Part shown: positions 1 to 64,000 of the stretch, in pieces
How the letters are laid out: each line of letters starts with the position of its first letter
Numbering within the stretch: position 1 is the stretch's first letter
IMG/VR virus record: IMGVR_UViG_3300042375_000763
Span: 1-64,000 of that record
Strand: one strand, 5' to 3'
DNA: 64,000 nucleotides
Source: a virus
Program-made: the position numbers and the translations under genes
The notes under the pieces: generated by a model
What the model saw: only the letters and a program-made list of their open reading frames with translations
Databases searched by the model: none
What the model was told of the DNA's origin: nothing

Positions 1-2333
1 GTATCTTTACTTTTGAGAGCATGTTGTATCATTTGCTTTAGATTAAGACCAACACCAAGGTGGTGCTGATTGTGCTTTGAAACTAGAGCTGAAATATCAG
101 GTGTTGCTGGTTCTACAAAGTCTGGTACAGTAGTCTTAGAGTGCTTGAGTGGTGGAACATATTTTATTTCATCTAATTCACCTGGTGTATCACTTTTTAG
201 TATTCTAACAAGACTATCAGTACCATCTTCTCTATTAGTAGCTTTTGATTTGTCAATGTTTATCTTGAATGATTCCCAAGCATCAACATTACTATATGCC
301 TTTTCATAATGTTTTGCATTTTTAATTCTATGGTAAAGTTTTACAAGATCGGCTGAAGTCATTGCCATATTATGAGACTTGACTACTTTTTCCGCATGAT
401 GCGTGTGATCACCCGGACCTGCATTTTTAACAAGTTCAGAGAAATCTTTAAGAGCTTTTGCCATCTCTCTATGCTTCTTCTCACGTGCAATAATCTTATT
501 AATGATTTCAGATGATTCTGTATTCAATGAACGGCGGGTTGAATCAACCTTACGAGCATTATCAAGCATATTCTTGTGCTTTTCAGCATCAGCATCTTTT
601 TCTCTCGATATAGAAGCCCTTACCATATCCAGCGCATTACCTTCTTGGACACAGTTTGGAACCATTCTATTACCTTTTTTCTTTAGACCGATTTGTTTAT
701 AACCGTCCCAGCAATCTTCCTCTACCGATTCTTTGCGAACTTTTGCTGCTAGATCAGCGTCAGCTTTGCCCCAGGTTCCAGGTCCTTTTGTTGCAAAGCT
801 ATTGACTCTGGCATAACCCCATTGTTCTGGAGTTGTTCCTGGTCTGTGACCTGTTCTCCAAGCAGCAACCCCGCGATCAAATACCTTCTTTAGAATACCA
901 TATGAAATACCAGTTTTCTCTGCCTTTTTCTTTAAACCCTCTTTTGGTTCTTCGAATATCATTTCTACTGAATTAATAAGATCATCTAATTCTTCAAAAT
1001 ATACTTCGGTTGATTCATAGATATTGACTTTTGGTTTATATCGCTTAAATCTCATGTCGTGTTTGACAGTACCTTCTTTATTAAAGATTTGGTGAAATCT
1101 TTTTGTGTGCATAGAAGGTTTTGTTTTAGCACGAGCATCACCCGGTGCTGGTTTATATGCAGCAGGATTATTATCATCCATTGCGGCACCTTTATTAAAA
1201 TGTGCTTGTCTTTTTGCTATCGTTGATTTTGAGAGTCCGGCATGATAGTCTTTATTTAGATTGGCGGACTCCAGCATAAAATTTTCAAGAAATATCTCGA
1301 ATTGATCATCAACACTTTCAGTTTTAGATCTGGACATCGCGCTTATACGGTCTGATTCTGCTTTGCGTACAATTGGTAATTGTTTGGTTGCAATTCTATT
1401 AATAACTGACTGTGGTATTCTAGATAATCTTTGATCTAGTGATAATTTTTCAGCAGATGACATGTCACCATACGATTTAGTTTTTGAAATTTTAGCACGA
1501 AGAATTGCTAGTGCTTTCTTTTGTGCCCGATCTTTGATTTTTTCTGGTGATGCTCTTCTCTTTTGTGCTCTCTTTCTTGCAGCTTCAATCTTACCATGAT
1601 ATCGTTTCATGACCATCGAGCGCTTGAGTCTTTGCATAAATGTAAGAGGAGTTACCTTTTCTTCTAAGGTTTCATCTTCAAAGTCTTCCATTAATTTCAT
1701 TCCCTTTAAAATTGCTTTATATACTTCTTCGGCATGTGATTTTAATTTAGAAGGAAGTCCCTTCTTGAATGTTTCAAAGTCACCTTCTACTGCAAGTGAT
1801 CTTAATTTTGAAGCAGACATTCCAGAAACATCATCTGCATCAGGATCTCTTTCACCTGCTGAGACAACATCTATAGTTTTAAAGTCAAATTCTTTGCCAT
1901 TATATTTGTCAAGTAATGTCTGAAATTCTAATACTCGATCAGATCCTACTACAGCAATAAGTGTATCATATTTGCCAGACAGTTCTTTTGCTACTTCAAT
2001 AATTGTTCTTGCAGTTGTCCTTTTAACTAATGACCCAAACGCAGTTTGAAGAAAGTTTATCTTTTCATCATATGTAAGTGGATTTTTCTTCTTATCATAT
2101 GTATGTGATGTAAATACCATAGGATCTGCTTTACGAGAAACAGCAACATCTTTTATCTTATTTACAAGTTTTTCGTGCCCTACTGTTGGGGGTGAAAATC
2201 TTCCAAAGGTCAATACAACTGATTTATTTTTAGCTTCAGACATTGTTCTGTCACTCAATGTTGGCTCAATGTCTATATATTTCTTTGGATCAAAGCCTTT
2301 AGGATTTATTTTTTTTACTGATTTCTTTTCCAT
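1..2333 (-). CDS. Large modular protein with an N-terminal cytidylyltransferase-like domain (runs off the window's left edge; not in the ORF track)
   Basis: Hand translation from ATG 2333: MEKKSVKK...VVLTFGRFSPPTVGHEKL...VVGSDRV...SAGERDPDADDVSGMSASKLR. Later in-frame modules include GHRPGTTPEQWGYARVNSF and CWDGYKQIGLKKKGNRMVPNCV. Frame spot-checked open at several points down to position 1. Late promoter TATAAATA at 2367-2374. Confidence 0.85.
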   Translation of the reverse strand, partial: MEKKSVKKINPKGFDPKKYIDIEPTLSDRTMSEAKNKSVVLTFGRFSPPTVGHEKLVNKIKDVAVSRKADPMVFTSHTYDKKKNPLTYDEKINFLQTAFGSLVKRTTARTIIEVAKELSGKYDTLIAVVGSDRVLEFQTLLDKYNGKEFDFKTIDVVSAGERDPDADDVSGMSASKLRSLAVEGDFETFKKGLPSKLKSHAEEVYKAILKGMKLMEDFEDETLEEKVTPLTFMQRLKRSMVMKRYHGKIEAARKRAQKRRASPEKIKDRAQKKALAILRAKISKTKSYGDMSSAEKLSLDQRLSRIPQSVINRIATKQLPIVRKAESDRISAMSRSKTESVDDQFEIFLENFMLESANLNKDYHAGLSKSTIAKRQAHFNKGAAMDDNNPAAYKPAPGDARAKTKPSMHTKRFHQIFNKEGTVKHDMRFKRYKPKVNIYESTEVYFEELDDLINSVEMIFEEPKEGLKKKAEKTGISYGILKKVFDRGVAAWRTGHRPGTTPEQWGYARVNSFATKGPGTWGKADADLAAKVRKESVEEDCWDGYKQIGLKKKGNRMVPNCVQEGNALDMVRASISREKDADAEKHKNMLDNARKVDSTRRSLNTESSEIINKIIAREKKHREMAKALKDFSELVKNAGPGDHTHHAEKVVKSHNMAMTSADLVKLYHRIKNAKHYEKAYSNVDAWESFKINIDKSKATNREDGTDSLVRILKSDTPGELDEIKYVPPLKHSKTTVPDFVEPATPDISALVSKHNQHHLGVGLNLKQMIQHALKSKD

Positions 2334-2391
2334 TTAAAACTCTAATATGAGGGATAATATTGTGAATATTTATAATGCATTAACTTTACAT

Positions 2392-2952
2392 TTATGATCT
2401 TAATCTTACATTTGATAATGATAAAAATTCTGTAGTAATATATGCCTTTTCTGTAGCAAAATCGTGTGGACAACCTCTATCTTTAATTCGTTTTGGATCT
2501 GTATATGTTGGAGTTTCTTTCCAGTCAAATCCATATATATCTAAAGATGCAGGGCTAGAACTCATTATCCAATCTAATGCAATTAAACCAGTAGTTGGAT
2601 TATTATGTTGTCCTGATTTTTTTCTTAGTTCTGTATAATTTGGTATCATTGGATAAACAAAATCAGTTTGTTTTGTATTTGCGTCAAATCTTGCCTGGTG
2701 GCCTGCGTGCATTTTCTTTACTTTTGGATATTTGGAAAATTGATTCTTGTATTCACTAGTATTCCAAAATATCCAAACATCTGTCTTTTTACCATGACTT
2801 TTTTCAACATCCATTCTATCATATAGCATTGCAGCTTTATTTAGTCTTACTACTACATCATGTGAATCAATTTCTTTGCCATAATTTTTATCAAAGAGAG
2901 ACATTGCGTTGCCGATAATGGCAACTGTTTTACCTTCAAACCATTCTTTCAT
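2392..2952 (-). CDS. Glycosyltransferase family 29 (sialyltransferase-like), paralog 1
   Basis: Sialylmotif-L-like VAIIGNA...YGKEIDSHDVVVRLN; PTTG; YGFD; C-terminal H-x4-E. Confidence 0.8.
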   Translation of the reverse strand: MKEWFEGKTVAIIGNAMSLFDKNYGKEIDSHDVVVRLNKAAMLYDRMDVEKSHGKKTDVWIFWNTSEYKNQFSKYPKVKKMHAGHQARFDANTKQTDFVYPMIPNYTELRKKSGQHNNPTTGLIALDWIMSSSPASLDIYGFDWKETPTYTDPKRIKDRGCPHDFATEKAYITTEFLSLSNVRLRS

Positions 2953-3452
2953 TTTCTTAACTCAAAAATATTAGTATTAAAAAATTTATTTGCACAATAT
3001 TTATTTTCTAATTGAAAATCGTGCCTATTGTCGTGTAGCTTAGTATCATGAAAAGATGGAGTAGCTTTCCAATCAAATCCATATACACAAACCTTTTTAG
3101 GATTATAAAGAGAAATTAAATGTAAAATTCGCAAACCGGTTGAGGGTCTGTGGTGACCTAAATCACTTTTTAGCCATTCTATATCTATTAAAGGGCTATT
3201 TAATATTTCTATAGTATGATTACAAGTTTTTGTTGTGACCTTTTTCGGGTTCATTGTTTTAAACCAATTTAGAAACCAAACATCAGTTCTTTGGCCATGT
3301 GATTTTACATCACTTGGTTTTAACATGAAAAATCCCCGTTTAATTCTACAGACAACTTCCGAAGAGTCTATTTCGGCTCCATAATTGGTATTGAATAGAC
3401 TTTTAGCATTACCAACTAGAGAGATTGTTTTACCTTCAAATAGTTCTTTCAT
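2949..3452 (-). CDS. GT29-like glycosyltransferase, paralog 2
   Basis: ISLVGNA...YGAEIDSSEVVCRI; PSTG; YGFD; HDFQLE. Confidence 0.8.
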   Translation of the reverse strand: MKELFEGKTISLVGNAKSLFNTNYGAEIDSSEVVCRIKRGFFMLKPSDVKSHGQRTDVWFLNWFKTMNPKKVTTKTCNHTIEILNSPLIDIEWLKSDLGHHRPSTGLRILHLISLYNPKKVCVYGFDWKATPSFHDTKLHDNRHDFQLENKYCANKFFNTNIFELRK

Positions 3453-4126
3453 AGTCCTCTCTGTAAACTATAATCCATATAAATTCGTTCTCTGTGCCAT
3501 TCATCTGCCATAGGTGTTGTCGCAAAATCATGGAAACAAGGGGTGCCTAGTGTATAGTGAAGCAATTTTGCACTTTTATTTTCACCGAACTCATCTGGTA
3601 ACCAGTTCCATTCAATAGGAAGTTCACCTATTAAACTATCATCTAACCAAGAAAATCTATGTACTTGTGCACCTGTTGCATTCTGAACAAACTCCGGTGT
3701 TACTACTTTGTTTGATTCGTGTCCACAGTTCCATAATATCACACTTGACCAATTTTTTCTAGGATAATTTTCATTTTTTGCACCAAGATATTTCTCTGCC
3801 ATTCGTGTTTTATAATCATGTTTCACCACCATTGCGGCTTTCGACTCATCTCGCATGTTCCATAGTTCTGTAATATCCCCACGGAGAATCATATCACCAT
3901 CTAAGAATACAGCCCACCCTTTGTAACCCATTAAATGTGGTATTAGAAAACGACTGTATATAAAATGATTACTTCCATCTGTATGCTTTTCTTCATAACC
4001 ATTCAAAAGATTTAATGAAAGTGGGTTTAAACTTATTGGACTGGATGATAGTCTTATAATTGAATTGCTGCAAACGTGGTATGCTGTTGCTTCTCTCTTA
4101 TCAAATCCTATAAAAATTGGTATCAT
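3449..4126 (-). CDS. GT-A fold glycosyltransferase (GT8-like)
   Basis: IFIGFDKRE, SRFLIP, FLDGDM (DxD), YPRKNWSSV, LLHYTLGTP. Confidence 0.8.
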   Translation of the reverse strand: MIPIFIGFDKREATAYHVCSNSIIRLSSSPISLNPLSLNLLNGYEEKHTDGSNHFIYSRFLIPHLMGYKGWAVFLDGDMILRGDITELWNMRDESKAAMVVKHDYKTRMAEKYLGAKNENYPRKNWSSVILWNCGHESNKVVTPEFVQNATGAQVHRFSWLDDSLIGELPIEWNWLPDEFGENKSAKLLHYTLGTPCFHDFATTPMADEWHRERIYMDYSLQRGL

Positions 4127-4899
4127 TTAGGTTTCCTTCTCATTAATTCTTCATATGCTTTAGTAAAAAATCTTTTTCTATAAGCACCACCTTTGACATC
4201 TATGACTATATCTAAGCTTTTAACAACTAAACGGCCAGTAGCATCTAATGGTTTTACATATGCAGAACCATCATAGTCCATAATTTTTACTTTTAGGCCA
4301 TCATAATCAAAGAAGTGATTATTTTTATTTTCAAAATACTTTGTAATTAAGCCTTTGCTTTCGAGTGCTCTATTAATACTATACATATCAGCACCCCATT
4401 TCTTTTCTTCCTCGGTAGATTTGTAATAAAATTCTTCTCTAGTTTGAAAGAACTTGTCAATTCTATCTTTATTGTTTTCATTTGAATTGACTAAAACTAC
4501 AGAGTTTCTTACATACCTTTTTTTAGGGTGCACAAAGAAACAAAGATCAAATTCATCTTTAAAGAAAGCTTCAACACTACCACATATTAAATGATCAGCA
4601 CCTGTTAGGATTAATTTACCCATATGATTTTTTACAAAATTAGTATTTGCTTTTACTATTGCACCCATTAATGGAACATCAGATAAATTACTTCTAAAGC
4701 AATCTATACCATTAGTTTCAGTAAATTCATCAGTTTGTATTACGAATTTATGGTCTTTAGAGTTATATGCATAGAATGTATTCTTTAACTTTTCTATTGC
4801 ATCCATATAATCAAAGAAATTTACTCTTTCTCTTAATTCTGTAGACATATTTTCGGAAGATTTTTTTAAATTTTTATAGAACGGTGCAAAGGTTATCAT
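4123..4899 (-). CDS. Hypothetical protein, possible nucleotide-sugar transferase
   Basis: GAD motif, NSVVLV, WGADMYSIN; lies within the glycosylation operon. Confidence 0.45.
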   Translation of the reverse strand: MITFAPFYKNLKKSSENMSTELRERVNFFDYMDAIEKLKNTFYAYNSKDHKFVIQTDEFTETNGIDCFRSNLSDVPLMGAIVKANTNFVKNHMGKLILTGADHLICGSVEAFFKDEFDLCFFVHPKKRYVRNSVVLVNSNENNKDRIDKFFQTREEFYYKSTEEEKKWGADMYSINRALESKGLITKYFENKNNHFFDYDGLKVKIMDYDGSAYVKPLDATGRLVVKSLDIVIDVKGGAYRKRFFTKAYEELMRRKPK

Positions 4900-5941
4900 C
4901 TATGGTTTCCTTAATTATTTCAATAACTGTATTTACATCAAGATTTGGATATATCGGAAGACTAAGTTGTTTCTTTGCGAGTTTATTTGTGTTTTCTAAG
5001 CCGCTTGTATTAAATATGTAAGGACTTTGTGAACTTACGGGAATATCATAATATACTCTAGTCTGTAATTTACTACTAATTTTACTTATAACATCTTCTC
5101 TATTATTTACTAAAATAGTATAAATGTTATAAGAATGATTTACGCCAGGTTTAGTTTTTATATTACTAAAATATTTGCTATATTCTCCTGCAATATCTTT
5201 CTTTGCAGACATGACGCGACTATAATGTTTAAGTTTTACGGATAGAAATTCTGCTTGAATATTATCCATTCTATAGTTATAACCAATATCTCCAACTTCC
5301 CAATTCCGTAATCGTTTGACTTTATCATAATGTTTTTCATTATTTGTGATTATGCATCCTGCATCTCCAAGTGCACCTATATTTTTACTTGGATAAAAAC
5401 TAAAAGTACCTATATCACCGAATGTTCCAACGTGTTTATCATTTATAGTAGTACCATGTGCCTGACTGCAATCTTCTATTACAGGTATACCATACTTATC
5501 TGCTATTTTCATAAGTTCTGGCATATCTACCGCATTACCAAATAAATGCACTGGTATGATACACTTGGTCTTCTCTGTGATTTTTTCTTCAACCTTTGAA
5601 ACATCCATGCAAAATGTTTCTGGATCTATATCTACATATACTGGTATTGCACCTTCATACATTATTGCAGAAACAGTTGCTCTGAATGTATATCCAACTG
5701 TAATTATTTCATCACCTGGTTTTATGTTTAATGCTTTGATTGCAAGATGAAGTGCTGCAGTACCACTAGCAACACATGCAGAATATGATGAACCTACAAA
5801 ATTTGCAAATTCTTCTTCAAACTTTGATGTACCTAAAATGTAGTTACCACTTTGTATTATTGTTTCTGCACTAGCATTTAATTCATTAATACAATCTTTA
5901 TGTATTGCTTGTAGATTAAAGAATGGTATTATTCCAGCCAT
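4874..5941 (-). CDS. DegT/DnrJ/EryC1/StrS PLP aminotransferase (GnnB/WbpE-like)
   Basis: ASGTAALHL, IEDCSQAHG, FSFYPSKNIGALGDAG, GYNYRMD. Confidence 0.92.
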   Translation of the reverse strand: MAGIIPFFNLQAIHKDCINELNASAETIIQSGNYILGTSKFEEEFANFVGSSYSACVASGTAALHLAIKALNIKPGDEIITVGYTFRATVSAIMYEGAIPVYVDIDPETFCMDVSKVEEKITEKTKCIIPVHLFGNAVDMPELMKIADKYGIPVIEDCSQAHGTTINDKHVGTFGDIGTFSFYPSKNIGALGDAGCIITNNEKHYDKVKRLRNWEVGDIGYNYRMDNIQAEFLSVKLKHYSRVMSAKKDIAGEYSKYFSNIKTKPGVNHSYNIYTILVNNREDVISKISSKLQTRVYYDIPVSSQSPYIFNTSGLENTNKLAKKQLSLPIYPNLDVNTVIEIIKETIDDNLCTVL

Positions 5942-6831
5942 TTTTGTATCCTTCTTGCCTGATAGATATCACTAATCATATTGTCATTATTAGCAATACC
6001 ATTTATAAATGCTTGTTTAGCCATTTCTAAACCAGGCATTTGTTTAATTTTTAATTCAATTCCATTTTTACAATTTTCAAATGAAAAGTTTTCATCTATT
6101 GGTTTATCAATATTTAAAACATTACAGCGACCATCTAGATAATTTAAAAGCAATTTTGAACCAGCAATAAAAATTTGTCGTTGTTTAATCGGAGATACCC
6201 AACTACATGTAATAGTTGCTCTAAAACCACTTTCAAATTTTAAATTTATTATAGCGTGATCTGATAATATATTTACATGATAATTCTTTATTTCAGTCTT
6301 AGAAATAAGTTTTTGATTTGGAAAAAGAAAATCAATGATACTCAAATCATGAATTGCTAAATCATATAGTACATCAACATCCGGTTGAAATAGACCTTGG
6401 TGTAATCTATAACTTTCAAAATATAAAGGTTCACCAAAATCAATATTTTCTTTTATGTGTTGTATTGTAGAGTCATGGCACATAATATGATCAACAAAAA
6501 CTTTTACTCCCATGTTCTCAGATAGAACAATAAGTTCATTTATTTCAGTTAAAGATGTGCACGCAGGTTTTTCAATCCACACATGTTTGCCTGTTACTAT
6601 TGCCTTTTTAGCAAAATCAAAGTGTGTAGCAGCTTTTGTCGCTATAAGTACTGCTTTGATATTAACATCATTTAATGCTAAATCAAAATTATCATAAATG
6701 ATTGCATGTGGATATAATTCTTTTAATTGTGGATGTATTGAGTGATTAGATTCACATATAGCATATAATTCTTTATTGAATGTTCTTGCTATATTTTTAC
6801 CCCAATAACCATGACCTAATAATAAAAACAT
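5929..6831 (-). CDS. Gfo/Idh/MocA NAD-dependent oxidoreductase (GnnA/WbpB-like)
   Basis: GHGYWGKN Rossmann motif, GKHVWIEKP, DLAIHD, CSWVSPIKQR. Confidence 0.9.
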   Translation of the reverse strand: MFLLLGHGYWGKNIARTFNKELYAICESNHSIHPQLKELYPHAIIYDNFDLALNDVNIKAVLIATKAATHFDFAKKAIVTGKHVWIEKPACTSLTEINELIVLSENMGVKVFVDHIMCHDSTIQHIKENIDFGEPLYFESYRLHQGLFQPDVDVLYDLAIHDLSIIDFLFPNQKLISKTEIKNYHVNILSDHAIINLKFESGFRATITCSWVSPIKQRQIFIAGSKLLLNYLDGRCNVLNIDKPIDENFSFENCKNGIELKIKQMPGLEMAKQAFINGIANNDNMISDIYQARRIQKWLE

Positions 6832-7419
6832 TTAATTTAACTTTCGAAGTTGTTGATATCTATTTATTTCAACGTCTAACATTGCTTCATCTATACTATT
6901 TCTAGTCAATGCAATTGTATTTTTCTTTAAATATTTTGCAGGTGAACCAACGTATGTATTTCCTGGTAATATTGTACTCTTTTTAGTAACAATTGTTCCC
7001 ATACCTAACATTGAATAAGATCCAATCACTTGAAATTGGTGTATCATACAACCAAAACCTATATTAGCATTTTTCATTATTCTACAATGCCCGCCGATCT
7101 GCACGGAATTTGATATAGTAGTATTATCTTCTACTATGCAATCATGTGCTACATATGAATACATCATTAAATAATTATTAGAACCTATTTCAGTTACTTT
7201 AGATAAAACAGTTGGTTTATTTATTGAACAATACTCTCTAATAACATTGTTATTTCCTATCTTTACAATGCCGTCAGATTTCTCTCGCATATGAACAGCA
7301 TCAAACCCAATTGTAACATAGGGGTATATTATATTACCTTTACCTATGTCAACTACATCCCATTCAATTATTGCAGTTTCATGAATTAGATTACCATTTA
7401 TCTCTTTAAACCCTTGCAT
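6832..7419 (-). CDS. LpxA-like hexapeptide-repeat acyltransferase
   Basis: IREYCSIN, NNYLMMYSYVAHDC, IGGHC and IHQFQVIG match the LpxA His motifs; start taken at MQGF (SD GAGG). Confidence 0.8.
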   Translation of the reverse strand: MQGFKEINGNLIHETAIIEWDVVDIGKGNIIYPYVTIGFDAVHMREKSDGIVKIGNNNVIREYCSINKPTVLSKVTEIGSNNYLMMYSYVAHDCIVEDNTTISNSVQIGGHCRIMKNANIGFGCMIHQFQVIGSYSMLGMGTIVTKKSTILPGNTYVGSPAKYLKKNTIALTRNSIDEAMLDVEINRYQQLRKLN

Positions 7420-8395
7420 TTTTTTCCTCAAAAAATTTATATGCTGCTTTATATAATAAACCTTTTCCAATATCATCATAACTAAAATGCGACATTGCTA
7501 AACGCTCTAACCATTCTTGTCTATTATCTGGCATATCTGGATTTTCAATTAAACCAAGATTTATATTTGACATAGGATATGCTTGACTCTTTTTTGGATC
7601 AAGATCTAATAAAAATACAGGTATACCTTCAATAGTACTAACAACTGAAGGTGAACTATTATATACTATACAGCACCATGCATCTTTTAGATCTTCTTCT
7701 ATTCTAGTATTTGATGTTGCACGAATCATATTTTTAATTTTTGTTTTGTAACTTGCCATCACATGTTCAACTGCAGTATGTAACCGCCCATCACCTGGGT
7801 GTTTTCTTATTACTATTTTTCTATCTGTGACTTTAGATATATCCAAAATAGTTTGTGTTAACCAGTTAATAATACCTTTTTCATAATTAAATGAAAATCC
7901 ATTTGTTCTTTGTAAACACAAAAGAACATGATTACCTGATTTTCTCCAAGGCTTTACCTCGATAGATAAATCTTTCTTTATTGTTTCCCATCTAGTTTTA
8001 TCAACATCTCTATCAAAATAGTAACCGGTATTTGCATACACACCATCCATACTATATCTTAGATAATTATATCTATATGATTGATCTTTATAGACAAAAA
8101 GACTATTATCAATAGCCATAACATGATTTGAAGATTTTAATTGCTTATTTATTATTTCCTTTTTAAACATTTTTATACTGGTTTTAGCAGGTTTTTCACC
8201 TGCAATAGATTTTCTTTCTGTCATCCAACTATATATTATTGCTAAATCGGATTCACTGTAATTTATTTCTTTTATTAATCTACTATTTGGAAATGTTTTA
8301 ATAATATCATCATATTTTTTAAATTTACCATTTCTATCAGTTGATGAATATACATTAGTACTAAAATGTTGCATTATTTTCTCACTATAAACCAA
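7406..8395 (-). CDS. Putative GT-B / capsule-modification-type protein
   Basis: VIRKHPGD, YNSSPSVVSTIEGIPVF, RQEWL motifs; glycosylation operon context. Confidence 0.55.
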   Translation of the reverse strand: MVYSEKIMQHFSTNVYSSTDRNGKFKKYDDIIKTFPNSRLIKEINYSESDLAIIYSWMTERKSIAGEKPAKTSIKMFKKEIINKQLKSSNHVMAIDNSLFVYKDQSYRYNYLRYSMDGVYANTGYYFDRDVDKTRWETIKKDLSIEVKPWRKSGNHVLLCLQRTNGFSFNYEKGIINWLTQTILDISKVTDRKIVIRKHPGDGRLHTAVEHVMASYKTKIKNMIRATSNTRIEEDLKDAWCCIVYNSSPSVVSTIEGIPVFLLDLDPKKSQAYPMSNINLGLIENPDMPDNRQEWLERLAMSHFSYDDIGKGLLYKAAYKFFEEKNARV

Positions 8396-8904
8396 GATTT
8401 TGCAAAAAAAACTTTTTCACAGTAATCTTTTTCTTCTTTAAAACTGTGTGCTACACACACTCTTTTTTCGTGCCATGAAAATGTTTCTTTCCAATCAAAT
8501 CCATAAACCTTTACTTCTTTTGGATCCGAACGATATACATAATCCAGAACTCTTAATCCAGTCGAAGGTTTTTTACTTAAATTAGATGAAAGTTCTTTAC
8601 ACATTTCTTTGGTATATACCAAATCTACCAAATCTATAAAATGCGGAGATACATCGATTGTATCCATCTGCATTTTATGTGCTTTAGTTCTGGTTACAAA
8701 TGGCTTATTTTGTCTGCCATTCTGCATACACCAGACATCAAGTTTAGTGCCCATTTGTACCGGAAAATCTGAGAACCTATAACCGCCTCTGTTAATACGA
8801 ACTACTACTTCGGCTTGATCTATTTCTTGACCATATCGCTGTCTTATAAGAGATTCAGCATTCCCAACAATAGCAACTGTTTTACCTTCAAACCATTCTT
8901 TCAT
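8374..8904 (-). CDS. GT29-like glycosyltransferase, paralog 3
   Basis: MKEWFEGKTVAIVGNA is nearly identical to paralog 1; PSTG; YGFDWKET. Confidence 0.8.
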   Translation of the reverse strand: MKEWFEGKTVAIVGNAESLIRQRYGQEIDQAEVVVRINRGGYRFSDFPVQMGTKLDVWCMQNGRQNKPFVTRTKAHKMQMDTIDVSPHFIDLVDLVYTKEMCKELSSNLSKKPSTGLRVLDYVYRSDPKEVKVYGFDWKETFSWHEKRVCVAHSFKEEKDYCEKVFFAKSWFIVRK

Positions 8905-8928
8905 GTATAATTAATCTCATCAGTAAAA

Positions 8929-8957
8929 TAAAAAAAAGGTGGAGTTTATCCCACCTT
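8929..8957 (-). terminator. Rho-independent terminator
   Basis: AAGGTGG-GATAAACT-CCACCTT followed by a T run on the minus strand. Confidence 0.6.
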
Positions 8958-9221
8958 ATATTTATTCTTTTGTGTATAGTATTACTTTATTCCAAGTCTG
9001 TCTCTAATATCTTTAGCGGTTAATTTGATACCATTTTGCCAGGCACCGTACCATTCTCTATGATACTCTATTTTATAGTATTCTATAATACCTATATCTG
9101 AAATGCTCATTTCTTCTTTTTCTCTTCTTTTTCATCTTCGCCGTAATAAGGAATGTGTGACATTATTTACCACCTTTTTTCTTTTCACACGGTGTGCGAA
9201 ATACTGAGTGATCTGGATCTA

Positions 9222-9563
9222 TCATTGTGCCCAACCATGTGAAAGGTTTCTAGCTCTTACTTGCCATGGTGCAAGACCTCTATCTAGATCTTTAAGTCTA
9301 TTTTCAAGATCTACTACATTTGCGGATTCTGCTAGATATTCATCAATTTTATTCTTTTCGGTCTTTACTTTAAAAAAGTCACGAAAAGGTTTAAACTCAA
9401 ATTTAATTTCTTCGCCATCTGTTGCATCGTGTGCAACAGATTGAATATCTGATCTTGTAATACCTAGATCATGTAATTCTCTGTCGGAAAGTACTGATAA
9501 CTCTTTAAGAGTTCTAGTATACATTAAGTGTTTTTTATAAGCAGCAATTATTGCTCTTAGCAT
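9222..9563 (-). CDS. DUF1127 (YjiS-like) protein with a C-terminal DUF3563-like segment
   Basis: RTLKELSVLSDRELHDLGITRSDI; C-terminal EYLAESANVVDLENRLKDLD; late promoter at 9596-9603. Confidence 0.75.
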   Translation of the reverse strand: MLRAIIAAYKKHLMYTRTLKELSVLSDRELHDLGITRSDIQSVAHDATDGEEIKFEFKPFRDFFKVKTEKNKIDEYLAESANVVDLENRLKDLDRGLAPWQVRARNLSHGWAQ

Positions 9564-9667
9564 GTCTGTCTCCTACTCTGTGTGTCATACGCCCTTATTT
9601 ATAGACATTATAACACAAGAATAGGTAATGAGTATTGACATTCCTGAAAGGCAGGTATTCGGTTATG

Positions 9668-9937
9668 TTATGGCAGGATCGGATCACTTACATCAGCAAG
9701 ATAATAATTACATCCTTCATATTTAGGAAATGATACTAATGACATCACATCTGGATATCTTCGACAACCTTCTGGCCTAGTTTCATATATATTACAACGA
9801 ATGGTTTCTTGATTGAAATGTTCACACCATCTTAGAGTAAACTTTGTTTTGTCTACATCATCATAGACACGAAATTTGCAACATACTGCACCACACTTGT
9901 CAGTAACACAGCTGCCTCTTACTTCTAATTCTCCCAT
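9668..9937 (-). CDS. YkgJ-family Cys-cluster (Zn/Fe) protein
   Basis: C-x3-C-x3-CC ... CNIYETRPEGCRRYP. Confidence 0.75.
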   Translation of the reverse strand: MGELEVRGSCVTDKCGAVCCKFRVYDDVDKTKFTLRWCEHFNQETIRCNIYETRPEGCRRYPDVMSLVSFPKYEGCNYYLADVSDPILP

Positions 9938-9942
9938 TTAAA

Positions 9943-11769
9943 TTATACCCAGGCAAAATACTGTATAGTAGTTGCGCCTTGGTCAACGTTGCCGCCATAG
10001 TTATGAAACTCTATACTAAGTGTATCTGCAGCAGAAACCCATGCTCCTGCGATCATTAATCCATAAGGTAATGCAGTTCCAGAAGTTATCACAATTTTGT
10101 GATTAGTTGTTAATCCGCTTACAGTAAACGTTAATGTACTAGCTGATGTTTTATTAATTGAAGCAGGGTCTATTGATACAGAACCAGCAAGTATACTAGT
10201 GGCAGCAGAAAGATTTGTAGAAGTAGTAGCAGTGTTTGCATTACCATTAATTGAACCAGAAATAGTATTTGTGACTGTTAGATTAGTCAATGTACCTACT
10301 GTGGTTAGACTACTTGTAACTACATTGCTTGCTAGTGTCGTTCCAGTAATATTAGCAGCTGCTACTGAACCGGCAGTTCCTGACACATTCCCAGTAACAT
10401 TACCCGATAATACCTTACCCGATTCGAGTGTAATCCCTATGCTGTCTACTGTTGCAATTTTGGCAAGTGTAGTAGAGTTTAATGGGGTAGTCCACAACTC
10501 AATGGCACCGCCGTGATTAGTCAATGTTTGATTTCCAATTGCCTTGTAAATAATCCGAGTATTTCCAGCGCCTGGGATAGATGTACCGTCATGCGCTGTT
10601 CCACTGATACGCATGATCTCTTCGTCAGCCAATACTGCTGTAGGAGCGGCAACTGTACCGTTAAACCGACGAGCAACAAATGCTGCAAACGCATTTTGAC
10701 TATCATTGTAAATTCTTGATGGGATGCCAGGAGTATCATACTGTCCTGTTATGTGTAGCATAACTCCAGTGTTGAGAGGAGATATAAATGCGCCAGTTGC
10801 ACTACCTACTATACTCACGGCACCTTCGATACTATCAATAGTTGGCACCAACATCTTAACTTGACCATCTGATTTGACTGCAAACACTGGCTCTTCTTCT
10901 AAAATCTCGGTAAGTGATCCATTAGTTGGGTGTACATGAAATTGTCCAACTACGTTAATACTGCCAATGCCATTGGATGCAATAACTACATCTTCATCAT
11001 CATTTATTGCTTTTAGAATGGCATATTCGGTATTAGATGTATATGTACCTACTGTGGCTGCAAAATCACCGAATGAGAAATCTAATCCAGTAGAATCAAT
11101 AATAATTTGATCTTGATCATTAACTGTAACACCTGGGCCCAGTTTAACACCGCCAAGATCTGTATTAGTTGCTACTATAATCTGTAACGCGTTAGAACCG
11201 TCAATCTCAAATGCTTGTCCTATTTTTATTCCACCGAGTACTGTTGGTGATGCAACAGAAAGAGTAACTTCATTATCTGTATTCAGGTAAAGACCATCGC
11301 TGATTCCTACAGTATCAAAATAGAATTTTCTAGTATTTTGATCATATGTTAAATATTTGTTTAATCCAACAGATGCTGAATTAATATCATCTAATCTAGC
11401 AAATTTAACTTCACCGCCACCACCCATGGTTGACATCTGCTGTTGGATTCGCTGCAGGAATAGACCATAATGGTCGTCCATTTCCTTAAATGTTATAAAC
11501 TTTTCAGTAGAACTTTTACGAAGTGGGTCATCCCATCTTTGCTTTTCAATATTTGCAGGTGTTGCAGGAATATCATCACTCTTTTTAGTAAGATATTTTG
11601 CAGTTTTTTGTGCAATTGTTTCTTCTTCATTCACTTGAATATTAGTTTGCGGAGTTAAACTAATACTAGTTTCTTTTGATTCTTTAACTTCTTTAATCTC
11701 TTTATTTTGAAGTTTATTAGCTTCAGCAAGAAGTTTTTTAAATTCGTTTAGTGCGCTCATCTTTGCCAT
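9943..11769 (-). CDS. Putative virion structural / tail-fibre-like protein
   Basis: LGGIKIG/LGGVKLG repeats, Thr/Ser/Gly-rich beta C-terminus, MGGGGEV motif. Confidence 0.55.
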   Translation of the reverse strand: MAKMSALNEFKKLLAEANKLQNKEIKEVKESKETSISLTPQTNIQVNEEETIAQKTAKYLTKKSDDIPATPANIEKQRWDDPLRKSSTEKFITFKEMDDHYGLFLQRIQQQMSTMGGGGEVKFARLDDINSASVGLNKYLTYDQNTRKFYFDTVGISDGLYLNTDNEVTLSVASPTVLGGIKIGQAFEIDGSNALQIIVATNTDLGGVKLGPGVTVNDQDQIIIDSTGLDFSFGDFAATVGTYTSNTEYAILKAINDDEDVVIASNGIGSINVVGQFHVHPTNGSLTEILEEEPVFAVKSDGQVKMLVPTIDSIEGAVSIVGSATGAFISPLNTGVMLHITGQYDTPGIPSRIYNDSQNAFAAFVARRFNGTVAAPTAVLADEEIMRISGTAHDGTSIPGAGNTRIIYKAIGNQTLTNHGGAIELWTTPLNSTTLAKIATVDSIGITLESGKVLSGNVTGNVSGTAGSVAAANITGTTLASNVVTSSLTTVGTLTNLTVTNTISGSINGNANTATTSTNLSAATSILAGSVSIDPASINKTSASTLTFTVSGLTTNHKIVITSGTALPYGLMIAGAWVSAADTLSIEFHNYGGNVDQGATTIQYFAWV

Positions 11770-12983
11770 CCTTTGATATATTCAGGTGAGAAGTTTGCTT
11801 TGCTAAATTGCAATCTATCTACTAATTTCAGTGCATTTTTACCGAGATGATCAATAGCAACAAAACCTTCTTGACCTGTTACTTCATAGCCATCCTTGGT
11901 TTTAAGAAATGTTCTCATATTATTTACTCTATTGAGTTTATCCAATAGTATGTACTTAACTTCGTCTACAATATTATAGATACGGAAAACATCGACAACA
12001 TCAGACCCATGTTCCTTGAAGTATGAAAGTATCTCATCACGCTTTTTAAATGAAGATTCTTTACCAGCATCTGACTTCTTTTTGTCTGCGTCTTTCTGAT
12101 AATAATCTTCTATATATTTAATCATATCAGCGATAAATTTCTTGGGGTCACCGATTCTCTGGCCTTCTCTCACTTTGACATTAATGAAAGCATTAACACG
12201 GATTCTACGCTCTTCATTATCTGAAAGTCCATCCAATACTGGTCTTTTTATCTTTGCAAATATTTTTCCTGCATCTGAAAGAAGAGCAGTTACGTGCTTT
12301 GTTTCTTCAGCAGTCATTGTAGCACTACCAGAAACATCCTTAAATACAGCATCAACAGACCAGACAGTTTTTACTTTTTTGAGATTTGTTGCAATCTCCT
12401 GTCCAAAACTCGCTGACATTGATTCAAAAGAGTCTCCTCCGTATGTTGTGTGCCATACCACACCGATTTTGGATCCAAGTATTTGTTTAGCAAGATCGCT
12501 TGTTTTTGGTACCGCATAAACAATCGTGTTAGGATGAAAAGTAATATACGATTCTCCATCAATGTTAACTTCTTTAATATCTTCGCGCGCATAAAGAAAA
12601 TCACCCTGTATCACGCCCTTAATACCAAGTTTTGGCAACTCAGCAAGAGCTAATTTCAATTTTGTGTTTAAATCACCTGATGTATCTGCATCAACGTCTG
12701 CATTAGTTTTATAGACTTTTGGGTTCTTGTTAAAGATACCTTTCTTTGCCACAAAGAATTTACCATCAGTTGGATCAATACCTGCAAAAACTGCAGGGGC
12801 ACCATCCCACTTAGTAGAAATATTCATTGGGGTTTTAGTATGACCGGCAAGTGTATCTCTTAGAACTCTCAAATGATTAATTGCTTGACGAGTACCTTCA
12901 ACACCGCCATCAATGATTGCATCAGCAAGATGCACCATATGTGAATTTTTTTCTTCTTCTAGATACTGTTTGAATGATAGCAT
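11757..12983 (-). CDS. DUF6267-like protein with ligase-type nucleotidyltransferase motifs and a capsid-targeting-like N-terminus
   Basis: TKWDGAP (KxDG), IQGDFLY, QEGFV, LKLVDR; N-terminus MLSFKQYLEEE. Confidence 0.65.
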   Translation of the reverse strand: MLSFKQYLEEEKNSHMVHLADAIIDGGVEGTRQAINHLRVLRDTLAGHTKTPMNISTKWDGAPAVFAGIDPTDGKFFVAKKGIFNKNPKVYKTNADVDADTSGDLNTKLKLALAELPKLGIKGVIQGDFLYAREDIKEVNIDGESYITFHPNTIVYAVPKTSDLAKQILGSKIGVVWHTTYGGDSFESMSASFGQEIATNLKKVKTVWSVDAVFKDVSGSATMTAEETKHVTALLSDAGKIFAKIKRPVLDGLSDNEERRIRVNAFINVKVREGQRIGDPKKFIADMIKYIEDYYQKDADKKKSDAGKESSFKKRDEILSYFKEHGSDVVDVFRIYNIVDEVKYILLDKLNRVNNMRTFLKTKDGYEVTGQEGFVAIDHLGKNALKLVDRLQFSKANFSPEYIKGWQR

Positions 12984-13588
12984 TATACTTTCCTTACCGA
13001 TCCATCATGTTGGACATGATATGCTTCGAATGTTATATTAGGATAATTTTTTGCAAGAGCCTTAAACATAGTAATATTGGGCATTGCATCATCAAAGAAC
13101 CTGACTCTTTCATATTTACCACCACGCAAGTATTTATGGAAAATAAACCTCTTGTTTTTAGCAGATGAACCAAGGTTTAGATTACCTGATCGTTCGACAT
13201 AAACTTTGTCAATGTCAATTCCATATCTACGGAATGTATCAAGGAACTTGTTCTTGTTATCAAAATCTGGTCTTGCAGTGACAATAATAACCTTTGATCC
13301 CACATTGACTGCATTCTTAATAATTGCCTTTGCTTTTTTGATCATAGACCAAATTGGAATTGAAGTATCGTGAAAAATTTCGGCACTTCTAAATTCACCA
13401 TAGTCGTATGTTTCACCTGGTTTTATTTTATATTCATTGTATTGTTGATTGTCAAGGGTTCTTACTAGTTTTCCGTCTTTCATTATCTTGACGAGTGCTT
13501 TAGTACGAAATAGAGTCTCATCAATATCAAATATTGTGAGACCCTTTCCATTAGATTGCTCAGTAATGAATTGTTTAAATGATTGCAT
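12983..13588 (-). CDS. HAD-family phosphatase with a capsid-targeting-like N-terminus
   Basis: IFDIDETL, IVTAR, FFDD; N-terminus MQSFKQFITE. Confidence 0.75.
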   Translation of the reverse strand: MQSFKQFITEQSNGKGLTIFDIDETLFRTKALVKIMKDGKLVRTLDNQQYNEYKIKPGETYDYGEFRSAEIFHDTSIPIWSMIKKAKAIIKNAVNVGSKVIIVTARPDFDNKNKFLDTFRRYGIDIDKVYVERSGNLNLGSSAKNKRFIFHKYLRGGKYERVRFFDDAMPNITMFKALAKNYPNITFEAYHVQHDGSVRKV

Positions 13589-13605
13589 TTATTTACTACT
13601 TTAAA

Positions 13606-14616
13606 TTATACTAATTTACCAGTTTGGAGGCAAGTACTCCCTATAGAAGAAAGTGGATCACTTTGAGACTGAAATTTATGGGTCTGTGTTGCAAATTTCT
13701 TATCGTTGTGATAAAAACTAGTAATAGAACCATTTGTTTTTACTGTAATATTTTTAGGATCATTAAGAATGTGTTCATGTTCTGATTCTGGGTGTGAGGT
13801 ATGATGTTGGATACCTTTGGCAGTTTTATATGTAGTATGTTTTATAAAATTATGACCTGCATTTTGTAAAGGTGTATTTCTTGCCTTTAAAACATCACGA
13901 ATGTGATTAACCACTTCTTTATGTTGTCCGCTATCTAATTTTTGTTGTAATTCAGCGCCGTGTTCACCTGCAATAGTACGTAATAATTTTTTATTGCGGC
14001 TTATGATATCAGCTTTTACTGCCGGATTTGAATTTAATTCTGCTTTTCTATCATCTCTATTATTTTTATTTAAGTTAGGATAGTCTTTAAGAATATCACT
14101 TTTATGTTTTTCGTGCATTTCTTTAGCTTTGGAACCAGCAGATTCAATACCTAAATTAGAAGTTGTTATATTTTTATTAGAATTATCAGATACTTTTAGA
14201 CTAACTCCGTGATATGTCGGTTTATCTGAAGATTTCTTTTTAGTATGAATCATAAGATCAGAAGGATCTTCTTTTTGAGTAGAATGAATACCAGTAGATC
14301 TATGTATGTCACCAGGTTTTGAAGTCCATTGAACTTGGTGTATTGTATGGCCCGCAGGTAATTTTGTTTTTATGTTGTCTGCTGCCGCTTTAGCTCTATC
14401 ATTTGCTTTTTTATAATCATCAGGGTGCATTGAAGCTTTTAATTTATCATGTGCTTCTTCTGGACTATAACCATTTGAATCTTTATGGTGAGTCATGTGT
14501 TTACCACCGTTTAAATGATATCCAGTTAATAATTCATGCATGACACCTTTAGTATTATTAGAAACAGAATTTTTAGTTTCCTCATCAAGATGCATAAAAG
14601 ATTTAAATCTCAACAT
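13606..14616 (-). CDS. Putative PD-(D/E)xK-like nuclease with a capsid-targeting-like N-terminus
   Basis: GVMHE...DPSDLMI...GVSLK; N-terminus MLRFKSFMHLDEE; late promoter at 14640-14647. Confidence 0.5.
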   Translation of the reverse strand: MLRFKSFMHLDEETKNSVSNNTKGVMHELLTGYHLNGGKHMTHHKDSNGYSPEEAHDKLKASMHPDDYKKANDRAKAAADNIKTKLPAGHTIHQVQWTSKPGDIHRSTGIHSTQKEDPSDLMIHTKKKSSDKPTYHGVSLKVSDNSNKNITTSNLGIESAGSKAKEMHEKHKSDILKDYPNLNKNNRDDRKAELNSNPAVKADIISRNKKLLRTIAGEHGAELQQKLDSGQHKEVVNHIRDVLKARNTPLQNAGHNFIKHTTYKTAKGIQHHTSHPESEHEHILNDPKNITVKTNGSITSFYHNDKKFATQTHKFQSQSDPLSSIGSTCLQTGKLV

Positions 14617-14659
14617 TAGATAAACTCCTATTTTTTACTTATTTATAAAGTAAAAAAAA

Positions 14660-14857
14660 TTAAGTTCCTTGATGAAACTCATGTTTTACTGCAAAGAACA
14701 TTGGAGTCCAGCCATTAAAGCCAGAGCCAAGATTTAGTTTTCGGCAAAGATCTTTTGCTTTCTTTTCCTCAAATGATAATTCAATAAGTACATCACCACC
14801 TTTTTCATAGATGTTATATGCGGCGGCTGCATTAGTCTTTTTTACAATATAACTCAC
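14660..14857 (-). CDS. Hypothetical protein
   Basis: ORF coupled to the gp41 stop; GFNGWTP motif. Confidence 0.6.
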   Translation of the reverse strand: MSYIVKKTNAAAAYNIYEKGGDVLIELSFEEKKAKDLCRKLNLGSGFNGWTPMFFAVKHEFHQGT

Positions 14858-16278
14858 AATATATCCTCTGCTTCTTTCAATTTCTTTTTCCGTTTACTTG
14901 ACACATCAGCCCATTCATCATTAAATGCACTTTTGTCAAATACAGGTTTATCTTCATCTTTGGTAGTTTTACTTTCAGACATTACTTTGTTTTGTGCATC
15001 TTCCTCCAGATCAAAGATTTTCATTTTTGCACGGTCGATACCAACCATGAATCTCTTGTAATATGATAAATCACCCCATCGGTTTTTCAATTGTTTTATC
15101 ATCAATTGTTTACGTTCTTCAAGTTCCTCATTACTGATTAAACCAAAAATAGCATCAGCTGTATGAGCTATACCCATGGATTCTGATGTATTGGACAAGT
15201 CAACATCAGAACTGTCATACGCGCTACGGTTAAATTGTGATGATGTGACAATAGCAACACCAAATTCCATTGCAAGACCACGAACTTCTTCGGCAATAGA
15301 TTTAACCAATGTGTATGAATTTGCAGAAGCAGCACCTTTGACACGAGATGACGAACAGATATTTAAATAGTCAATAAAGATGATATCCGGCGTAAAATTT
15401 TTCTTGAGTCTAAGTTCGTTTAATAGATGTCGAAAATGTCCAGAATGTGCAGAACCAGTTGGATATTCTTTGATGATTAATTTACCAGGTGTTTTACTTT
15501 TGATTTTATTGACACGAGATTGGTATACTTCCTTTGGTAATACCAATAAATCATCAAGTCTAGTATCTAATAAATTAGCATCTATTCGGCGGGCAACTTC
15601 TTCCTCGGGTAGTTCCATTGTAATATATAAAACATTTCTTCCGAACATCAAACTTGTCGCTGCCAAGTGACATTTAATAAGTGATTTACCACCACCAGTC
15701 GTAGCAAGTAAAACTGTCATTGACTTTCTTGGAAGGCCACCTTTTGTAATTTTATTGAAGATATCAATGTCAAATGATAGACGCTCTTCTTTTCTGTGAT
15801 AATATTCATACCGATCATCAAAATCCTCAAGAAAATCGTGACCTACACTGCTGTCAAAACTGATACCCAATGAATCTGATAATAGTTTAGGTAGAGCACC
15901 TTTATCAAAATCTTTATCTTGACCATCTAGAATTAGAATTGCTTTGCGGATTGAGTTATAAAGATCTTTGTCTTGACAGAATTTTTCTGTTTCACTTAAG
16001 AGCCATTCTTGATTTGTATTATTATCAATAGCAAGTTCATCAATAGATTTGCATACCTCTTTATATGCATCTTCATTCAAGTCTTTTCGATTGTCAATGG
16101 AAATTTTAAGTGCTTCAATCGACGGAGGTTCTTTATACTTTTCTACATACTCCGAATAAGTAGAAAAGATCTTTTTGTGCGTATTTTCATCGAAATACTC
16201 ATCTTTAATATAAGGGAAAACCTTGCGGGAAAATTCTTCATTAAATAAAAGATTCGAAATAATTGTCTTTTCTATCAT
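14854..16278 (-). CDS. gp41: Replicative DNA helicase (T4 gp41-like)
   Basis: Walker A ATTGGGKS, IFIDYLNIC, QFNR, QLKNRWGD; start at MIEK (SD AGAGGTGG). Confidence 0.95.
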   Translation of the reverse strand: MIEKTIISNLLFNEEFSRKVFPYIKDEYFDENTHKKIFSTYSEYVEKYKEPPSIEALKISIDNRKDLNEDAYKEVCKSIDELAIDNNTNQEWLLSETEKFCQDKDLYNSIRKAILILDGQDKDFDKGALPKLLSDSLGISFDSSVGHDFLEDFDDRYEYYHRKEERLSFDIDIFNKITKGGLPRKSMTVLLATTGGGKSLIKCHLAATSLMFGRNVLYITMELPEEEVARRIDANLLDTRLDDLLVLPKEVYQSRVNKIKSKTPGKLIIKEYPTGSAHSGHFRHLLNELRLKKNFTPDIIFIDYLNICSSSRVKGAASANSYTLVKSIAEEVRGLAMEFGVAIVTSSQFNRSAYDSSDVDLSNTSESMGIAHTADAIFGLISNEELEERKQLMIKQLKNRWGDLSYYKRFMVGIDRAKMKIFDLEEDAQNKVMSESKTTKDEDKPVFDKSAFNDEWADVSSKRKKKLKEAEDIL

Positions 16279-16351
16279 AAACCACCTCTTTGGAAACAAA
16301 TTATGCTCTGATCATTGCTGATCAGAGCAGTCTTAAATCATAATAACATAC

Positions 16352-16903
16352 TTATTCGTCGATGTCAACATCTTCTTCATCATCGTCAATACGTGTTTGT
16401 GATCCACCAGATCCACCACCAGTCAATTTAAACTTACGTTCAACATAGTCTTTAAAAACTTTGTCTTTGATTAGATTTTCAAAGTATGCATCATTATTCT
16501 CAATGTCTTTTGCACGATAACTCTTTTCAGAGATTTCACCGGTTTCCATATCCACAGTCTGATACCAACCAACTTTTGGTTTAATAATGTGTCCAGATTC
16601 TTGAGCAAGCTCAAATAGTGAGGACCATTTATAGATACCGCTGTCAAAGAATACACTGAATGGAAGCTTTGACTTTTCCTTGACATAACGAGACTTTTCA
16701 ATGTTGATAGTAAATTTGAAACCCGCGAGTTCAGTTCCATCTTTCTCCTGTGATTTGGAGATGATAAAGATTTGGTTGGCCGAGTAATAGATACCAGTAT
16801 TATGTGTTACTACTCCATTTCTTAGAATATAATGTTCGACTTCGTTTACAGATAAATCGTAAACAGGCTTTTTACCTACACTTTTAATTTGCGATATTTT
16901 CAT
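16352..16903 (-). CDS. uvsX: UvsX recombinase C-terminal half fused to split intein IntC
   Basis: 35-aa IntC MKISQIKSVG...VYDLSV...NGVVTHN, then the extein TGIYYSANQIFII...KSRYVKEKSK. Confidence 0.93.
   Translation of the reverse strand: MKISQIKSVGKKPVYDLSVNEVEHYILRNGVVTHNTGIYYSANQIFIISKSQEKDGTELAGFKFTINIEKSRYVKEKSKLPFSVFFDSGIYKWSSLFELAQESGHIIKPKVGWYQTVDMETGEISEKSYRAKDIENNDAYFENLIKDKVFKDYVERKFKLTGGGSGGSQTRIDDDEEDVDIDE
16799..16903 (-). mobile_element. Split intein C-fragment (IntC, 35 aa)
   Basis: Block F VYDLSV, block G HN, +1 residue Thr. Confidence 0.92.
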
Positions 16904-17786
16904 CTTTTTTCCTTTTGTTGTTATTCCAACCCTGATAAAGTCTACCGAACTTCCACCCTTCTGGCAATTCTTTTTCTGACTTTATCTTTATGTTTTCTAT
17001 ACCATTATTAATCCATTTGCTACCAGTGGATTTTTTTTCTGATAATGTGTAAGGATTAACCCACAGTTTTTTGTCATATGAATCTGATAAATCTTTATGG
17101 ATTCTTACAGTTGCACCTGTTTCTTTATTTTTTAACATAATAAGATTTTTTCTTCCTATTTTCTTTTTATGTTCTTCAGATTTAGGTTTTTTTGCTATAT
17201 TTTCAATCCATTCTTGAACTTTCTCAGGAGACCTAGTTTCTCTGCTATTGGCGATTGCAATTTTACTTCTAGTTTCGTCAGAATGAGTTTTTCCATAAAA
17301 TCCATTTTTATCACCCGAAGATCCTCTTTTCTTTCTTTCCTCTGAGGTTAAAATAGTACCTTTAGAAACACCTACATATTCACCGTTTAGAACTTTTTTA
17401 TGATTTCTTGGCAACCTTACTGTTTTACCTGTTCTGGTATTTTTATATGTTGCGTAATCTGAATCACTAAAAGTATTTACTGATGCTAATGATAAATTAA
17501 AATATTCTGTATCTGCAACAACATCTAAGTGTTTTTGTATTTCATACTCATACTTTAATGTTTCTTTATAATCTTCAAACGTGGCTAAAATTTCAGTTTC
17601 AATAATATCTTCATTTATGTAATCTTTAAAAAATTTATAAGTCGAAGAACCATAGTATGGTTTATTTCTTTTATCATAAATAACACCCTCAAATAGTGTT
17701 GAATTTGATTTAGAACCTATATACATATATGGTTCTTCGCCTCTTTCTTTGCGTTTTGTAAAAGTAAGTTTATATACACAGTGCAT
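16884..17786 (-). CDS. Free-standing homing endonuclease (GIY-YIG/Seg-like N-terminus, NUMOD3 repeats)
   Basis: CVYKL...YIGSK...YYGSS; NGFYGKTHSDETRSKI and KPKSEEHKKKIG; WINNG...GWKFGR C-terminus; lies between the intein halves. Confidence 0.88.
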   Translation of the reverse strand: MHCVYKLTFTKRKERGEEPYMYIGSKSNSTLFEGVIYDKRNKPYYGSSTYKFFKDYINEDIIETEILATFEDYKETLKYEYEIQKHLDVVADTEYFNLSLASVNTFSDSDYATYKNTRTGKTVRLPRNHKKVLNGEYVGVSKGTILTSEERKKRGSSGDKNGFYGKTHSDETRSKIAIANSRETRSPEKVQEWIENIAKKPKSEEHKKKIGRKNLIMLKNKETGATVRIHKDLSDSYDKKLWVNPYTLSEKKSTGSKWINNGIENIKIKSEKELPEGWKFGRLYQGWNNNKRKKDENIAN

Positions 17787-17789
17787 TTT

Positions 17790-17830
17790 GGTATCCTTAG
17801 TTAACAGTATAGTAGATACCTGTATTTATA
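17790..17830 (-). promoter_or_regulatory. Late promoter plus SD-sequestering hairpin of the endonuclease
   Basis: TATAAATA at 17823-17830; GGTATC...GATACC stem covering AAGGA just before the ATG. Confidence 0.6.
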
Positions 17831-17833
17831 AAT

Positions 17834-18739
17834 TTAAAGAACTGTGCAATCAATTCCTACTGTTAGATCTTTGGCTTCTACCCATTTACCATTAACTAAA
17901 AACTTATGCTTATCGGAAACAGTAACTGTATAACCATCCTCAAATGTAATTTCATAACACTCTGGCATACCATCTTCTAGAGTATCTGGGTTCCACACGT
18001 GAGTCACAATTTGCTCGCCACTGAGTGTAATAACTTTTTCACCCACATTAAAATCTTCTACCTTTTTCAACCCGTCTGGTGTTTGTATTTCAGTACCCGC
18101 AACAACACAACCACCAGAAACAATAGCCTTTGGATAAAGACCCATTTCCTGATAGATATGATTGACGGCAAGACATGGGATATTCTTTGTAGTCAAGTGC
18201 GGAGTGATAATGCGGAACAAAGATTTTAGACTCTTTGCACGTGACATATCAGCAACTGACTTTTCATTTTCTGCATCTTCTACTTCTTTCTTGGAAGCAA
18301 GGTTACCGATAGAGTCAATCATAATAAAGACATTATCCTTTTTATCTACTTCTTGTAGACGTTGGACAATATCAAATTTAAGCTGTTCAACATTTTCAAG
18401 TGGTATGTGAATAACGCGGTTACTATCAATATTAAAACTTTCAAGATAATCGGGCGTGATACCAAATTCTGAGTCATAAAGAATAGCAACACCTTCTTTA
18501 TACTTATCAAGATATGCTTTCATACAATATAGTGATAGCATGGTTTTAAAGCTCTTCGAAGCACCAGCAACTACTGTTAGACCTGGTAGCAAACCACCTT
18601 CAAGTGAACCACTGAATGCAATGTTTAAGATCGGAAGATCTGTAGGGATTATATCTTTAGCGTTAAAGAATGTTGATTTGGAAAGTACTGATGCAGCTTT
18701 GATATTACCTGCTTTTAACATTTTTTCTAATAGACTCAT
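17834..18739 (-). CDS. uvsX: UvsX recombinase N-terminal half fused to split intein IntN
   Basis: AGASKSFKT P-loop, YDSEFG, IDSIGNLASKKE, DMSRAK, then SGG|CVVAGTEI intein start. Confidence 0.93.
   Translation of the reverse strand: MSLLEKMLKAGNIKAASVLSKSTFFNAKDIIPTDLPILNIAFSGSLEGGLLPGLTVVAGASKSFKTMLSLYCMKAYLDKYKEGVAILYDSEFGITPDYLESFNIDSNRVIHIPLENVEQLKFDIVQRLQEVDKKDNVFIMIDSIGNLASKKEVEDAENEKSVADMSRAKSLKSLFRIITPHLTTKNIPCLAVNHIYQEMGLYPKAIVSGGCVVAGTEIQTPDGLKKVEDFNVGEKVITLSGEQIVTHVWNPDTLEDGMPECYEITFEDGYTVTVSDKHKFLVNGKWVEAKDLTVGIDCTVL
17837..18109 (-). mobile_element. Split intein N-fragment (IntN, 91 aa)
   Basis: Block A CVVAGTEI, block B TVSDKHKF, WVEAKDL, then a stop codon. Confidence 0.92.
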
Positions 18740-19020
18740 CTATGAATTCCTTCTACAATTCGTTTTAATTTTTCTTTATATTCTTGGATTTTTTCAACTC
18801 TGTTTGGCCAATGTATTGTTGATTTTTCTGGATTTTTACAAAGATTATCCAAGAAAGGAATAATTGATGAATATAGAAGTTTGAGTCTATCTTCTAAATC
18901 TTCTATTTTTTCTTTATCACCGCGGATAACTGCCCCTAGGCTTTCCTTGACCTCATGTACTTCTTCATCAGCAAAACTAAAACCAAAATCAAAGTCTTCT
19001 ATTTTAGCCTCTTTTTTCAT
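18736..19020 (-). CDS. Conserved hypothetical phage protein
   Basis: DFDFGFSF, PFLDNLCKNPEK.TIHWPNR. Confidence 0.65.
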   Translation of the reverse strand: MKKEAKIEDFDFGFSFADEEVHEVKESLGAVIRGDKEKIEDLEDRLKLLYSSIIPFLDNLCKNPEKSTIHWPNRVEKIQEYKEKLKRIVEGIHR

Positions 19021-19118
19021 GTGTATATCCTCTCATTAAAGTATACAATAAACTCGATTGAATCGAGTGAATGTTAATTGGAGAGGGAATTAACCCTCTC
19101 CATCTTTAAGTTGTGATT

Positions 19119-20060
19119 TTAGGTCTTTGAAAGGTTTCTGAAGAACTCTAGATCATCTTCATCTTCGTCAGTTGAAGCGGCTTGTTCTTTCATTGGAGCT
19201 GCAGGTGTCTCTTTTTTAGGGGCCTGTGCTTTACTCATATCGAGTTCACCATATAGATCTTCCTCTGCTGAAGACGCAGCATTGGAGCGAAGATCGGCAT
19301 CAGCACCAACAATGCCAAGTACACGATGAAGTTTTGCCTTTAGTTCATCATATGGTTTGAAGTTCTTTGGATCAATGACATCCTTGAGAGAATGTGATTG
19401 TTTCCATACTCTTTCAATTTCAGAATCATCTTCGAAGAAAGCAGACGATGAATCAAATTCAGATTTATCATAGTTTGGATAACCTTCAAACACCCGGATT
19501 TTCAATCGGAAGTTAGCACCTTCCCATAGATCGAATGGGTTAACAGGCTTTTCATCTTCGAATGAAGGATTCATAAGATCATTGAGTTTGTCCCAGATCT
19601 TCTTGCCATATTTAAACAAGAATACCTTGCCATCATTTTCTGGGTTGCCAGAATCCTTAACGATATATACGTTAGAGATGTAATGAAGTCTGCGTTTCTG
19701 GTCACGTGCTTGTTTACGTTCTGGAGCACTATCGTCAGTACTCACATTCCATAGTTTGGTATTTAGTTCAGATACTGGGTCTGGTTGACCAACTGTCGTA
19801 AGTGAATTTTCGATATACCAACCACCAGGACCTTTAAACCCGTGGTCCCATAGACGTACGAATGGCATATCCTCGCCTTCTGGTGAGTCTAGAAAGCGAA
19901 TAATCGCAAAACCATTACCTGCTGAGTCTCGAGTCGGTTTCCAATATTTACCTTCATTTGGATCGGCATATGATTTGGAACTGATTTTTGTGAGCTGTTG
20001 GTTCAGTTTCTCGAGTGAATTTGAACGGTTCTTCTTTAGTGCTTGAAAATCTACAGCCAT
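19119..20060 (-). CDS. gp32: ssDNA-binding protein (gp32)
   Basis: GNGFAIIRFL, HGFKGPGGWYIENS, FDLWEGANFRLKI, acidic tail. Confidence 0.95.
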   Translation of the reverse strand: MAVDFQALKKNRSNSLEKLNQQLTKISSKSYADPNEGKYWKPTRDSAGNGFAIIRFLDSPEGEDMPFVRLWDHGFKGPGGWYIENSLTTVGQPDPVSELNTKLWNVSTDDSAPERKQARDQKRRLHYISNVYIVKDSGNPENDGKVFLFKYGKKIWDKLNDLMNPSFEDEKPVNPFDLWEGANFRLKIRVFEGYPNYDKSEFDSSSAFFEDDSEIERVWKQSHSLKDVIDPKNFKPYDELKAKLHRVLGIVGADADLRSNAASSAEEDLYGELDMSKAQAPKKETPAAPMKEQAASTDEDEDDLEFFRNLSKT

Positions 20061-20140
20061 AGTGTTTCTCCTTATATAGCATTATATGCAATTGTTTACA
20101 ATGTATCGTAATGTTTATTTTATCATTACGAGTTTATTTA

Positions 20141-20737
20141 TTACTCGAAAAAGTGTTCTTTGACAATATCTGAAAATTTTTTTCGATTTATTTCCAAAAA
20201 TGGATAATATTTTTTGGATAGTCTAATAATATCACCTGCCACGATTTTGTCAACTACTTCCTTTGACCATCGTTCATAAACATTTGAAATGTTTGCTAAA
20301 ATTGTAAACGTTTCAATGGATATTTTGTTTTGTAAATATAGTGATATTACATATGGGTGCTGACCATTAACAGGGATAAAATTCTCTGCATAATTCTCTT
20401 TTAATCTAGAGAGATCATTTTTGAATATGTATGTTATTGAGTCAATTCTGCCTTCCCATTCAGCAAAAATAGTTTCGGCATTTTCTTCTAATATTTCTCT
20501 TACCCAGATGTTTGGGTTTTTAAGTATATTAGCCAATATCATATTATGCCAATCTTTTTTCTTTGATAGTTTATAGAAAAAGAAAACATCATTTCTAGTG
20601 GAAAAACTATCAAATGATGCTCTTACTTTTCCATTATATTTTTGGTAATCGTAACTATCAGTAGTAAAATGTCGCTTCAGTGCCAGATAATCGACATAAA
20701 CACGAAACGATTCATCAGTCGCATAGTTTATTGTCAT
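20141..20737 (-). CDS. gp59: Helicase loader (gp59)
   Basis: YLALKRHFTTDSYDYQKYNGK, ISIETF; synteny gp33-gp59-gp32. Confidence 0.9.
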   Translation of the reverse strand: MTINYATDESFRVYVDYLALKRHFTTDSYDYQKYNGKVRASFDSFSTRNDVFFFYKLSKKKDWHNMILANILKNPNIWVREILEENAETIFAEWEGRIDSITYIFKNDLSRLKENYAENFIPVNGQHPYVISLYLQNKISIETFTILANISNVYERWSKEVVDKIVAGDIIRLSKKYYPFLEINRKKFSDIVKEHFFE

Positions 20738-20948
20738 TTTTATCTTTTTTCACCAATTTCATATTAATAGCTTCGGATCTAATCTTTTCTTTCATTACAG
20801 TTGATTTTTTCACAATTTCTGCAATTGTTTCTATTTCAACATTTCGTGTTTTGGCATATTCAACCAATGCATCAATATAGGGAACTCCCATTGAAAGCAT
20901 TCTTGCAATTTCAAAATGAATCTTTTCAGGAGTTTGTGTTTCTATCAT
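20715..20948 (-). CDS. gp33: Late transcription coactivator (gp33)
   Basis: YIDALVEY...EIET...KEKIRSEA; synteny. Confidence 0.85.
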   Translation of the reverse strand: MIETQTPEKIHFEIARMLSMGVPYIDALVEYAKTRNVEIETIAEIVKKSTVMKEKIRSEAINMKLVKKDKNDNKLCD

Positions 20949-21148
20949 CCGTTAAGAACCTGAATTGAGCCTAACCAATTAGATGCCATACTTTCGACAA
21001 ACAAGACTGAAGAATTTTTATATGGTACTTTTTTAATACTTCCGGCTGGACTATAATACTCTATGTAATAGTCTGTTTCGGTTTCTTGATGAATTTCTGC
21101 ACGATATTGACCGTGATCGCTTTCTTTAAATATAGTTTTTAATAGCAT
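20945..21148 (-). CDS. Hypothetical protein
   Basis: ORF with SD, coupled to gp33. Confidence 0.55.
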   Translation of the reverse strand: MLLKTIFKESDHGQYRAEIHQETETDYYIEYYSPAGSIKKVPYKNSSVLFVESMASNWLGSIQVLNG

Positions 21149-21161
21149 AACTTTCCTTCCA

Positions 21162-21800
21162 TTAATTTTTAACTAAAAAACCGATCCTGGGAAGATCTAA
21201 AAACCCGGCGGCACCATCGTAGTTAATAATATAACTATAACCTAATTTTGTATATTTGTCAACTACTTCCTCATCGCCCTTCCAAACAGGTATCAGTTCA
21301 TTGTAGTCTGGATCAGGTGATGTTCTTAAATGTACTTCGATTATTTTATCATCAATATATTCTATATTAATCTTATCAAGATCTGCTAGTTCATGAAACA
21401 TTATTCCAATATTAGGGTAAAAATCTGTTCTAATCCACTTTGTAAATTTTGAAAGGTTTTCATCTTCCTTAATACCTTGCCAGCACGATATTGGCTCCCA
21501 TCCACCAGGATAGTCCTTCCATTGATATGTCACTGAATACTGATTACCATAAAACCATTCACACCAAAAATAACCAGGTGGTACTTTAGTGCAATCATCA
21601 GTGTCAATCCATATTTTCTTCGCTCCGACACCCATACCCAATAAATTTATCATGGGTCGAGTGATATAAAATCCAGAAGTTTTTGGTGCTATGCCCGCAG
21701 GCCCGCAATTATAACCAAGTTGTTCAGATAACCAAAGTTTATTGTACCAATGTCTTAAATGCGAATAAGACTGATAGGCATCAACATCAGTATCTACCAT
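21162..21800 (-). CDS. Conserved phage protein, possible ATP-grasp-like fold
   Basis: YNKLWLS..LGY.CGPAG, RPMINLLGMG, NIEYI..KIIEVHLR. Confidence 0.55.
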   Translation of the reverse strand: MVDTDVDAYQSYSHLRHWYNKLWLSEQLGYNCGPAGIAPKTSGFYITRPMINLLGMGVGAKKIWIDTDDCTKVPPGYFWCEWFYGNQYSVTYQWKDYPGGWEPISCWQGIKEDENLSKFTKWIRTDFYPNIGIMFHELADLDKINIEYIDDKIIEVHLRTSPDPDYNELIPVWKGDEEVVDKYTKLGYSYIINYDGAAGFLDLPRIGFLVKN

Positions 21801-22469
21801 TTAAATAATCTCGGGAAATAAACACTTGCTTACAAAGAAATCAACGTCTTGCTCGTCAAGACCTAATGCCTTCATAGTTCGAGGTGTATGGGGATTTTGT
21901 TTTTGATAGTGGGCATATTTATTATGTGCATACGACGAAGGCATATCATCTATCACCTGCATATTCTCAACATACCATTTCGTGTTTGCTATGACTAGTG
22001 ATGTAAGACGATACAACTCTTCGTCCGTTTGGATGTTGCCAGCTGCTACCATATTCCCTGAGAAGATTGCTCTCGCCCAATCTGGCAACTCTCGCTGTTT
22101 ACCCCATGTATACTGAGACACTTCATCGGCAAAGTATGTGAGTGCAGGGTCATTAAGGTTTGCTGGGGAAAAATCGTGAAATGCGCCGGTGATCTTTGTC
22201 GGCCCCGATATAATATCGAAACCATATATAGGAGCTCCGGACTGCAGTTGTGGGAATACACACACGTGCATCATCCACAACTTTTTGGTTTCTCGCGCAT
22301 CCACAACATCGATGTGTGCTCGTCTAAACTTTTCAGACTTCCATGTTCGATTAATCCATCCTGCTTGATTAAACCGCTGGGTGTGTTCTTCATCATATCG
22401 AACCATATTTTTGTCGAATATGTCTTCGATATCACGTTGCAGCGTTATTAGGTGGTCCCATATCGGCAA
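21801..22469 (-). CDS. pcyX: Ferredoxin-dependent bilin reductase (PcyX/PcyA type)
   Basis: FRRAHIDVVD, MMHVCVFP, PIYGFDI, GAFHDFSP, LPDWARAIFS, QKQNPHT; adjacent to a heme oxygenase. Confidence 0.85.
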   Translation of the reverse strand: MPIWDHLITLQRDIEDIFDKNMVRYDEEHTQRFNQAGWINRTWKSEKFRRAHIDVVDARETKKLWMMHVCVFPQLQSGAPIYGFDIISGPTKITGAFHDFSPANLNDPALTYFADEVSQYTWGKQRELPDWARAIFSGNMVAAGNIQTDEELYRLTSLVIANTKWYVENMQVIDDMPSSYAHNKYAHYQKQNPHTPRTMKALGLDEQDVDFFVSKCLFPEII

Positions 22470-23010
22470 AGCTATTCTCCAATTCTTCCATGAATGTTTT
22501 AATCATATTAAAGCAGACTTTTGCTTCATCGGCAAGCCCATCATGTAACTTTGCCCGAACTTTTTCTTTTAATTCACTAACATCGGTCTCAAATTGATAG
22601 TGTTGACCAGAACCGTGTATAAATTTTTTTATAATCTGACCACCAGAAAGATCACCCATATGTCGAACATATATATGTGCCAAAAGTTTTTCTGGCTCTT
22701 CGTGTATCTTGTAAATATAGCGCATATAGTCACTAGTACTTTTCAAATGAATAGGAATCTCAAATCCATATTCCTTTTCGAGTTCCTTTAGATCTTTTGC
22801 AATGGCATTTCCACGCTTGATATCTTCAATACCTATTAGAACACCGGCATCAGTTGCATGTGTCTCTAAAGTAGTATACATGAGGAACTGATTACAAAGA
22901 TAGATATAATATTGATATGGTGTTATCTCTTTTTTGAGTAATTTCTTTACAAAAAGAGACCTTTCAGCATTCTTGTGCTGTTCATGTGTCAATTCTTTTA
23001 AATTATTCAT
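22432..23010 (-). CDS. hemO: Heme oxygenase
   Basis: LKELTHEQHKNAE, AHIYVRHMGDLSGGQII. Confidence 0.92.
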   Translation of the reverse strand: MNNLKELTHEQHKNAERSLFVKKLLKKEITPYQYYIYLCNQFLMYTTLETHATDAGVLIGIEDIKRGNAIAKDLKELEKEYGFEIPIHLKSTSDYMRYIYKIHEEPEKLLAHIYVRHMGDLSGGQIIKKFIHGSGQHYQFETDVSELKEKVRAKLHDGLADEAKVCFNMIKTFMEELENSFADMGPPNNAAT

Positions 23011-23216
23011 GGCTTGCAAATATTTGAAACCTTGCAACCATCGAGTGTAATTTTGGTAAAATCTTCAAAATTCTTAGTTATTATTTTACACAATTCTGAT
23101 TGTTTGTCAACAAAATTGTAAAGACCTTGCTTTATTCTTTCATCAGTCACAGTTGCATTTACAAATTGTTTTTTGGTGGATTGTATAAAGTCAATCATGA
23201 AGTTTACATTATTCAT
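23007..23216 (-). CDS. Hypothetical protein
   Basis: SD AGGAG; coupled to hemO. Confidence 0.6.
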   Translation of the reverse strand: MNNVNFMIDFIQSTKKQFVNATVTDERIKQGLYNFVDKQSELCKIITKNFEDFTKITLDGCKVSNICKP

Positions 23217-23265
23217 GTTAGTCTCCTTGTATAAAGAGGGAACTTAATTGATCCCTCTTATTTTT

Positions 23266-24159
23266 TTACCAGAATTTCAGTTTCTTTACTACGTTTTTAG
23301 CACCATCTGAAATAGTATTTACAACAGTAGTTCCGGTATTCACTACAGTTGTTGCAGCTTGAGTAGTTACATTAGCAGTATCATTTGCTACATTTACTAC
23401 TGCTACTTGTGCTGGTTTAGTATCAACACTGACACTAGTATTAACTTCAACACCCGCTAGTAATGCAACTTCACCACTTACACCAACGGTAGCAACACCA
23501 TGATCCATAGTGGCACCGCCGCCGACTTCAGCACCTACTTGAACCCCTATACTAGCACCAGCGCCCGCACTGGCTCCATTACCATTACTGTCATATGCAC
23601 TGGTTGTATTTTCTACACCAACACTTGCACCTGCGACAGCACCAGCATGACCCGCAACACCATCTTTACCAACTTGTACGTCAGCTCCAGCACTTGCTCC
23701 TGCCTCTGCTTTAACAGTTGTTTCATTTTTTACCGTAACATCACCAACTTGTTGACTAATGCTAGCACTCGCTTCTGCGCTTACACCCGCTTCAACACCG
23801 ACTTGTGCATATGCATTACCATCTGTAAATCCTGCTTGAGCTCCTGCTGTCGCATGTGCTTCGGCACCTGCATGTGCTTCTACTGATGTGTCACCATAAG
23901 TTGCACTTGCTCCTGCTTCTGCACTTACACCTACTTCGGCAGATGCAGCAGCACTTGTATTAGTTATTTCTGTTCCTGCTGTCGCATGTGCTTCGGCACC
24001 TGCATGAGCTTCTAAATTAACTCCGCCGACCGTAGTTTCAGTAGTTACCTCTTTGTTTACACTTGCACTTGCTCGTGGATTAATATCCGTACCAGCTGTG
24101 AAGTCACTAGATGCTTTAGTTTTAAGACCTTTTTTATCTTTTTTTGTTTTATTTGCCAT
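23266..24159 (-). CDS. Ala/Gly/Val/Thr-rich repetitive protein
   Basis: Repeated EAHAGAEAHATAG and alternating beta-strand pattern; late promoter at 24220-24227. Confidence 0.65.
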   Translation of the reverse strand: MANKTKKDKKGLKTKASSDFTAGTDINPRASASVNKEVTTETTVGGVNLEAHAGAEAHATAGTEITNTSAAASAEVGVSAEAGASATYGDTSVEAHAGAEAHATAGAQAGFTDGNAYAQVGVEAGVSAEASASISQQVGDVTVKNETTVKAEAGASAGADVQVGKDGVAGHAGAVAGASVGVENTTSAYDSNGNGASAGAGASIGVQVGAEVGGGATMDHGVATVGVSGEVALLAGVEVNTSVSVDTKPAQVAVVNVANDTANVTTQAATTVVNTGTTVVNTISDGAKNVVKKLKFW

Positions 24160-24240
24160 TATTTAATTTTTCCCAGTTGTATAAATGTAATAAGAAGAGG
24201 AGACATTCATCCCCTCTTCTATTTATAATTTACAGTGAAA

Positions 24241-25203
24241 TTATTTTAAATCAGCAACTGCTGCTTGTGTTGCAGCAAGTTCTGGATCAGGAACTAAACC
24301 GTATGCAACAAGCGCTCCATTTGGTCCTGCCATTTCATCACTGACAAAAAATGCAATGTATTCTTTGAGGCCTGGGATTACTTGGAGGTGTGCATTCTTT
24401 ACATAGAAATACAATGGGCGACTGATAGGATAATCACCACTTGCGATTGTTTCTACGTCTGGAAATATACCATTAATAGTTGCTACCTCAAGCTTGCTTG
24501 TATTGTTTTGATAAAAACTTAGGCCGAATACACCAAGCGCGGCTGGATTAGCATCTAGACGAGCAAGAGTTTCGGTATAGTCACCGTCAATATCAACTGC
24601 AGCGCCATCTGTGCGAGTTTTAGTGCAGGATTTCTTTTGGTCATCGTCTAATTTTTCAACTCCAAGAGCTGCTTTACACCCTTGTTCCATAACTTTAACA
24701 TCAAATACTTCTCGTGTTCCATGTTTTGTTCCTGGAATAAATGCAAGAATTTTAGCATCCGGTAAAGCTGGATCAACTTCATTCCACCTTTGCGCAGTAC
24801 TAGAAGCATGTAAAGCATTGTATAGTTGCAGTGGAGTTAAATCATCAATATTTAGTTTATCAATATTTGATGCAAATACAATTCCATCATACCCAATGCG
24901 AACTTCAGTAATTTTACCTACTTTTGCTTCACATGCAGCCCATTCTTCATCTTTCATCTTAGAAGAACTATTTGCAATATCTACCGTATTTTCACCGGTC
25001 CCTTCACATAGTTTCTTTCTACCTGCACCTGAACCACCCCCTTCGACAACCGGTGATGGAAATTCAAAGTTTTCTCCAAATGCTTCGGCAGCAATGGTTG
25101 CATAAGGTAGAACAGTTGATGAACCTGTTACTTGGATATTGTCTCTTGCAAATGCAGTAGACGCTGCTATAATTAATGCTGCACTTAGTATTACTGTTTT
25201 CAT
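24241..25203 (-). CDS. pstS: Phosphate ABC transporter substrate-binding protein
   Basis: Signal peptide, GSSTV, GGSGAG, DIANSS, GYDGIV, YPISRPLYFYVK. Confidence 0.93.
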   Translation of the reverse strand: MKTVILSAALIIAASTAFARDNIQVTGSSTVLPYATIAAEAFGENFEFPSPVVEGGGSGAGRKKLCEGTGENTVDIANSSSKMKDEEWAACEAKVGKITEVRIGYDGIVFASNIDKLNIDDLTPLQLYNALHASSTAQRWNEVDPALPDAKILAFIPGTKHGTREVFDVKVMEQGCKAALGVEKLDDDQKKSCTKTRTDGAAVDIDGDYTETLARLDANPAALGVFGLSFYQNNTSKLEVATINGIFPDVETIASGDYPISRPLYFYVKNAHLQVIPGLKEYIAFFVSDEMAGPNGALVAYGLVPDPELAATQAAVADLK

Positions 25204-25268
25204 TCAATATCTCCATATTAAGAGGCCTGCATTTTGCTTCCCCTGTAGGACTAATTTATACTACAATT

Positions 25269-25308
25269 GTAACAGCCGTATAAATTCTATATTATAGTTT
25301 TGTAAAAT
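25269..25308 (-). promoter_or_regulatory. Putative Pho box upstream of pstS
   Basis: ATTTTAC-AAAA-CTATAAT-ATAG-AATTTAT-ACGG-CTGTTAC: four units at an 11-bp period resembling CTGTCAY. Confidence 0.45.
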
Positions 25309-25320
25309 TAATGAAGGCCC

Positions 25321-25578
25321 TTACGAGCCTTCACCTTTTCTTGTTGACGATGACACAAAGTTATAAAGTGCAGAAGCACGAGTTATGACTTCTTCTGGTG
25401 TATACATTGTAGGAGAGTTTTGTTCAACAAAATTATTTACTCCGCCAATGTCTGTAGTTCGCAATGTCTCAACTTGTTGATTGAATTTTTGCTCTTTCAA
25501 AAACATTTCTCTGTCTAGCATTTCTTGTGCCATTTTCAAAACATCAAGTCGAACTTCGAAGGGATTCTTATTATTCAT
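25321..25578 (-). CDS. Conserved hypothetical phage protein
   Basis: NPFEVRLDVLKMAQEML...EVITRASALYNFVS. Confidence 0.7.
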   Translation of the reverse strand: MNNKNPFEVRLDVLKMAQEMLDREMFLKEQKFNQQVETLRTTDIGGVNNFVEQNSPTMYTPEEVITRASALYNFVSSSTRKGEGS

Positions 25579-26380
25579 CTTTTGATACTGAAGCAGTTCG
25601 TTCTTGGTCAGTAAAAGCAGTTGCCACATAAAGAGCTGCCACGCCGTCGTGGCCACTATATTCACCAGTCGCATAAGCTGATTTCATACGAGACGTCATA
25701 GCAGATGCAGAACGCATTGTGTTACCCATTGAAGCGGTATCATATTGCATAGTATTATTGGAATTGAAACCAAGTGCAGAACCTGCAGCAAATGCATTGA
25801 TATTTGCACCGAGGAACATAAAGCCCCAGTTTTTACCTTCTGCTTTTTCCACCATTTGTTTGACTGTAGTATTATTGAAAGTTCTGGAAGCATTTTCTGC
25901 ACCATCAGTCAAGATAGTGATAATGATAGAGTCACGATCTGCTTTCTTGTTTGCAGAAAGTTGACTATTGATCTGCATCATGACACCACCAATGGCATCA
26001 TAAAGGTTTGTGGTACCTTGTGGATCATATGTTTTTTCATTAAGATCTTGAACTTCATCTACAGTAACACGACTGAAAACACTGTTGACAGACGAACCGT
26101 CAAATTTATAAAGGGAAACAAAGGTTGGAATCCCCGTCTCCACTGCGTCTTTCTTTTGTGCTTGTAGGTACTCGTTATAGCCAGAGATCGTTGCAGCACG
26201 ACAGGACTGCATTGAGCCAGAATCGTCTAGAACAAAGATAATATGAGAGGTTTTTGTACCCGCGCGTTTCGGCTTGAACGCATCAGCAAGTGATACAGTT
26301 GGTTTTGAAACAGTAAGTGTTGTATGCGGGAGAATATTTACTTGTTGGTTTGGGAGTTTTGGAAAATTTACATATGTCAT
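25571..26380 (-). CDS. von Willebrand factor A domain protein
   Basis: MIDAS motif LDDSGSM, TNLYDAIG, ILTDGAENAS, FMFLGAN; start at MTYV because the upstream TTG lies inside the tmRNA. Confidence 0.88.
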   Translation of the reverse strand: MTYVNFPKLPNQQVNILPHTTLTVSKPTVSLADAFKPKRAGTKTSHIIFVLDDSGSMQSCRAATISGYNEYLQAQKKDAVETGIPTFVSLYKFDGSSVNSVFSRVTVDEVQDLNEKTYDPQGTTNLYDAIGGVMMQINSQLSANKKADRDSIIITILTDGAENASRTFNNTTVKQMVEKAEGKNWGFMFLGANINAFAAGSALGFNSNNTMQYDTASMGNTMRSASAMTSRMKSAYATGEYSGHDGVAALYVATAFTDQERTASVSKDE

Positions 26381-26409
26381 AATAGACCTTTCTATGTTGT
26401 GTGATGTGT

Positions 26410-26725
26410 GATGCAACTTTTCTGTTTCTAGGTAAGTTGCCAACCCACAGTACTTATGCTGCTAGAGCAAAAGCCTTAGGTGCGAAATTTTCATTTGCAT
26501 TTCTTATTTTATTGCGTTAACCGAGCTTTCGCCGGGTAGCTCCATCCTGCCTAGTGCGCCTGTCGATCCTATTTATCGCCCAGCAAAGATACCGATCGTC
26601 TTGTTTACATAAACTTATCTCGCCATATGATAGCAATGCTTCATACATCCAAGGGTTCCATAAACTGACCGGTATCTGTGGTGGACGATTCGGGTACCGC
26701 CCCCGAGTCCAGAACGTGTTCAGTG
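26410..26725 (-). ncRNA. ssrA: Two-piece (circularly permuted) tmRNA
   Basis: Acceptor piece ends ...AATCGTCCACCA at 26679. Coding piece starts GGGCGATAAATAGGATCGAC at 26581. G3-U70 pair. Tag reading frame ANENFAPKAFALAA* at 26498-26454. Outer ends are approximate. Confidence 0.93.
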
Positions 26726-26743
26726 AATATCATCACTACATAG

Positions 26744-26968
26744 TTATTTATTACATCTTTTTAAATATGCTTCTTCAAAATCATATTCATGTACACAATT
26801 TTCGTGATTACCCCAGATACGATCAAAGTAACCATTATATACACTCATGATTTCTTTTTCGCGCCAAGAGTCCGGGATAAGATGACCTTTCACAATCCAG
26901 AAGTATCTATTGGCTTCTTTTAATTCAACCTCTGTCATATCTTCTTTGTTTTTCTTCTTCTGAATCAT
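26744..26968 (-). CDS. Hypothetical protein
   Basis: ORF track; FWIVKGHLIP. Confidence 0.55.
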   Translation of the reverse strand: MIQKKKNKEDMTEVELKEANRYFWIVKGHLIPDSWREKEIMSVYNGYFDRIWGNHENCVHEYDFEEAYLKRCNK

Positions 26969-27030
26969 GTCTAGGTTTATCAGCCATTTAATCCTCCAAC
27001 AATTTTGGAGTATTTATCTATCCAAGAAGT

Positions 27031-27813
27031 TTATAATTTCTCGTAGTGAAATTGTAAAATTTGTTGAACTATACTTTCAAAGTTATCTAGATGTAACATA
27101 TTAGGACCATCAGAAGGTGCATTATCAGGGTCGGGGTGTACTTCTAAAAAGAAATTAGAAACACCTATAGCGCTAGCAGCTCTACATAGACCTGGTACAT
27201 AATTACGATTACCAGAACTTGAATCTCCAGCGCCACCAGGTCTTTGAACAGAATGTGTAGCATCAAATACGAGTTTAGTATTAAAATTATCTAATATGTA
27301 TTGCATACCAGTAAAGTCAACTACTAGATTATTATAACCAAAACTAGTACCTCTTTCAGTTATCCAGACTTCTTTTGCAGATGCTGTTTTTGAAAGTATT
27401 CCTGAGATATCCCAAGGTGCCAGAAATTGACCTTTCTTGATATTTACTATTTTACCTGTTTCACAAGCAGCAAGTATTAAATCCGTTTGTCGACATAAAA
27501 ATGCAGGTATTTGTATTACATCAACAACATCTTTAATATAAGAAATATGATCTTGTTCATGAATATCTGTAACTATTTTAATATCTTGTAAATCTTGCTT
27601 TATTTTCTTAAAATCATCAATAGTCCTAGAAATACCTAGTCCTCTTTTACCATTTATACTTGTTCTATTTGCTTTATCAAAACTTGCTTTGAAATAATAA
27701 TCTATATTGTACTTACGGCATATATCAGAACAATGTTTTGCTATTTCTAATGATTGTTTTAAACTTTCGTGTTGACAAGGTCCTGCTATAATAATCATTA
27801 ATTTAAATTTCAC
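27031..27813 (-). CDS. kdsA: KDO-8-phosphate synthase
   Basis: KASFDKANRTS, QIPAFLCRQT, NIKKGQFL, ERG.SFGYNNLVVD, FDATHSVQ, SDGPNM. Confidence 0.95.
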   Translation of the reverse strand: MKFKLMIIIAGPCQHESLKQSLEIAKHCSDICRKYNIDYYFKASFDKANRTSINGKRGLGISRTIDDFKKIKQDLQDIKIVTDIHEQDHISYIKDVVDVIQIPAFLCRQTDLILAACETGKIVNIKKGQFLAPWDISGILSKTASAKEVWITERGTSFGYNNLVVDFTGMQYILDNFNTKLVFDATHSVQRPGGAGDSSSGNRNYVPGLCRAASAIGVSNFFLEVHPDPDNAPSDGPNMLHLDNFESIVQQILQFHYEKL

Positions 27814-28159
27814 TTCCTATACTTCGGCGGACAATATCATCATGATTAAATTCAGCCCAATATAATTCAAATGCAACACCATCTTCAAGTCCTTCAAATT
27901 GATGAATCTTGCCGGGTTTGACTTGTGTAAAATCACCTGGACCAAGAATAGTTTCATCAACCAAGCCTTTTTGATCAGCATCTTGCCATACACGAACTAG
28001 CATTTTACCAGATTCAACAAAGAATCCATTCCATTTAAATCTGTGTTCGTGTTCACTGCATTTAAATCCTGATTTAAATTCAATTCTATGAAACTCAAGA
28101 ACACCGTTTGCGTGTATTAATTCGGTATTTCCCCAAATTTTTCCAGCTTTTATACCCAT
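27803..28159 (-). CDS. Cupin-domain protein (sugar isomerase-like)
   Basis: CSEHEH..KWNGFFVESG...HQF. Confidence 0.75.
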   Translation of the reverse strand: MGIKAGKIWGNTELIHANGVLEFHRIEFKSGFKCSEHEHRFKWNGFFVESGKMLVRVWQDADQKGLVDETILGPGDFTQVKPGKIHQFEGLEDGVAFELYWAEFNHDDIVRRSIGSEI

Positions 28160-28239
28160 AAGAACCTCCATATAAAAATGAGAGGCTAACCATAGGCCTC
28201 TCACGGGTTTATTTATGGGAACCAAACCTTGTTATAGAA

Positions 28240-28827
28240 TCAGAATTGAAGGGCAAGCTTAAGATTTAGATTGGTTTCATCTGCACCAGTATCAAAGCTA
28301 TGTGCTACACTTGGTGTAAGTGCAATATTGTCACTAAGTGCGTAACGTGCGCCAGCTTCTACAGAACCACCTTCTTGTGTCCAATCGGTACTCGCATTCC
28401 AAGTATATGACACTTGACTGTAAGCAGAAAGTTTATCATTTACACGATAACCGACACCAACGGTAGGAGTGGCATCCCATGCACCTTCATTAGCGCCAGA
28501 TGCAATGGTATATTCAGCTTCAGCGGTACCGTATACATTCAATTGGCCGAAATTTTTGGAAAGGCCATATGCTGCGGTGAGTGTAATATCTTCTGATTGG
28601 ATACCATACTTTGCACCAAAAGTTAGATCAGCATCTGCACCCATTACGGAATATGGAAGTACGGTTACAGTAACTGAAAGATCATTAGCTTGACCAGCAG
28701 TCGAAGAAATTCCAAAAGTCATATTGTCGCGCTCAAGTACAAGATCGACGCTGTTATTTTCAAAATCGGCAGCAAATACAGCGGTAGAAGCTAGAACTAG
28801 CGCGGCGGTAAGGATAATAGTTTTCAT
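28240..28827 (-). CDS. Outer-membrane beta-barrel protein
   Basis: Signal peptide, amphipathic beta strands, C-terminal Phe (LKLALQF). Confidence 0.75.
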   Translation of the reverse strand: MKTIILTAALVLASTAVFAADFENNSVDLVLERDNMTFGISSTAGQANDLSVTVTVLPYSVMGADADLTFGAKYGIQSEDITLTAAYGLSKNFGQLNVYGTAEAEYTIASGANEGAWDATPTVGVGYRVNDKLSAYSQVSYTWNASTDWTQEGGSVEAGARYALSDNIALTPSVAHSFDTGADETNLNLKLALQF

Positions 28828-29291
28828 TTTATTTCTCTCCATTGTTTATTTTCTTCACGTGTAATACCAAAGACATATTGATCTTTGAGATCACCTTCTT
28901 TTGTCATAAAGGATTTCGTGATAGTACCTTCATGTTTCCATCCGATTCTCTCGGAAACTTTTACCATAGATTTTAGTGGTGTGATACCATATAATTTCAT
29001 TACCTTAGAATTATTAAAGATTAAATCAGTCAAGAATATACCTGCCTTTAGTGATTTTATAGGGCTATTGTTTTTTGCAAACATGTGTACTCTTGCAAGC
29101 CATTTTGTTTCCGGAACAATGTATAAGATAAAACCATCTTTTTCTAGAGGTAGTGATTTTCCACTCTTAATATCTTGTTCAATATCAACAAAAATATCAT
29201 CTTTTGTTTTTTCGGGTGCTTGAAATATCCATGGGTCAATTTGCTCGTAAATAATTTGAGCAACTTCTTTATTCAAAATTGTATTATTCAT
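28824..29291 (-). CDS. GNAT-like protein
   Basis: ERIGWKHEG...DQYVFGITR. Confidence 0.6.
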   Translation of the reverse strand: MNNTILNKEVAQIIYEQIDPWIFQAPEKTKDDIFVDIEQDIKSGKSLPLEKDGFILYIVPETKWLARVHMFAKNNSPIKSLKAGIFLTDLIFNNSKVMKLYGITPLKSMVKVSERIGWKHEGTITKSFMTKEGDLKDQYVFGITREENKQWREIK

Positions 29292-29773
29292 TCTACTGTA
29301 ATTCGTTGACCAATTTCAAAGATTCTATCGGTATTTACTCGATAATAGTTACCATCAACTTCATATGTTATTTGATAGTGGTGAAACATTCGAGTTTCTT
29401 GGGGAATTTCCACAAGTTCACACCGCCATTCATAGACATAATCTACAACAGCCCGGCGATTACGACCGGCAGTATCAGCACCAACAATTGCACCAAGAAC
29501 AGTCATGGCATCTTTACCGTCACCTGATCCAAATTGATTTCCGATAGCACCACCAATAAGTGCACCCGCAAGAACATCTCCAGTCGAACCTTGTGTGTTT
29601 CCATAAATTGGAATTCGTTGTTCAAAACATTGTTCTTGAGTTTTATATGTATAGTCTGTGCTATATACGGCTTCTACATCAACTACAATACCTTGACGAG
29701 AATTATAACCATCTGCACAGGCGGTGGAAGCACCACACAAAATAGCTGTGGTAGCAAGAATGGTTTTGATCAT
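29288..29773 (-). CDS. Glycine-zipper 2TM protein
   Basis: GALIGGAIGNQFGSGDGKDAMTVLGAIVG. Confidence 0.85.
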   Translation of the reverse strand: MIKTILATTAILCGASTACADGYNSRQGIVVDVEAVYSTDYTYKTQEQCFEQRIPIYGNTQGSTGDVLAGALIGGAIGNQFGSGDGKDAMTVLGAIVGADTAGRNRRAVVDYVYEWRCELVEIPQETRMFHHYQITYEVDGNYYRVNTDRIFEIGQRITVE

Positions 29774-29875
29774 TGTATAGCCTTTATTTCACCTATATGT
29801 ACTATATATTACATTTTTAGAAAAAGTAAATAGTACATTTTAAATATAGAAGTAAGTGTTACAATAAAGCAACAC

Positions 29876-30067
29876 TTACTTGTGTTGAAGATAGAACTGA
29901 ACCACCTTCATGTCGATTTCATCAAGTTCAGGTGCGAACTTTGTGGTTCCGATAGACTCAATTTTACGAGATACCCGAGCAAGGGCATTCGAGATCTTGT
30001 CATTCGAGTGGGTGGCAGCCATATTGGACATGCCGTCGCAGAGAGACAGGAGCTTCATAGTTGTCAT
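29876..30067 (-). CDS. Hypothetical early protein
   Basis: Directly downstream of an early promoter; has an SD. Confidence 0.6.
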   Translation of the reverse strand: MTTMKLLSLCDGMSNMAATHSNDKISNALARVSRKIESIGTTKFAPELDEIDMKVVQFYLQHK

Positions 30068-30085
30068 TTTCGGTTCCTTTATTCA

Positions 30086-30127
30086 CCTTATAGAATCAGT
30101 ATATACTATCCATCCGAATATGTCAAC
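30086..30127 (-). promoter_or_regulatory. Early sigma70-type promoter (representative of about 20 copies)
   Basis: GTTGACA-N17-TATACT-GATTCTATAAGG. Further -35 boxes at about 31725, 33403, 35465, 37550, 39567, 39876, 40615, 40971, 44366, 44573, 46726, 46908, 47379, 49012, 49883, 51124, 56068, 57472, 58027, 62597. Confidence 0.85.
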
Positions 30128-30129
30128 CA

Positions 30130-30606
30130 TTAATTTACATTAAAATTGTTAACATAGTGATCTGCACCAAAACTTGCGCACCAAGCGTCAGGTTTCATCT
30201 TTGCTTCCACACCAGTCACTCCAAGAACATATCCTGCTGCCTGTGTAGCAACACAATTTGAACCATGCTTGGGATCAGTATTTACGTCGACGTGAATTTC
30301 GACATCAAATTCATCAATAAAAGGTGCGAGTTGATTGTAAAGTTCACAAGATTTGTAGACTTCATTCATCAGTCGTAATGAAGGACGATTCTTCTTTAAG
30401 TCATAGTCTGGTTCAATCGAACGGTATGTAAAGACTCTACAGCCCTTATTACCGTTCTTGTGGACGACACAAACACTTGCAAACTTTGCATACCAACGAC
30501 CTTCTTTTCTAAAACGAACAGAGTCAGTACCAATGTAAATTTTTGTATCGGCAGTAAGACCATATAAAAGATTAACTAATTCTTCGATTTGTTTTTGTTT
30601 AAACAT
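30130..30606 (-). CDS. RNase H-like YkuK family protein
   Basis: IYIGTDS, RLMNEV, EIHVDVN, KPDAWCASFGAD. Confidence 0.85.
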   Translation of the reverse strand: MFKQKQIEELVNLLYGLTADTKIYIGTDSVRFRKEGRWYAKFASVCVVHKNGNKGCRVFTYRSIEPDYDLKKNRPSLRLMNEVYKSCELYNQLAPFIDEFDVEIHVDVNTDPKHGSNCVATQAAGYVLGVTGVEAKMKPDAWCASFGADHYVNNFNVN

Positions 30607-30721
30607 TGCGTCACCTCATTATCTCCCTTCAGTTATAATAGTGATTGATTTGCTACGCTGGCTCAATCACCAAAACCTCGATTGAGTCTCTACCGATAGG
30701 TGGAAACTTCGAATTTATTTA

Positions 30722-31018
30722 TTACATAAAGCCGAATAGATCACTTTGATTTGCTACTTCCAAAATTATATCACAGTGACATGACTTTGGCGCACACCAG
30801 CAGATTAAATTTGTTCCTCGCAATTCATTCTTTGCTTGGTCTATTAACGGTTGGTTTGATAAAAACCATATTCGGTGCTTTTCTATAACTTCAGTTCTAT
30901 TACCGTCTATTCCTGTCTTAAATGGATTTCCATACTTAGATGGTCTTCCACAATATACAGAACCTTCTAGTTTTGTACCAACTTCTCTTGCATTCAAAAT
31001 TTTAGGTTGTAAATTCAT
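30722..31018 (-). CDS. DUF4326 protein
   Basis: YCGRPSKYGNPF, L.CWCAPK.CH.D. Confidence 0.85.
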   Translation of the reverse strand: MNLQPKILNAREVGTKLEGSVYCGRPSKYGNPFKTGIDGNRTEVIEKHRIWFLSNQPLIDQAKNELRGTNLICWCAPKSCHCDIILEVANQSDLFGFM

Positions 31019-31676
31019 GGAATGCTACAGGTCCTTGAACATCTTTGTAATATTCAGCTATCACCAACCGTCCATAGAAAACAACACCACAGTCAAGGTT
31101 GGTTCTATTTGGAGACTTCACAGGACCATGCTTACGTGGAGTGTGCCCGTGAGTCAAATAGAGTCCTTGTTTATTGTTAGGGAACTTCATCCAATCATCC
31201 ATACGGGTCCAAACACATTTGCTAGAGACTTGATCTTCTGGGCTAATAGTATCATCATAGAATGCATGTGCAAAGACATTTTTATCTTCGATGTGACATA
31301 TCTTTAAATTATACATCCACTCCATAATAGCCCGATCAATACCTTGACGGACGTGTTCATAAATCACAAATTCATCTTGTTTAAAGCCTGCAATATCTTT
31401 AGCAGCTCTAGGATCATAGAATGGTGTGCCATGAAAATAAGAATCAATGAACATTTCCTCGTGGTTTCCGAGTAATGTTACAAATTCCCAGCCTTCTGGT
31501 GGATTCATAATAGTTGTAATAACACCAAGATTATCTGGTCCACGGTCAATATAGTCACCGAGAAAGATAATCTTACCACCATTTGGATTTTGCTTGTAAA
31601 CAAATGAAAGCGCATCTCTCAGAAGATCACTACAACCGTGAATATCTGGAAAGCAATAATAGCGCTGTTCATTCAT
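31002..31676 (-). CDS. Metallophosphoesterase (Ser/Thr phosphatase-like)
   Basis: DIHG, GDYIDRG, GNHE, HGHTP. Confidence 0.9.
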   Translation of the reverse strand: MNEQRYYCFPDIHGCSDLLRDALSFVYKQNPNGGKIIFLGDYIDRGPDNLGVITTIMNPPEGWEFVTLLGNHEEMFIDSYFHGTPFYDPRAAKDIAGFKQDEFVIYEHVRQGIDRAIMEWMYNLKICHIEDKNVFAHAFYDDTISPEDQVSSKCVWTRMDDWMKFPNNKQGLYLTHGHTPRKHGPVKSPNRTNLDCGVVFYGRLVIAEYYKDVQGPVAFHEFTT

Positions 31677-31738
31677 AATTTACTCCTTGTTTGTTAGAAT
31701 CAGTATATATTAACTATACTGAATTGTCAACTAGAAAA

Positions 31739-31815
31739 TGGTGCCCCTGGCAGGATTCGAACCCACAACCTGCCGCTTCGAAGGCGGAAGCTCTATCCAG
31801 TTGAGCTACAGAGGC
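31739..31815 (-). tRNA. tRNA-Arg(UCG)
   Basis: Cloverleaf, loop CU-UCG-AA, encoded CCA. Confidence 0.85.
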
Positions 31816-31822
31816 ACTATTC

Positions 31823-32953
31823 TTAAATTACAATTACTTCAAGCGGTGGAAACCCATTAAATGCTACAGTGCTGTATGTAGTAGTATAAGCACCTGTATT
31901 ATCAATGATGATTTTATCACCACATTTTAAGTTTTCTGATAATAGAACTTTATGTTCTTCATAAAGCACATCAGCACTATCACAGGTAGGTCCTGCAATA
32001 ATGTATTCAATTTTCTCATCCGCATCTTTACCAGGAATAAAGAACCTATACTTGATAGCTTCCTTTTCTGTTTCTGCAAGACCAGAAAATCTTCCGATAT
32101 TTAGATACAACCATCTTACTGGATCACCAGGTGTCTTTGTAGAGACTAGAAGTACTTCAGATGCAATAGATCCTAGATTTGCAACCATTCCACGACCTGG
32201 TTCGATCATCAGATATTTCAGTCCAGCAAACCGATCATAGATTTCTTTGTTTAGTGTTTCACAATATTCTACCGAATCTGTTATGTCAACCCCATAATAA
32301 CTAGGGAAACCACCACCTGCATTTAATAGCCAAAGATCAAAGCCTTGTTCCTTGCTGTAATTCCAGATACTTTCAACAAAATCCAAAGTATCAAGCCACA
32401 TATGAGGATGTCTAGTTTGACTTCCAACATGAAAACTTAAACCAGCAACTTCTAGACCAGCATCTCTTGCAGCTTCCATAACTTGAGGAACCATACTTGA
32501 ACTGCAACCAAACTTGCGACTTAGAGGCCATTCTGCTTCAGTACTTCTGACAAGAACTCTGACAAAGACTTGAGAACCAGGTGCGTGTTCAGCAACCTTT
32601 TCTACTTCTTCTATAGAATCAACTGCGAATAGTTTGATACCTTTTGAATATGCATATTTAATGTCTTGAGGTCTTTTAACTGTATTACCGAAACTGATAT
32701 TGGATGGAGATGCACCTGCTGTTAGGCACATGTCTATTTCACCTGCAGATGCTGCATCAAATTTTGAACCAAGACTATGCAATTTAGAAAGGATTTCTGG
32801 ATGAGGATTTGCTTTCACTGCATAATGTACATGACACGAAGGCATTCCAGCTTTAAAACCGTTGTAATTAGTTTCTAAATTTTCAAGTGACATAATTAAA
32901 GTAGGACGATCAAAGTTATTATTTTTTATATAATCGTGTACTAAATTTTCCAT
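31823..32953 (-). CDS. Ornithine/lysine decarboxylase (fold-type III PLP)
   Basis: YAVKANP, SFHVGSQ, GGGFP, EPGR, GPTCDSAD, GAYT. Confidence 0.92.
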   Translation of the reverse strand: MENLVHDYIKNNNFDRPTLIMSLENLETNYNGFKAGMPSCHVHYAVKANPHPEILSKLHSLGSKFDAASAGEIDMCLTAGASPSNISFGNTVKRPQDIKYAYSKGIKLFAVDSIEEVEKVAEHAPGSQVFVRVLVRSTEAEWPLSRKFGCSSSMVPQVMEAARDAGLEVAGLSFHVGSQTRHPHMWLDTLDFVESIWNYSKEQGFDLWLLNAGGGFPSYYGVDITDSVEYCETLNKEIYDRFAGLKYLMIEPGRGMVANLGSIASEVLLVSTKTPGDPVRWLYLNIGRFSGLAETEKEAIKYRFFIPGKDADEKIEYIIAGPTCDSADVLYEEHKVLLSENLKCGDKIIIDNTGAYTTTYSTVAFNGFPPLEVIVI

Positions 32954-32998
32954 CCAGTATTGGATTCCTTTCTTGATTAAATTAATGTGATAAATTTT

Positions 32999-33352
32999 TT
33001 AGCAGAGAGTTGACACATTGAAAAGACCTTTGATGAACTTACCAGTAGCTTTGGCCTCTTTGTAGAGAGCAGCTTTGGCGCCGCCTTTGCCATATTTTGG
33101 AAGTTGCGAGAATGGAAGTTGAACATCGACATGTCGCCCATTCAGGAGACCATGACAATAGGAAACATCCCATGCAGGAAACCCAGGATCTGAAAGAAGG
33201 CGGAGACGAGTGATTTCAAGACCAGGTTCGGTCCAATCAACTGTATCAACTCCGCCTTTTTGTTCATGTCGAGTATTATGATATGCAATACCGTTTACAA
33301 GTCCATTGACTTCGCCGACGGCAGGGCGTTCAGTAGTAGCAAAAGCAGTCAT
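32999..33352 (-). CDS. Hypothetical early protein
   Basis: Early promoter upstream; RLRLLSDPGFP.WDVSYCHG. Confidence 0.65.
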   Translation of the reverse strand: MTAFATTERPAVGEVNGLVNGIAYHNTRHEQKGGVDTVDWTEPGLEITRLRLLSDPGFPAWDVSYCHGLLNGRHVDVQLPFSQLPKYGKGGAKAALYKEAKATGKFIKGLFNVSTLC

Positions 33353-33444
33353 TTCAGTTCCTCATTCGGTTATAGTATTAATATAAACTGATTCGGGGTA
33401 TTTGTCAACTGAAAGTTTAACGGGCGCTCTTGGCGCCCGTGTTA

Positions 33445-33897
33445 TTATTCTGCAAATGCGGTTAGTTGCCACTGCATTTTTTCATGGAATTGGATTTGTG
33501 TCTCTAGTGTAGCAGAGATACCAATTTCATTCATAGAATCTGCCATGGCATGTGCTGATCTTAATTCATCCAATACAAGGCCATTATCAGATGCAAGTCT
33601 TACAAACATAAATCTTGGACTTGGGATTGCAATTTCATCTGAAATTATTGTAAGTTCAGAAAATCTTTTCAAAGAACCTGGTGCAAATGAACTCATTGTA
33701 CGGATCAATTCTGCATAAACATCAACTGAATCGTGAACTGATTCATAATAACCAGCAAAGAAAGCATGATATTCACTAAAATTTGGTCCAGTGACATTCC
33801 AGTGATAATTATGTGCTTTAAGATAGAGTGAAAATGATGATGCAAGTATCATTTTTAGCTTTTCAACTAATTCAGTTTTATCCATTGTAGTCTCCAT
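33445..33897 (-). CDS. dps: Dps / ferritin-like DNA protection protein
   Basis: LKAHNYHWNVTG..F...H, DVYAE, HEKMQWQL; late promoter at 33920-33927. Confidence 0.9.
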   Translation of the reverse strand: METTMDKTELVEKLKMILASSFSLYLKAHNYHWNVTGPNFSEYHAFFAGYYESVHDSVDVYAELIRTMSSFAPGSLKRFSELTIISDEIAIPSPRFMFVRLASDNGLVLDELRSAHAMADSMNEIGISATLETQIQFHEKMQWQLTAFAE

Positions 33898-33933
33898 TAT
33901 GAGGGTGATTGTTATGGGCTATTTATAATTAGA

Positions 33934-34007
33934 TGGTTTCCCTGGAAGGAATCGAGCCTTCTCCTCCGTCGAGTCAGGACGGTGCACTGCCATTATACTA
34001 CAGGGAA
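33934..34007 (-). tRNA. tRNA-Val(GAC), atypical (U37, C54)
   Basis: Full cloverleaf, loop CU-GAC-UC, T-loop CUCGAUU, CCA. Confidence 0.7.
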
Positions 34008-34195
34008 AAATAGACTAGTTTTGTTGTGTGTCTTGACGGGCCGCTTACTGGCGATCCACAATGAATGTGTTTTGGGTATTCCAGGGTTTCAGAATTTCGG
34101 CCTATAGTACAAACCCTTTTTATATAAATATAATTGTAGCTCGCGGATTTCTTGGCGGTCATCCCAACTACACTAGAAACATAAGGAGTTCCAGC

Positions 34196-34831
34196 ATGAT
34201 ATATTTATACGTCAAAACACACAACAAAACTGGTCTAAAATATTTAGGCAAAACAATCAATGAAGATCCATACAAATATACGGGATCAGGTAAATATTGG
34301 TTGAGACATCTTAAAAAGTATGGTACTGATTACACTACGCAAATACTTCTAGTAACTGAAGATAAAGATGAGCTAAAACAAACTGGATTATTTTTTAGTA
34401 AAATTTGGAATATTGTTAAATCTAAAGAGTGGGCAAATTTAATGCCAGAATCTGGCAATGGCGGAAAACAAGAAAAACTTTTAAACGAAGGTAAACATAA
34501 TTTTCAAAATTCTGAAGTTCAAAGAAAAATTCAATTAAATAGAGTTAAAAAAGGAACTCATAATTTACAATCTAAAAATAGAAATTCTACTAGAATAAGT
34601 AGAAAGGGTATTCCCCATCCTGTTACACTTCAGAGAAACCTTACCGATGATAATCCGTTTCGAGGTAACATTCCATGTATTGATAAAAATGGTAATTCAA
34701 TAATGATTGAAAAAAGCTTTTATTATGCACAAAATGGAAATAAAGAAGATTGGAATTATGTTCATACAAAATCTAAAGAAGCAAAGAAAAGAAAATTATT
34801 AACTGCTACTACAAACCTTTTTTCGCTTTAA
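34196..34831 (+). CDS. Seg-like (GIY-YIG-related) homing endonuclease, opposite strand
   Basis: YLYVKTHNKTGLKYLGKT..DPYKYTGSG..W..H, WANL..E, G(K/T)HN repeats; late promoter at 34123-34130. Confidence 0.8.
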   Translation: MIYLYVKTHNKTGLKYLGKTINEDPYKYTGSGKYWLRHLKKYGTDYTTQILLVTEDKDELKQTGLFFSKIWNIVKSKEWANLMPESGNGGKQEKLLNEGKHNFQNSEVQRKIQLNRVKKGTHNLQSKNRNSTRISRKGIPHPVTLQRNLTDDNPFRGNIPCIDKNGNSIMIEKSFYYAQNGNKEDWNYVHTKSKEAKKRKLLTATTNLFSL

Positions 34832-35063
34832 TCTTTTGTGATAGTTCAACAATAAATAAACCCACGGGGTGCTTCATTGCTTCCTGCAGTTCAAAATACA
34901 TCTTTGGACTCATACAGATAATTTCATATTTTTCTCTATCATCATCCCATTGTCTAATAAAAACTTGGTCGTCTGTTATCATAACCTGGACATCTTCATA
35001 ATCGGCACCTTCGTCCATTATGGTTGTCACAGTTTCATCAAAGTCAAATTCGTTTGTAAACAT
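34809..35063 (-). CDS. Hypothetical protein
   Basis: Start MFTNEF; the upstream part of the tracked ORF overlaps tRNA-Ser. Confidence 0.65.
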   Translation of the reverse strand: MFTNEFDFDETVTTIMDEGADYEDVQVMITDDQVFIRQWDDDREKYEIICMSPKMYFELQEAMKHPVGLFIVELSQKIKAKKGL

Positions 35064-35080
35064 CGAATATCTCCAAAGTT

Positions 35081-35172
35081 TGGCGGGGGCGGGGGAGTAC
35101 GATTCCCATACCAGTATTAGTGGCACGATCCGCTTAGCAGGCGGTCCTAGAGCCCCTCTAGTTCTCACCCCC
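35081..35172 (-). tRNA. tRNA-Ser(GCU), non-canonical D-arm and T-loop
   Basis: Loop CU-GCU-AA, long variable arm, G73, CCA. Confidence 0.8.
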
Positions 35173-35201
35173 CAAATTAACCTTCAGATATATTTATCCT
35201 T

Positions 35202-35405
35202 TTACCAGGCAGCTCGATCTTTTCTTGTATATCCGCGGTCAAAAAACCACGCATCTTTTACTAAACTTTTAACCGCTGAAGCTGCTTCATCATATGTCTT
35301 ATATGTGCCATATGGTTTACCAGCATAGATAATTTGAAACTTTTCAACAGTTGGTGCAAGAGTGCTGTAATACGACGTAATTTTGTAGTCGGATGCTTTA
35401 CCCAA
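35202..35405 (-). CDS. Hypothetical early protein
   Basis: TTG start with SD; early promoter upstream. Confidence 0.5.
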   Translation of the reverse strand: MGKASDYKITSYYSTLAPTVEKFQIIYAGKPYGTYKTYDEAASAVKSLVKDAWFFDRGYTRKDRAAW

Positions 35406-35478
35406 TGTATTTCCTTTAGGTTATATTGTTTATCACTTATTTAGTATATACTACCACGTGGATATGTCAACATAAAAG

Positions 35479-35603
35479 TTTGAGGCAGGTGCGGTATCTC
35501 CACAAAGTGTGGTGCCCATGCTCCTTTTGCAGATTGGCCGATCTGCTCTGAACCTATGCCTACGGGTACCAATCCGGCGTATTCAGACTTTACTTACCTC
35601 AAA
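35479..35603 (-). ncRNA. Unassigned structured RNA
   Basis: Closing stem TTTGAGGTAAGT/ACCTGCCTCAAA with internal hairpins. Confidence 0.45.
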
Positions 35604-35605
35604 TT

Positions 35606-35680
35606 TGGTGCTAGTGGTGAGAATTGAACTCACGACCTACTGTTTACGAGACAGTTGCACTACCTCTATGCTACACTAGC
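35606..35680 (-). tRNA. tRNA-Thr(CGU)
   Basis: Cloverleaf, loop CU-CGU-AA. Confidence 0.9.
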
Positions 35681-35761
35681 AAAAACTATAAATGGGCAGT
35701 TTTACTTCATGCCCAGGAATCTCGCTCCGACCACTTACTGATTTAAGAGCAGTAAGACTCT

Positions 35762-36136
35762 TTAGTCTACATCAACCCAAGCAGTGATATGCTTTAGATC
35801 GAGATTAGGGTTAGAGTATTTCTTTACAAGTGTGAGAACTCGAGGAAGTATGTTTTGGTAAAACAAATTTTCACGATCATATTTTCTCTTCTGTTCTACA
35901 TTCTTGTATGCTTTACCAGCGATGTAAGCTCGGGCAAGAAATGTTGCTCTATTCTCATTACGTACGTTCCATCGACGGTGTTCGTTTAGAGAGAACCATT
36001 GGCTTCGTTCAGCTTCTTGGTCTTGCTCATTCTGCTTTTTCCATTCAATTTGTCGCTTGAGTTTGTTCTCTTCGTGACGAATGATACGTGCTTCAACACT
36101 GAGGTGCTTTGATTTTACTTTTAGTTCAATAGACAT
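35762..36136 (-). CDS. Conserved hypothetical phage protein
   Basis: LKVKSKHL..EA.IIR.EE; HR...VR.E.RAT.LA. Confidence 0.7.
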   Translation of the reverse strand: MSIELKVKSKHLSVEARIIRHEENKLKRQIEWKKQNEQDQEAERSQWFSLNEHRRWNVRNENRATFLARAYIAGKAYKNVEQKRKYDRENLFYQNILPRVLTLVKKYSNPNLDLKHITAWVDVD

Positions 36137-36196
36137 TATGTTCTCCTAACATTGATTTGATTTGTAACATTGGTAGTGTTAATATTCAAACTACTG

Positions 36197-36427
36197 TTAG
36201 GGAGGTGCCCAATCTTCAATGATCGCATTATGATCACCGTCAATTTTCAGAATACACTTTTTAACCTTGATAGCACCTTTGGTACTTGGGTTATCAGGTG
36301 ATTCCTTTGTGCTCCAGGACTTGTTACAGTCAACATGATTGACATAGTAGGTTTGTCCTTTTGCTTTTAGCACCCACATCGGTATGCTAGAATCTTCGAG
36401 GTGTTTCTTGTTGAAGTGGAAAACCAC
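36197..36427 (-). CDS. Hypothetical protein (start uncertain)
   Basis: FHFNK.HL.D..IPMW..K.KG.TYYVNHV. Confidence 0.6.
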   Translation of the reverse strand: MVFHFNKKHLEDSSIPMWVLKAKGQTYYVNHVDCNKSWSTKESPDNPSTKGAIKVKKCILKIDGDHNAIIEDWAPP

Positions 36428-36590
36428 ATCATCACACCTCAGTTCAACCTATAAAGACATTGTATTACCCTTTCGTTTAGTGTTAAGTTTCGGGTATGTG
36501 AACACTCCCCGCTCGCGTTTCAGCACTTAATATCAGAGACTCTCTGAGAGCTAATATTAAGTTGGCCGTCACATTCAGCACTGAAATTTA

Positions 36591-36666
36591 TGGTGACCCC
36601 AGTGGGACTCGAACCCACGACATTTGCTTTTAGAGAGCATGCTCTAACCATCTGAGCTACGGGATC
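36591..36666 (-). tRNA. Amber suppressor-type tRNA (anticodon CUA)
   Basis: UGCU-CUCUAAA-AGCA anticodon arm, canonical D and T arms, CCA. Confidence 0.75.
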
Positions 36667-36671
36667 ATTAA

Positions 36672-36778
36672 CAGTTTGTGTGTCTACTTTTTTGGACAGA
36701 AAATCGAAAACTGTTGTGATCTTGTTGCCGAAGCTTACGACCTATGCTATGATTTTAATTGATTGCTGTACACAAACT
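36672..36778 (-). ncRNA. Clamp-motif RNA copy 1
   Basis: AGTTTGTG-TACAGCAA...CACAAACTG. Confidence 0.55.
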
Positions 36779-36791
36779 TGAAATTTTGTTT

Positions 36792-36866
36792 TGGTGCTGA
36801 TGATGAGGATCGAACTCATGACCTCTTCATTACCAATGAAGTGCACTACCGCTGTGCTACATCAGC
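36792..36866 (-). tRNA. tRNA-Thr(GGU)
   Basis: Cloverleaf, loop UU-GGU-AA. Confidence 0.92.
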
Positions 36867-37013
36867 ATTATTGTTTACTTCAAACGAAGCAACCATTTAA
36901 CAATATGTGTTACACCAAGATCCATATTAGGTTGAGGTGCAAGACGACCCGCCTTTGGAGTATCAATGTAACGCTGAATTGGATTAGTCATGATTATGTC
37001 TTTCAATTATTTA

Positions 37014-37322
37014 TTACCACTTGAACTTCGGGTTGTTTGTGAATGTAGTTGTAGTACTATTGATTTGTGAATCAATCTTGAAGTTTGTACTACCAGTAAT
37101 ATTAAAACTTCGGTTGAAATTGGTCACACCGTTGTTATATGAAAATGTTTGTAAAAAATTTCCACGACTTGAAGAAGGAGTATCAGACCTAAGTTGAATT
37201 GTAACCTTTGATCCAATGTTTGATGCAAATTGTGAAACACTATTTGAAGTGCTAAATGATGTCTGTGCAGGTGCTTGCATTGGAAATAGTGTGACTGCAA
37301 GCACCAAAAATACTTTTTTCAT
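37014..37322 (-). CDS. Secreted hypothetical protein
   Basis: Signal peptide MKKVFLVLAVTLFPMQAPA. Confidence 0.55.
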   Translation of the reverse strand: MKKVFLVLAVTLFPMQAPAQTSFSTSNSVSQFASNIGSKVTIQLRSDTPSSSRGNFLQTFSYNNGVTNFNRSFNITGSTNFKIDSQINSTTTTFTNNPKFKW

Positions 37323-37323
37323 T

Positions 37324-37497
37324 TCATTTACTCGGCACTGTCGCAAGTTGCATCCAGAGAGGCATCAACTGCGGAAGGAACGTGGTCAAAATACAGATAG
37401 AAAGAGTCGATAGAACCATTGAAGGGACTAGAAGAGTTTTCTCGTGCATGGAGACAAAAACTGCTGGAACTTTAAAAGCAACTGCGAGATTTTTCAT
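37324..37497 (-). CDS. Small membrane protein
   Basis: One hydrophobic segment; early promoter upstream. Confidence 0.5.
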   Translation of the reverse strand: MKNLAVAFKVPAVFVSMHEKTLLVPSMVLSTLSICILTTFLPQLMPLWMQLATVPSK

Positions 37498-37551
37498 TTG
37501 GTTTCCTTTGTTTGTGTTTATATTATTAATATATACCAAAATTGTGAAATG

Positions 37552-37800
37552 TCAACCGATTCTTTTCAGATATTCGTATGTTTCTTCGTATGTTTTAAAC
37601 AATTTAGTTCCATGTTTACTTACCACTCTCACAGAAGAACCGAAACATTGGACTAGACCGAAACCTGGGTAACGGCCATTACCAAGAAACCTCGTGTTCC
37701 ATCTTGTTCTTCTAGGAACAGGATCATGGTAATTATGATCTATTTTTAGTATTTCAGCACAGTTCTCGTAGAACTCACGCTTTTCATCTAGTGTTTTCAC
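37552..37800 (-). CDS. Hypothetical protein
   Basis: RTRWNTR..GNGRYPGFG. Confidence 0.6.
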   Translation of the reverse strand: MKTLDEKREFYENCAEILKIDHNYHDPVPRRTRWNTRFLGNGRYPGFGLVQCFGSSVRVVSKHGTKLFKTYEETYEYLKRIG

Positions 37801-37990
37801 TTTTTACTTTCAATTTATTTTGCTTGATGAAGGTTGCAATGTCACTCGGGCGGACGCGAACTTCGCGGTCCGATATTACGTATCCAACCTCGTTGTTTTG
37901 ATATGCACCAACACCTCTGATCTTCGTGTGAGTTTTTCCAATGGAATACTCGAACACATTGCCGTCTACTTCAAGTTTACGGTAACTCAT
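37784..37990 (-). CDS. Hypothetical protein
   Basis: Start MSYRK with SD AGGAG; the upstream tracked part overlaps RNA genes. Confidence 0.6.
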   Translation of the reverse strand: MSYRKLEVDGNVFEYSIGKTHTKIRGVGAYQNNEVGYVISDREVRVRPSDIATFIKQNKLKVKSENTR

Positions 37991-38027
37991 TTTTAATTCT
38001 CCTTGCGGGTTGCTAGCATTATTGCTA

Positions 38028-38133
38028 TGGGGTTTCTGGTGGGATTCGAACCCACGTCCCGCAGAGCCAGTTCTTTTTCGGTGTATCTTACCATCATAGC
38101 TGGGGTGCCCTTCTACCGCTGAATTACAGAAAC
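38028..38133 (-). ncRNA. tRNA-like RNA with an expanded (~48 nt) anticodon arm
   Basis: Perfect acceptor GTTTCTG/CAGAAAC, D and T arms and CCA; no 7-nt anticodon loop. Confidence 0.7.
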
Positions 38134-38143
38134 ATGTATTTGG

Positions 38144-38228
38144 TGGTGCCCCTACCCGGACTCGAACCGGGACTCCTTTCGGAAACAAATTTTGAGTCTG
38201 CCGCGACTGCCAATTTCACCATAGGGGC
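38144..38228 (-). tRNA. tRNA-Leu(CAA)
   Basis: Cloverleaf with variable arm. Confidence 0.9.
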
Positions 38229-38234
38229 ATTAGT

Positions 38235-38299
38235 CAGGATGGTTTTTGAGCGTTTACAAATTAAATGTTTGTTGCTTTCTTTTTTGCTGAACCCATCCT
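38235..38299 (-). ncRNA. Clamp-motif RNA copy 2
   Basis: AGGATGG-GTTCAGCAA...CCATCCTG. Confidence 0.6.
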
Positions 38300-38309
38300 T
38301 GGGTCTTTA

Positions 38310-38389
38310 CAGGATCAATTGTGGAATTGAACCACTTATTCAAATTTTGAAGATTTGTTTTTATCCAGATTGTTTACTGAACTGATCCT
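38310..38389 (-). ncRNA. Clamp-motif RNA copy 3 (anticodon-arm plus T-arm mimic)
   Basis: AGGATCAG-TTCAGTAA...CAAAT-CTTCAAA-ATTTG...GTGG-TTCAATT-CCAC..TTGATCCTG. Confidence 0.6.
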
Positions 38390-38461
38390 TTTATTTAATA
38401 TGAACCAATACCTCTTTTGACTTTGCCCACAATATTTTCAAAATGTCAACAATTCTTTTAC

Positions 38462-38728
38462 TTATGCTTCTGGATCTTCATCAAGTTTTTTACAAAACCC
38501 TTCAGCATAAATTTGTTCAGGGAAACCAAGCACGAAGAATGTTGTCTCATTTAATGAACCTTCTGTCACTTCCAAAACCATCTGTCTAGCTCGAATACCA
38601 CAATTTTCTTCTGTTTTATATGGACCCCATGTATCATTTGAAAAAAAACACATGTCTTCGTATATTTGAAATGTAGTACTTGCAGCACAGATAATCACAA
38701 AAGCTTGAAACATTAAACTATCTTTCAT
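38462..38728 (-). CDS. Hypothetical protein
   Basis: Cys motifs, WGPYKTEENC. Confidence 0.6.
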   Translation of the reverse strand: MKDSLMFQAFVIICAASTTFQIYEDMCFFSNDTWGPYKTEENCGIRARQMVLEVTEGSLNETTFFVLGFPEQIYAEGFCKKLDEDPEA

Positions 38729-38838
38729 GTTGGATAGAATTATTTATATTTGGTCGGTCTCTCCCTGGTGTCACACCTTTGCAGAGCGGTCTCTACAACC
38801 GTAAAGGATGCTTCGATGTTTGCAGAGCCTTTGGATTT

Positions 38839-38920
38839 TGGTACTCGCGATAGGACTCGAACCTACATCTTACCTCCAGTTAGCTTTGGCACCGTTCGTA
38901 GCGGTGGGGCGTACGCGAGC
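38839..38920 (-). tRNA. D-armless tRNA-Arg(ACG)-like RNA
   Basis: Acceptor, CACCG-CTACGAA-CGGTG, T-arm and CCA; 7-nt linker in place of the D-arm; 23-nt variable region. Confidence 0.7.
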
Positions 38921-38928
38921 ATTATAAG

Positions 38929-38988
38929 CAGGATCATTTGTTTTTCAAACCAAAATTGAAATTTTCGCTTGTTTGCGGAACTGATCCT
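38929..38988 (-). ncRNA. Clamp-motif RNA copy 4
   Basis: AGGATCA-GTTCCGCAA...TTCAA-TTTTGGT-TTGAA...TGATCCTG. Confidence 0.6.
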
Positions 38989-39110
38989 TTTAGAATTATT
39001 TATATCGGTTTGTCGCAGACACCGTAAAACTGCTTCCGATTGACTAGACGCAGAGCATCACCTCTGTAGGACCGGTGTCCCGAAACCGCCATTGTACAAT
39101 CTTCTAAATT

Positions 39111-39185
39111 TGGTCCTAGGTAGAGGATTCGAACCTCATCTTCCTCAGTCACAGTGAGGAGTGCAACCATTACACCTTACCTAGG
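39111..39185 (-). tRNA. tRNA-His(GUG) with A73
   Basis: CCTCA-CTGTGAC-TGAGG; ends GGA-CCA. Confidence 0.82.
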
Positions 39186-39194
39186 ATAAAAATA

Positions 39195-39410
39195 TTACTC
39201 TTTGCTATTAACAGCAGAAGCAACTCGTGTTGCAATTTCAATCTGCTTCTCTTCTGTTTTACCAAGAATTAGTAGTAAAATTGTAGATAGCAGTCCAAAA
39301 ATTGCACCACCTACAGCCCATCCAATTGCATTACGGCCACGTTCGGTAGCAAGATAGTGATTCAACCATGCCATAAGAGCAGCTGTAATTAGAATTACTA
39401 AAAGTTCCAT
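39195..39410 (-). CDS. Small two-TM membrane protein
   Basis: A.ERGRNAIGW hairpin. Confidence 0.7.
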   Translation of the reverse strand: MELLVILITAALMAWLNHYLATERGRNAIGWAVGGAIFGLLSTILLLILGKTEEKQIEIATRVASAVNSKE

Positions 39411-39442
39411 ATATTTTCTTTCTATTCATGATCATATAAATT

Positions 39443-39517
39443 TGGCTGGGGGAGGAGGGCTCGAACCTCCGACATCCTGATTCAAAGTCAGGCGCTCTAC
39501 CACTGAACTATCCCCCA
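39443..39517 (-). tRNA. tRNA-Gln(UUG)
   Basis: Cloverleaf. Confidence 0.92.
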
Positions 39518-39568
39518 ACGAATTGGTACTCGGTTATATTATTAGTATAAACCGATTCTATAGAAATG

Positions 39569-39823
39569 TCAATCGTTAATCCAATTCTTCATCCAACCTT
39601 TACCTTCAGGTCGTTCTACAACGGCAAACACCGAGTCTTTATGAACTGACCAATTGGTACCTGGTGTGTATGAACCTTTTTCTTCAACACCTTTAAAAGA
39701 CATTTTATTCACCTTTGTCACTTTAACCCAAGCACCGTGACCACCACGATTGCGGCATGGAACAAATACTTCGGTTCCTACAGTAATATCAAATTCTTTA
39801 CCGTAGATTGAAGTGACTTTCAT
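39569..39823 (-). CDS. Hypothetical early protein
   Basis: Early promoter and SD. Confidence 0.6.
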   Translation of the reverse strand: MKVTSIYGKEFDITVGTEVFVPCRNRGGHGAWVKVTKVNKMSFKGVEEKGSYTPGTNWSVHKDSVFAVVERPEGKGWMKNWIND

Positions 39824-39992
39824 CGTGTTTCCTTTTCATTCCGTATATTATTAGTATAAACTGATTCTATACGAATGTCAACAGAAAATGTTTGTCTGTC
39901 ACTCTCCAGACTGCCACCCATAAAATAATATTGCATCACAGTTTCAGGGTCACGATGCAAGGGTATCGTCTCTCTTTAAGAGACTCTAATAT

Positions 39993-40106
39993 CAGGATCA
40001 TTTATTTGCCGGTTGCCTTTACCATTTGGCCACAAAGATCTTGTGTGATCTAAGGTAGGACTTGAACCTACAATCTACTGGTTGTTAAAATTGCTGTATT
40101 GATCCT
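39993..40106 (-). ncRNA. Clamp-motif RNA copy 5 with a circularly permuted tRNA module
   Basis: T-arm GTAGG-TTCAAGT-CCTAC precedes a loop-closed acceptor and the D-arm GCC-AAATGGTAAA-GGC. Confidence 0.7.
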
Positions 40107-40112
40107 TAAACT

Positions 40113-40187
40113 TGGAGCGGACGATGAGATTCGAACTCACGACCTGATGCTTGGCAAGCATCTGCTCTACCACTGAGCTACGTCCGC
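40113..40187 (-). tRNA. tRNA-Gly(GCC)
   Basis: Cloverleaf, U73. Confidence 0.92.
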
Positions 40188-40286
40188 AATATAAAATACA
40201 ATGGAATAATGAGTGAGGTAGCGAACCATCATCTTGTTAATTTCCGTATCTAGACTTCTAAAACTCAGATACAACCATTGTAATCT

Positions 40287-40363
<77 letters not shown>

Positions 40364-40375
40364 ATAAACTTTATA

Positions 40376-40529
40376 ATTGAAAGAACGCTATAGGGTAATT
40401 AATCCTATTCGAGGACGCTGTTTGCAACCAACGTTTGATCCTAACTTTTGTGTTACAGATTCGAACTGTCCCTGCCAGCAAAGGCCGTGCATCCATTTAC
40501 ACCTTACGCTACTTGTCTGTTCCTTCAAT
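40376..40529 (-). ncRNA. tRNA-domain-containing ncRNA (manA-like), copy A
   Basis: Terminal stem, AAGTAGCG, D-like and T-like arms, AAAAGTTAGGATCA; homologous to 46077-46257. Confidence 0.6.
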
Positions 40530-40566
40530 AATAAAGTCTGTAATTTATTATGTTTATTTTTCTAAA

Positions 40567-40580
40567 TTGTCAAAGAGCGG
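40567..40580 (-). promoter_or_regulatory. boxA-like antitermination site
   Basis: CCGCTCTTTGACAA just downstream of a promoter; also at 44137-44148, 46639-46652, 47322-47334. Confidence 0.7.
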
Positions 40581-40616
40581 TTATTAAGTTTACCATATAC
40601 TGATTCTGTGTGTTTG

Positions 40617-40922
40617 TCAACCGAAAAGTTGTTCGGTAATCACGTTAATTTCCTTCGAAGATTGCTTACGAGCTTTACCTTCAAGAGAAGCATCATAGTC
40701 TTTGTAAGCAACTTCAACCTTATAACCAAGTTCATCACCTGATTGTTCACCGATAAACATCATTTCATAAAGACATTTGACGGTGACTTTCAGACTTTCT
40801 TTAGAACCATCATGAGACATTTCCATGATATTGGCGACCGATCTACGACCGTCTTCATCAGACTCAATCCAAAGTACACGGATTGCAGTATCGGAAGCTT
40901 TTTCGAAGATGTATTGGTTCAT
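40617..40922 (-). CDS. Hypothetical early protein
   Basis: Early promoter and SD. Confidence 0.6.
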   Translation of the reverse strand: MNQYIFEKASDTAIRVLWIESDEDGRRSVANIMEMSHDGSKESLKVTVKCLYEMMFIGEQSGDELGYKVEVAYKDYDASLEGKARKQSSKEINVITEQLFG

Positions 40923-40987
40923 GTTCGGTTCCTTTCCTTATATAATCAATATATACTGATTCTGTAAGGATGTCAACCATTATTTTT

Positions 40988-41208
40988 CTGGATCAACTTT
41001 TTGCGTAACCTGCTCTACTACCTGAGCTACTCTCCCATCAAAGATACTGCACGCTAGTTTATACCCAATTGTCTCGCCATATAAGCCTATTAATATCTTA
41101 TACAAGAAAGGTTGTCATAAACTAACAGTATCCGTGGTGGGAGAGGAAGGATTTGAACCTCCGACACGGCCCATTTCAAGGATGCTAATTTGTTGCTGTA
41201 ATGATCCA
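40988..41208 (-). ncRNA. Clamp-motif RNA copy 6: permuted tRNA-Phe-like RNA with a 98-nt intervening hairpin
   Basis: TTGAAAT-GGGCC-GTGTC-T-arm-CTCTCCC-ACCA, insert at 41037-41134, GGGAGAG-D-arm. Confidence 0.75.
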
Positions 41209-41316
41209 TTTTGTATTTGTCAAGCCAGAGCGTCACCAGTGTCGTGGATAGAATGTCTATAGTCACCTATATAAACTCAATCCATGATACCTGGCTATCA
41301 TCTGGCTGTCAGGAAT

Positions 41317-41389
41317 TGGAGCGGGTAGCCGGAATCGAACCGGTCTCCTGCAGATTGGAAATCTGATTGGTTGCCATAACCTTACCCGC
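41317..41389 (-). tRNA. tRNA-Gly(UCC)
   Basis: Cloverleaf, short D-loop. Confidence 0.82.
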
Positions 41390-41395
41390 ATTGAT

Positions 41396-41470
41396 TGGTC
41401 AGTGTGACAAGGATTGAACTTGCGACTTCTAGTTTCCAAAACTAGCACTCTACCACTGAGCTACACACTG
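41396..41470 (-). tRNA. tRNA-Pro(UGG), A37 variant
   Basis: CTAGT-TTTGGAA-ACTAG, C1-G72, A73. Confidence 0.85.
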
Positions 41471-41579
41471 ATATTCGTACTCCGAGGGTCTGAATCTCGG
41501 GAGCCGAGGAAGAGAGGGATAACCTTCAAAGCCAATACAGACAATAGGCTCGGGTCAGTGCGCTTTTCTTCCTAATAAT

Positions 41580-41663
41580 TGGTGCCCAGAGAGGGATTTG
41601 AACCCTCACGCAATTAAGCGCCACCTACTCAAGATGGTGTGTCTACCGTTTCACCACCTGGGC
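41580..41663 (-). tRNA. tRNA-Leu(GAG), U37
   Basis: Loop UU-GAG-UA, variable arm. Confidence 0.85.
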
Positions 41664-41665
41664 AT

Positions 41666-41911
41666 TTAAATTATGCGCGGCGATGGCCATAGACCACGCA
41701 TACAAATAATGTAGTGCAGTCCGTCCATCGGTGCTTGTAGTTTGGGAAGAGCAAAATTGTGGCCGACGGTGCCACCATAAGTATTCCCAACTAAAGCATA
41801 AATTGCTTGTTCTTCATTTACATTTAAAAGTCTACCATCACATGGTAGATAACCTTCTGGTGCATAATTAAATGCTACAAGTTTAACAGTACCTAATAGT
41901 TCTTCGTCCAT
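41666..41911 (-). CDS. Phage tail-collar domain protein
   Basis: LGTVKLVAFNYAPEGYLPCDGRLL...YALVGNTYGG...FALPKL...YIIC..G.WP. Confidence 0.85.
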   Translation of the reverse strand: MDEELLGTVKLVAFNYAPEGYLPCDGRLLNVNEEQAIYALVGNTYGGTVGHNFALPKLQAPMDGLHYIICMRGLWPSPRII

Positions 41912-41937
41912 ATTTTTTCCTTCATATCAAAGTATAA

Positions 41938-42012
41938 TGGTAGTCCGTAAAGGGATCAAACCTTTGACCTTCTCCGTGTAAAGGAGTTGCTCTATCGCTG
42001 AGCTAACGGACC
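41938..42012 (-). tRNA. tRNA-Val(UAC)
   Basis: Cloverleaf. Confidence 0.85.
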
Positions 42013-42019
42013 GTTATTT

Positions 42020-42103
42020 TGGTGCGCCTGGAGGGACTTGAACCCCCACGCCCGAAGGCACTGCATTCTAAGTGCAGCGTGGCTGCCATTACACCACAAG
42101 CGC
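42020..42103 (-). tRNA. tRNA-Leu(UAG)
   Basis: Cloverleaf, A37. Confidence 0.9.
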
Positions 42104-42111
42104 ATAAACTT

Positions 42112-42187
42112 TGGCTGCCCCTCGTGGACTCGAACCACGGTTTCCTGATTCAGAGTCAGGCGTCCTACCGGCATAGACGAAGGGGCA
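42112..42187 (-). tRNA. tRNA-Gln(CUG)
   Basis: Cloverleaf. Confidence 0.9.
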
Positions 42188-42236
42188 AAAATTTCAGCCG
42201 GAAATTCTTTAGTCAGGCGCCGGATCGCCTCGTTAA

Positions 42237-42319
42237 TGGTGTCAATCAAGGAATTGAACCTTGTCATAGCGTGACATGACGCCTGTGATATCTGTGCTGT
42301 TAGCAAACCTGCATTGACA
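42237..42319 (-). ncRNA. tRNA-like RNA (acceptor, T-arm and CCA; aberrant D/anticodon region)
   Basis: TGTCAAT/ATTGACA-CCA and CAAGG-TTCAATT-CCTTG. Confidence 0.55.
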
Positions 42320-42326
42320 TGTTTAT

Positions 42327-42402
42327 TGGTGGACCATGACGGTAACGATCCGTCTCTTCCGCATTGCAAGTGCGGTGTGCTACCCTCTATCACTAATGGC
42401 CC
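42327..42402 (-). tRNA. tRNA-Ala(UGC)
   Basis: G3-U70, loop CU-UGC-AA. Confidence 0.88.
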
Positions 42403-42760
42403 ATAAATTCTGCTGGTTCTCACGTTGTCGAACCGAATGCTGTCTAGAATTTCGACCCGTGCTGGATTTACAGCATCTAAGGTATCTAGATCAAACTCAA
42501 ATTGGACAAGGAGCGGGAAGTTGAACCCACCAGCACGAACCGATATTACCAGTATCATTATCATGCATGCCTGACGCCACCTTTCTTGCAAACTCTGGTA
42601 AAGTCTGCGGTACTTGGATCATCACCCCGTTGGTGCCTACGTTTGCCTCGACCAAATGGGAAGCGAGCATAGGACTTAGTTGATATAGACTGGGCTGGTT
42701 TGCCGACTTGACCTATCTCTAGGGTCACACTCATAAGGGGTGACTATATCCAGTCTATTT

Positions 42761-42836
42761 TGGTGGATCTTATCAGTCTCGAACTGATTACCACGGACTT
42801 CCGCCCAGTGCTTTACCCATCTTAAGCTAAAGACCC
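42761..42836 (-). ncRNA. tRNA mimic with G3-U70/A73 and a GGAA-tetraloop-capped anticodon arm
   Basis: GGGTCTT/AAGATCC-A-CCA; TGGGC-GGAA-GTCCG. Confidence 0.65.
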
Positions 42837-42842
42837 AATGTT

Positions 42843-42919
42843 TGGTTGCGGGAGAAGGATTTGAACCTTCGACCTCTTGGTTATGAGCCAAGCGAGCTAC
42901 CGGACTGCTCTATCCCGCA
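42843..42919 (-). tRNA. tRNA-Met(CAU), initiator-like
   Basis: GAGCAGTCCGGTAGCTC D-arm, CU-CAU-AA, UUCAAAU. Confidence 0.88.
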
Positions 42920-43064
42920 AAAATCTATTTGTTACCTAGTCCTTTCGATTGACAGCCGCTAAACCAATCAATCTGGGTTCTGTCCGATTTTGACTCAAGT
43001 TGAAAGTTGCCATGGCAACCGCTCTCTATTGTCCCAGTAACACGTCCACCCAAAGTCCATTGAT

Positions 43065-43138
43065 TGGCGCACCTGACGGGACTCGAACCCGCCTTCACGG
43101 TTAGACAGACCGCGGCCTTCCCTGACGGCAACAGGTGC
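43065..43138 (-). tRNA. tRNA-Asp(GUC), U37
   Basis: Loop CU-GUC-UA, G73. Confidence 0.8.
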
Positions 43139-43147
43139 ATTGTATTT

Positions 43148-43222
43148 TGGCTCCTCAGACAGGATTCGAACCTATATTGAACAGATTAACAATCTGGAGC
43201 CTTACCTATCGGCCACTGAGGA
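43148..43222 (-). tRNA. tRNA-Asn(GUU)
   Basis: Cloverleaf, G73. Confidence 0.82.
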
Positions 43223-43721
43223 ACAATTCTTTTATATTTTCTTTATAAACCCATTCACCTTTTGCAATGTTAATTTTATAATGAGTTAGATAATATCTTT
43301 CTTCTTCTCTTGCATTTTCAACAACACGGTAATGTTCAACTTTATATCTTTTCATCGGATCATATGTTTGATAAGATCTTAAACGATTTACGAGATTTTT
43401 GGTCATACCAATTTTAATAAAACCATCAAAAGCAGGATTACTAATTAAATAAACAATTCCACTTTTTGTTTTTGTCTTTGATTTATTAGTTTTTACTTCT
43501 TCTATTTCTTCTCTTTGTAAATTTAATTTCAACAAAGATAAACCAGCTAATTTTAAAGCATAATTTTTATTAGAATTTGTTTTTGTATCACCATTGCCAG
43601 AATATTTTGAATATAAAGATACATAGTCTTCTTTCATACTATGGGTAATATCAAATATACCATTCGGTGGCAATGCATCTGTTTCAATCATCTCATAAAA
43701 AATAAAACTATCAAACTTCAC
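43206..43721 (-). CDS. GIY-YIG (T5orf172-like) endonuclease within the tRNA array
   Basis: GIVYLISNPAF...KIGMTKN...RL..YQT.DP...GEW; stop codon lies inside tRNA-Asn. Confidence 0.8.
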   Translation of the reverse strand: MKFDSFIFYEMIETDALPPNGIFDITHSMKEDYVSLYSKYSGNGDTKTNSNKNYALKLAGLSLLKLNLQREEIEEVKTNKSKTKTKSGIVYLISNPAFDGFIKIGMTKNLVNRLRSYQTYDPMKRYKVEHYRVVENAREEERYYLTHYKINIAKGEWVYKENIKELFLSGR

Positions 43722-43738
43722 AATATACTTTCTATATT

Positions 43739-43813
43739 TGGCAGGGGCCGCGAGAGTCGAACTCGCTTCTCAAGGTTTTGGAGGCCCGCGGATTACCGGT
43801 TTCCCTGACCCCT
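43739..43813 (-). tRNA. tRNA-Trp(CCA), weak anticodon stem
   Basis: Loop CU-CCA-AA, G73. Confidence 0.72.
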
Positions 43814-43824
43814 GCATTTAATTT

Positions 43825-43900
43825 TGGCTCCCAGTGACGGGCTCGAACCGCCGACCCAAGGATTAACAATCCTTTGCTCTACCAACTGAGCTAACTGGGA
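43825..43900 (-). tRNA. tRNA-Asn(GUU)
   Basis: Cloverleaf. Confidence 0.93.
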
Positions 43901-43906
43901 ACATTA

Positions 43907-44031
43907 TCTCTGTTTTCAGCTAAGGGTCACCAAGGAATTGAACCTTGCGTTCACTTTGTCGGAAGCTGCCGAAATCGCCGACACGATTAGGGCACTCACG
44001 GACCATCATGACCCTCATGTGAAAACAGAGA
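43907..44031 (-). ncRNA. TCTGTTTT-stem RNA family, copy A
   Basis: TCTGTTTTCA-CA...GC-TGAAAACAGA enclosing a T-arm. Confidence 0.6.
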
Positions 44032-44552
44032 GTATTCAATCTGGTCTTATCGGTTTGTCCGAGCCAGATAATCTCTGTTTTGTTTTTGTAAATCACGGTT
44101 TACAGTTTCATCAACTAACGTGATCAGATTTCTAAATTGTCAAAGAGCAAGATTAACATTCATCAACAAGACACTCATCACCCAGATTAGCATAGTCAAA
44201 GTCTGGGATATATTCCACTTCGATCCAACCTTTTTGGCGAAGCGAGAGCGCCTCATACCAATAGCAAGTAACTTTTTCCTTAGTAATTACATTTTGCATT
44301 ACGTAGGTTTCCATATTATTTCCTTTGGTTGGTTATAAGTTTAGTATAAACTGATTCTTACAGATTGTCAACCAATTTTCCGCGGATATTTTCAAGACCT
44401 TTATCTTTGATAACGGTCAACAGTTCCATGCAAGCATTGGATTTTTCAATCTCACCTGCAAGGAGAAAATCAGCAGCATTACGAGCAAGACGTTCAATCA
44501 GTTTGGTCATTGTCATGTTTCGGTTTCCTTTGTGTTACCTTATATATTTAAA

Positions 44553-44789
44553 CTATACCGATTCCATACGATTGTCAACCACTTTGTTGCGTCTTTGCTT
44601 CTTTTGTTTTTCAAGAAGTTTCTTGGCACGGATACGAGCCAAAGCATCTTCTTCGTCTTTTTGGAGATGCGCTGTTTTTGCAAACCTTGATACTTGACGG
44701 CGAAGTCGAGCAGCAATAGATCGTTTCCAGCGGGTTGCACGTGAAGGTTTTTCGAGTTTGATGTCGACATCTTCTTCTACAGTATCCAT
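44553..44789 (-). CDS. Basic hypothetical protein
   Basis: SD GGAG; Arg/Lys-rich. Confidence 0.55.
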   Translation of the reverse strand: MDTVEEDVDIKLEKPSRATRWKRSIAARLRRQVSRFAKTAHLQKDEEDALARIRAKKLLEKQKKQRRNKVVDNRMESV

Positions 44790-44815
44790 GGTATATTCTC
44801 CATTTTAAATTATGA

Positions 44816-44906
44816 TGGCAGATGGTGGAGGTATCGAACCCCTGACGGGTATCAGCCGTCACGCTAGTTTTCAAGACTAGTCGAAGCACCTGCTTCCGCA
44901 CCATCC
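44816..44906 (-). tRNA. tRNA-Ser(UGA), extended D-stem
   Basis: CTAGT-CTTGAAA-ACTAG, variable arm, G73. Confidence 0.82.
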
Positions 44907-44912
44907 ATAATT

Positions 44913-44997
44913 TGGTACCCCCTGCCGGACTCGAACCGGCACGCCATAACAGCTAGAGATTTTAAGTCTCTTGTGTCTACCATTCCACCAAGGAGGC
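44913..44997 (-). tRNA. tRNA-Leu(UAA)
   Basis: Cloverleaf. Confidence 0.92.
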
Positions 44998-45007
44998 ATT
45001 ATTTAAT

Positions 45008-45135
45008 CAGGATCAACTTTTTGCTACGCGTTTTACTACTAAACTAACCCCTGTCAGTGTATGGTCAGGGGTGTAGGAATTGCACCTACGACTCGATCTC
45101 CGAATGATATGCATATTTGTTGCTGAAATGATCCT
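45008..45135 (-). ncRNA. Clamp-motif RNA copy 7: permuted tRNA-Pro-like RNA
   Basis: TTCGGAG...GTAGG-TGCAATT-CCTAC-ACCCCTG-ACCA-linker-CAGGGGT-D-arm. Confidence 0.72.
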
Positions 45136-45141
45136 TTAATT

Positions 45142-45771
45142 TTATTTTTGTATTAGATAGTGTGTGTCATATGTAAATGCTACAACTTCATTATTTTTGG
45201 TATCTAGAATTGAAAACCCCAAATCCTTGAAGTATTTAAATAATTTGTCACGTTTAACTTGGTCACTTTTTATGTCAGATACTTGATGTGTTTCTAAGAC
45301 AATTGTAGGATAATCTCTAGTAAGAATTTCTTGTCCATGGTAAAATATTTCATATTCACCACCTTCAATATCACATTTAATAAAATCAACTTTGATATCT
45401 TTACAAAATGTATCAAGTGTTATTGATTGTACTTGTATAGTATTGTTTACTGAATGTCCCCATTTCTTGAGTTTTGCCAAACCTTCCATAATAGTGTGAC
45501 CACCATCATTTGCAGAACAAACAAAAAGATCAATAACACCATCTGATGTTCCAATTACTTTTTGTTCTATTTGAACATTTTGTTCAGTAACTTTAGCTTT
45601 AATCTTTGTTACATTGTCTGGGTGTGGTTCAAATGAATAAACTTTCCCAAATTTTGATGCAAGTAATTTTGAGTAAATTCCATGATTTGCTCCTATATCT
45701 AGTGCAATTCCATTTTCATTTACTTCTAAATTTGCTATTACGGTTGCAACCCAATCTTCATTTCTAGACAT
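45142..45771 (-). CDS. FkbM-family SAM methyltransferase
   Basis: LDIGANHG, SFEP, IKCDIEGGE. Confidence 0.9.
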   Translation of the reverse strand: MSRNEDWVATVIANLEVNENGIALDIGANHGIYSKLLASKFGKVYSFEPHPDNVTKIKAKVTEQNVQIEQKVIGTSDGVIDLFVCSANDGGHTIMEGLAKLKKWGHSVNNTIQVQSITLDTFCKDIKVDFIKCDIEGGEYEIFYHGQEILTRDYPTIVLETHQVSDIKSDQVKRDKLFKYFKDLGFSILDTKNNEVVAFTYDTHYLIQK

Positions 45772-45921
45772 AAATTGCCCTCTTAAAATACTATAATTAA
45801 CACCATCTTACTTCTCTGACCTTGGCTCGGGCTGCCTTGGATCAGTTCATCGCAGTATTCCGCTAAGAACCTATCAACCTCATCCCTCTTTTACTCTTGG
45901 TGATAGGCGATGGTGTGTATT

Positions 45922-45996
45922 TGGAGCGGGTAGCCGGCATCGAACCGGTCCTCTCTAGCTTGGAAGGCTAGGGCACATCCTCTATACCATACCCGC
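45922..45996 (-). tRNA. tRNA-Gly(UCC)
   Basis: Cloverleaf. Confidence 0.88.
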
Positions 45997-46076
45997 AATG
46001 TTTTTGGCTCTGCTCAGGCTATGTTGAGCGACTTAGTTGCTTCTTCGATCAGGCCGAAGCAATACCGATAAGTTTA

Positions 46077-46257
46077 TTAGACCTCATAATTGAAGAAATA
46101 TTGTTGGTTAGCTACTCCAAACTAGGGAACTGTTTCGAACCAGTGATCCCAGCTTTTCATGGTAAGGATTCGAACCTTGTCTCCCGCTTCACGCGGGCGT
46201 GCTATCCGGGTTGCACCATTCCACTACTTTACCTATTTCCTCAATGATGAGGTCTAA
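46077..46257 (-). ncRNA. tRNA-domain-containing ncRNA (manA-like), copy B
   Basis: ~24-bp terminal stem; AAGTAGTG, D/T-like arms, AAAAGCTGGGATCA. Confidence 0.65.
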
Positions 46258-46262
46258 AAATT

Positions 46263-46339
46263 TGGTGGTCCCTGTAGGATTCGAACCTACGACATTCCGC
46301 TTAGAAGGCGGATGCTCTATCCAACTGAGCTAAGGAACC
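46263..46339 (-). tRNA. tRNA-Arg(UCU)
   Basis: Cloverleaf. Confidence 0.93.
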
Positions 46340-46416
46340 AATGTGTTTGGCTCTACCCATCCGCTCTTGGGCGATTTAACTGGTGGTGATTTGATTAACA
46401 CCAGTACCGATATGTT

Positions 46417-46493
46417 TGGTAGGGGATGACGGACTCGAACCGCCAACCGTCTTCTTATGAGGAAGCTGAACTAACCAATTGTTCTAATCCCCC
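46417..46493 (-). tRNA. tRNA(CAU): Ile2 or elongator Met
   Basis: Loop CU-CAU-AA, non-initiator body. Confidence 0.8.
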
Positions 46494-46497
46494 AAAC

Positions 46498-46615
46498 TCT
46501 GTTTTGAGCGATATACATTGCCACGATGTTCTCTGCTGTGTTTCAAGCAACACTGTCATGTCTACCCGCTTACATCTTTCGACTGGTGCACGCCATGTAT
46601 ATCTGTCAAAACAGA
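46498..46615 (-). ncRNA. TCTGTTTT-stem RNA family, copy B
   Basis: TCTGTTTTGA-CA...GC-TCAAAACAGA (compensatory G-C pair). Confidence 0.55.
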
Positions 46616-46922
46616 ATTTAATCTGTTTTAGTTCTAAATTGTCAAAGAGCGGTTTGTCATTCAGGGTTTACAGTTTCATCAACTAACCTGATTTATAAGT
46701 TTATATTATACTGATTCTGTGGTTTTGTCAACCGTTTTATGCAAAACCACCAGATTTCAAGCGAGAATAAACAGTCCCATCTTCAACACGAATGAAGAAA
46801 CCATCATCTTCAATGATCTTCTGACCTTTGTAGAAGCTGCCGACGAGATTTTGTTTCATTTGGTTTCCTTTACCTTATATAATCAATATATACTGATTCT
46901 ATAGTAATGTCAACCATTATTT

Positions 46923-47012
46923 TGGCGGAGTCGGGGGAGCACGATTCCCATGGTATTTCTACCACGTTCTGCTTTCCAAGCAGACCTGCCAACCTTGACA
47001 GCTCTCAACTCC
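46923..47012 (-). tRNA. tRNA-Ser(GGA), non-canonical D-arm and T-loop
   Basis: TCTGC-TTGGAAA-GCAGA, G73. Confidence 0.8.
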
Positions 47013-47019
47013 ATAATTT

Positions 47020-47095
<76 letters not shown>

Positions 47096-47100
47096 ATTAT

Positions 47101-47203
47101 TTCTGTTTTCAGCTGCTCTTTTTGGATTCGAACCAGTCCAACCAACTAAATGGGCGAGGTTAACCGTACTACATTACGGACTAAAGAGCATGTGAAAACA
47201 GAA
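47101..47203 (-). ncRNA. TCTGTTTT-stem RNA family, copy C
   Basis: TCTGTTTTCA-CA-TGCTCTTT...TTCGAAT...AAAGAGCA-GC-TGAAAACAGA. Confidence 0.6.
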
Positions 47204-47386
47204 TTTTCAGTATTCCGAAGAATACCTCTAACAAAGGAACATTCAGACACATTCGTCAGTTTGTTCTTCTGTTTTTCAGATCTATTATCGAGTTTCCTCT
47301 AAGACCACAAGGAGTAATTAGTTTCAAAGAGCGGTTTGATTTCCTTTATAAGTCAGTTATAAACCGATTCTCTTATATTGTCAACC

Positions 47387-47425
47387 AAAATAAAAAGGCC
47401 CAGGGTTTTATTCCTGGGCCTTTTT
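47387..47425 (-). terminator. Intrinsic terminator of the putative attenuator
   Basis: AAAAAGGCCCAGG-AATAAAAC-CCTGGGCCTTTTT-ATTTT. Confidence 0.85.
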
Positions 47426-47453
47426 GAGATAGAATTTTTATCGAATTTCTATG

Positions 47454-47552
47454 TCAAAACAGCCCACTTCCTCTGCCTATGAGCACTTGGCGACCAGGAT
47501 TATTATCCTGTGTCCATTGCGCTGATAATGAGGAGACGTGTAGGGAAGTCAT
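47454..47552 (-). CDS. Putative attenuator leader peptide (32 aa; not in the ORF track)
   Basis: MTSLHVSSLSAQWTQDNNPGRQVLIGRGSGLF*; SD GAGAG; late promoter at 47582-47589; stop codon lies inside the antiterminator strand. Confidence 0.65.
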   Translation of the reverse strand: MTSLHVSSLSAQWTQDNNPGRQVLIGRGSGLF

Positions 47553-47618
47553 GATACTCTCGGTTGGTTAAATTGTAATTTTATTTATAACACGCTTTCG
47601 TTGACTTCGTAAAAAAGA

Positions 47619-48005
47619 TCAAACTTTTTCAACTTTTTCAAAATAAAATTTCTTTAGAAGCCATTTTACTTTCATTGGCACCACGAACCATTCTTCATAC
47701 TTTGCCTGTTTCCAAGGCACGGTAGAAACAATCCAAGACGGACCATCGAAGTACAGAATAGTATGCATATCTGCAAGTCCTTTTACTTGTTGTTTTAGTG
47801 TATTCCAACGAATACTTTTTGTAGTCCACAACAGTCTGGCATATTCTTGAACTGAAGGGTGCATGAACTCGTAGTAAAAATCTTTTGCTTTCTGATTGTC
47901 GGCAGTGATATATTCATCGCCGATATCAATTGGTTCTGATTTGAACAATTGCCTTTCTACTCGCATTTGAGTAGGACCTACGATAAGTTTATATTTTGGT
48001 TTCAT
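47619..48005 (-). CDS. Hypothetical protein
   Basis: ORF track; coupled start. Confidence 0.6.
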   Translation of the reverse strand: MKPKYKLIVGPTQMRVERQLFKSEPIDIGDEYITADNQKAKDFYYEFMHPSVQEYARLLWTTKSIRWNTLKQQVKGLADMHTILYFDGPSWIVSTVPWKQAKYEEWFVVPMKVKWLLKKFYFEKVEKV

Positions 48006-48382
48006 TTACCAAGTGTCCCAGCATATTTTACAACTAGTGGAATCGAGTCAGTATATGCCTCTTGTTCCCACCAACGGTCATCATATGGAGTATCCCAGCA
48101 GGTGTGAATCCAGTGGTTCAAGTTATCTTTCAGAAATTGTTTCACGTGGATCATTTCATGTGCAATGGTCGTGCACATACAACCGATATCTCGATCTTTT
48201 TCCTTGACGAATACAAGAAATTCATCTTCGGTTACATCAAGACAAAGACCAAGAGTTCCATCATTCATTTCATAGGGAACAATAGTAACTTTTGCGGGTC
48301 TAATATCAAGTTCAACACACAAAAACTGTGCAAACTTTTCAAAAAACTTAGGATAGCTAGTTTCTGCTTTGATAACGGTCAT
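48002..48382 (-). CDS. HEXXH metallopeptidase-like protein
   Basis: TIAHEMIHVKQ...WWEQEA. Confidence 0.75.
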   Translation of the reverse strand: MTVIKAETSYPKFFEKFAQFLCVELDIRPAKVTIVPYEMNDGTLGLCLDVTEDEFLVFVKEKDRDIGCMCTTIAHEMIHVKQFLKDNLNHWIHTCWDTPYDDRWWEQEAYTDSIPLVVKYAGTLGK

Positions 48383-48960
48383 TGGGTCAAGGTATCCAGA
48401 TTTTCTTGAATGAAGAACCAAATTTGACGGCGAGTTTGCAGTTGATCTTTGATATACTGCATGTAAATGGTGTTTCGGGTCTTGTTGATGTTTAGACCTT
48501 CGATCCCGACAGTCAACTTGCCGACAATATCAAAGATACGACCCTGAGTCGCATTCTTGATAATGAAATTCGTGATACCTTTGATTCCGGTGTTGCGGAT
48601 ACTTTTGCCGCGGAAACAACCGGTGACATCATAACCTTCAGCCTCGAGAGTTTCACGAAGTTCACGTGCAAGCCGAAGTGCAGGGTTCATATTCAGGTTT
48701 TCAACACGATCGGTTTCCGACCATTCAGAGATACCGGTATTCATCAAGCGAGTCACAAAGGCCGAACCGAACTGATATTCAGTAGAAGGGTTGTTTGCGG
48801 CACCTCGAACTGCATACTTTGCACTGTTATATGCACCGTTCAAGGTTGCAGAGTAGTTCCTCTGACCTTTGTTCGTGAACATATTGTTTACAGCAATGTG
48901 AGCAAGCTTCAGTCGCTTGTTGCGGTAGATGATGACTTGTTGCAGGTCAAGATTTGTCAT
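48379..48960 (-). CDS. Hypothetical early protein
   Basis: Early promoter and SD. Confidence 0.65.
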   Translation of the reverse strand: MTNLDLQQVIIYRNKRLKLAHIAVNNMFTNKGQRNYSATLNGAYNSAKYAVRGAANNPSTEYQFGSAFVTRLMNTGISEWSETDRVENLNMNPALRLARELRETLEAEGYDVTGCFRGKSIRNTGIKGITNFIIKNATQGRIFDIVGKLTVGIEGLNINKTRNTIYMQYIKDQLQTRRQIWFFIQENLDTLTQ

Positions 48961-49019
48961 TGGTTCCTCAGTGTTACCTTATAGAATCAGTATAAACAAT
49001 TTAAACCTGTTTGTCAACA

Positions 49020-49229
49020 CTAATTTTCAAGTTCTTCCGTTGTAATTTCAAAAATTCTATCGGCACGATATACGATCATACAGTTTTCATCCGATATATT
49101 TGTGTGAAAAATGACGTGCTGTGGTGCCCATGTGATCTTCCAAAATGGAACTGTCTCAATATATTGCTTTGCAAGAATTGTCGCAGTCGCATGATCATCT
49201 CGGGCAAGAGTGATATTTGCAAGTTTCAT
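49020..49229 (-). CDS. Hypothetical protein
   Basis: ATGA-coupled. Confidence 0.5.
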   Translation of the reverse strand: MKLANITLARDDHATATILAKQYIETVPFWKITWAPQHVIFHTNISDENCMIVYRADRIFEITTEELEN

Positions 49230-49513
49230 TTGGCATATTTCCTGTGATTTTTGATGTTCCATTTTTCAATCGTATATCCATTATCGGTTTCATCGGTGAC
49301 AACATGAACTACGGAACCTTTGACTAGAGCTCGACGAGTTTCTTGACCAAAAGGTCCGACAAAGATCAAGTGAGGAAAATGTACATTTTTGCCACCATGT
49401 GCAGGAGTATGGAGTACATATTCAGGATTTTCAATATACTCGAATGTGTGACCACAATAACGCTCGACAAAGGAGCCAGAAATAGAAATAACACCGAGAG
49501 GCGCGTAAGCCAT
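49226..49513 (-). CDS. Hypothetical protein
   Basis: SD AGGAG. Confidence 0.6.
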   Translation of the reverse strand: MAYAPLGVISISGSFVERYCGHTFEYIENPEYVLHTPAHGGKNVHFPHLIFVGPFGQETRRALVKGSVVHVVTDETDNGYTIEKWNIKNHRKYAK

Positions 49514-49523
49514 TGTTTTCTCC

Positions 49524-49733
49524 TCAGAGAGTTTCGAGACGGAAGTACCAAGTTTTCAGATTCTGTGAAAACCCGGAATCTGCTCGTTCACCGCAATGTC
49601 GATATGCTTTTGCAAGACGAAGACAAGCAAGTTCAGAACCAAATGCATATAGTGCACCACCTAGTGATTGAACATCGAGAGTTTCTTTAGTGTGATTCTC
49701 AAATTCAGTCTTTGCACGGTTTATGTTTATCAT
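49524..49733 (-). CDS. Hypothetical protein
   Basis: YAFGSELACLRL. Confidence 0.6.
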   Translation of the reverse strand: MININRAKTEFENHTKETLDVQSLGGALYAFGSELACLRLAKAYRHCGERADSGFSQNLKTWYFRLETL

Positions 49734-49871
49734 GCAGTTTCCTCTTCTTCTGCGTCAGTATTATCACCGTCAGGGAAATGAATTGCATACCAGTCATGCT
49801 CATCGTAGACATCATACTCGTAATCTTCGTTCATCTGGTTTCCTCTACCTTATAGAATCAGTATAAACTAT

Positions 49872-50078
49872 TTAAAAGCATTTGTCAACAATATTTTTGT
49901 ACCATTTACTCTCTTGAGGGTCTATTCCACTGGATAGTTCATGAATATATTGATGAACTGCTACATTCATATGTTTCTCAATAAGGTTTTCTATATTCAA
50001 TACATGAGTTGTAAGTCTCATACTTGGGAGCAGTGGAAGTTTTTTGTAGGTAAATGGGTCTCTATAACCTAATTCCAT
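49872..50078 (-). CDS. Hypothetical protein
   Basis: ORF track. Confidence 0.5.
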   Translation of the reverse strand: MELGYRDPFTYKKLPLLPSMRLTTHVLNIENLIEKHMNVAVHQYIHELSSGIDPQESKWYKNIVDKCF

Positions 50079-50975
50079 TTACCTACCTTCATACTTTTCA
50101 AGGACGGACTTTAGTTCAGCAACAAGCCGTTCTACCGGAACATCGCGTTTGACAGCTTGATCCAGAGAACCATAGTGCTGTTCTAGACAAGTCATAAGAA
50201 GATCCTTGATAGCATCTTCGTCCGGCACATGCCGAAGGGTTGACTTGGTATAAAGTTCTTCAAGATGTTTCTCCTTAGCATCAAACCAGCTCCGGAGTTT
50301 CTCTTCACTCCAGTCACCACGACGAACTGCTTTCAGGACTTCAGCATTTCGTTCAATGTCAAGATCATGCTCCATCAAGATCTGTTCACCCTCAAGAGCA
50401 AGACGAATAACATGATAAGCAAACTTAAGATCCATGCCGTGTTTTTCGATGTCAGCTTGGCGCTTAGGATTGGAACTATTTGACTTCGTGCCGATCTTGT
50501 GCAATTGAGCATAAGCATATCCGCGGAACTTGTGATACGAATTCTTTGTCAAGAATAGTTTGCGGTTATCACGGACAATCTGAGCAACAGTAGAGCAATA
50601 CAAAACACACCGTTGTGGAGTAAACAGAATGTCAACCATATTCGGATTATTTTCCATTGCAAGTTGAAAAAACTTCACGATTGAATAGATACTGAAGTCG
50701 TATTCTTGACGAGATTCATTATCCATGATGTGATGTTCCTGCCATAATTCAAATCGTTTGTGTTGTAAACCAAAACCAGGAATCTCACCACGAAGGTGCG
50801 GGAAGATGTCATCTTTTGGTGGCATACAAAAACCAACAACATCCATATCAGAAGTGTCTGAACTTACAGCATAGCTGACAGAACCGGTGATCACTTCATA
50901 GTGAATGTTTTGAGGTAGCCACCTTGGCGGACTGATAAGTCCCTTCTGTTTCATTAGTTGTACACGTGATGCCAT
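50079..50975 (-). CDS. Pol-beta superfamily nucleotidyltransferase (NrdC.11/YcgL/RlaP-like)
   Basis: GSVSYA...SDMD, NNPN, K.AYH.IRL. Confidence 0.85.
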   Translation of the reverse strand: MASRVQLMKQKGLISPPRWLPQNIHYEVITGSVSYAVSSDTSDMDVVGFCMPPKDDIFPHLRGEIPGFGLQHKRFELWQEHHIMDNESRQEYDFSIYSIVKFFQLAMENNPNMVDILFTPQRCVLYCSTVAQIVRDNRKLFLTKNSYHKFRGYAYAQLHKIGTKSNSSNPKRQADIEKHGMDLKFAYHVIRLALEGEQILMEHDLDIERNAEVLKAVRRGDWSEEKLRSWFDAKEKHLEELYTKSTLRHVPDEDAIKDLLMTCLEQHYGSLDQAVKRDVPVERLVAELKSVLEKYEGR

Positions 50976-51117
50976 TTTATATTCCTTTAGAGACTAAGTA
51001 CGTAGATGATCATGCCGAAAGCAAAAGCAGTAGCTGCAATCAAAGCAATGTCAGAAAGATCAATCTTAAGCATATTAGGTTCCTTTCACCTTATAGAATC
51101 AGTATATACTATTAAGA

Positions 51118-51480
51118 TCACAAAGTCAACTGTATTTTTATCAAAATATTTTGGCCGAGTTCATCATTTGCACCAAATAGTCGATCTGCAAGATATTTCA
51201 GTTCTTCCTCGGTAAAATCAAGTTTTGGTTTACTTGGTTTCATAGGATATATTTTTGACATAATTTTCTGTCGATCACCAAATGACGGAAAATGACTCAT
51301 ATACTTCGAGTATTCACGGGAGGCAGCAAAAGACAAATTGGGTTCTTCGGTAATTCCTGTTTCTATAGCACGCCGTCGACATTCATCTTGAATGCGATGT
51401 GTGTCTTTCCAATTCCACGGAAGACCCGGCCATATATCTCGATCACAAAGTCTTTTGTCGGTTGATTTAATTGATACCAT
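51118..51480 (-). CDS. Hypothetical protein
   Basis: ORF track. Confidence 0.55.
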   Translation of the reverse strand: MVSIKSTDKRLCDRDIWPGLPWNWKDTHRIQDECRRRAIETGITEEPNLSFAASREYSKYMSHFPSFGDRQKIMSKIYPMKPSKPKLDFTEEELKYLADRLFGANDELGQNILIKIQLTL

Positions 51481-51850
51481 AAAACACCTTCATCATCTTT
51501 TCTTCGAGTTCATATGCTTCAATTTCCCACGGGAGTTTGTCATAGTCATCTTTATAGACTACACCAAACCACTTGCGACCGTGATCTAGTCGACCATCCA
51601 CGTATTGTTTGACATGCACTAGTTCATGAAACAGTGTCCGAATAATATCTTTCTGTGACAGTCTTTTTGCAATGGTGACTATAACTTCATCTTCATCATA
51701 ATCACAGAAACCATACTGGTGTTTTTCAAGTCTCTCGAACTCAATCACGATGTCGTTATTCAAGTCAAGATAAGAACAAGCAAAAGAGACCGCGGTGTCT
51801 AGCAACACGGTCTCGATTCGTTTGGATTTGTTTACTACTTCGTAAAACAT
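51467..51850 (-). CDS. HEXXH metallopeptidase-like protein (paralog of 48002-48382)
   Basis: TLFHELVHVKQY...PWEIEAY. Confidence 0.78.
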   Translation of the reverse strand: MFYEVVNKSKRIETVLLDTAVSFACSYLDLNNDIVIEFERLEKHQYGFCDYDEDEVIVTIAKRLSQKDIIRTLFHELVHVKQYVDGRLDHGRKWFGVVYKDDYDKLPWEIEAYELEEKMMKVFYGIN

Positions 51851-51857
51851 AGTTTTG

Positions 51858-52283
51858 TTATAAACTGATTTTACTTTCAACTTCTTGTTTGCCGCGAGTT
51901 GCCCACTCAAGAATTTGCTCAGTAGTACCACCTAGAATTGCTTTCACAAGAAGAAAGTTAAGTCCCGCGTCTAGAACTTTATCTTTCATACCAGGTCCCA
52001 TTTCTACTTCAATATCAGCAGAACCGTCAATATTTTCATTGACACAAGTTATAGTAAACGTGTTGGCTGGCAAATTCTTGGTACCTAGCACCGTATCAAT
52101 TCGAGCCTTGTTTTCTGCATAGTAGTTTTCATATTCACTTGGTACACTGTAATATTCAATCACTCGAAGTATCGAAAGAATCATATCACTATCTTTATCT
52201 TTTTCGTCGAGTCTAAGAAGTGTTTCGACTCCCTCTTTAAGTACAGTAATTACTAGTCTGTCGAGTGCAAGTTCTCTATTCAT
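51858..52283 (-). CDS. Hypothetical protein
   Basis: SD GGAG; ENIDGSA motif. Confidence 0.6.
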   Translation of the reverse strand: MNRELALDRLVITVLKEGVETLLRLDEKDKDSDMILSILRVIEYYSVPSEYENYYAENKARIDTVLGTKNLPANTFTITCVNENIDGSADIEVEMGPGMKDKVLDAGLNFLLVKAILGGTTEQILEWATRGKQEVESKISL

Positions 52284-52362
52284 GATATAGTCTCCATTAG
52301 TCAGTTGATACTTGGTTCACTTAGTATGATTTTATCTAAAACCCATAACGGGCTTTGTGCTA

Positions 52363-53751
52363 TCAGGCGGCTGTCAACTCAGTAAGGTCCTTGGTGAATT
52401 GATCCTTGGGTGTTGTTTTTGACCAATACACAAGTTCCTTTTGAGCATCTTTGATTTCAGTTTCAAGTTGCTTGACCATTTCAGCAGTCAAACTCAGAAT
52501 GTTGATCCGAAGCAGTCGATCAATATCATCTTGAATTGCATCGGTGGTTTCAAAGATCTGTTTTGCAACTTCATCCTTTTTCTTGTTCTTGAACTTGATT
52601 TTATCCTCAAGAACAGCTTGGATAAATTGCATTTTGACAGTCAACCAACGGGCAAGTTCTGTTGTTTCAACCTTCCGTAGGTCAATCCGTTTTTGAAGAA
52701 TAGTTGTGCGATAATCGCAGAAGTCACGGACCAGATTTCGTTCATCGTCATATTCTTTCAGTTTACCACGACTATCAATAACAGTCAAGTTTTCACTGAA
52801 TGGTTTTGCCAGTTTGAAAGCAGAGATGATTTTTTGGTCGTCCCAGTTTGCAGATGTATTCTGTTTCAGTTTGACTTCGAACTTGAAGCCAGTCTTGTCA
52901 CAGAGATCATCATATCCGACAATGTCGCCTTTTTCTTCTAGTTTATCCAGAACCTCGACATACCCTTCACGATCATAACCGTATGGGACCTCAGTGATTA
53001 GCAGAACTGTCTTGCCCTTCCGTTCGAAGATACCATTACAATAGTAACGGTTTTCGTCGGCATTATATGTCACGGTTCCTTTGAAGTCTGGAAACTTGAT
53101 CTTGACTTTGGATTTGATGTCTCCAGTTTTAATGTATTCTTGGCATGCACGGACAAGATCATCTGGATCACGCGGTAGAATATTTGTTGCAAAACCAGTG
53201 GCAATACCTTTGACACCATTGGCAAGAACCAGAGGGATCACAGGAACATAGAACGAAGGTGGTTCGTGTTCAGGATCGTCGTGCACAGGAGCAAGATCAA
53301 TGTCCTTGATATACCGATTGAAGTTCTTGTGGAGACGTGTGTAGGTATAGCGGGCCGCGGCTGCAGACTGAACTAGACGAGTTCCAAATGATCCTCGACC
53401 TTCGACAAGACAGATGTTGTTAGACCAATCAGCTGCCATTAGTTGACCGGCACCAGCAGCAGAACTTTCACCGTGTGCATACCCGTAATCGCTTAACACA
53501 CCTGAAACAGCACTGACTTTTTTAAATTCGGTCTTGCTATTCTTGATAGATGAATACAGATAAAAGCGATTTACGGGTTTCATACCGTCAATCATACTTG
53601 GAATAGCTCTAGCCTCTACTGTATAAAGAGCAAATTGTAACCACTCGTTACGAGCAACCTTGGAGATAGGATATTCCCGAATCATTGATTTAGCCTTTTT
53701 ACCATTTGATTCTACTGTATCACCATCAAAGAAATTTGTCAACCCACTCAT
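52363..53751 (-). CDS. gp52: DNA topoisomerase II medium subunit
   Basis: RAIPSMIDGMKP, YAHGESS, AAARY catalytic Tyr, GIATGFAT. Confidence 0.95.
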   Translation of the reverse strand: MSGLTNFFDGDTVESNGKKAKSMIREYPISKVARNEWLQFALYTVEARAIPSMIDGMKPVNRFYLYSSIKNSKTEFKKVSAVSGVLSDYGYAHGESSAAGAGQLMAADWSNNICLVEGRGSFGTRLVQSAAAARYTYTRLHKNFNRYIKDIDLAPVHDDPEHEPPSFYVPVIPLVLANGVKGIATGFATNILPRDPDDLVRACQEYIKTGDIKSKVKIKFPDFKGTVTYNADENRYYCNGIFERKGKTVLLITEVPYGYDREGYVEVLDKLEEKGDIVGYDDLCDKTGFKFEVKLKQNTSANWDDQKIISAFKLAKPFSENLTVIDSRGKLKEYDDERNLVRDFCDYRTTILQKRIDLRKVETTELARWLTVKMQFIQAVLEDKIKFKNKKKDEVAKQIFETTDAIQDDIDRLLRINILSLTAEMVKQLETEIKDAQKELVYWSKTTPKDQFTKDLTELTAA

Positions 53752-53963
53752 TTATTCTTTTCCTTTCGGTCATAGTAATAATTAACGGCAATCTTGGTTG
53801 TAAACTCAAGCAACAATGACATCGATGTTGCAAAACCGTAAACAATGGCCGCTACAATAAACAATAGATGAATCGGAATTGCAGGATGGACAATAATGAC
53901 TACACCCAAGGTAAGTGCATACATTAATAGCTCAGATAGAATAAAGATAATTGACTTTTTCAT
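53748..53963 (-). CDS. Small membrane protein
   Basis: Two hydrophobic segments. Confidence 0.6.
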   Translation of the reverse strand: MKKSIIFILSELLMYALTLGVVIIVHPAIPIHLLFIVAAIVYGFATSMSLLLEFTTKIAVNYYYDRKEKNK

Positions 53964-55792
53964 TTTGTCATGATTTCCTTTCGAAGAGATACGTCATTAC
54001 CAAACATGATCTGAAAGTAATTTGCATCATCAATTGTTACAGTATCAAGGACCGGATCATTGATAACACGGTCATATTCTGATTCGGTCAATGATCCCAA
54101 GCCTTTGATATATCGGTGTGTGTAACCTTTGCAATCAGATTTAAATTCTGTTGCATCATCATATGTAAAGAACCACTTGACATCTTTACCATTTGTTGAG
54201 ATCATGATCGGTGAACGGGTAATATGAATACGCTTTTCGGTCAAGAGACGTGGCCAAAACTTGTAAAAGAAGGCCACAATCAATGGTGAAATATGTCCAG
54301 CGCCGTCGTGATCCGCATCAGTCAATGTTGCCACACCACGATACGTCATGTTGTCTACACTGTTCGGATCATTGATATCAAGACCAAGGATTGCAACAAG
54401 TTCACCTAGTTCCTTGTTTTTAAGAACATCGGACGGTTTCATATCCCAAGTGTTCATGATAACACCACGAAGTGGATATGCGCCGATCTTTGAAGCATCA
54501 CGAACTTTCAGAAGGAACCCCATAGCAGAGTCACCCTCGACAAGGGCAAGAAGTGCATTGACATTATTTGCCGAGATATGTTTGGCAACCTTGACCTTTT
54601 TGAGTTTCTTCTGAGCAACAATAGAGTCGCGCCGATCATCTGCCATCTTTTTGGCAAGTTGTGCAGCAATAATTGGTTCAATAATATCCGTTGCAGCAAA
54701 GATCCGCTTGGCAATATGCTTGAAGTCATGAACATCGGTAGTCTCATGATGTTCTTTGATGTTTGACAGTGGATTGGTCAGACGTTCCTTGGTCTGGCTA
54801 TCAAACTTTGGATTGACAAAATTCTTTGCAAACAGAACAAATGTCAAACCATTCTTGATAACACTCTTGGAAACCTCGACCTTGTGCTTTTTCTTGATAA
54901 GTGCTAGAACCTCATCAATCACGTTATTCACGAGGTATTCTACATAGGTTCCACCTTGGCGTGTATTCACGCCATTAATGAAACTATTGGTGCGGAAACC
55001 ATCAACAGACGATGCAAAGAAGAAGGACAGATTTTCTGATTTCTCAATGATAACCGAAGCACCTTCTTCTGAAAACATTTCAGCATAGCGCTTCATGTCA
55101 CGGACTTGAATCCGCTTCTTGTTAAACGAGAATGTGATTTCAGGGAAAGCCATTTGAAGGCTGATCAGTCGATCCTCGACTAGCTGGATGGTGTCAAGGT
55201 CGCTGATCGAGTCAACTTCAAATAGTAAAAAATCAGGAATGAAAGACACTTCAGTTCCAGAGCCAGTTTTGGCTTTGTGTTTGACTTTGGTTTTAAGACC
55301 ACCTTCAGTGCAAAGCACCTCTAGCATATTTCCATTCTGCCATGTTCGCCCCACGAACTCTGTTGACAGGAAGTTGGTCGCAGAGGAACCTACACCATTT
55401 GTGCCGATGGTCACTCGGCTATCATCAAACGATGTGCCAGCATTGACTCGGGTCCAAGCGGCGACCGGCCGGAGAATTTTCTCGTTGGTAACAGAGTCAT
55501 GAATTTCCTCTTGAGGAATACCACGACCATTATCAGTCACCATCACCCAGTTTCCGTCAATGGAAACATCAATCTTGTTTGCATATTGGAAATTGGTACG
55601 GATTGCTTCATCAATCGAGTTGTCGAGGATTTCATCAATCATCTTGGAAAGTGCAGGAACATAAACTGCAGTCTTCCATTTACCAAGTACAAAACGGTCA
55701 ACATCTTCCCGAGCTGCCGACCCCATGTACATACCGATTCGTTCGCGCACGTGTTCACGCGGCGTAAGAATTTTGAATTGTTCTTTTGCCAT
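53960..55792 (-). CDS. gp39: DNA topoisomerase II large subunit (gp39+gp60 fused)
   Basis: EILDNSIDE, DNGRGIP, EGDSA, PLRG, DADHDG, YIKGLG. Confidence 0.95.
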   Translation of the reverse strand: MAKEQFKILTPREHVRERIGMYMGSAAREDVDRFVLGKWKTAVYVPALSKMIDEILDNSIDEAIRTNFQYANKIDVSIDGNWVMVTDNGRGIPQEEIHDSVTNEKILRPVAAWTRVNAGTSFDDSRVTIGTNGVGSSATNFLSTEFVGRTWQNGNMLEVLCTEGGLKTKVKHKAKTGSGTEVSFIPDFLLFEVDSISDLDTIQLVEDRLISLQMAFPEITFSFNKKRIQVRDMKRYAEMFSEEGASVIIEKSENLSFFFASSVDGFRTNSFINGVNTRQGGTYVEYLVNNVIDEVLALIKKKHKVEVSKSVIKNGLTFVLFAKNFVNPKFDSQTKERLTNPLSNIKEHHETTDVHDFKHIAKRIFAATDIIEPIIAAQLAKKMADDRRDSIVAQKKLKKVKVAKHISANNVNALLALVEGDSAMGFLLKVRDASKIGAYPLRGVIMNTWDMKPSDVLKNKELGELVAILGLDINDPNSVDNMTYRGVATLTDADHDGAGHISPLIVAFFYKFWPRLLTEKRIHITRSPIMISTNGKDVKWFFTYDDATEFKSDCKGYTHRYIKGLGSLTESEYDRVINDPVLDTVTIDDANYFQIMFGNDVSLRKEIMTK

Positions 55793-55802
55793 TCAGGTTC
55801 TC

Positions 55803-56015
55803 TTACTTGTTTTTATTTTTCTGTGTATTACGAAAGTCACTGCGAGCCTGCGCAAGGCGCTCTCGACTTCCGCTTGCTGCCTCATTGGCATCAGCACCAG
55901 CTGGTTCGATAGTGTGAACACCTTTGGTACGGATAAATTCGTTAATTAGAGCACGATCTTCAGGAGGAAGAGCATCTCCGCGAGATGTGGAGAATCCGCC
56001 ATTCAATGTAGTCAT
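55803..56015 (-). CDS. Hypothetical early protein
   Basis: Early promoter and SD. Confidence 0.6.
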   Translation of the reverse strand: MTTLNGGFSTSRGDALPPEDRALINEFIRTKGVHTIEPAGADANEAASGSRERLAQARSDFRNTQKNKNK

Positions 56016-56095
56016 AATTTAGTTCCTTTCCATTTCATAGAATCAGTATAAACCATTCCGTATGATATGTCAACCAGAATGTTTTGGTAAAATAG

Positions 56096-56257
56096 TCAAA
56101 TAATGACCACTTGACCAAAACATTCTTTACGAAGTTGGGCTTTTTCATCACGACGGACGGCTTTCTTGGTTCTGCCGTGTGCACCCTGCTTTTTACCAAT
56201 AAGGTGCTGAACGAAAGGATTTCGTTCTTTTTTGAGTTTTACTTGTTTAGTCTTCAT
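56096..56257 (-). CDS. Small basic protein (53 aa; not in the ORF track)
   Basis: MKTKQVKLKKERNPFVQHLIGKKQGAHGRTKKAVRR...; SD AGGAGG. Confidence 0.6.
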   Translation of the reverse strand: MKTKQVKLKKERNPFVQHLIGKKQGAHGRTKKAVRRDEKAQLRKECFGQVVII

Positions 56258-56281
56258 AACTTCCTCCTACAAAAGAATTAT

Positions 56282-56485
56282 TTATTTACACCACGAAATG
56301 CCCATATGATGAAGAATATCACGAGCCAACATCACTTCGCCAGCATGTTCGCCTTGTTCGAATGCGTCATCTACATTTCCACCAGCATAGTCATTAATAC
56401 ACTTGTCTTCATCTTCTACGTCATAGTAGCATTCTTTGCGGGCAAACTTTTTCAACCGCTCAATAATTTTACTATCCATTACCAT
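56282..56485 (-). CDS. Hypothetical protein
   Basis: DYAGGNVDDAF. Confidence 0.6.
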   Translation of the reverse strand: MVMDSKIIERLKKFARKECYYDVEDEDKCINDYAGGNVDDAFEQGEHAGEVMLARDILHHMGISWCK

Positions 56486-56697
56486 TCTCCACGATTTAGT
56501 TCTTCTTCCGTAAATTGGCCGCCCGAGCGATCAGGATTTATTTGCCACCCCATATCGCTGTTGCTTTCACGAAGGCGTTTAATTTCACCGACTGCTCGTG
56601 ACAGTAAAAGATAAAGTTCGGCGCCAGACATCGTGTTACGGATGCCGCCCTCGATCTCAGCAACGGCACTAGAAAGATCTTGTAGAATATCAGGCAT
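56479..56697 (-). CDS. Hypothetical protein
   Basis: WQINPDRSGGQFT. Confidence 0.6.
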   Translation of the reverse strand: MPDILQDLSSAVAEIEGGIRNTMSGAELYLLLSRAVGEIKRLRESNSDMGWQINPDRSGGQFTEEELNRGEW

Positions 56698-57086
56698 TAG
56701 ATCAACTCCTTGAACTTTTCTTTCAACCGCAAGAACTCAGCATATTCAGCGTCAGCCTTCAACTTCTTAGCTTCAGCAGTAGCTTTACGTTTGGCAGAGG
56801 CAGCCTCTTTGCGTTTGGCTTCAGCATTTTCACGAGCAAAGGTTTCCTTTTCGGTTTCAACACGCTCAAATTCGTAAGTGATAACCAACTCATAATCATT
56901 ACTATAATAGATGGCGCAGCTTTCAAAATCAAAGCGGCCTTCACCGACCATACCTTTGGCATTTGCAGCTTCAACTACTGAGTCGATATATGCTTTCACA
57001 CCATCGGCGGTAGTTTCAAAACTGTACCGATCACAGTTGATTTTGTCATAGTTCACATAGATACCGTTTTCGTTCTTGCGGCTCAT
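56697..57086 (-). CDS. Hypothetical protein
   Basis: Coiled-coil C-terminus. Confidence 0.6.
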   Translation of the reverse strand: MSRKNENGIYVNYDKINCDRYSFETTADGVKAYIDSVVEAANAKGMVGEGRFDFESCAIYYSNDYELVITYEFERVETEKETFARENAEAKRKEAASAKRKATAEAKKLKADAEYAEFLRLKEKFKELI

Positions 57087-57101
57087 TTTATATTTCCTCT
57101 A

Positions 57102-57419
57102 TCAGCGATTACGAACAAACGAAGTCATGCGAGTGAAAGCCCCATCATAATACAAGTCACCACCAGTAAGATAGTCCATTTCAGTGTATCCATAGCGGTC
57201 GACACCGTCGCCGCAGCCGACATATTCACCATCGGCATCAAAGCAGGAGTATCCGTAAGAGTCAAATCCTTCGTCGTCGTAGTTGTCATACATTGTTTTT
57301 TCGTTATACGAGTCTTTGTTCCACTCGGTCGGGACTTCCCCATAGCAGTTGAACTTGAACATATCATATCCAGGTTCATTAGCGTGAGGGCAAAGAGGTG
57401 AGTATTTTCCAGTGCTCAT
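57102..57419 (-). CDS. Hypothetical early protein (acidic, GYD-like repeats)
   Basis: YDDEGFDSYGY...VDRYGY. Confidence 0.6.
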   Translation of the reverse strand: MSTGKYSPLCPHANEPGYDMFKFNCYGEVPTEWNKDSYNEKTMYDNYDDEGFDSYGYSCFDADGEYVGCGDGVDRYGYTEMDYLTGGDLYYDGAFTRMTSFVRNR

Positions 57420-57480
57420 GTCGATATTCCTTTATACCTTATAGAATCAGTATAAACTATTTGAAAGCATTTGTCAACAA

Positions 57481-57717
57481 TTATTCTGCAATCGTTCCAA
57501 TGCGAAGGAGACTGACATTGCTTACACCCTCTGTATCAGAACTCAATGTTCCCATGATACGATTAGTAAATAGTCCACGATCTTTATTGCTATAGGTGCC
57601 TTCCATGATAAACTTATCAGTCCCGCCGCCATGCCAATGGACTTCAATCTCAAGAATACCAAACACTTTCTTGTCGGTGTAGTTCCAATCTTCCCAAACT
57701 ATATGTTCAATTTTCAT
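57481..57717 (-). CDS. Hypothetical protein
   Basis: ORF track. Confidence 0.55.
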   Translation of the reverse strand: MKIEHIVWEDWNYTDKKVFGILEIEVHWHGGGTDKFIMEGTYSNKDRGLFTNRIMGTLSSDTEGVSNVSLLRIGTIAE

Positions 57718-57980
57718 TATTTTACAGTCTCCAAAGGATAGTTTGATCCGTAGGTTTTCATTGCAGATTCACGAGAAATTCGGTGAAGTGTTTCTTTCAA
57801 CCACATACCTTGTCGAAACAATTTCTCATGCCCTGGTTTGATTGACACGTTGTAGTTTGCATCTCGAAGGATTGCTCGGATTTCAGGAGAAAATGAATCA
57901 AACAAGTCCATTGACTCTTGTCTTGTACGTTTGACTTCGGGTTTGTCAACTGCGATGTAACCGTTGCTATTGATTGTCAT
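57717..57980 (-). CDS. Hypothetical early protein
   Basis: Early promoter and SD. Confidence 0.6.
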   Translation of the reverse strand: MTINSNGYIAVDKPEVKRTRQESMDLFDSFSPEIRAILRDANYNVSIKPGHEKLFRQGMWLKETLHRISRESAMKTYGSNYPLETVK

Positions 57981-58128
57981 CTGTTCCTCTACCTTATAGA
58001 ATCAGTATATACTATTTGAAAGCAAATGTCAACCAACAAAAGTCTCTTTATAACGACATTAATGGTTGACATTATCTTAACACGTGGTATAATTGGATTA
58101 TCATCCATAATATAAAAGAGTACTGATT

Positions 58129-58473
58129 CTATAGTAGTTTCAGAGAACCAGTAATAGGAAGTAGTTCCTCATGAGAGGCAGGACCTACTGCGATGCAAGT
58201 ATTCGTCGGCACATTATTAAATTCGGTTCTTCCTGCATCAGTGATGAGTGCAGTAATAAGACCTGCTTCTTTAGCTTTATTCATAATTTCAAATAGTTCT
58301 TCTTCTGAATTTACCGAAACGGCAATTTTGGTGAATGGACCTGATAGCCATTCCTTCACGTTCGGATGTTCAAGATTTTCAAGCGTAGCTTTCATGCTTG
58401 CATGAGCACCTTGTGCTATTTGTTTTCCCAAACGCATATTCAGGTCTTTTCTCATTACAATAATTTGTTTCAT
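58129..58473 (-). CDS. pth2: Peptidyl-tRNA hydrolase type 2
   Basis: KQIIVMRKDLNM..GK.IAQGAHAS, DAGRTE, TCIAVGP, TG.LKLL. Confidence 0.92.
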   Translation of the reverse strand: MKQIIVMRKDLNMRLGKQIAQGAHASMKATLENLEHPNVKEWLSGPFTKIAVSVNSEEELFEIMNKAKEAGLITALITDAGRTEFNNVPTNTCIAVGPASHEELLPITGSLKLL

Positions 58474-58724
58474 TTCTTTTCAAACCTATTTGGTAAAAGT
58501 TCAAACGTATCGGTATCAAACATATATGATTTAACATCGACTGGTACTGCATATTTTATTGCTGTTCTATGAATAACCATAGGATGAGTCAAATGTTCTT
58601 TCAACTTTTTATGAAGAAAGTTCAAATTTTGTAAATCATCTGTATAGTTTGATGATGAAATGGTTCCTTCGGATACAAACTTACCGTCTTTGTCTAGGAA
58701 CCTAAAATCTAATCTTAGTGACAT
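58470..58724 (-). CDS. Hypothetical protein
   Basis: Coupled ORF. Confidence 0.55.
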   Translation of the reverse strand: MSLRLDFRFLDKDGKFVSEGTISSSNYTDDLQNLNFLHKKLKEHLTHPMVIHRTAIKYAVPVDVKSYMFDTDTFELLPNRFEKK

Positions 58725-59290
58725 TATTTTCTATTCTTCTCCTTCCAAATGCGGCGCGATACCGTCTTATACAAGTCTTCATAACCAGTCTCTACTGCAT
58801 TATCAGATCCGCCTAATTTATGATGAAACAGAGCAGGGTTTCCTGTTTCTTTGCAGAACGAATCCATCTGTTGAAGTTCATCTGCTATTTCCATCAACAC
58901 TTTACTACCATCAAAAAACTCACCTTTCCAAGTAAGTTTTAGACCATAGCAGATGATATTTACATCATGGTAATCAACGAGATCGGATAAATCCCAGACT
59001 TGTTTTTTTGTGAGAAATTGTGCTTCGTCTACTAAAATATAATCTATATTGCAATATTCTGATAGACTAGTCTTTTCATATATTTGACTGAGTATTGGAT
59101 ATTTATCATCTACCATTATACATTCTGCTTCAAGACCAATACGACTTGATATAGTTGTTGTTCTATCATCGACTGCAGGTTTAATTAGCAATGTACGATA
59201 GCCCTTCTCCTTTAACATAAAGTTTTTGGTGAGAAGGGCGAGTGTCTTGCCGGAGTTCATTGATGAAAAGATGAAGGTGAGTTTAGCCAT
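58724..59290 (-). CDS. tk: Thymidine kinase
   Basis: SMNSGKT, SSRIG, LVDEAQFL, CYGL, F.GS..L...AD. Confidence 0.92.
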   Translation of the reverse strand: MAKLTFIFSSMNSGKTLALLTKNFMLKEKGYRTLLIKPAVDDRTTTISSRIGLEAECIMVDDKYPILSQIYEKTSLSEYCNIDYILVDEAQFLTKKQVWDLSDLVDYHDVNIICYGLKLTWKGEFFDGSKVLMEIADELQQMDSFCKETGNPALFHHKLGGSDNAVETGYEDLYKTVSRRIWKEKNRK

Positions 59291-59485
59291 TCAGTCTTTC
59301 CTCATCCAAATACCGGATCCTGCTTCCGGCATGGAATACTCTCTGTCTTTCAATTTAAGGGCAGTATCCCATGCGAGCTTCATCATTTTCTTTTCATTCT
59401 CGTAATGCTTTGGATACAAAACGGCATCAACCATCTTCCTTGTATTTCTTGCAAAAAATTCTTCAAACTCTCTATCGTAGTTCAT
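59291..59485 (-). CDS. Hypothetical protein
   Basis: Coupled ORF. Confidence 0.5.
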   Translation of the reverse strand: MNYDREFEEFFARNTRKMVDAVLYPKHYENEKKMMKLAWDTALKLKDREYSMPEAGSGIWMRKD

Positions 59486-59673
59486 TTGCTAACCTTATGT
59501 TTAATAAATGTGATTGCACCCATAATGTATGCTATCGGCATTACACCAGATATTAGTATTTTGTCTAGTAATGTATCTTTGTGATTTTTGTGACCCAAAA
59601 GGCTTATAACTCGACAAACTCCTGCCGCGGCCCATACAAGATAAGCAAGAATAATCCACCAGAATATACTCAT
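59482..59673 (-). CDS. Small membrane protein
   Basis: Hydrophobic segments; SD AGGAG. Confidence 0.55.
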   Translation of the reverse strand: MSIFWWIILAYLVWAAAGVCRVISLLGHKNHKDTLLDKILISGVMPIAYIMGAITFIKHKVSK

Positions 59674-59874
59674 TTACGTTTCTCCTAAAAATACTGTTTC
59701 GACAAAAACGCGGCACTGCTCAAATACTGATGGCCCAAAAACAACTTTGCTCGGCTTGTTATCATTGCCTTTGTCAATAACAAACCAATTTAATGAATCG
59801 ACTGAATTTATAATAGCAAGACCTACATCTTCACATAGATAACAAGTCTCAGATAACTTTGTAATTTCAAACAT
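59674..59874 (-). CDS. Hypothetical protein
   Basis: Coupled ORF. Confidence 0.5.
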   Translation of the reverse strand: MFEITKLSETCYLCEDVGLAIINSVDSLNWFVIDKGNDNKPSKVVFGPSVFEQCRVFVETVFLGET

Positions 59875-60382
59875 TCTTTTTCTCCCAAGTACCCATCAGA
59901 CTAACAGCGTTAAGCATGTGTTTATGCAATAATCCATTATCTGCATCAGTCTGAACAAGCCGCCTCTTACCAAGGATTTCATTAAACCGATACCGATTAT
60001 CATCGAACAGAACAAAATCGTCTACATCAGTAGCGTATGTTTCGAGGTAATCTTTGACTTCATTACCTCGATCCCACTTTTTTACTGGCGCAAAATTATC
60101 AGGGTCTGTTTTCCAAGGACTTGCAAACTCGCCCCGGAACCCAGAATTTGCAAATGCTGACCGAACCCAATGTTCCGTCATTTGATCATCATTCCGAAGT
60201 CCATTTTTCCAAGTCGACATGAGAACAAACTCAACTGGATATGTGTCATGGATCCAATTAAAAAATTGAACTGCTATGGGATCGAATTGACACCACATTC
60301 CATATTCGCCTTGATAGGTCTTATGCACTCTCTGTGATGTGAGGACTCCATCAATATCAAGGAAGCACAAATATTTTCTCAT
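59867..60382 (-). CDS. HAD-domain protein (Swiss-Army-Knife RNA-repair HAD-like)
   Basis: FLDIDGVL, LMSTW, RGNEV..YL, FVLFDD, GL. Confidence 0.82.
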   Translation of the reverse strand: MRKYLCFLDIDGVLTSQRVHKTYQGEYGMWCQFDPIAVQFFNWIHDTYPVEFVLMSTWKNGLRNDDQMTEHWVRSAFANSGFRGEFASPWKTDPDNFAPVKKWDRGNEVKDYLETYATDVDDFVLFDDNRYRFNEILGKRRLVQTDADNGLLHKHMLNAVSLMGTWEKKNV

Positions 60383-60476
60383 CTCAAATCCTTTTCATTA
60401 TAAATAGAAGTGTCAGTCGCGGATTGCCGTCCCACTGACTCTATGTTTGAACACTTTACAGGAAAGGAACACAGCC

Positions 60477-61412
60477 ATGACAAATGGTATTTATATCCCT
60501 TATTTCTACATCATTCAAGAAGTTTCTACTGGTATGTATTACGCTGGTGCTAAATGGGCACAAGGATGTCATCCAGGTCAGCTTTTGAAAGAAGGCGGAT
60601 ACGAGACTTCATCGGAAACCATCAAAAAACTTATTAGAAAACATGGATTTGAAAATTTTATCATCCGAAAAATAAGAACATTTGAAACAGCAGAAAAAGC
60701 TCAAAACTATGAAACTAGGTTTTTAGTAAAAGTAGATGCAAGGAACCATCCAAAATTTTATAATGGTCATAATAATGATCATCTGATTAGTTTCAATACA
60801 AAAAGATATGAAGATATGATGCTAAGTTATTACGGCGTAACTCATCCTATTTATTCCGAAGAAATACAAATGAGAAAGAAGAATACGGTGTTGCAAAGAT
60901 ATGGTGTTGATCATTATTCAAAAACAGAAGAATACAGAGATAAATTTTTAGAAACTTCTCTAGATAGATACGGTGTTCAACATCCAATGCAAAACGATAT
61001 GATTAAGGATCGTATGTTTATATCTAAGTTAGAAAAGTATGGCAACCCCGTTTTTGTAAATCATGAAAAGTCAAAATTGACAAAACTGGAGAAATATGGC
61101 AGTCCTACCTATAATAATACCGAAAAGTCAAAGAAAACAAAATTAGAAAAGTATGGTAACTCTTCGTATGTAAACAAGGAAAAAGCAGAAAAAACTAACA
61201 TAGAAAAATATGGAGCAGATAATCCATTTAAATCGCCTGAGATAATAGAAAAAATTTCAGATCACAGAAATAAAATGCTTTTAAGAAAGAACGTTGAAGA
61301 ACTGAAAACATTGTCCAAAAAATACAAAATCAGTCTTGGCAGAAATTGGAATAGAAGAAATGATGAATGGATAGACAATAAAATAGAATCAATAAAGAAT
61401 GAATATGAATAG
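60477..61412 (+). CDS. Seg-like homing endonuclease with KYG/RYG repeats, opposite strand
   Basis: PYFYII...YYAG.KW...YETSS...E.RFL...FYN; repeated (T/K)LEKYG units; late promoter at 60399-60406. Confidence 0.78.
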   Translation: MTNGIYIPYFYIIQEVSTGMYYAGAKWAQGCHPGQLLKEGGYETSSETIKKLIRKHGFENFIIRKIRTFETAEKAQNYETRFLVKVDARNHPKFYNGHNNDHLISFNTKRYEDMMLSYYGVTHPIYSEEIQMRKKNTVLQRYGVDHYSKTEEYRDKFLETSLDRYGVQHPMQNDMIKDRMFISKLEKYGNPVFVNHEKSKLTKLEKYGSPTYNNTEKSKKTKLEKYGNSSYVNKEKAEKTNIEKYGADNPFKSPEIIEKISDHRNKMLLRKNVEELKTLSKKYKISLGRNWNRRNDEWIDNKIESIKNEYE

Positions 61413-61414
61413 AT

Positions 61415-61497
61415 TTCATTGCATTGTGTGCATAGTGAACCCGATTCGACGTAAATACACCGTCGATGTCAAGAAAGATTAGATATTTCCGTTGCAT
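61415..61497 (-). pseudogene. Orphaned 5' fragment of the HAD gene
   Basis: MQRKYLIFLDIDGVFTSNRVH versus MRKYLCFLDIDGVLTSQRVH of 59867-60382. Confidence 0.8.
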
Positions 61498-61691
61498 TGC
61501 ATATACTCTCTAATTTCTTTACGATGTTCTTTTGTTTGAATATCTTCACGCATATCAATACAGATACAGCACCAGCAATTATCGGACTTGCTTTTCTTAC
61601 CTTTCATATTAATATTTGCAGCAGCTGCGTGAAAAGGGCCTTTATTATGTTTGCGATTACGACCTCTGCCGTAAACCGGTGATTTTGCCAT
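61479..61691 (-). CDS. Hypothetical basic protein
   Basis: SD AGGAGG; CWCCIC. Confidence 0.55.
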   Translation of the reverse strand: MAKSPVYGRGRNRKHNKGPFHAAAANINMKGKKSKSDNCWCCICIDMREDIQTKEHRKEIREYMQCNGNI

Positions 61692-61761
61692 TTATTCCTC
61701 CTAGGTTAAGCCTAGAAGTCTTCATAAAACTTTCTGTAACGGATCATGTAAGTTCCTTTGT

Positions 61762-61977
61762 TCATAGTTCTGGATTTTTCATCCAATGTGTAAACGGTCC
61801 GATAACTGCTTTCGTGTTTGGACATGTCCAGTATCCGCCATCTTGATTATACTTGCCGGGTTTTGTATCGACCCATTTTGTAGTTCTAGACAAAACCGTA
61901 TCATTTATCTTAACTATACCAAGAATATAAGTTCCATCCTTTGGTGCAGTCTCAATTGGTTGAATATTATATTGCAT
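61762..61977 (-). CDS. DUF551-like protein
   Basis: QPIETAPKDGT...FTHWM. Confidence 0.7.
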   Translation of the reverse strand: MQYNIQPIETAPKDGTYILGIVKINDTVLSRTTKWVDTKPGKYNQDGGYWTCPNTKAVIGPFTHWMKNPEL

Positions 61978-61986
61978 TTTATTTCC

Positions 61987-62544
61987 TCAATTATAAAAGA
62001 TGTGCGAGTCAATTCGCGCAGTTTCAGTATAGCTGGAAACCCAGAATGGTTCCACGTAGTTGGCATGATACATGATCGCGCCATTGGTAGGATCAATCTC
62101 ATCCCCGTATGCGGCAAAAACCTCTTCCGCGATCTTTGCGGAAACATTCCATGCTGCCTGATCTGTAATATCATCAGACTTCCCGTCACAGAACCAGCTA
62201 AACTGGCACTTGTTCTTCAACGGGATACCGTTATCATTCAATTCTGCCTGATAAACTACATCACAGATAGTGTCAGGATATTTTTCACTTTTGGTGCGAT
62301 TCATTGTTGCCCAAGCAACGGCACGTTGACCTGTCATACCGTCATTACGAGCTTCGTGGTAGATATTTTTTGCAAGACAATCAACTTGTTTTGCATTTCT
62401 AAGATGCATAGAAACTTCAGCTATAATTAACTGAGTTTGATTAGCGCTAAATATGTCTTCGGAAACTTTTGTGTAATACATAGAACTCGCAGTTGCAATA
62501 GCTGCAATATTAACACCGATCATGATCTTCGTGATGATTTTCAT
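61987..62544 (-). CDS. SleB-like cell wall hydrolase
   Basis: CLAKNIYHEAR, NR...YPDTICDVVYQ, CQFSWFCDG, YHA.YV.P.W, HIFY. Confidence 0.92.
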   Translation of the reverse strand: MKIITKIMIGVNIAAIATASSMYYTKVSEDIFSANQTQLIIAEVSMHLRNAKQVDCLAKNIYHEARNDGMTGQRAVAWATMNRTKSEKYPDTICDVVYQAELNDNGIPLKNKCQFSWFCDGKSDDITDQAAWNVSAKIAEEVFAAYGDEIDPTNGAIMYHANYVEPFWVSSYTETARIDSHIFYN

Positions 62545-62612
62545 TTCTGCTCTCTTGTTTACCTTATAGAATCAGTATAAACTAACTGCAAGTAAATGTC
62601 AACAATTTTCTT

Positions 62613-63116
62613 TTATTTTAGTATTTTAATATCACTTTTTGATATTCGGGTACCTTTAGAGACTAACACTTCTTTTTCTTTCGATGCACTGTCTAAGTTT
62701 GTTTCATCATACCCAAGCATCATCATTTGTTGTATTCCCATGAAAAGAACAAATGAATCTATATCTATAATTTGGCTTGATTGTGCTATGACTTTACCTA
62801 TCAAGATCTTTTTCTTTTCTATATTTGTTCTTCCAAGAGAAAAACTTTCATCTGTAACAAATTTAGTTGCTATCTTTTCATCTTTAGACCAAGATGTGTG
62901 CTTATCTAGTAACATAGAACCAGATTTTTCTATCTTTTCTAGTGCTACATCGTCAATATACATACCTCTGTATAGTTTTTGTCTGTATGATCTAAATGGG
63001 GCTGGAATCTTATTTCTGTTTATAAAGAGAAAATTTGCATTCGATTGATCATTTTTAAATAACCAATCATCTAAATTCTTTCTAAAATTTTCCGTTCCAA
63101 TTACGTAATCAACCAT
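62613..63116 (-). CDS. Putative ADP-ribosyltransferase (R-S-E type)
   Basis: KLYRGM, HTSWS, EKEVLV. Confidence 0.6.
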   Translation of the reverse strand: MVDYVIGTENFRKNLDDWLFKNDQSNANFLFINRNKIPAPFRSYRQKLYRGMYIDDVALEKIEKSGSMLLDKHTSWSKDEKIATKFVTDESFSLGRTNIEKKKILIGKVIAQSSQIIDIDSFVLFMGIQQMMMLGYDETNLDSASKEKEVLVSKGTRISKSDIKILK

Positions 63117-63244
63117 TCATTTTCAACCAATTTAAAGTTCTTTTTGCCCATGCACTGGTTTTATAACCTTGGCCCCATGCACGTGTACAATCAGGCCACG
63201 TGATATACCAAAGACCATTTGTATCTTGTTCAATGTAGCACACA

Positions 63245-63526
63245 CTATACATCATTTTTCATTAACCTCGTGTAGGGGTGATCTTTGTAACTTTCAGTCA
63301 ATTTATGTCTTGCAAGATCACGTTTCCATTCATCTAGTTCTACCCATTCCAAAATTCTATTCATTGTAAAATAAACAATCTCTTTTGCCATATATTGAAA
63401 TGTACGATTCTTAAGTATTACATAAGCTTCATTTTTTCTATATGCAATTACATCTGCTTCTGCCTGACCATCAAAAGGTGCATTATCATAAATTTCTTTT
63501 GAGCCGTAAATAAGAACTTTGACCAT
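63245..63526 (-). CDS. Hypothetical protein
   Basis: ORF track. Confidence 0.55.
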   Translation of the reverse strand: MVKVLIYGSKEIYDNAPFDGQAEADVIAYRKNEAYVILKNRTFQYMAKEIVYFTMNRILEWVELDEWKRDLARHKLTESYKDHPYTRLMKNDV

Positions 63527-63529
63527 TTT

Positions 63530-63970
63530 TTACTCTAGTACATAGACAAAAGGTTTGGTATCAATAAGAGTATTCTCAATGATAGCGGAAATAACATTCC
63601 AATCTCCGTTGGCAAGACCTGCACCGATTTTTGGCATTGCAATCTCTTTAATACCCCATTGATTAATTTTACGGAATACTTCTGCAATTGCCCAATATGA
63701 AACATAAACACGTGATGGATCACGTCCATAATCTTTCTGGGTAATTGCATTGTGAATTACATTTCCATCTTCCTGAACAGATACGACGATTGCACCAAGT
63801 TCAAGACCATAACTATTATACGAGTCATTGTAGTCTTGAAATGCAGATGGATATTTATCTCGAAGTACATAAGCAACACCAGACCTCATCACACCATGAC
63901 TATTACAACCATGAATAATATGCTTGATATTTGTTTCAAGCAGGTCACCTTTTATATATTCAATCTGCAT
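63530..63970 (-). CDS. Macrodomain protein (tk.4/TARG1-DarG-like)
   Basis: KGDL, HGCN..G.M.SGVA, AMPKIGAGLANGDW. Confidence 0.9.
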   Translation of the reverse strand: MQIEYIKGDLLETNIKHIIHGCNSHGVMRSGVAYVLRDKYPSAFQDYNDSYNSYGLELGAIVVSVQEDGNVIHNAITQKDYGRDPSRVYVSYWAIAEVFRKINQWGIKEIAMPKIGAGLANGDWNVISAIIENTLIDTKPFVYVLE

Positions 63971-64000
63971 TTATCTCGCTTTCAATAATATATCTGAGAA

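Follow-up and report, generated by a model that had tools for sequence, protein, structure and literature searches.

A uvsX recombinase gene interrupted by a putative split-intein homing cassette in an uncultured T4-like lake phage

Organization of the uvsX locus

The DNA analysed here (the window) is a stretch of 64,000 nucleotides, positions 1 to 64,000 of IMG/VR virus record IMGVR_UViG_3300042375_000763. It comes from an uncultured T4-like lake phage in which uvsX is divided over two genes that flank the gene of a mobile nuclease. Three minus-strand open reading frames make up the locus: 18739..17834 (301 aa), 17786..16884 (300 aa) and 16903..16352 (183 aa). The two halves of uvsX lie on one strand and keep the order of the host gene (N part plus IntN, then IntC plus C part); each has its own start and stop codons and an AAGGA-type ribosome-binding site, and the first 20 nt of the C half are shared with the endonuclease gene. 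Cys1 of the intein is residue 211 of the N-half reading frame (codon 18109-18107), directly after SGG, and the Thr+1 codon is 16798-16796. The features of the locus are:

18110..18739, minus strand: uvsX N-extein, 210 aa, with Walker A motif GASKSFKT and ending ...SGG; matches Pfam RecA
17834..18109, minus strand: IntN, 91 aa, from Cys1 through block B (S-D-K-H) to CTVL; stop codon 17836-17834
17823..17830, minus strand: TATAAATA, a T4-type late-promoter motif, 36 nt ahead of the endonuclease start codon
17790..17820, minus strand: 7-bp hairpin, its 3' arm over the AAGGA ribosome-binding site of the endonuclease gene
16884..17786, minus strand: putative free-standing homing endonuclease, 300 aa, with NUMOD3, PHROG matches and a predicted GIY-YIG fold
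16799..16903, minus strand: IntC, 35 aa, MKISQIK ... VYDLSV ... VVTHN; matches TIGR01443 and phrog_18112
16352..16798, minus strand: uvsX C-extein, 148 aa from Thr+1 (TGIYYSANQ) plus stop codon; matches Pfam T4_UVSX_C
16304..16329, minus strand: putative terminator-like hairpin 3' of the C half, 11 pairs with a T-rich tail, from a consensus scan

When joined, the exteins are colinear with T4 UvsX over its full length, with no residue gap or duplication at Gly211|Thr212. The N-extein is 50% identical to T4 UvsX residues 1-211 and the C-extein 49% identical from Thr212 onward. Both match the UvsX structure PDB 3IO5 (E 3.5e-62 and 4.1e-30, respectively), and the C half also matches Pfam T4_UVSX_C (1.4e-11). 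The insertion point falls where the disordered L2 region of UvsX ends. A restored junction would read ...AIVSGG | TGIYYSANQ, in keeping with the proposal of an earlier, sequence-only reading of this DNA that splicing would rebuild the SGG-TGIYYSA motif. Both intein halves are under purifying selection: pN is 0.08-0.27 against a pS of 0.5-0.9 (given in place of dN/dS ratios, synonymous sites being saturated), the exteins lie in the same range, and replacement changes are as rare in the intein halves as in the exteins.

The intein halves

Reading frames, residue counts and intein profiles bear out the earlier proposal of a split intein with Cys1 and Thr+1 and halves of 91 and 35 aa. IntN passes the NCBIfam intein_Nterm model TIGR01445 (27.1 bits, cut-off 24.5) and IntC the intein_Cterm model TIGR01443 (25.9 bits, cut-off 15.6), and IntC aligns with positions 1-35 of phrog_18112 at E 4.7e-15. 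The opposite charges noted earlier were reproduced by script counts, with 17 D/E against 7 K and no R in IntN (net -10), and 4 K plus 1 R against 3 D/E in IntC (net +2). Block B is S-D-K-H at IntN residues 65-68, and C1, S65 and H68 are invariant in all 115 related N halves. Blocks F and G of IntC read VYDLSV...EHY...VVTHN|T; D16, H24, H34 and N35 do not vary among six aligned C halves, and HN|T is invariant both in these and in all loci scanned.

IntN matches the gp41-1 intein (PDB 6QAZ) at E 5.5e-6. The match is stronger for a UvsX allele in which the intein is contiguous (L013), residues 6-130 of which align with the fused gp41-1 intein of 6QAZ at E 1.3e-11; this alignment places the natural split points of the UvsX and gp41-1 inteins at the same position. 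A contiguous UvsX allele also matches the Npu DnaE, DnaX and RadA inteins. An AF2 model of another contiguous allele, P0007 (pLDDT 81.9), has a UvsX core that superposes on 3IO5 with a TM of 0.92 and an all-beta intein region (pLDDT 70-95), in which the split point lies between two strands, inside loop 301-305. By this model and the gp41-1 alignment, the split position corresponds to the loop that houses the endonuclease domain of bifunctional inteins. From these alignments we regard the element as a class 1 intein related to the gp41-1 split intein, and one that probably splices. Threonine is a poorer +1 nucleophile than cysteine or serine, so splicing may be slow.

The intervening gene and its upstream region

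The 300-aa gene that the sequence-only reading had described as free-standing GIY-YIG/NUMOD3 is indeed a single open reading frame (17786..16884). Its product would consist of a GIY-YIG-type nuclease domain (about aa 1-107) followed by a NUMOD3-containing DNA-binding part (about aa 150-255). Pfam NUMOD3 matches at aa 157-177 (24.3 bits, cut-off 20.4), and the protein matches phrog_7504 and phrog_314, both annotated as homing endonuclease. The GIY-YIG models of Pfam and NCBIfam gave no match, and the assignment of the nuclease domain draws on structure prediction. In a VIA-align scan of 48,161 chains, the nuclease domain of the AF2 model (pLDDT of the whole model 90.3) was most similar to the I-TevI catalytic domain 1LN0 (Z 6.9, rmsd 3.1, 83/92 residues), followed by PD-T4-3 (5.5), the UvrC N domain (4.7) and T4 EndoII (4.0), so that the four top ranks are all GIY-YIG nucleases. 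Foldseek also ranked 1LN0 first, but at E 0.99, and returned no match at E <= 0.001 for this model.

The GIY ... YIG motif is represented by V4-Y5-K6 and Y22-I23-G24, and Y22, G24, E80 and N97 are invariant across 52 relatives. Alignment A4 shows no invariant Arg at the usual catalytic position after YIG, K26 being invariant instead, as are Y44 and S47; the family has an insertion behind YIG that obscures the equivalent residue. The gene is full length, a relative 66% identical aligning over residues 1-293; the homologous nuclease gene of phage TG1 is broken into two ORFs. We take the product to be a GIY-YIG/NUMOD3 enzyme, and presumably a homing endonuclease.

A late-promoter motif and a hairpin covering the ribosome-binding site precede the nuclease gene throughout the family. 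The motif TATAAATA occurs 13 times in the window, with 6.4 copies expected and a count of 13 reached by 0 of 100 shuffles, and it stands at the equivalent position in 9 of 15 related loci; it may well act as a promoter. The hairpin of the window is weak on its own (MFE -7.3 kcal/mol, z -1.5 when trimmed), and with additional flank in the fold it has no significance (z -0.39). Of 12 related loci that were folded, 11 gave an equivalent hairpin with z <= -2.5, and we accept the hairpin of the window because of this family-wide pattern and not because of its own z. The sequencing runs that carry the stretch include no RNA run.

Empty sites and distribution of the element

Compared with syntenic intein-less relatives, the element is a clean 1,311-bp insertion (16799-18109) whose limits coincide exactly with intein blocks A and G. 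Three intein-less relatives (L054, L055 and L059), with about 85% nucleotide identity over several kb of flank, align with a break exactly at 18110|16799, and one of them, L054, differs at a single position in the 42 nt around the insertion site. Contigs from four further lake metagenome runs, possibly of one sampling campaign with the source, span the boundaries of the endonuclease gene with both the N half and the C half with 0 differences; the separately assembled runs in which the arrangement recurs with 0 differences have release dates between 2018 and 2024. One lake-run contig joins 16798 to 18110, which places an intein-less allele in the same sample as the element. Nowhere in the extein flanks, even beside the junction, was a co-conversion tract traceable to one of the intein-bearing relatives sampled: identity to intein-bearing relatives is 0.68-0.89 and never above that to the intein-less L054 (0.86-0.97). 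The polymorphism could therefore reflect either precise loss in the relatives or gain in the window phage.

A megablast of 20 kb found no near-identical relative among GenBank phages. The element itself is not rare: it constitutes a PHROG family (PHROG 18112), 383 protein clusters were matched, and the same element occupies the same site in about 17 cultured, viable Straboviridae in GenBank. These include Yersinia phage TG1, Proteus phages Pm5461 and PM2, Pseudomonas phage PspYZU05, Shewanella phage Thanatos-1, Salmonella phages CF-SP2, SEA1 and pSe_SNUABM_01, and Escherichia phages HY03, ELT1, SYGD1, BYEP01 and RPN226, among others. Their records give both pieces the name 'RecA-like recombination protein' and say nothing of an intein; the element is present but unrecognised in many sequenced phages. 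The cultured carriers share the insertion site and the HN|TG junction, with IntN 55-63% and IntC about 70% identical to those of the window, and most also encode a homologue of the GIY-YIG/NUMOD3 nuclease, at 37-48% identity. They differ in an IntN of 96-97 aa, which has a small insertion relative to the 91 aa of the window, and in their hosts, which are enterobacteria, Vibrio, Shewanella and Pseudomonas, whereas the window phage infects a lake organism.

Four kinds of allele were seen at the site: empty, contiguous mini-intein, split without any nuclease (L010 and L026) and split with a nuclease. At least five different nuclease genes were found between the intein halves across alleles (the genomic context of P0016 and P0076 being read through one IMG/VR relative, L132), and some keep one DNA-binding module with the nuclease domain exchanged. 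The gap between the intein halves may serve as a common landing pad on which these nuclease genes replace one another.

Discussion

The anatomy and homology of the locus, its clean presence/absence polymorphism, the conservation of catalytic residues and the purifying selection on the intein halves are all consistent with a fractured uvsX gene in which a trans-splicing, 1,311-bp homing cassette (IntN, endonuclease gene, IntC) lies between the codons for Gly211 and Thr212, a reading to which we assign a probability of roughly 0.82. We suggest that the two UvsX halves are translated separately, that the acidic IntN and basic IntC would associate into a HINT fold, and that the paired halves would carry out class 1 protein trans-splicing, with an N-S acyl shift at Cys1, nucleophilic attack by Thr+1 and cyclisation of IntC Asn35. 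The product would be a 358-aa UvsX whose GG-TG junction is the native one. Intein-less uvsX alleles in co-infecting relatives are the most likely target of the GIY-YIG/NUMOD3 enzyme, and recombinational repair would copy the whole cassette into an allele that has been cut. Translation of the endonuclease would probably be delayed to late infection: in read-through transcripts the hairpin would mask its ribosome-binding site, and transcripts from the late promoter would begin without the 5' arm of the hairpin. Because the recombinase required for homing must first be trans-spliced, one could also imagine that UvsX splicing is conditional, responding for example to redox state, ssDNA or infection stage, and that the element is more than a parasite and serves as a timer of recombination-dependent replication; we consider this quite improbable.

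The middle gene might instead have ceased to encode a homing enzyme, being inactive or serving another role, with the cassette passed on only vertically. The unmatched Pfam GIY-YIG model, the lack of an invariant Arg, the broken TG1 homologue, the nuclease-free alleles and the lack of a visible co-conversion tract would all fit such a history. Yet the reading frame is full length, its Y..YIG motif, E80 and N97 do not vary among 52 relatives, the GIY-YIG fold is confidently predicted, close relatives are polymorphic for the presence of the element, and the turnover of at least five kinds of nuclease at one spot points to ongoing mobility, so that we hold loss of homing to be unlikely. It is also conceivable that the intein halves merely dock the UvsX pieces non-covalently, giving a two-chain recombinase that is never spliced. 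By analogy, the intein-less split NrdA of phage Aeh1 has been reported as a two-chain complex, working split genes that are not spliced are documented in T4-like phages in work cited by Dassa 2009 (PMC2677866), and the weaker Thr+1 nucleophile would sit comfortably with such an arrangement. Docking alone, however, has no need of Cys1, the block B Ser and His, the penultimate His, the terminal Asn or Thr+1, all of which are invariant over hundreds of diverged alleles, and a 126-aa domain left in place where L2 ends would probably interfere with the filament and its DNA contacts; we judge docking very improbable.

That a nuclease has broken uvsX into a decaying pseudogene, or that the split reflects an assembly artefact or an RNA intron, is contradicted by the data, and we give this hardly any credence. 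Mobile nucleases do break genes, and the window does come from a metagenome assembly. Against decay, amino-acid replacements are about as infrequent as in intact exteins, and both halves retain ribosome-binding sites and start codons; against an artefact, the arrangement recurs in the separately assembled runs and in cultured phages. RNA splicing of the halves, which the sequence-only reading had itself raised as an objection, was rejected: a permissive Rfam search of 15500-19500 found no group I or II intron and only one chance-level snoRNA match. The insertion, moreover, begins and ends exactly at intein blocks A and G.

RecA-family inteins are classical, the mycobacterial RecA inteins being an example; those are contiguous, have an internal endonuclease domain and occupy other insertion sites. 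They resemble the UvsX element in residing in a RecA-family recombinase, but only the RecA part of the window matches their model, NCBIfam NF007072, at 20 bits against a cut-off of 1024. For the Mycobacterium tuberculosis RecA intein, an artificially split version was made for trans-splicing (Mills 1998, as cited in PMC2677866).

As the sequence-only reading stated, the fractured-gene layout is not new: it was described by Dassa, London, Stoddard, Schueler-Furman and Pietrokovski (Dassa 2009, PMC2677866), who list gp41, IMPDH, DnaE, NrdA, NrdJ, DNA ligase and terminase only, and mention UvsX solely as an intact neighbour of gp41 loci. Those loci share with ours an order, all on one strand, of N part with IntN, free-standing homing endonuclease (some GIY-YIG) and IntC with C part, as well as oppositely charged intein halves, hairpins in the 5' UTR of the nuclease gene and a T4-like phage background; their set even contains a nuclease-free allele, as the UvsX family does. 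What differs is the host gene, and that the UvsX element occurs in cultured phages too and not in metagenomes alone. A full-text literature search yielded no paper on a UvsX intein, in line with the earlier remark that no characterised example was known; within the literature covered, a natural split intein in UvsX is unreported, whereas the layout has been known since 2009. The UvsX phage recombinase thus joins the short list of genes fractured by split inteins. Moreover, this one site displays all the evolutionary stages, from empty through contiguous mini-intein and split without nuclease to split with several nucleases, a series that corresponds to the model put forward by Dassa 2009 (PMC2677866). 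Since phages that grow on E. coli K-12, Yersinia, Proteus and Salmonella carry the element, phage genetics offers a direct route to its trans-splicing, homing and regulation.

T4 SegA, a free-standing GIY-YIG endonuclease whose gene adjoins uvsX, cuts within uvsX (PMC2988022). In both cases a GIY-YIG nuclease is tied to uvsX in a T4-type genome, but segA lies beside an intact uvsX and not within an intein. We rejected SegA as a close relative of the window's enzyme, the similarity being marginal (E 0.014 over 33 residues).

The best solved relative of the UvsX intein is gp41-1 (PDB 6QAZ and 6RIZ), with which it shares the block B S-x-x-H and the split point, and which it resembles in size (91+35 aa against 128 aa for the fused gp41-1 chain). 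The two are only about 30% identical, reside in different host proteins and differ at the +1 residue, which in UvsX is a Thr fixed by the GG-TG motif. The charge polarity is also reversed, gp41-1 having a positive IntN and a negative IntC (Dassa 2009, PMC2677866). As a 126-aa, gp41-1-like pair with Cys1/Thr+1 and opposite polarity, the UvsX intein is a plausible additional orthogonal ligation tool, as the sequence-only reading had envisaged, and the gain would be incremental.

The split uvsX gene and its insertion site

The window covers the opening 64 kb of a virus contig of 80 kb from IMG/VR and has, around uvsX, a T4-type gene order of gp41 helicase, uvsX and a gp32-like ORF:

14854-16299: gp41 helicase, intact, 481 aa, adjoining uvsX
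16352-18739, minus strand: three ORFs, uvsX-N, endonuclease and uvsX-C
19119-20060: gp32-like ORF

The sequence-only reading held that this uvsX is fractured by a split intein with an endonuclease between the halves. That reading is right and the arrangement is real; all of its counts were reproduced by script. The uvsX N half has 301 aa, with Cys1 of the intein at residue 211, and comprises a 210-aa N-extein and a 91-aa IntN (17 D/E, 7 K). The 35-aa IntC (5 K/R, 3 D/E) ends in HN and is followed by Thr and a C-extein of 148 aa. The curated cut-offs of both NCBIfam intein models, N-terminal and C-terminal, were passed, and Pfam identified RecA in the N half, T4_UVSX_C in the C half and NUMOD3 in the middle ORF. 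Both exteins align to T4 UvsX with neither gap nor overlap, which places the insertion between its Gly211 and Thr212. Gene gp41 is a classic host of fractured-gene split inteins; in the window, the gp41 beside uvsX is uninterrupted. A search of the window with an HMM built from 115 N halves found no further intein of the UvsX-intein family.

When the 80 IMG/VR loci whose N-exteins most resemble that of the window were compared, 63 had an uninterrupted GG-TG junction. The closest three intein-less loci (L054, L055 and L059) have 93-97% protein identity to the window and about 85% DNA identity over several kb. Their alignment with the window breaks exactly at 18110|16799, and therefore 16799-18109 (1,311 bp) is a clean insertion. 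L054 has one synonymous difference from the window's joined flanks in 42 nt around the site. Twenty-four metagenome runs from lake water, with release dates between 2018 and 2025, contain the element-bearing stretch, and boundary-covering contigs in four of them have no differences from the window. A 109-nt contig from one 2024 lake metagenome run (X20) joins 16798 to 18110, skipping exactly 1,311 nt; it may come from a related strain without the intein, within a sample where the element is found as well. One sample therefore seems to contain both empty and occupied uvsX alleles, although the contig, being short and about 94% identical, is weak evidence.

The intein and its relatives

Residues 6-130 of a contiguous allele, L013, align with the fused gp41-1 intein 6QAZ (E 1.3e-11), and there are weaker matches to the Npu DnaE, DnaX and RadA inteins. 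By this alignment, the split position of the window intein is that of the natural gp41-1 split. An AF2 model was made for contiguous allele P0007 (91% identity to the window over IntN; mean pLDDT 81.9), and in it the split point falls in a loop of five residues that connects two strands. At a TM of 0.92, the extein region of the model matches the core of T4 UvsX, and the intein forms a separate insert. The pLDDT drops below 50 over the 14 residues preceding the intein, as is to be expected of the mobile L2 region.

All 115 N halves share Cys1 and the Ser and His of block B, and no C half examined departs from the residues of blocks F and G or from Thr+1. Against intein-bearing relatives, the intein halves have pN of 0.08-0.27 and pS of 0.5-0.9, the same range as the exteins. 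Such catalytic-residue invariance and low pN are marks suggestive of an intein kept active by selection, and splicing is predicted.

Far from being unique, the UvsX split intein is common. A tblastn search with IntN located this intein, inserted at the same site, in 25 GenBank records that belong to about 17 cultured Straboviridae, with IntN identities of 52-63% and hosts in Escherichia, Shigella, Salmonella, Klebsiella, Enterobacter, Proteus, Yersinia, Pseudomonas, Shewanella and Vibrio. In these records both pieces are named 'RecA-like recombination protein', or else they are called uvsX_1 and uvsX_2. IntC-UvsX-C proteins form the family PHROG 18112, and a collection of 5.8 billion proteins yielded 383 clusters. 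Full-text searches of openly available papers found no description of an intein in UvsX, and Dassa 2009 (PMC2677866) names UvsX only as an intact neighbour; within this literature, the earlier view that no characterised split-intein example is known for UvsX stands. Fractured uvsX belongs to an already known kind of arrangement and is not a new kind. Because it has cultured carriers, it is of value as a tractable model, and the intein is possibly one more orthogonal split intein.

The endonuclease and other nuclease genes at the site

At 300 aa, the endonuclease ORF (16884-17786, minus strand) is full length relative to its family. A set of 1.84 billion representative proteins contains 735 relatives in this family, the best being 66% identical over residues 1-293. 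The Pfam GIY-YIG model did not match it; V4-Y5, Y22-I23-G24, E80 and N97 are kept across a 52-relative alignment. Of 48,161 chains, the four that its AF2 model (pLDDT 90.3) matches best in structure are, in this order, the catalytic domain of I-TevI (Z 6.9, with 83 of 92 residues aligned), a restriction enzyme of the GIY-YIG type, the N domain of UvrC and T4 EndoII, and all four align to residues 1-100. We class it as a putative divergent GIY-YIG enzyme with a NUMOD3-containing DNA-binding part; the 52-relative alignment shows no invariant Arg as a candidate for the catalytic one. T4 SegA cuts uvsX (PMC2988022), but its similarity to the window endonuclease is marginal only.

Allele stages were compiled from IMG/VR loci and protein matches. 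Contiguous mini-inteins of 129-135 aa occur in P0007, P0045, P0093, P0100, L013/L014 and L027, and nuclease-less split alleles, with halves 43-53 nt apart, in L010/L011 and L026. The remaining split alleles carry at least five kinds of nuclease gene.

Nuclease genes in split uvsX alleles
GIY-YIG/NUMOD3 type: window, L007, L021, most cultured phages
HNH enzyme, nuclease domain different from that of the window enzyme: L015, L016, L019
Second GIY-YIG type, I-TevI-like DNA-binding domain: L017, L023, L024
SegE-like enzyme: Thanatos-1
497-aa enzyme: L009; phrog_3339 (homing endonuclease), with phrog_559 (HNH endonuclease family) also matched

The HNH enzymes have a C-terminal DNA-binding part in common with the window enzyme (53% over 95 aa): the two types share one targeting module and have had their nuclease domain swapped. 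In Yersinia phage TG1 (L003), the endonuclease homologue at 1671-2678 is split between two ORFs, one of 133 aa with the GIY-YIG domain and one of 201 aa with the DNA-binding part, and is probably decaying inside an intact split intein. The series of contiguous, split and nuclease-bearing forms was proposed as a model by Dassa 2009 (PMC2677866), and here it is seen at one single site.

Proposed regulation of the nuclease gene

Between the IntN stop and the nuclease start, the window carries the T4 late-promoter consensus TATAAATA at 17830-17823, and the same spacer carries it in nine of the 15 loci, whose nucleases are of unrelated types. Window-wide there are 13 copies, about twice the 6.4 expected; 11 are on the minus (coding) strand, and the majority are found 12-60 nt ahead of an ORF. 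This enrichment, strand bias and placement suggest that the phage probably uses T4-type late promoters. Further sites in the window include:

2367-2374
9596-9603
14640-14647
24220-24227
33920-33927
38741-38748

The spacer also folds into a hairpin, with its 3' arm lying over the ribosome-binding site or start codon; hairpins were likewise marked in the loci of Dassa 2009 (PMC2677866). Folding gave z of -2.5 or lower in 11 of 12 other loci, in nine of which none of 200 shuffles folded as well; the window's hairpin is weaker (7-bp stem, z -1.5). In I-TevI and MobE, the same arrangement delays translation until late transcripts, starting inside the hairpin, appear, and translation of the uvsX nuclease is probably delayed in the same way.

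Other apparently fractured or multi-intein genes

P0016, a 409-aa metagenomic protein, is a UvsX N half with two inteins. The extra one, a contiguous mini-intein of about 130 aa (Cys1 to HN|T) at NHTYQ|TQEMF, lies 13 residues upstream of the usual split IntN at SGG|C, and its position is a second insertion site in UvsX. In an IMG/VR contig (L132:1-4781) and in P0076, uvsX appears to be in three pieces: the 363-aa middle gene starts with a long IntC-like part, whose terminal HHN|T falls at the Walker A Lys|Thr, and finishes with the usual IntN. The contig has a nuclease-like ORF upstream of this middle gene, the first uvsX piece lying beyond the contig, and the IntC-UvsX-C gene follows 74 nt after it with no nuclease between. 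The gp41 gene of this contig is fractured as well; the break is at the P-loop, and the IntN, at 28 aa, is very short. In Salmonella phage CF-SP2 (OM912978.1, 155759-158723), uvsW is annotated as uvsW_1, uvsW_2 and uvsW_3, with a hypothetical gene after uvsW_1; uvsW_1 ends in an IntN-like segment (31% identity to the UvsX IntN, E 1.9e-9), so that fracture seems to extend to a second recombination gene among cultured phages.

Follow-up and report, generated by a model that had tools for sequence, protein, structure and literature searches.

The window analysed here, a stretch of 64,000 nucleotides from an 80-kb phage record, contains clustered tRNA genes whose spacers hold seven small elements (E1-E7). 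Every one of them is read from the minus strand, the transcribed one, to which the strong sigma-70 promoters and the 28 tRNAs all belong, and the elements lie 3-10 nt from the flanking tRNAs. Genes for HNH and GIY-YIG homing endonucleases are scattered through these tRNA regions. The initial annotation had described seven spacers composed of a stem, the motif T(A/T)C(A/C)G(C/T)AA, a variable cargo and a trailing G, and all seven were found in place on the minus strand. Each is closed by a perfect terminal stem of 7-8 bp with the sequence AGTTTGTG/CACAAACT, AGGATGG/CCATCCT or A/TGGATCA/TGATCCT/A, giving four different versions that are complementary in every case. The 5' stem strand is followed after 0-1 nt by the 8-mer, and a G terminates every element after the 3' stem strand. 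At the RNA level this handle reads N-UWCMGYAA after the stem, followed by the variable cargo and an A-rich 3' side. A search of Rfam with the handle elements matched no family, and neither Rfam nor the literature yielded a family or paper describing such RNAs.

The elements, whose coordinates all refer to the minus strand, differ mainly in their cargo. E1 (36672..36779) lies between tRNA-Thr(GGU) and a suppressor tRNA(CUA); its handle pairs AGUUUGUG with CACAAACU and carries UACAGCAA, and its cargo is a hairpin with a UUUUCGAUUUU loop and a 3' box, AAAAAGUAGACA, of a subtype that also adjoins the DUF2828 gene in records G013 and G014. Two members are short. E2 (38235..38300; handle AGGAUGG/CCAUCCU with UUCAGCAA) ends 6 nt before tRNA-Leu(CAA) and contains a single 5-bp hairpin with the 7-nt loop CAUUUAA, while E4 (38929..38989; AGGAUCA/UGAUCCU with UUCCGCAA) stops 3 nt short of an atypical tRNA-like sequence and contains an anticodon-arm-like hairpin with the 7-nt loop UUUUGGU. 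This loop is unchanged in the E4 orthologues of G010 and G003, as the stem beneath it changes from UUCAA/UUGAA to UUUCA/UGAAA to CUUUU/AAAAG. E3 (38310..38390; AGGAUCA(G)/(U)UGAUCCU with UUCAGUAA), which has an orthologue in G010, holds a hairpin followed by a T arm, GUGG-UUCAAUU-CCAC. E5 (39993..40107; AGGAUCA/UGAUCCU with UACAGCAA) begins 6 nt past the 3' end of tRNA-Gly(GCC), and its permuted tRNA-like body runs from a T arm (GUAGG-UUCAAGU-CCUAC) through an acceptor-like hairpin of 5 bp, closed by ACACAA, to a D-arm-like hairpin. E6 (40988..41209; UGGAUCA/UGAUCCA with UUACAGCAA) encloses a circularly permuted tRNA-Phe(GAA)-like gene in the order anticodon arm, variable loop, T arm, acceptor 3' strand with ACCA, a linker of ~97 nt, acceptor 5' strand and D arm; orthologues were found in G010 and G003. 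E7 (45008..45136; AGGAUCA/UGAUCCU with UUUCAGCAA) ends 10 nt before tRNA-Leu(UAA), and its permuted body comprises a 3-bp anticodon-like hairpin (loop AUUCGGA), a T arm (GUAGG-UGCAAUU-CCUAC), a 6-bp acceptor with ACCA inside the 12-nt closing loop, and a D-arm-like part. Its orthologue is also present in G010 (L044).

The resemblance of the cargo to tRNA extends beyond these seven elements. Among 78 cargo hairpin loops 43 were 7 nt long and resembled T loops (UUCGAAU) or anticodon loops (CUNNNAA), and 37 of these 43 had U at position 2. In E5, E6 and E7 the T arm is followed by the closed acceptor and then by the D arm. When the handle of E6 was removed and the original order restored, ARAGORN recognized a 76-nt tRNA-Phe(GAA); re-permuted E7 was recognized as a tRNA at a relaxed threshold only. 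In E6 and E7 the anticodon stem is just three pairs long, and the loop sequence varies among orthologues. Alignment of the E6 linker (41040-41140) to the intervening part of this phage's permuted tmRNA (26363-26800) scored 50, and the highest of 200 shuffles reached 26. Two normal-order tRNAs of Cronobacter phage S13, both with CCA ends, carry the handle as a closed hairpin inserted where the D and anticodon arms meet (L137:7896-8138). The cargo proposed from the sequence was borne out in part, for the hairpin of E4, the T arm of E3 and the permuted order of E5-E7, whereas folding gave poor support to the UCA anticodon arm of E3.

The 8-mer by itself is mildly enriched in the window (32 occurrences versus 19.3 expected). 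A scan of the whole 80-kb record for the 8-mer together with a closing stem of at least 7 bp returned E1-E7 and one further copy, E8, all on the minus strand in spacers or leaders of the tRNA region; the motif used left out a ninth copy, E9, which has a CAG variant. E8 and E9 lie beyond the window in the same record, in 5' UTRs directly downstream of strong promoters. The absence of a TROVE gene from the window, noted initially, was correct. About 9 kb past the window end, the same record encodes a DUF2828/DUF7788 protein (G000:72813-74276, minus strand; DUF7788 E 4.6e-40, plus a DUF2828 match) with the Ro60 fold. The 12 best PDB matches to its alignment-based AlphaFold model (pLDDT 78) were all Ro60/TROVE proteins, aligned over the full length with probability 1.00, and the best was 9KOP. 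E9 is located in the 5' UTR of this very gene, with its 3' end 16 nt before the ATG. Within the window, an RlaP-family nucleotidyltransferase gene (50079..50975, minus strand; PF10127, E 3.7e-19), of an RNA-repair family, is noted as context only; RlaP appends 1-2 nucleotides to the 3' ends of damaged RNA (bioRxiv 10.64898/2025.12.29.696909).

In order to compare this arrangement across phages, 80 related viral loci encoding DUF2828 homologues with 47-95% identity were examined. The 400 nt upstream of the DUF2828 gene contained 1.35 handle elements per locus, compared with 0.05-0.29 in the other 400-nt bins; with a background of about 0.15 per bin, this is an enrichment of about nine-fold within the same loci. 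At least one handle was present in this upstream region in 59 of 77 loci. The 3' end of the nearest handle was 12-27 nt from the ATG in 49 loci and 48 nt from it in two more, and many leader copies abut the Shine-Dalgarno sequence. In KVP40 the start codon of DUF2828 lies inside the 3' strand of the handle. In phages that share 47-77% identity in their DUF2828 proteins, handles occupy orthologous positions at a fixed distance from the start codon. Four cultured phage lineages (Felix O1, KVP40, Cronobacter S13 and phiM12) have both DUF2828 and the handle. The adjacency of handle and gene in this record is thus repeated in most of the 77 loci and in these phages. T5, with 25 tRNAs, has neither the gene nor the handle, its tRNA region included, and two complete relatives lacking DUF2828 have no handle. 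This co-occurrence may be inflated because both features tend toward tRNA clusters; the DUF2828-negative relatives G001 and G007 are likewise poor in tRNA genes where the surroundings of RlaP were examined.

The covariation of the stems claimed earlier was upheld in an alignment of 26 short members from at least eight phage lineages, in which 99.4% of stem cells were paired and five of six pairs showed compensatory changes. None of 500 shuffles was as strong, the signal collapsed when the partner columns were slid, and RNAalifold concurred. The count is partly circular, since the scan by which the short members were selected required the stem; the independent lines of support are the positional enrichment and the matches of a covariance model (R1) outside its seed. 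E2, a seed sequence, scored 48.3 bits against R1 and E4 scored 56.7 bits, while E3 (29.8 bits, E 2.4e-4) and E5 (25.7 bits, E 0.002) were matched from outside the seed. R1 also matched six of seven records with a close DUF2828 homologue, among them G013, S13 and KVP40, which are outside the seed. The model missed phiM12, which has much longer stems. None of three records without a DUF2828 gene was matched, nor was G009, whose DUF2828 homologue is only 25% identical.

Bacterial YrlA and other Y RNAs bound by Ro60 (Rsr, TROVE) resemble the handle RNAs in their paired 5' and 3' ends, in a conserved single-stranded motif beside the 5' strand, in a body permuted as T arm, closed acceptor-like stem and D arm, and in being encoded, with several paralogues per genome, beside and usually upstream of a gene for a Ro60-fold protein. 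YrlA genes adjoin Ro60 genes, and Ro60-family proteins bind an end-joined stem with a neighbouring single-stranded motif (PMC4201824). In Mycobacterium smegmatis YrlA is cleaved by RNase P and CCA is added to it (Chen et al. 2014, PMC4201824), and ACCA is encoded in E6 and E7. The elements are nevertheless not YrlA, because the YrlA model RF02553 matched none of them and the GNCGAA motif is absent. Their motif is UWCMGCAA rather than GNCGAA(N)G, and it resembles neither of the Ro60 sites GGUCCGA and GNCGAA. The candidate partner belongs to Pfam DUF2828/DUF7788 and not to TROVE, many handle RNAs contain only an anticodon-arm-like hairpin, and the handle occurs at varying tRNA positions or as an internal hairpin. 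Another parallel is Thermus phage phiLo, whose Ro60 binds two Y-like RNAs, Yrl1 and Yrl2, from just upstream of its gene (PMC12135203; PDB 9KOP, 9L5Y). That protein, however, is a recognizable Ro60 homologue; for its RNAs the defining feature was a bulge containing CGAA, and no tRNA-part cargo is described.

Outside bacteria, the Class I RNAs of Dictyostelium (RF01414; Aspegren 2004; Kjellin 2021, PMC7919456) share the handle pattern and also have a short end-joining stem with compensatory changes, a conserved motif beside the 5' strand, a variable interior, a length of ~60 nt and many paralogues. Their published core, CCTTACAGCAA, includes the UUACAGCAA of the handle (search pattern, PMC5054030), and TG follows the 3' strand, with AAG... 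and ...CUGU as the published ends. The RF01414 model did not match the handle elements, however (best scores 9.2-10.9 bits, with the cut-off at 41.5). Class I RNAs belong to eukaryotes and are driven by a promoter of their own, DUSE, and the authors who described them reported no examples beyond Dictyostelia. The only direct binder shown is an RRM protein, and DDB_G0281243 is a pull-down protein of unknown function. The stable RNAs of T5 (RNA1, RNA2, RNA3, RNAI, RNAIII and RNAIV), some annotated as tRNA-like, are likewise small and encoded among phage tRNA genes, but T5 lacks a DUF2828 gene, and its tRNA region is free of handle elements. Species 1 and 2 of the T4 tRNA cluster are also stable RNAs of unknown function.

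The build of the RNAs, their covariation, the protein's Ro60 fold and the coupling of the two in the genome are all directly supported, and the sequence evidence points with reasonable probability to small non-coding RNAs that are candidate partners of this lake phage's own Ro60-like DUF2828 protein, as Y-RNA analogues. The RNAs would be transcribed with the phage tRNA operons and freed by tRNA-processing enzymes. The handle, comprising a 7-8 bp end-joining helix, a single-stranded N-U-W-C-M-G-C-A-A on the 5' side, an A-rich strand opposite and a 3' G overhang, most probably serves as the site recognized by the ring protein formed by DUF2828 and the vWA-like DUF7788. The cargo it carries is an anticodon-arm-like hairpin alone, a hairpin plus T arm, or a whole tRNA body that is closed at the acceptor end and opened at the junction of the D stem and anticodon stem. 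The 5' UTR copy abuts the ribosome-binding site, and through it the protein probably represses its own translation.

Rather than serving the DUF2828 protein, the handle could be a cis-acting or host-factor-bound element of early transcripts, involved in processing, stability or translational control, with the DUF2828 leader copy an instance of ordinary gene regulation and the tRNA-cluster copies a form of operon punctuation. The placement of E8 and E9 right after strong promoters, the many leader copies abutting Shine-Dalgarno sequences, and the proximity of tRNAs at distances where RNase P and 3' processing act are all consistent with this. We consider it unlikely, as the nine-fold enrichment is specific to the DUF2828 gene although the loci hold many other early genes, T5 has no handle although its tRNA operon is large and stable RNAs are annotated in it, and a variable yet selected tRNA-like cargo, with invariant loops and covarying stems, would be unexpected in a punctuation signal; such a stem and single-stranded motif is also what Ro60-family proteins bind.

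True split or permuted tRNA genes, in which the handle is a processing signal that is excised before the ends are ligated to give functional tRNAs, with the Ro60-like protein and RlaP acting in maturation or repair, seem less probable still. E6 in particular resembles the permuted tRNA genes of the Cyanidioschyzon merolae type and the two-piece permuted tmRNA of Alphaproteobacteria, in that the 3' half is encoded first, ACCA follows the acceptor 3' strand (as in E7), and reordering restores tRNA-Phe. Processing at the acceptor end is plausible given the homology between the E6 linker and the intervening segment that is excised from the permuted tmRNA. Bulge-helix-bulge motifs serve archaeal and algal permuted tRNAs and show an intron/permuted duality, which the S13 handle inside normal-order tRNAs recalls, and the RlaP repair gene is 5 kb away. 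Against this, no bulge-helix-bulge motif was evident in the elements on inspection without a dedicated tool, the break is at position 26/27, outside the anticodon, T and D loops, and neither an RNA ligase nor a splicing endonuclease was found across the 80 kb available. Most handle RNAs, including E1-E4, E8, E9 and most leader copies, hold no complete tRNA, so removal of the handle cannot produce one; the three-pair anticodon stems and unconserved loops of E6 and E7, and a handle kept in sequence as well as shape and present in an mRNA leader, also fit poorly. Miniature mobile elements or recombination sites that captured tRNA fragments are highly improbable. Short terminal inverted repeats, a variable interior, several copies per genome and the interspersed homing endonuclease genes would agree with them, but every copy is oriented with transcription, the arms vary by compensatory substitution instead of conserving a protein-binding sequence, the 8-mer is asymmetric and on one side only, orthologous positions keep a fixed distance from the start codon, and no flanking direct repeats were seen in the element sequences examined.

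The idea of a Y-RNA-like scaffold family with one protein partner, put forward initially, is partly supported by comparative evidence, since a Ro60-fold protein is encoded, a family member lies in its 5' UTR and the adjacency recurs; the elements themselves are not YrlA, and the decoy or repair role suggested for them is conjectural. The handle RNAs most likely represent an uncatalogued relative of the Ro60/Y-RNA particle and would be functionally analogous to Y RNAs such as YrlA. More speculatively, during infection the particle may expose tRNA mimics to nucleases or to enzymes that act on tRNA, where they might serve as decoys, as nuclease adaptors, or in tRNA repair with RlaP.

The window comprises positions 1 to 64,000 of an 80,190-bp IMG/VR phage record that is approximately 40% complete by CheckV, and all 24 runs holding the record's DNA are lake-water metagenome DNA. 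ARAGORN and Rfam identified 28 to 30 tRNA genes in the window, together with a permuted, two-piece, alpha-type tmRNA with the tag ANENFAPKAFALAA (26363 to 26794, minus strand), and every one of these lies on the minus strand. A consensus scan located six near-consensus sigma-70 promoters between 36.4 and 45.4 kb, running in the same direction as the tRNAs. Since tRNAs, tmRNA and promoters are all on the minus strand, the elements in the spacers of the tRNA cluster must be read on that strand as well, as the initial annotation had correctly done. With a 10-kb megablast query, single tRNAs were all that matched among phage records.

All seven spacer elements (E1 to E7, between 36672 and 45136) read alike on the minus strand, and the shared clamp originally described for them was borne out. 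In each of the seven, an A or U is followed by a 7- to 8-nt strand, 0 to 1 nt and the 8-mer U-W-C-M-G-Y-A-A; beyond a cargo of 35 to 200 nt come A-rich sequence, a strand exactly complementary to the first and a G. Everything but the cargo is here called the handle. The stems are AGUUUGUG/CACAAACU in E1, AGGAUGG/CCAUCCU in E2 and, in E3 to E7, A- or U-GGAUCA paired with UGAUCC-U or -A. The 8-mer alone was barely enriched within the window (32 versus 19.3 expected), and when the entire record was searched for 8-mers with an upstream strand whose complement lies within 300 nt downstream, the seven elements and an eighth were returned, the remainder being scattered noise. This eighth copy, E8 (record positions 68261 to 68312, stem UGGAUGA/UCAUCCA), is found directly 3' of a strong promoter. 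A ninth, E9, in which the motif is a CAG variant, occupies the 5' UTR of a DUF2828 gene beyond the window, which consists of a promoter, AGGUUAG-G-UUCCGCAG, an A-rich segment, CUAACCU-G, GAAGGAA and the ATG. The 5' motif N-U-W-C-M-G-Y-A-A is present in 9/9 copies.

Scanning the window with Rfam at gathering thresholds gave the tRNAs and the permuted tmRNA and nothing else; the elements were also unmatched in an E-value scan of 35500 to 47300, and a separate scan of the E8 region was empty. Several other readings of the repeats were discarded. Terminator-like sites coincide with no element, and TACAGC in E6 was rejected as a promoter, as it was not called by the consensus scan and the -35 box is absent in the other copies. 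Pairing across the internal loop of the handle, between UWCAGCAA and the A-rich 3' strand, was unsupported beyond an occasional GC/GC pair. A mobile element is contradicted by the strand bias, the compensatory changes in the arms and the fixed orthologous positions.

Further features were located around the elements, all on the minus strand. An FkbM-type methyltransferase gene (45142 to 45771) lies within the tRNA cluster and ends 6 nt upstream of E7, and a gene matching the RlaP family of nucleotidyltransferases, an RNA-repair family, is found at 50079 to 50975. Directly downstream of E1 is a suppressor-type tRNA with anticodon CUA (36591 to 36666), designated 'Pyl' by ARAGORN. A 103-nt Rfam tRNA match of 41.3 bits (38031 to 38133) has approximately 30 extra nt in the anticodon region and received no ARAGORN call. 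Directly after E4, a tRNA-like sequence (38850 to 38925) has the acceptor stem GCUCGCG/CGCGAGU and the T arm UAGG-UUCGAGU-CCUA; its D and anticodon regions are aberrant, and it was missed by both ARAGORN and the Rfam tRNA model. The box GCUCUUUGACAAUUUAGAA is repeated three times in the tRNA region, at about 40570 to 40590, 44130 to 44155 and 46640 to 46665, and two of the three copies are near another repeated stretch, GUUAGUUGAUGAAACUGUAAACC; these repeats may be a second promoter class or a further repeated RNA.

Given the hairpins, T arms and permuted bodies found in the cargo, the description of the elements as a clamp displaying tRNA fragments was a fair one. The cargo of E2 and of E4 is a single hairpin with a 7-nt loop, and that of E3 a hairpin plus a T arm, in which the UCA anticodon arm assigned by the initial annotation was unsupported by folding. 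E5, E6 and E7 carry a T arm, a loop-closed acceptor stem and a D arm, in that order, the layout of a tRNA body whose opening lies at the junction of D stem and anticodon stem; in E6 and E7 an encoded ACCA follows the 3' strand of the acceptor. Two orthologues of E4 retain its loop, UUUUGGU, unchanged, with compensatory substitution in the stem. Of the 78 cargo hairpin loops in 50 short members, drawn from many phages, 43 were 7 nt long, with U at position 2 in 37 of the 43; the commonest loops were T loops (UUCGAAU, UUCGAUU) and anticodon-type loops (CUUGUAA, CUUAUAA, CUCAUAA). In one related viral record (G012, L046:17258-17362, minus strand), a tRNA-like body in normal order, comprising a D arm, an anticodon arm with the loop CUUUUAA and a T arm, has the handle in place of its acceptor stem, so the handle can be grafted at different tRNA positions.

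Co-occurrence with TROVE, DUF2828 or RtcB genes had been proposed as a check, and over the 80 kb DUF2828 was found whereas TROVE and RtcB were not. The Pfam DUF2828 match is a 487-aa frame at record positions 72813 to 74276 on the minus strand (DUF7788, 4.6e-40; DUF2828, 3.1e-21). Pfam TROVE (PF05731) was unmatched in the record, with the D. radiodurans and B. thetaiotaomicron controls matched; the RtcB and Rnl2-type families were also unmatched in this roughly 40% complete record, as were Rnl1-type families, for which the search had no positive control and is hence uninformative. A single-sequence AlphaFold model of the DUF2828 protein was discarded (pLDDT 43) in favour of a model based on an alignment of 28 sequences (pLDDT 78, pTM 0.70). 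The top 12 Foldseek matches of this model in the PDB were all Ro60/TROVE proteins, aligned at full length (513 to 571 columns, TM 0.42 to 0.58, probability 1.00) and including those of Xenopus, human, Deinococcus and Thermus phage phiLo, with isolated vWA domains ranking next. As modelled, the protein thus has the HEAT-repeat ring and C-terminal vWA fold of Ro60. DUF2828 proteins carry the label 'Ro-like RNA-binding proteins' and are encoded by hundreds of cultured phages. Tblastn found DUF2828 in 705 records, including Felix O1, KVP40 and Listeria, Staphylococcus, Campylobacter and mycobacterial phages, and it is also present in eukaryotes.

The terminal G of E9 is 16 nt from the ATG of the DUF2828 gene, and the seven copies in the window are 28 to 37 kb from it. 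Homologues of RlaP and DUF2828 led to 14 viral records. Five with a close DUF2828 homologue and true motif copies (G003, G010, G012, G013 and G014) contained handle elements in which many further complementary stems appeared; G001 and G007, two complete relatives in which the gene is absent, contained no handle elements. A covariance model (R1) was built from 26 short members and run on whole records; it matched 6/7 records with a close DUF2828 homologue, 0/3 records without the gene, and nothing in G009, in which the homologue is only 25% identical. Outside its seed, R1 matched G013, S13 and KVP40, as well as E3 and E5. As R1 misses the full span of E1, E6 and E7, along with the long-stem variants of phage phiM12, long cargo was sought with a Python descriptor scan, which with the relaxed motif has a background of about 0.15 matches per 400 nt. 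A profile search gave 80 loci with DUF2828 homologues of 47 to 95% identity, and these were scanned with the relaxed descriptor. Within 400 nt upstream of the DUF2828 gene, 104 elements were counted in 77 loci (1.35 per locus), versus 0.05 to 0.29 per locus in all other 400-nt bins from -4.8 to +3.6 kb. At least one element, and often two or three in tandem, was present within these 400 nt in 59/77 loci. In 49 loci the 3' end of the nearest element was 12 to 27 nt from the ATG, with a Shine-Dalgarno sequence directly after the terminal G.

Covariation in homologues, the absence of which the initial annotation had listed among refuting observations, was present, with compensatory change at five stem pairs. 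In an alignment of 26 sequences, which came from a scan demanding a stem, 99.4% of the cells at six cleanly aligned stem pairs were paired, and five of the six changed on both sides (42 cells). The observed covariation was reached by 0/500 shuffles, pairing fell to 17 to 50% when partner columns were slid, and RNAalifold predicted the same helix. Because of the way these sequences were selected, independent support comes from where the elements are enriched, from their orthologous position in leaders and from the R1 matches outside the seed.

Handles were also found in cultured phages. Felix O1 has four (AGACCNN/NNGGUCU with UACAGCAA; NC_005282 23872-23938, 24039-24096, 24493-24560 and 24580-24704) among tRNAs just downstream of its DUF2828 gene, ORF42 (22118-23533), and one of the four holds a permuted tRNA-like body. 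Cronobacter phage S13 has a permuted tRNA with ACCA within a handle. Two further S13 tRNAs, 121 and 113 nt long and ending in CCA (L137:7896-8016 and 8026-8138; NC_028773 132703-132945; annotated tRNA-Ser and tRNA-OTHER), keep the normal order; in both, the handle is inserted as a closed hairpin (…AAAAACG-CAAAC-loop-GUUUG-UAUUCAGCA…) that separates the D arm from the anticodon arm, the circular permutation of what is seen in the window. In KVP40, the DUF2828 gene KVP40.0300 has its Shine-Dalgarno sequence and start codon inside a minimal 40-nt handle (GACAUU-U-UACAGCAA-…GAGGAA…-AAUGUC; L136:5960-5999, NC_005083 169715-169754, minus strand), the start codon being in the 3' strand, and this handle looks like a translational operator. 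Variants with 14- to 20-bp stems occur in Sinorhizobium phage phiM12. The tRNA region of T5, which has 25 tRNAs, eight annotated stable RNAs and no DUF2828, is without a handle; its stable RNAs (RNAI, RNAIII, RNAIV, RNA1-3, RNA2H and RNAX, among the tRNAs at NC_005859 30284-33949 and 40848-41566, L142) are a separate unexplained set.

It could be proposed that the elements are genuine permuted tRNA genes, matured by excision of the handle. E6, with the handle removed and the order restored, is a 76-nt tRNA-Phe(GAA) by ARAGORN with an anticodon stem of only 3 pairs, and this explanation also fits the S13 tRNAs and E7, which when re-permuted gave a tRNA call at a relaxed ARAGORN threshold only. 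The linker of E6 between ACCA and the acceptor 5' strand, roughly 97 nt (41040 to 41140 as aligned), aligns lengthwise over about 100 nt with the intervening segment of the phage's permuted tmRNA, with a score of 50 (shuffles: mean 17, maximum 26). This homology suggests a shared excision module that would leave a free CCA end. Maturation as tRNA cannot account for the majority of members, because they contain no whole tRNA; a complete body is absent from E1 to E4. YrlA, the bacterial Y RNA, has a similar permuted tRNA-like body, which E5, E6 and E7 share but E1 to E4, E8 and E9 do not, their cargo being a hairpin or partial. Y RNAs, YrlA and the elements have in common a stem joining the two ends, a 5'-side motif that is single-stranded and conserved, and several paralogues (PMC4201824), and just as YrlA adjoins the gene of a Ro60 orthologue, E9 adjoins that of the Ro60-fold DUF2828 protein. 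Identity with YrlA is excluded by both model and motif. No element matched RF02553 (gathering threshold 69 bits) at E up to 10, so that the strong YrlA match that, in the initial annotation, would have made the elements a known family was absent, and the putative Ro60 site of YrlA, GNCGAA(N0-1)G, was not present near the 5' end. RF02553 had just one match, at 41958 to 42073 (19.7 bits), and it spans two adjacent tRNAs, a type of false positive described by the authors of the family (PMC4201824).

An unexpected resemblance in pattern was to the Class I RNAs of Dictyostelium, which are 42 to 65 nt long, start with AAG, end with CUGU, and have a short end-joining stem with many compensatory changes, an 11-nt motif adjoining the 5' strand and a variable interior (PMC7919456). 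Their published search pattern is GTTGRC-CCTTACAGCAA ... GTCAAC-TG (PMC5054030); E6 has the same handle, UGGAUCA-UUACAGCAA ... UGAUCCA-G, and contains UUACAGCAA exactly. The Class I stem and (U)UACAGCAA core are present in the elements, but they lack the two C's that open the 11-mer. At the 3' end, where Class I RNAs have TG or CUGU, all copies have G after the 3' strand, and E1, E3 and most relatives have a Class I-like GU. The AAG start is shared by E1 to E5, E7 and E9, whereas E6 and E8 start with AUG. Class I genes are dictyostelid, with a DUSE promoter approximately 60 nt upstream, whereas the elements are phage-borne and served by sigma-70-type promoters or tRNA operons. Against the whole record, the best scores of RF01414 (gathering threshold 41.5 bits) were 10.9 bits (E 2.9) and, on E8, 9.2 bits (E 7.9), and the elements were therefore not filed as Class I members. 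We consider it unlikely that the handle is one ancient recognition module for DUF2828-type Ro60-like proteins, common to phages of many bacterial phyla and to Class I RNAs, the latter being the Y RNAs of a eukaryotic DUF2828 protein and the phage versions a programmable means of displaying selected tRNA parts on a Ro-like ring in infected cells. Such a module would comprise the end-joining stem, UUACAGCAA and a 3' CUG(U). [quoted passage not shown]

From the Y-RNA/YrlA architecture and the precedent of phiLo, whose phage Ro60 has been demonstrated to bind upstream Y-like RNAs (PMC12135203), we infer that the handle RNAs are partner RNAs of the DUF2828 protein. The handle would be the predicted binding site, and the leader copies putative operators for translational autoregulation of the DUF2828 gene. 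Flanking tRNAs lie within 3 to 10 nt of the elements, so RNase P and 3' trimming would release RNAs with short tails; acceptor-end processing in E6 and E7 would yield a free CCA. It may be speculated that the RNAs serve downstream as decoys for anticodon nucleases, as adaptors for PNPase or another enzyme, or in tRNA repair with RlaP, a candidate RNA-repair partner (bioRxiv 10.64898/2025.12.29.696909). No description of handle RNAs or of RNA ligands for DUF2828 proteins was found in the literature or Rfam. What appears to be new, judged at the sequence level, is a Ro60/Y-RNA-type pairing with a DUF2828 protein, a UWCMGYAA-type motif and a cargo of tRNA parts; the protein family, the recognition motif and the modular cargo all differ from those of the Ro60/Y-RNA particle.

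These results provide DUF2828 proteins with a candidate ligand that has a defined motif and a predicted autoregulatory operator, and the handle RNAs are experimentally accessible in the laboratory phages Felix O1, KVP40 and S13. Class I RNAs are abundant and have been without an explanation for 20 years, and the match between their pattern and the handle makes the question of their ligand directly testable. The modular cargo, which includes anticodon arms, T arms and entire permuted tRNAs and has the handle at varied tRNA positions, hints at how phages manipulate processes aimed at tRNA, among them anticodon nucleases, repair and modification.

What the first reader, a model, noticed from the sequence alone, without database searches (positions are those of the whole stretch)
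40988..45135. Circularly permuted tRNA-Phe(GAA)-like and tRNA-Pro(CGG)-like genes that retain CCA and anticodon
Seen: in 40988-41208 the 3' half (TT-GAA-AT, GGGCC, GTGTC, T-arm, CTCTCCC-A-CCA) precedes the 5' half (GGGAGAG, D-arm, GGTT). In 45008-45135 TT-CGG-AG precedes a T-arm and a C1-G72/A73 Pro-type acceptor with CCA. No ordinary Phe or Pro(CGG) tRNA is present in the window. Known: permuted tRNA genes that mature through ligation occur in algae and archaea; I know of none in phages. Inference: either two-piece chargeable tRNA mimics, or precursors ligated at the anticodon arm by RNA-repair enzymes.
Basis: partly seen in the sequence, partly recalled or inferred. Interest (0 to 1): 0.8.

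Follow-up and report, generated by a model that had tools for sequence, protein, structure and literature searches.

The report
Phage Y-like RNAs carrying rotated tRNAs
The two "back-to-front" tRNA genes are real, but they are most likely not working tRNAs: they belong to a family of small phage RNAs in which one conserved "handle" carries a tRNA look-alike, and the handle always travels with a ring-shaped Ro60-like protein, much like the known Ro60/Y-RNA particles.

Summary
Observation confirmed with corrections. On the minus strand, 41207-40990 (U1) and 45134-45010 (U2) each hold a complete tRNA in rotated order. The break lies in the anticodon stem between positions 28 and 29, not in the loop. 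Rejoined there, ARAGORN calls perfect cloverleafs: Phe(GAA) and Arg(UCG), not Pro(CGG).

Both units sit inside a conserved "handle": GGAUCAnUUCAGCAAC at the 5' end and AAAAAGnUGAUCC at the 3' end. This handle recurs at least 7 times in the window, with payloads ranging from a bare hairpin to a whole tRNA. It also occurs, permuted or not, in related lake phages and in KVP40-like Vibrio and Aeromonas phages. It matches no Rfam family.

Every handle-bearing genome tested encodes a DUF2828/DUF7788 protein whose model matches Ro60 structures. The gene usually lies next to handle units and carries one in its own 5' UTR. Five phage records without that protein gave no full-length handle match.

U1's 98-nt CCA-to-G1 spacer is homologous to the excised spacer of the phage's own two-piece tmRNA, so U1 is probably cut into two pieces with a free CCA, as shown for M. 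smegmatis YrlA.

Best reading (about 0.7): Y-RNA-like partner RNAs of a phage Ro60-like protein. Maturation into working tRNAs by ligation is unlikely.

The parts
40990..41207 (-). U1: handle-clamped, circularly permuted tRNA-Phe(GAA)-like RNA. Layout: 5' handle 41207-41183; tRNA 29-76 with ACCA 41182-41135; spacer 41134-41037; tRNA 1-28 41036-41009; 3' handle 41008-40990.
   Evidence: Sequence reading. CM R1 113 bits. ARAGORN calls Phe(gaa) on the rotated sequence. Present in independent assemblies.
41037..41134 (-). 98-nt hairpin spacer between ACCA and G1 of U1, homologous to the tmRNA intervening segment. Probably excised.
   Evidence: 70 of 98 nt identical to window 26582-26678, about 10 SD above shuffles. 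Same long bulged hairpin with a conserved GAUAC.../...GUAUCUUUG base.
45010..45134 (-). U2: handle-clamped permuted tRNA-like RNA with C1:G72, A73, CCA and anticodon loop AUUCGGA (UCG). Layout: 5' handle 45134-45109; tRNA 29-76 45108-45062; 8-nt spacer 45061-45054; tRNA 1-28 45053-45027; 3' handle 45026-45010.
   Evidence: R1 123 bits. ARAGORN calls Arg(tcg) on the rotated sequence. The counterpart in G004 at 38301-38427 has loop UUUGGGA.
39995..40105 (-). U3: third handle-clamped permuted tRNA-like unit. It has a T arm, an acceptor stem closed by a hexaloop and a D arm, but no CCA and no anticodon hairpin.
   Evidence: Found by regex scan and reading. R1 72.9 bits, E 1.8e-12.
38931..38987 (-). 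Handle-only unit: P1 GGAUCA/UGAUCC, conserved internal loop, short hairpin payload.
   Evidence: R1 full-length hit at 21.6 bits plus reading. Near-identical units occur in L003 and G004.
38312..38388 (-). Handle unit whose payload ends in a T-arm-like hairpin (GUGG UUCAAUU CCAC).
38237..38298 (-). Handle-only unit with a covarying P1 (GGAUGG/CCAUCC), 8 nt upstream of tRNA-Leu.
   Evidence: Counterpart at L003:4106-4166.
36675..36776 (-). Probable divergent handle unit: P1 AGUUUGUG/CACAAACU, UACAGCAAUCAA motif, A-rich 3' strand. No clear tRNA arms.
   Evidence: Regex scan and reading only. Not recovered by R1, so lower confidence.
26363..26794 (-). Phage-encoded circularly permuted (two-piece) tmRNA gene. 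Its intervening segment 26678-26582 is the homologue of U1's spacer.
   Evidence: ARAGORN permuted tmRNA with tag ANENFAPKAFALAA. Rfam alpha_tmRNA 104.7 bits and tmRNA_permuted 95.3 bits. Sequence.

Best explanation
U1 and U2 are genes for small non-coding RNAs of the Y-RNA type. They are not tRNA genes.

How each RNA is built:
- The two ends of each transcript pair into a 6-bp helix, P1 (GGAUCA/UGAUCC).
- P1 closes a conserved, A-rich asymmetric internal loop: 5' strand UUCAGCAAC.AA, 3' strand AAAAAG.
- This 'handle' is the common module of a family with at least 7 copies in the window.
- The rest of the transcript folds into a complete L-shaped tRNA body whose chain has been rotated. The handle emerges from the anticodon stem between positions 28 and 29, and the acceptor stem is closed by a loop that begins with ACCA.

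What is inferred:
- The handle is probably the docking site for the phage's Ro60-like ring protein (DUF2828+DUF7788). That gene lies at C1:72816-74276 of the same record, outside the window. It probably also binds a handle copy in its own 5' UTR, which would give autoregulation.
- In U1 the closing loop is a 98-nt hairpin homologous to the spacer of the phage's two-piece tmRNA. The same host enzymes probably excise it (RNase P at G1, 3' trimming to CCA). The product would be a two-piece RNA with a free CCA end that stays together through the acceptor stem and P1, as M. smegmatis YrlA does on Rsr.
- By analogy with Ro60/Y-RNA particles, the tRNA-shaped module would let the particle engage tRNA-recognising factors. 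Candidates are processing or repair enzymes, synthetases, or host anticodon nucleases, for which it would act as tether, gate or decoy.

Status of each step:
- Shown: the structure, the family, the co-occurrence and adjacency with the Ro60-fold protein, and the spacer homology.
- Inferred: binding, cleavage and biological role.
For: 1. Handle and rotated cloverleaf are conserved with covariation. Permuted set: 93.5% of cells paired, 17 of 29 pairs compensatory. Non-permuted KVP40-type set: 95% paired, P1 compensatory in 5 of 6 pairs. P1 is paired in 28 of 28 units with 8 different sequences.

2. The same handle encloses bare hairpins, single tRNA arms or whole tRNAs, and it occurs both rotated and unrotated. 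Chain connectivity and decoding therefore do not matter; the fold does.

3. DUF2828 (PF11443) is present in all 10 handle-bearing records large enough to judge: the own record, the complete 283-kb relative G004, three other metagenomic contigs, four Vibrio phages including KVP40, and Aeromonas phiAS5. It is absent from 5 records with no full-length handle hit: T4, pf16, Phabio, DSS3_MAL1 and W08.

4. Handle units lie 25-370 nt from that gene in L004, L006, L007, L010, L011 and G004. A handle-only unit sits between promoter and RBS of the gene in G000, G004, L007 and L010.

5. The protein's AlphaFold model has mean pLDDT 74.8. Its 13 best PDB matches are all Ro60/Rsr/TROVE structures over the full length, with E from 8e-9 to 4e-6.

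6. The topology 5' stem strand - V - T arm - acceptor stem-loop - D arm - 3' stem strand is that of YrlA. M. smegmatis YrlA, which has a 7-bp acceptor stem, is cut by RNase P and gains CCA in vivo while both halves remain Rsr-bound.

7. U1's spacer is homologous to the tmRNA spacer.

8. Ordinary tRNA-Phe, Pro(UGG) and Arg(UCG) genes exist in the same genome.
Against: - No binding, processing or expression data exist for any member.
- The handle lacks the YrlA/Y-RNA Ro60 motif GNCGAAN0-1G, and no Rfam Y-RNA model matches.
- The protein is Ro60-like only by predicted fold. Pfam TROVE and sequence searches of the PDB do not link it to Ro60.
- In this genome the gene is about 28-35 kb from U1 and U2.
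- The co-occurrence sample is small and phylogenetically clustered (mostly Straboviridae).
- Six CCA-bearing units give flawless cloverleafs with 7-nt loops, U33 and anticodons that mostly fit their bodies. That is more tRNA-like than a mere scaffold requires.
Confidence: 0.7

Rival explanations
1. Permuted pre-tRNAs. The handle is an intron-like element that is cut out. The nick left in the anticodon stem (28|29) is sealed by a phage RNA ligase (Rnl2-type nick sealing, or Pnkp/Rnl1), and the acceptor-side spacer is removed by RNase P and 3' trimming. The products would be ordinary Phe and Arg/Pro tRNAs, as in Cyanidioschyzon or archaeal permuted tRNA genes.
For: - Exact joining at 28|29 gives perfect cloverleafs with CCA in U1, U2 and five relatives.
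- The same element occurs at the same stem position in unrotated genes. That is the pattern seen for algal permuted genes.
- The complete relative G004 and Vibrio phage 6E35.1a encode Rnl1- and Rnl2-type ligases.
Against: - Handle-only and single-arm units have nothing to splice.
- KVP40-type members have 8-9-nt loops, no CCA and a covarying 15-bp acceptor helix. Types B and C have no anticodon loop at all.
- G004's U1-like unit keeps the Phe-type body but has a different anticodon hairpin, CCGAUAA.
- Ordinary genes for the same tRNAs are present.
- No BHB geometry was seen, and no splicing endonuclease or RtcB was found.
- The ligases are general to T4-like phages.
Confidence: 0.1
2. Free-standing two-piece tRNAs. 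After excision of the spacer the two pieces, held by the acceptor stem and P1, are aminoacylated. They then act in translation or in a non-ribosomal aminoacyl transfer, independently of the Ro60-like protein.
For: - Encoded ACCA or GCCA follows a 7-bp acceptor stem in 7 units.
- U1, L008 and G004_21k carry a tmRNA-type spacer, which implies that the end is exposed.
- GAA is kept in U1 and L008 despite other changes.
Against: - A roughly 45-nt helix-loop domain projecting from the anticodon stem is unlikely to fit ribosomal sites (inference).
- Sister units close the acceptor stem with a tetraloop and have no CCA (L004, L006, L010, U3).
- The anticodon differs between related units.
- This reading does not explain the tight linkage of the handle to the Ro60-like gene.
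Confidence: 0.07
3. The handle is mainly a cis-acting element: an operator for autoregulation, or a processing or stability 'punctuation' signal in the polycistronic tRNA transcripts. The tRNA-like payloads would be incidental neighbours or by-products of recombination.
For: - Handle-only copies sit in 5' UTRs, including that of the Ro60-like gene.
- Units are spaced among tRNA genes like tRNAs themselves, 7-12 nt from their neighbours.
Against: - Compensatory changes maintain acceptor, T and anticodon stems across the rotated junctions.
- Elbow covariation: D-loop GG goes with T-loop UUC, and no GG goes with UGC (reading).
- The complete tRNA bodies are conserved between distant contigs, which indicates selection on the payload itself.
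Confidence: 0.08
4. Decaying tRNA pseudogenes, disrupted and shuffled by a small selfish palindromic DNA element.
For: - KVP40's copies are annotated 'tRNA-Pseudo'.
- G004 72855-73151 looks like a tandem-duplication intermediate with an orphan 3' half.
Against: - Covariation and near-perfect pairing hold in 12 permuted and 8 unpermuted members.
- The family is conserved across Vibrio, Aeromonas and lake phages.
- No variation was seen in four independent metagenomes.
- No target-site duplications are visible at the unit borders.
Confidence: 0.03

Closest known systems
YrlA-type bacterial and mycobacteriophage Y RNAs bound by Ro60/Rsr (Chen et al. 2014, PMC4201824; structure preprint 10.1101/312249)
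   Same: - Modular RNA: a stem made by the 5' and 3' ends carries the protein site.
- The rest mimics a tRNA in the same rotated order (V, T arm, acceptor stem-loop, D arm).
- Encoded with a Ro60-fold ring protein, often in several copies.
- The M. smegmatis form, with a 7-bp acceptor stem, is cut by RNase P, gains CCA, and stays bound as two pieces.
   Different: - The handle sequence is unrelated to GNCGAAN0-1G, and Rfam gives no match.
- The partner is a DUF2828/DUF7788 protein, not a Pfam TROVE protein.
- The payload here is a full tRNA that includes an anticodon hairpin and an encoded ACCA.
- The handle branches from inside the anticodon stem (28/29) instead of replacing the arm.
- Units are scattered through a large tRNA array.
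- U1 carries a tmRNA-type excisable spacer.
Two-piece (circularly permuted) tmRNA of alphaproteobacteria, including the copy in this window at 26363-26794
   Same: - Gene order: T arm, acceptor 3' strand, CCA, intervening hairpin, acceptor 5' strand.
- The ends of the two pieces pair.
- U1's intervening hairpin is a sequence homologue of the tmRNA's (70 of 98 nt).
   Different: - No tag reading frame, and no G3:U70 alanine identity (U1 has G3:C70).
- U1 has a full D arm and an anticodon hairpin.
- ARAGORN and Rfam tmRNA models do not call it (weak 13-bit partial hit only).
Circularly permuted tRNA genes of Cyanidioschyzon merolae and some archaea, and split tRNAs of Nanoarchaeum
   Same: - The 3' half is encoded before the 5' half, with flanks that pair.
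- Permuted and unpermuted genes carry the insert at the same tRNA position.
   Different: - Those mature through a bulge-helix-bulge motif, a splicing endonuclease and a ligase into the only copy of an essential tRNA.
- Here there is no BHB, no endonuclease was found, ordinary copies exist, and many family members cannot become tRNAs.
T4 stable RNAs species 1 and 2 (rnaC, rnaD) in the T4 tRNA cluster
   Same: - Small stable RNAs of unknown function, co-located with phage tRNA genes in a T4-like phage.
- rnaC has a T arm.
   Different: - No handle motif was recognisable by reading.
- T4 has no DUF2828 gene and no R1 hit.

Membership tests
YrlA / Y RNA (partner of Ro60) | 5' and 3' ends pair into a stem that carries the protein-binding site | tested here: met
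   P1 is paired in 28 of 28 units with 8 sequence variants. It is compensatory in 5 of 6 pairs in the KVP40-type set.
YrlA / Y RNA (partner of Ro60) | tRNA-like domain in the order V, T arm, acceptor stem-loop, D arm | tested here: met
   Structure counts. ARAGORN cloverleafs after rotation.
YrlA / Y RNA (partner of Ro60) | Ro60-binding sequence GNCGAAN0-1G (GGUCCGA in animals) near the 5' end, or a match to an Rfam Y-RNA model | tested here: not met
   The motif is absent from the handle consensus GGAUCanUuCAGCAAnaaa. cmscan at E up to 10 and up to 5 gave no Y-RNA family, and gathering-threshold scans gave only tRNA and tmRNA.
YrlA / Y RNA (partner of Ro60) | Encoded with a Ro60 (TROVE) protein | tested here: inconclusive
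   Pfam TROVE is absent from the own record and from complete G004. However, a DUF2828/DUF7788 protein with a Ro60 fold is present in all handle-bearing genomes and is adjacent to units in 6 contigs.
YrlA / Y RNA (partner of Ro60) | Physical binding to the ring protein | not testable with these tools
   Needs RIP/CLIP or EMSA.
Permuted tRNA genes matured by splicing (C. merolae / archaea) | 3' half upstream of 5' half, with an intervening sequence between CCA-side and +1 | tested here: met
Permuted tRNA genes matured by splicing (C. merolae / archaea) | Bulge-helix-bulge motif at the leader/trailer junction, and a splicing endonuclease | tested here: not met
   Both junction ends abut on one strand of a continuous 5-bp helix (reading). 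PF01974 is absent from G000, complete G004 and KVP40, and RtcB is absent.
Permuted tRNA genes matured by splicing (C. merolae / archaea) | The gene supplies a needed tRNA (no redundant ordinary copy; anticodon conserved) | tested here: not met
   Ordinary Phe(gaa), Pro(tgg) x2 and Arg(tcg) genes exist in the same record. The anticodon hairpin differs in the related units G004_21k and G004_38k.
Two-piece tmRNA | Permuted tRNA-like domain with CCA, intervening segment, then 5' acceptor strand | tested here: met
   Spacer homology of 70 of 98 nt to the window's tmRNA.
Two-piece tmRNA | Tag reading frame with resume codon; G3:U70 | tested here: not met
   ARAGORN calls no tmRNA at U1 or U2. U1 has G3:C70. 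Rfam tmRNA_permuted gives only 13 bits, E 1.4.
Canonical tRNA (RF00005) | Contiguous cloverleaf scoring above the Rfam or ARAGORN threshold | tested here: not met
   No call at 40990-41207 or 45010-45134. A cloverleaf appears only after in-silico rotation.
Ro60 / TROVE proteins (for the partner gene) | HEAT-repeat ring plus vWA domain fold | tested here: met
   Foldseek: the 13 best PDB hits are Ro60/Rsr/TROVE, aligned over about 520-570 columns, prob 1.00. The model is of moderate confidence (pLDDT 74.8, pTM 0.58).
Ro60 / TROVE proteins (for the partner gene) | Sequence match to Pfam TROVE (PF05731) | tested here: not met
   Pfam gives DUF7788 and DUF2828 only. phmmer and profile searches of the PDB find no Ro60.

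The most novel reading that the evidence does not exclude
U1-type units are cut at the tmRNA-type spacer into two pieces. These are then aminoacylated while held on the Ro60-like ring. The phage would thus keep a set of protein-bound, charged or chargeable tRNA surrogates (Phe, Pro, Met, Arg types). These could serve as decoys for host anticodon nucleases, or as spare parts or templates for the phage's RNA-ligase repair pathway. That would be a Ro60-type particle working directly on the tRNA pool during infection.
Probability: 0.12. Interest if true: 0.85.

Novelty: new variant of a known kind. Interest (0 to 1): 0.62.

Why it matters
Ro60/Y-RNA particles are known from animals, a few bacteria and mycobacteriophages. 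What the tRNA-like module of bacterial Y RNAs does is still open.

This finding adds several things:
- A second, sequence-unrelated Ro60-fold protein family (DUF2828/DUF7788, with thousands of homologues) appears to have its own handle RNA.
- That handle is present in arrays inside the tRNA clusters of T4-like phages, including cultivable KVP40 and phiAS5. It carries anything from a hairpin to a complete, CCA-bearing tRNA.
- The question of what tRNA mimicry by Y RNAs is for becomes testable in a tractable phage-host pair.
- It explains the long-annotated 'pseudo-tRNAs' of KVP40.
- It links Y-RNA maturation to the processing of two-piece tmRNA.
- Annotators should not count these units as tRNA genes or pseudogenes.

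Tried and rejected
- Classical Ro60 and RNA-repair genes. Pfam TROVE, RtcB, Rnl1 and Rnl2 were not found in the own 80-kb record, which is about 40% complete. TROVE and RtcB are also absent from complete G004. Rnl1 and Rnl2 are present in G004 and Vibrio phage 6E35.1a but are general to T4-like phages.
- RlaP nucleotidyltransferase as a specific partner. Rejected, because T4 has it too.
- Rfam at permissive thresholds gave only noise.
- Pattern scans of IMG/VR with AGCACACGTAGCANAAA and CAGCAACAAAT-N78-105-GCAAAAAG returned mostly chance coding matches. BLAST of U1 and of the unrotated G004 unit against cultured phages gave only generic tRNA-arm hits.
- A brute-force ARAGORN scan over all junction offsets was too permissive to be informative. 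It was replaced by the exact 28|29 join.
- BHB, k-turn and known small-ribozyme motifs were looked for by eye in the handle. None was recognised.
- Sequencing runs. 24 lake-water DNA runs hold the stretch, and no RNA holder was listed. Nothing can therefore be said on expression, ends or junctions.
- Literature searches for permuted tRNAs in phages, KVP40 pseudo-tRNAs and DUF2828 found no description of this handle or of DUF2828 as a Ro60 relative.
- T4 rnaC and rnaD were read for the handle motif. No convincing similarity was seen.
- My automatic cut of the L008 spacer was wrong (an internal GCCA was picked) and is not used.

Full report
**1. What is in the sequence**

The window is part of an 80-kb IMG/VR record of a T4-like phage from lake water. 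It encodes gp32, a gp41-type helicase and the topoisomerase II subunits, and the runs that hold it are lake-water metagenomes. Twenty-seven tRNA genes and a circularly permuted, alpha-type tmRNA gene lie on the minus strand.

Neither ARAGORN nor Rfam calls anything at the finding's coordinates. Reading the minus strand shows two units.

- U1 (41207->40990) runs: 25-nt 5' flank, tRNA positions 29-76 ending in ACCA, a 98-nt spacer, tRNA positions 1-28, 19-nt 3' flank.
- U2 (45134->45010) has the same plan with an 8-nt spacer.

The break is not in the anticodon loop. The anticodon stem is composite. Pairs 27:43 and 28:42 use the downstream half, and pairs 29:41 to 31:39 use the three bases just 5' of the loop in the upstream half.

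When the two parts are joined at 28|29 in a script, ARAGORN returns flawless cloverleafs:
- U1: tRNA-Phe(gaa), 76 nt.
- U2: tRNA-Arg(tcg), 74 nt.
- Relatives elsewhere: Pro(tgg) twice, Phe(gaa) and Met(cat).

By structure, however, U2's anticodon is UCG rather than CGG.

**2. The flanks are the key**

The flanks of U1 and U2 are identical: GGATCATTNCAGCAACAAAT at the 5' end and GCAAAAAGTTGATCC at the 3' end. The 5' flank recurs in nine other IMG/VR contigs. In seven of them (L004, L006-L011) it encloses a rotated tRNA-like body. In three of those (L004, L006, L010) the acceptor stem is simply closed by a tetraloop with no CCA. In the other two contigs (L003, L005) the flanks enclose only a short hairpin.

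A BLAST hit led to KVP40-like Vibrio phages. There the same element is a closed stem-loop inserted into an unrotated tRNA-like RNA at exactly the same place (28/29). Those RNAs have 7-9-nt hypervariable 'anticodon' loops and no CCA. Their acceptor helix is extended to 15 bp by leader-trailer pairing.

On eight such sequences my structure keeps 95% of cells paired. Twenty of 38 pairs are compensatory, including 5 of 6 pairs of the distal helix P1 and 10 of 15 pairs in the long acceptor helix. On twelve rotated units the figures are 93.5% and 17 of 29.

A covariance model built from the rotated units (R1), a regex scan and reading found further members.

- A third rotated unit lies in the window (U3, 39995-40105; 72.9 bits).
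- Three short units lie at 38237-38298, 38312-38388 and 38931-38987.
- A probable divergent unit lies at 36675-36776.
- At least eight units are in the 283-kb complete relative G004.

Over 28 units the consensus is 5'-GGAUCanUuCAGCAAnaaa ... aaaaAgnuGAUCC-3'. P1 is paired in 28 of 28, with eight different P1 sequences.

The payload between the two handle strands can be a hairpin, a T arm, a D arm plus anticodon arm (L007 and L010), or a whole tRNA. G004 also has an unrotated, CCA-ending Pro(UGG)-like copy next to an orphan 3' half (72855-73151). This looks like the tandem-duplication intermediate by which rotation arises.

No Rfam family matches the handle.

**3. Not ordinary tRNAs in waiting**

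- The same record has an ordinary tRNA-Phe(GAA) just outside the window (67850-67925). Ordinary Pro(UGG) x2 and Arg(UCG) lie inside it.
- G004's counterpart of U1 has the same acceptor stem, D arm, ACCA and spacer type. Its anticodon hairpin is different (GCU CCGAUAA AGC).
- G004's counterpart of U2 has UUUGGGA where U2 has AUUCGGA.
- Many family members have no CCA, no anticodon loop or no tRNA at all.
- Both junction ends abut on one strand of a continuous helix, so there is no bulge-helix-bulge.
- No splicing endonuclease or RtcB was found in the own record, in complete G004 or in KVP40.

**4. The partner**

My first idea was a YrlA-type Y RNA, because the topology is the same (PMC4201824). 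Against it, TROVE was absent and the Ro60 motif GNCGAAN0-1G is missing.

Earlier notes of this scan reported 'handle plus tRNA cargo' arrays next to a DUF2828 protein in another T4-like phage. They made me test that family here.

- PF11443 is present in the own record (C1:72816-74276, outside the window), in G004, in three other metagenomic contigs, in four Vibrio phages and in Aeromonas phiAS5. It is absent from T4, pf16, Phabio, DSS3_MAL1 and a further record.
- Full-length R1 hits occur only in the DUF2828-positive genomes. phiAS5's hits contain the handle on reading.
- Handle units lie 25-370 nt downstream of the gene in L004, L006, L007, L010 and L011, and upstream of it in G004.
- A handle-only unit sits between promoter and RBS of the gene in G000 (74292-74347), G004, L007 and L010. 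KVP40's leader contains UACAGCAAU.
- The protein is DUF2828+DUF7788 by Pfam. Its AlphaFold model (28-sequence alignment, pLDDT 74.8) has Ro60/Rsr/TROVE structures as its 13 best Foldseek hits over the full length, including Thermus phage phiLo Ro60.
- Sequence searches alone do not see the relationship.

**5. The CCA and the spacer**

U1's 98-nt spacer aligns with the 97-nt intervening segment of the phage's own two-piece tmRNA gene (26678-26582). Seventy positions are identical, about 10 SD above shuffled controls, and both fold into the same long bulged hairpin on a GAUAC.../...GUAUCUUUG base. L008 and G004_21k carry the same spacer type.

By established knowledge of two-piece tmRNA, the tmRNA spacer is removed to give a CCA 3' end and a mature 5' end. 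U1 is therefore probably cut in the same way.

A direct precedent exists. M. smegmatis YrlA, the one YrlA with a 7-bp acceptor stem, is cleaved by RNase P and gains CCA in vivo, and both halves remain on Rsr. Whether the CCA end is charged is unknown.

**6. Verdict**

U1 and U2 are Y-RNA-like RNAs built from a family-specific handle plus a rotated, complete tRNA. The handle is probably the docking site, and the autoregulatory operator, of a phage Ro60-like protein. This part is inference from co-occurrence, adjacency and fold.

The arrangement is reproducible in independent metagenome assemblies. The 'tRNA mimic, possibly two-piece' reading is partly right. The 'ligated into a tRNA' reading is unlikely.

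Relative to the literature I could search, the handle, its link to DUF2828/DUF7788 and the tmRNA-type spacer are undescribed. The system is a new variant of the Ro60/Y-RNA kind rather than a new kind.

Noticed in passing
window 26363-26794 (-): Phage-encoded circularly permuted (two-piece, alpha-type) tmRNA gene with tag ANENFAPKAFALAA. Its 5' and 3' ends can pair in a long helix.
   Followed up: partly
window 38031-38133 (-): A 103-nt match to the tRNA model (41 bits). A roughly 30-nt insertion follows the anticodon-stem 5' strand. It has no handle motif and ARAGORN does not call it.
   Followed up: no
window 43905-44090 (-); also L004 about 2650-2860 and L010 about 12290-12500: A structured region bracketed by AAACAGAG repeats. 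It contains an acceptor-like stem (AGGGUCA/UGACCCU) and a T arm around a long insert. Similar AAACAGAG-flanked elements follow the handle units in L004 and L010. Possibly another tRNA-like RNA family.
   Followed up: no
window 42230-42310 (-): An odd tRNA-like sequence with a 6-bp acceptor stem (GUCAAU/AUUGAC), a T arm (CAAGG UUCAAUU CCUUG) and A-CCA. Its D and anticodon region is aberrant. Neither ARAGORN nor Rfam calls it.
   Followed up: no
window 36591-36666 (-): A tRNA with anticodon CUA (amber-suppressor type; ARAGORN labels it 'Pyl'). G004 has one too, at 21238-21313.
   Followed up: no
window 43206-43721 (-): An ORF with a T5orf172/MUG113 domain inside the tRNA array. It is probably a homing-endonuclease-like gene.
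   Followed up: no
window 40595-40950: One lake metagenome (run X16) has a contig that skips these 356 nt, which hold the 101-aa ORF 40617-40922 just downstream of U1. This is a strain variant lacking that small gene.
   Followed up: no
window 40976-40948, 44371-44343, 39881-39853, 39572-39544 (-); G000 68359, 74400: Recurrent strong promoter with an extended conserved spacer: TTGACA ... CAGAATCAGTATA(T/C)T. One begins 14 nt after U1's 3' end.
   Followed up: partly
L014 (KVP40 NC_005083) 1739-1851 and 1862-1985; L013 2580-2699: KVP40's annotated tRNA-Pseudo-5 and tRNA-Pseudo-4 are tRNA bodies whose anticodon loop is replaced by a 46-53-nt handle-like insert. One has a Phe-type body with ACCA. 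They score 50-57 bits with the tRNA model.
   Followed up: partly
window 50079-50975 (-): RlaP-family nucleotidyltransferase (RNA-repair-associated Pol-beta family). It is also present in G004, KVP40-like phages and T4, so it is not specific to the handle system.
   Followed up: yes
units U2, L008, L009, G004_38k versus U1, L004, L006, L007, L010: Elbow covariation. Units with T loop UGCAAAU/UGCAAUU (G at position 55) lack the D-loop GG. Units with UUCGAAU/UUCAAAU keep GG. This suggests two alternative but internally consistent D/T-loop interactions.
   Followed up: no
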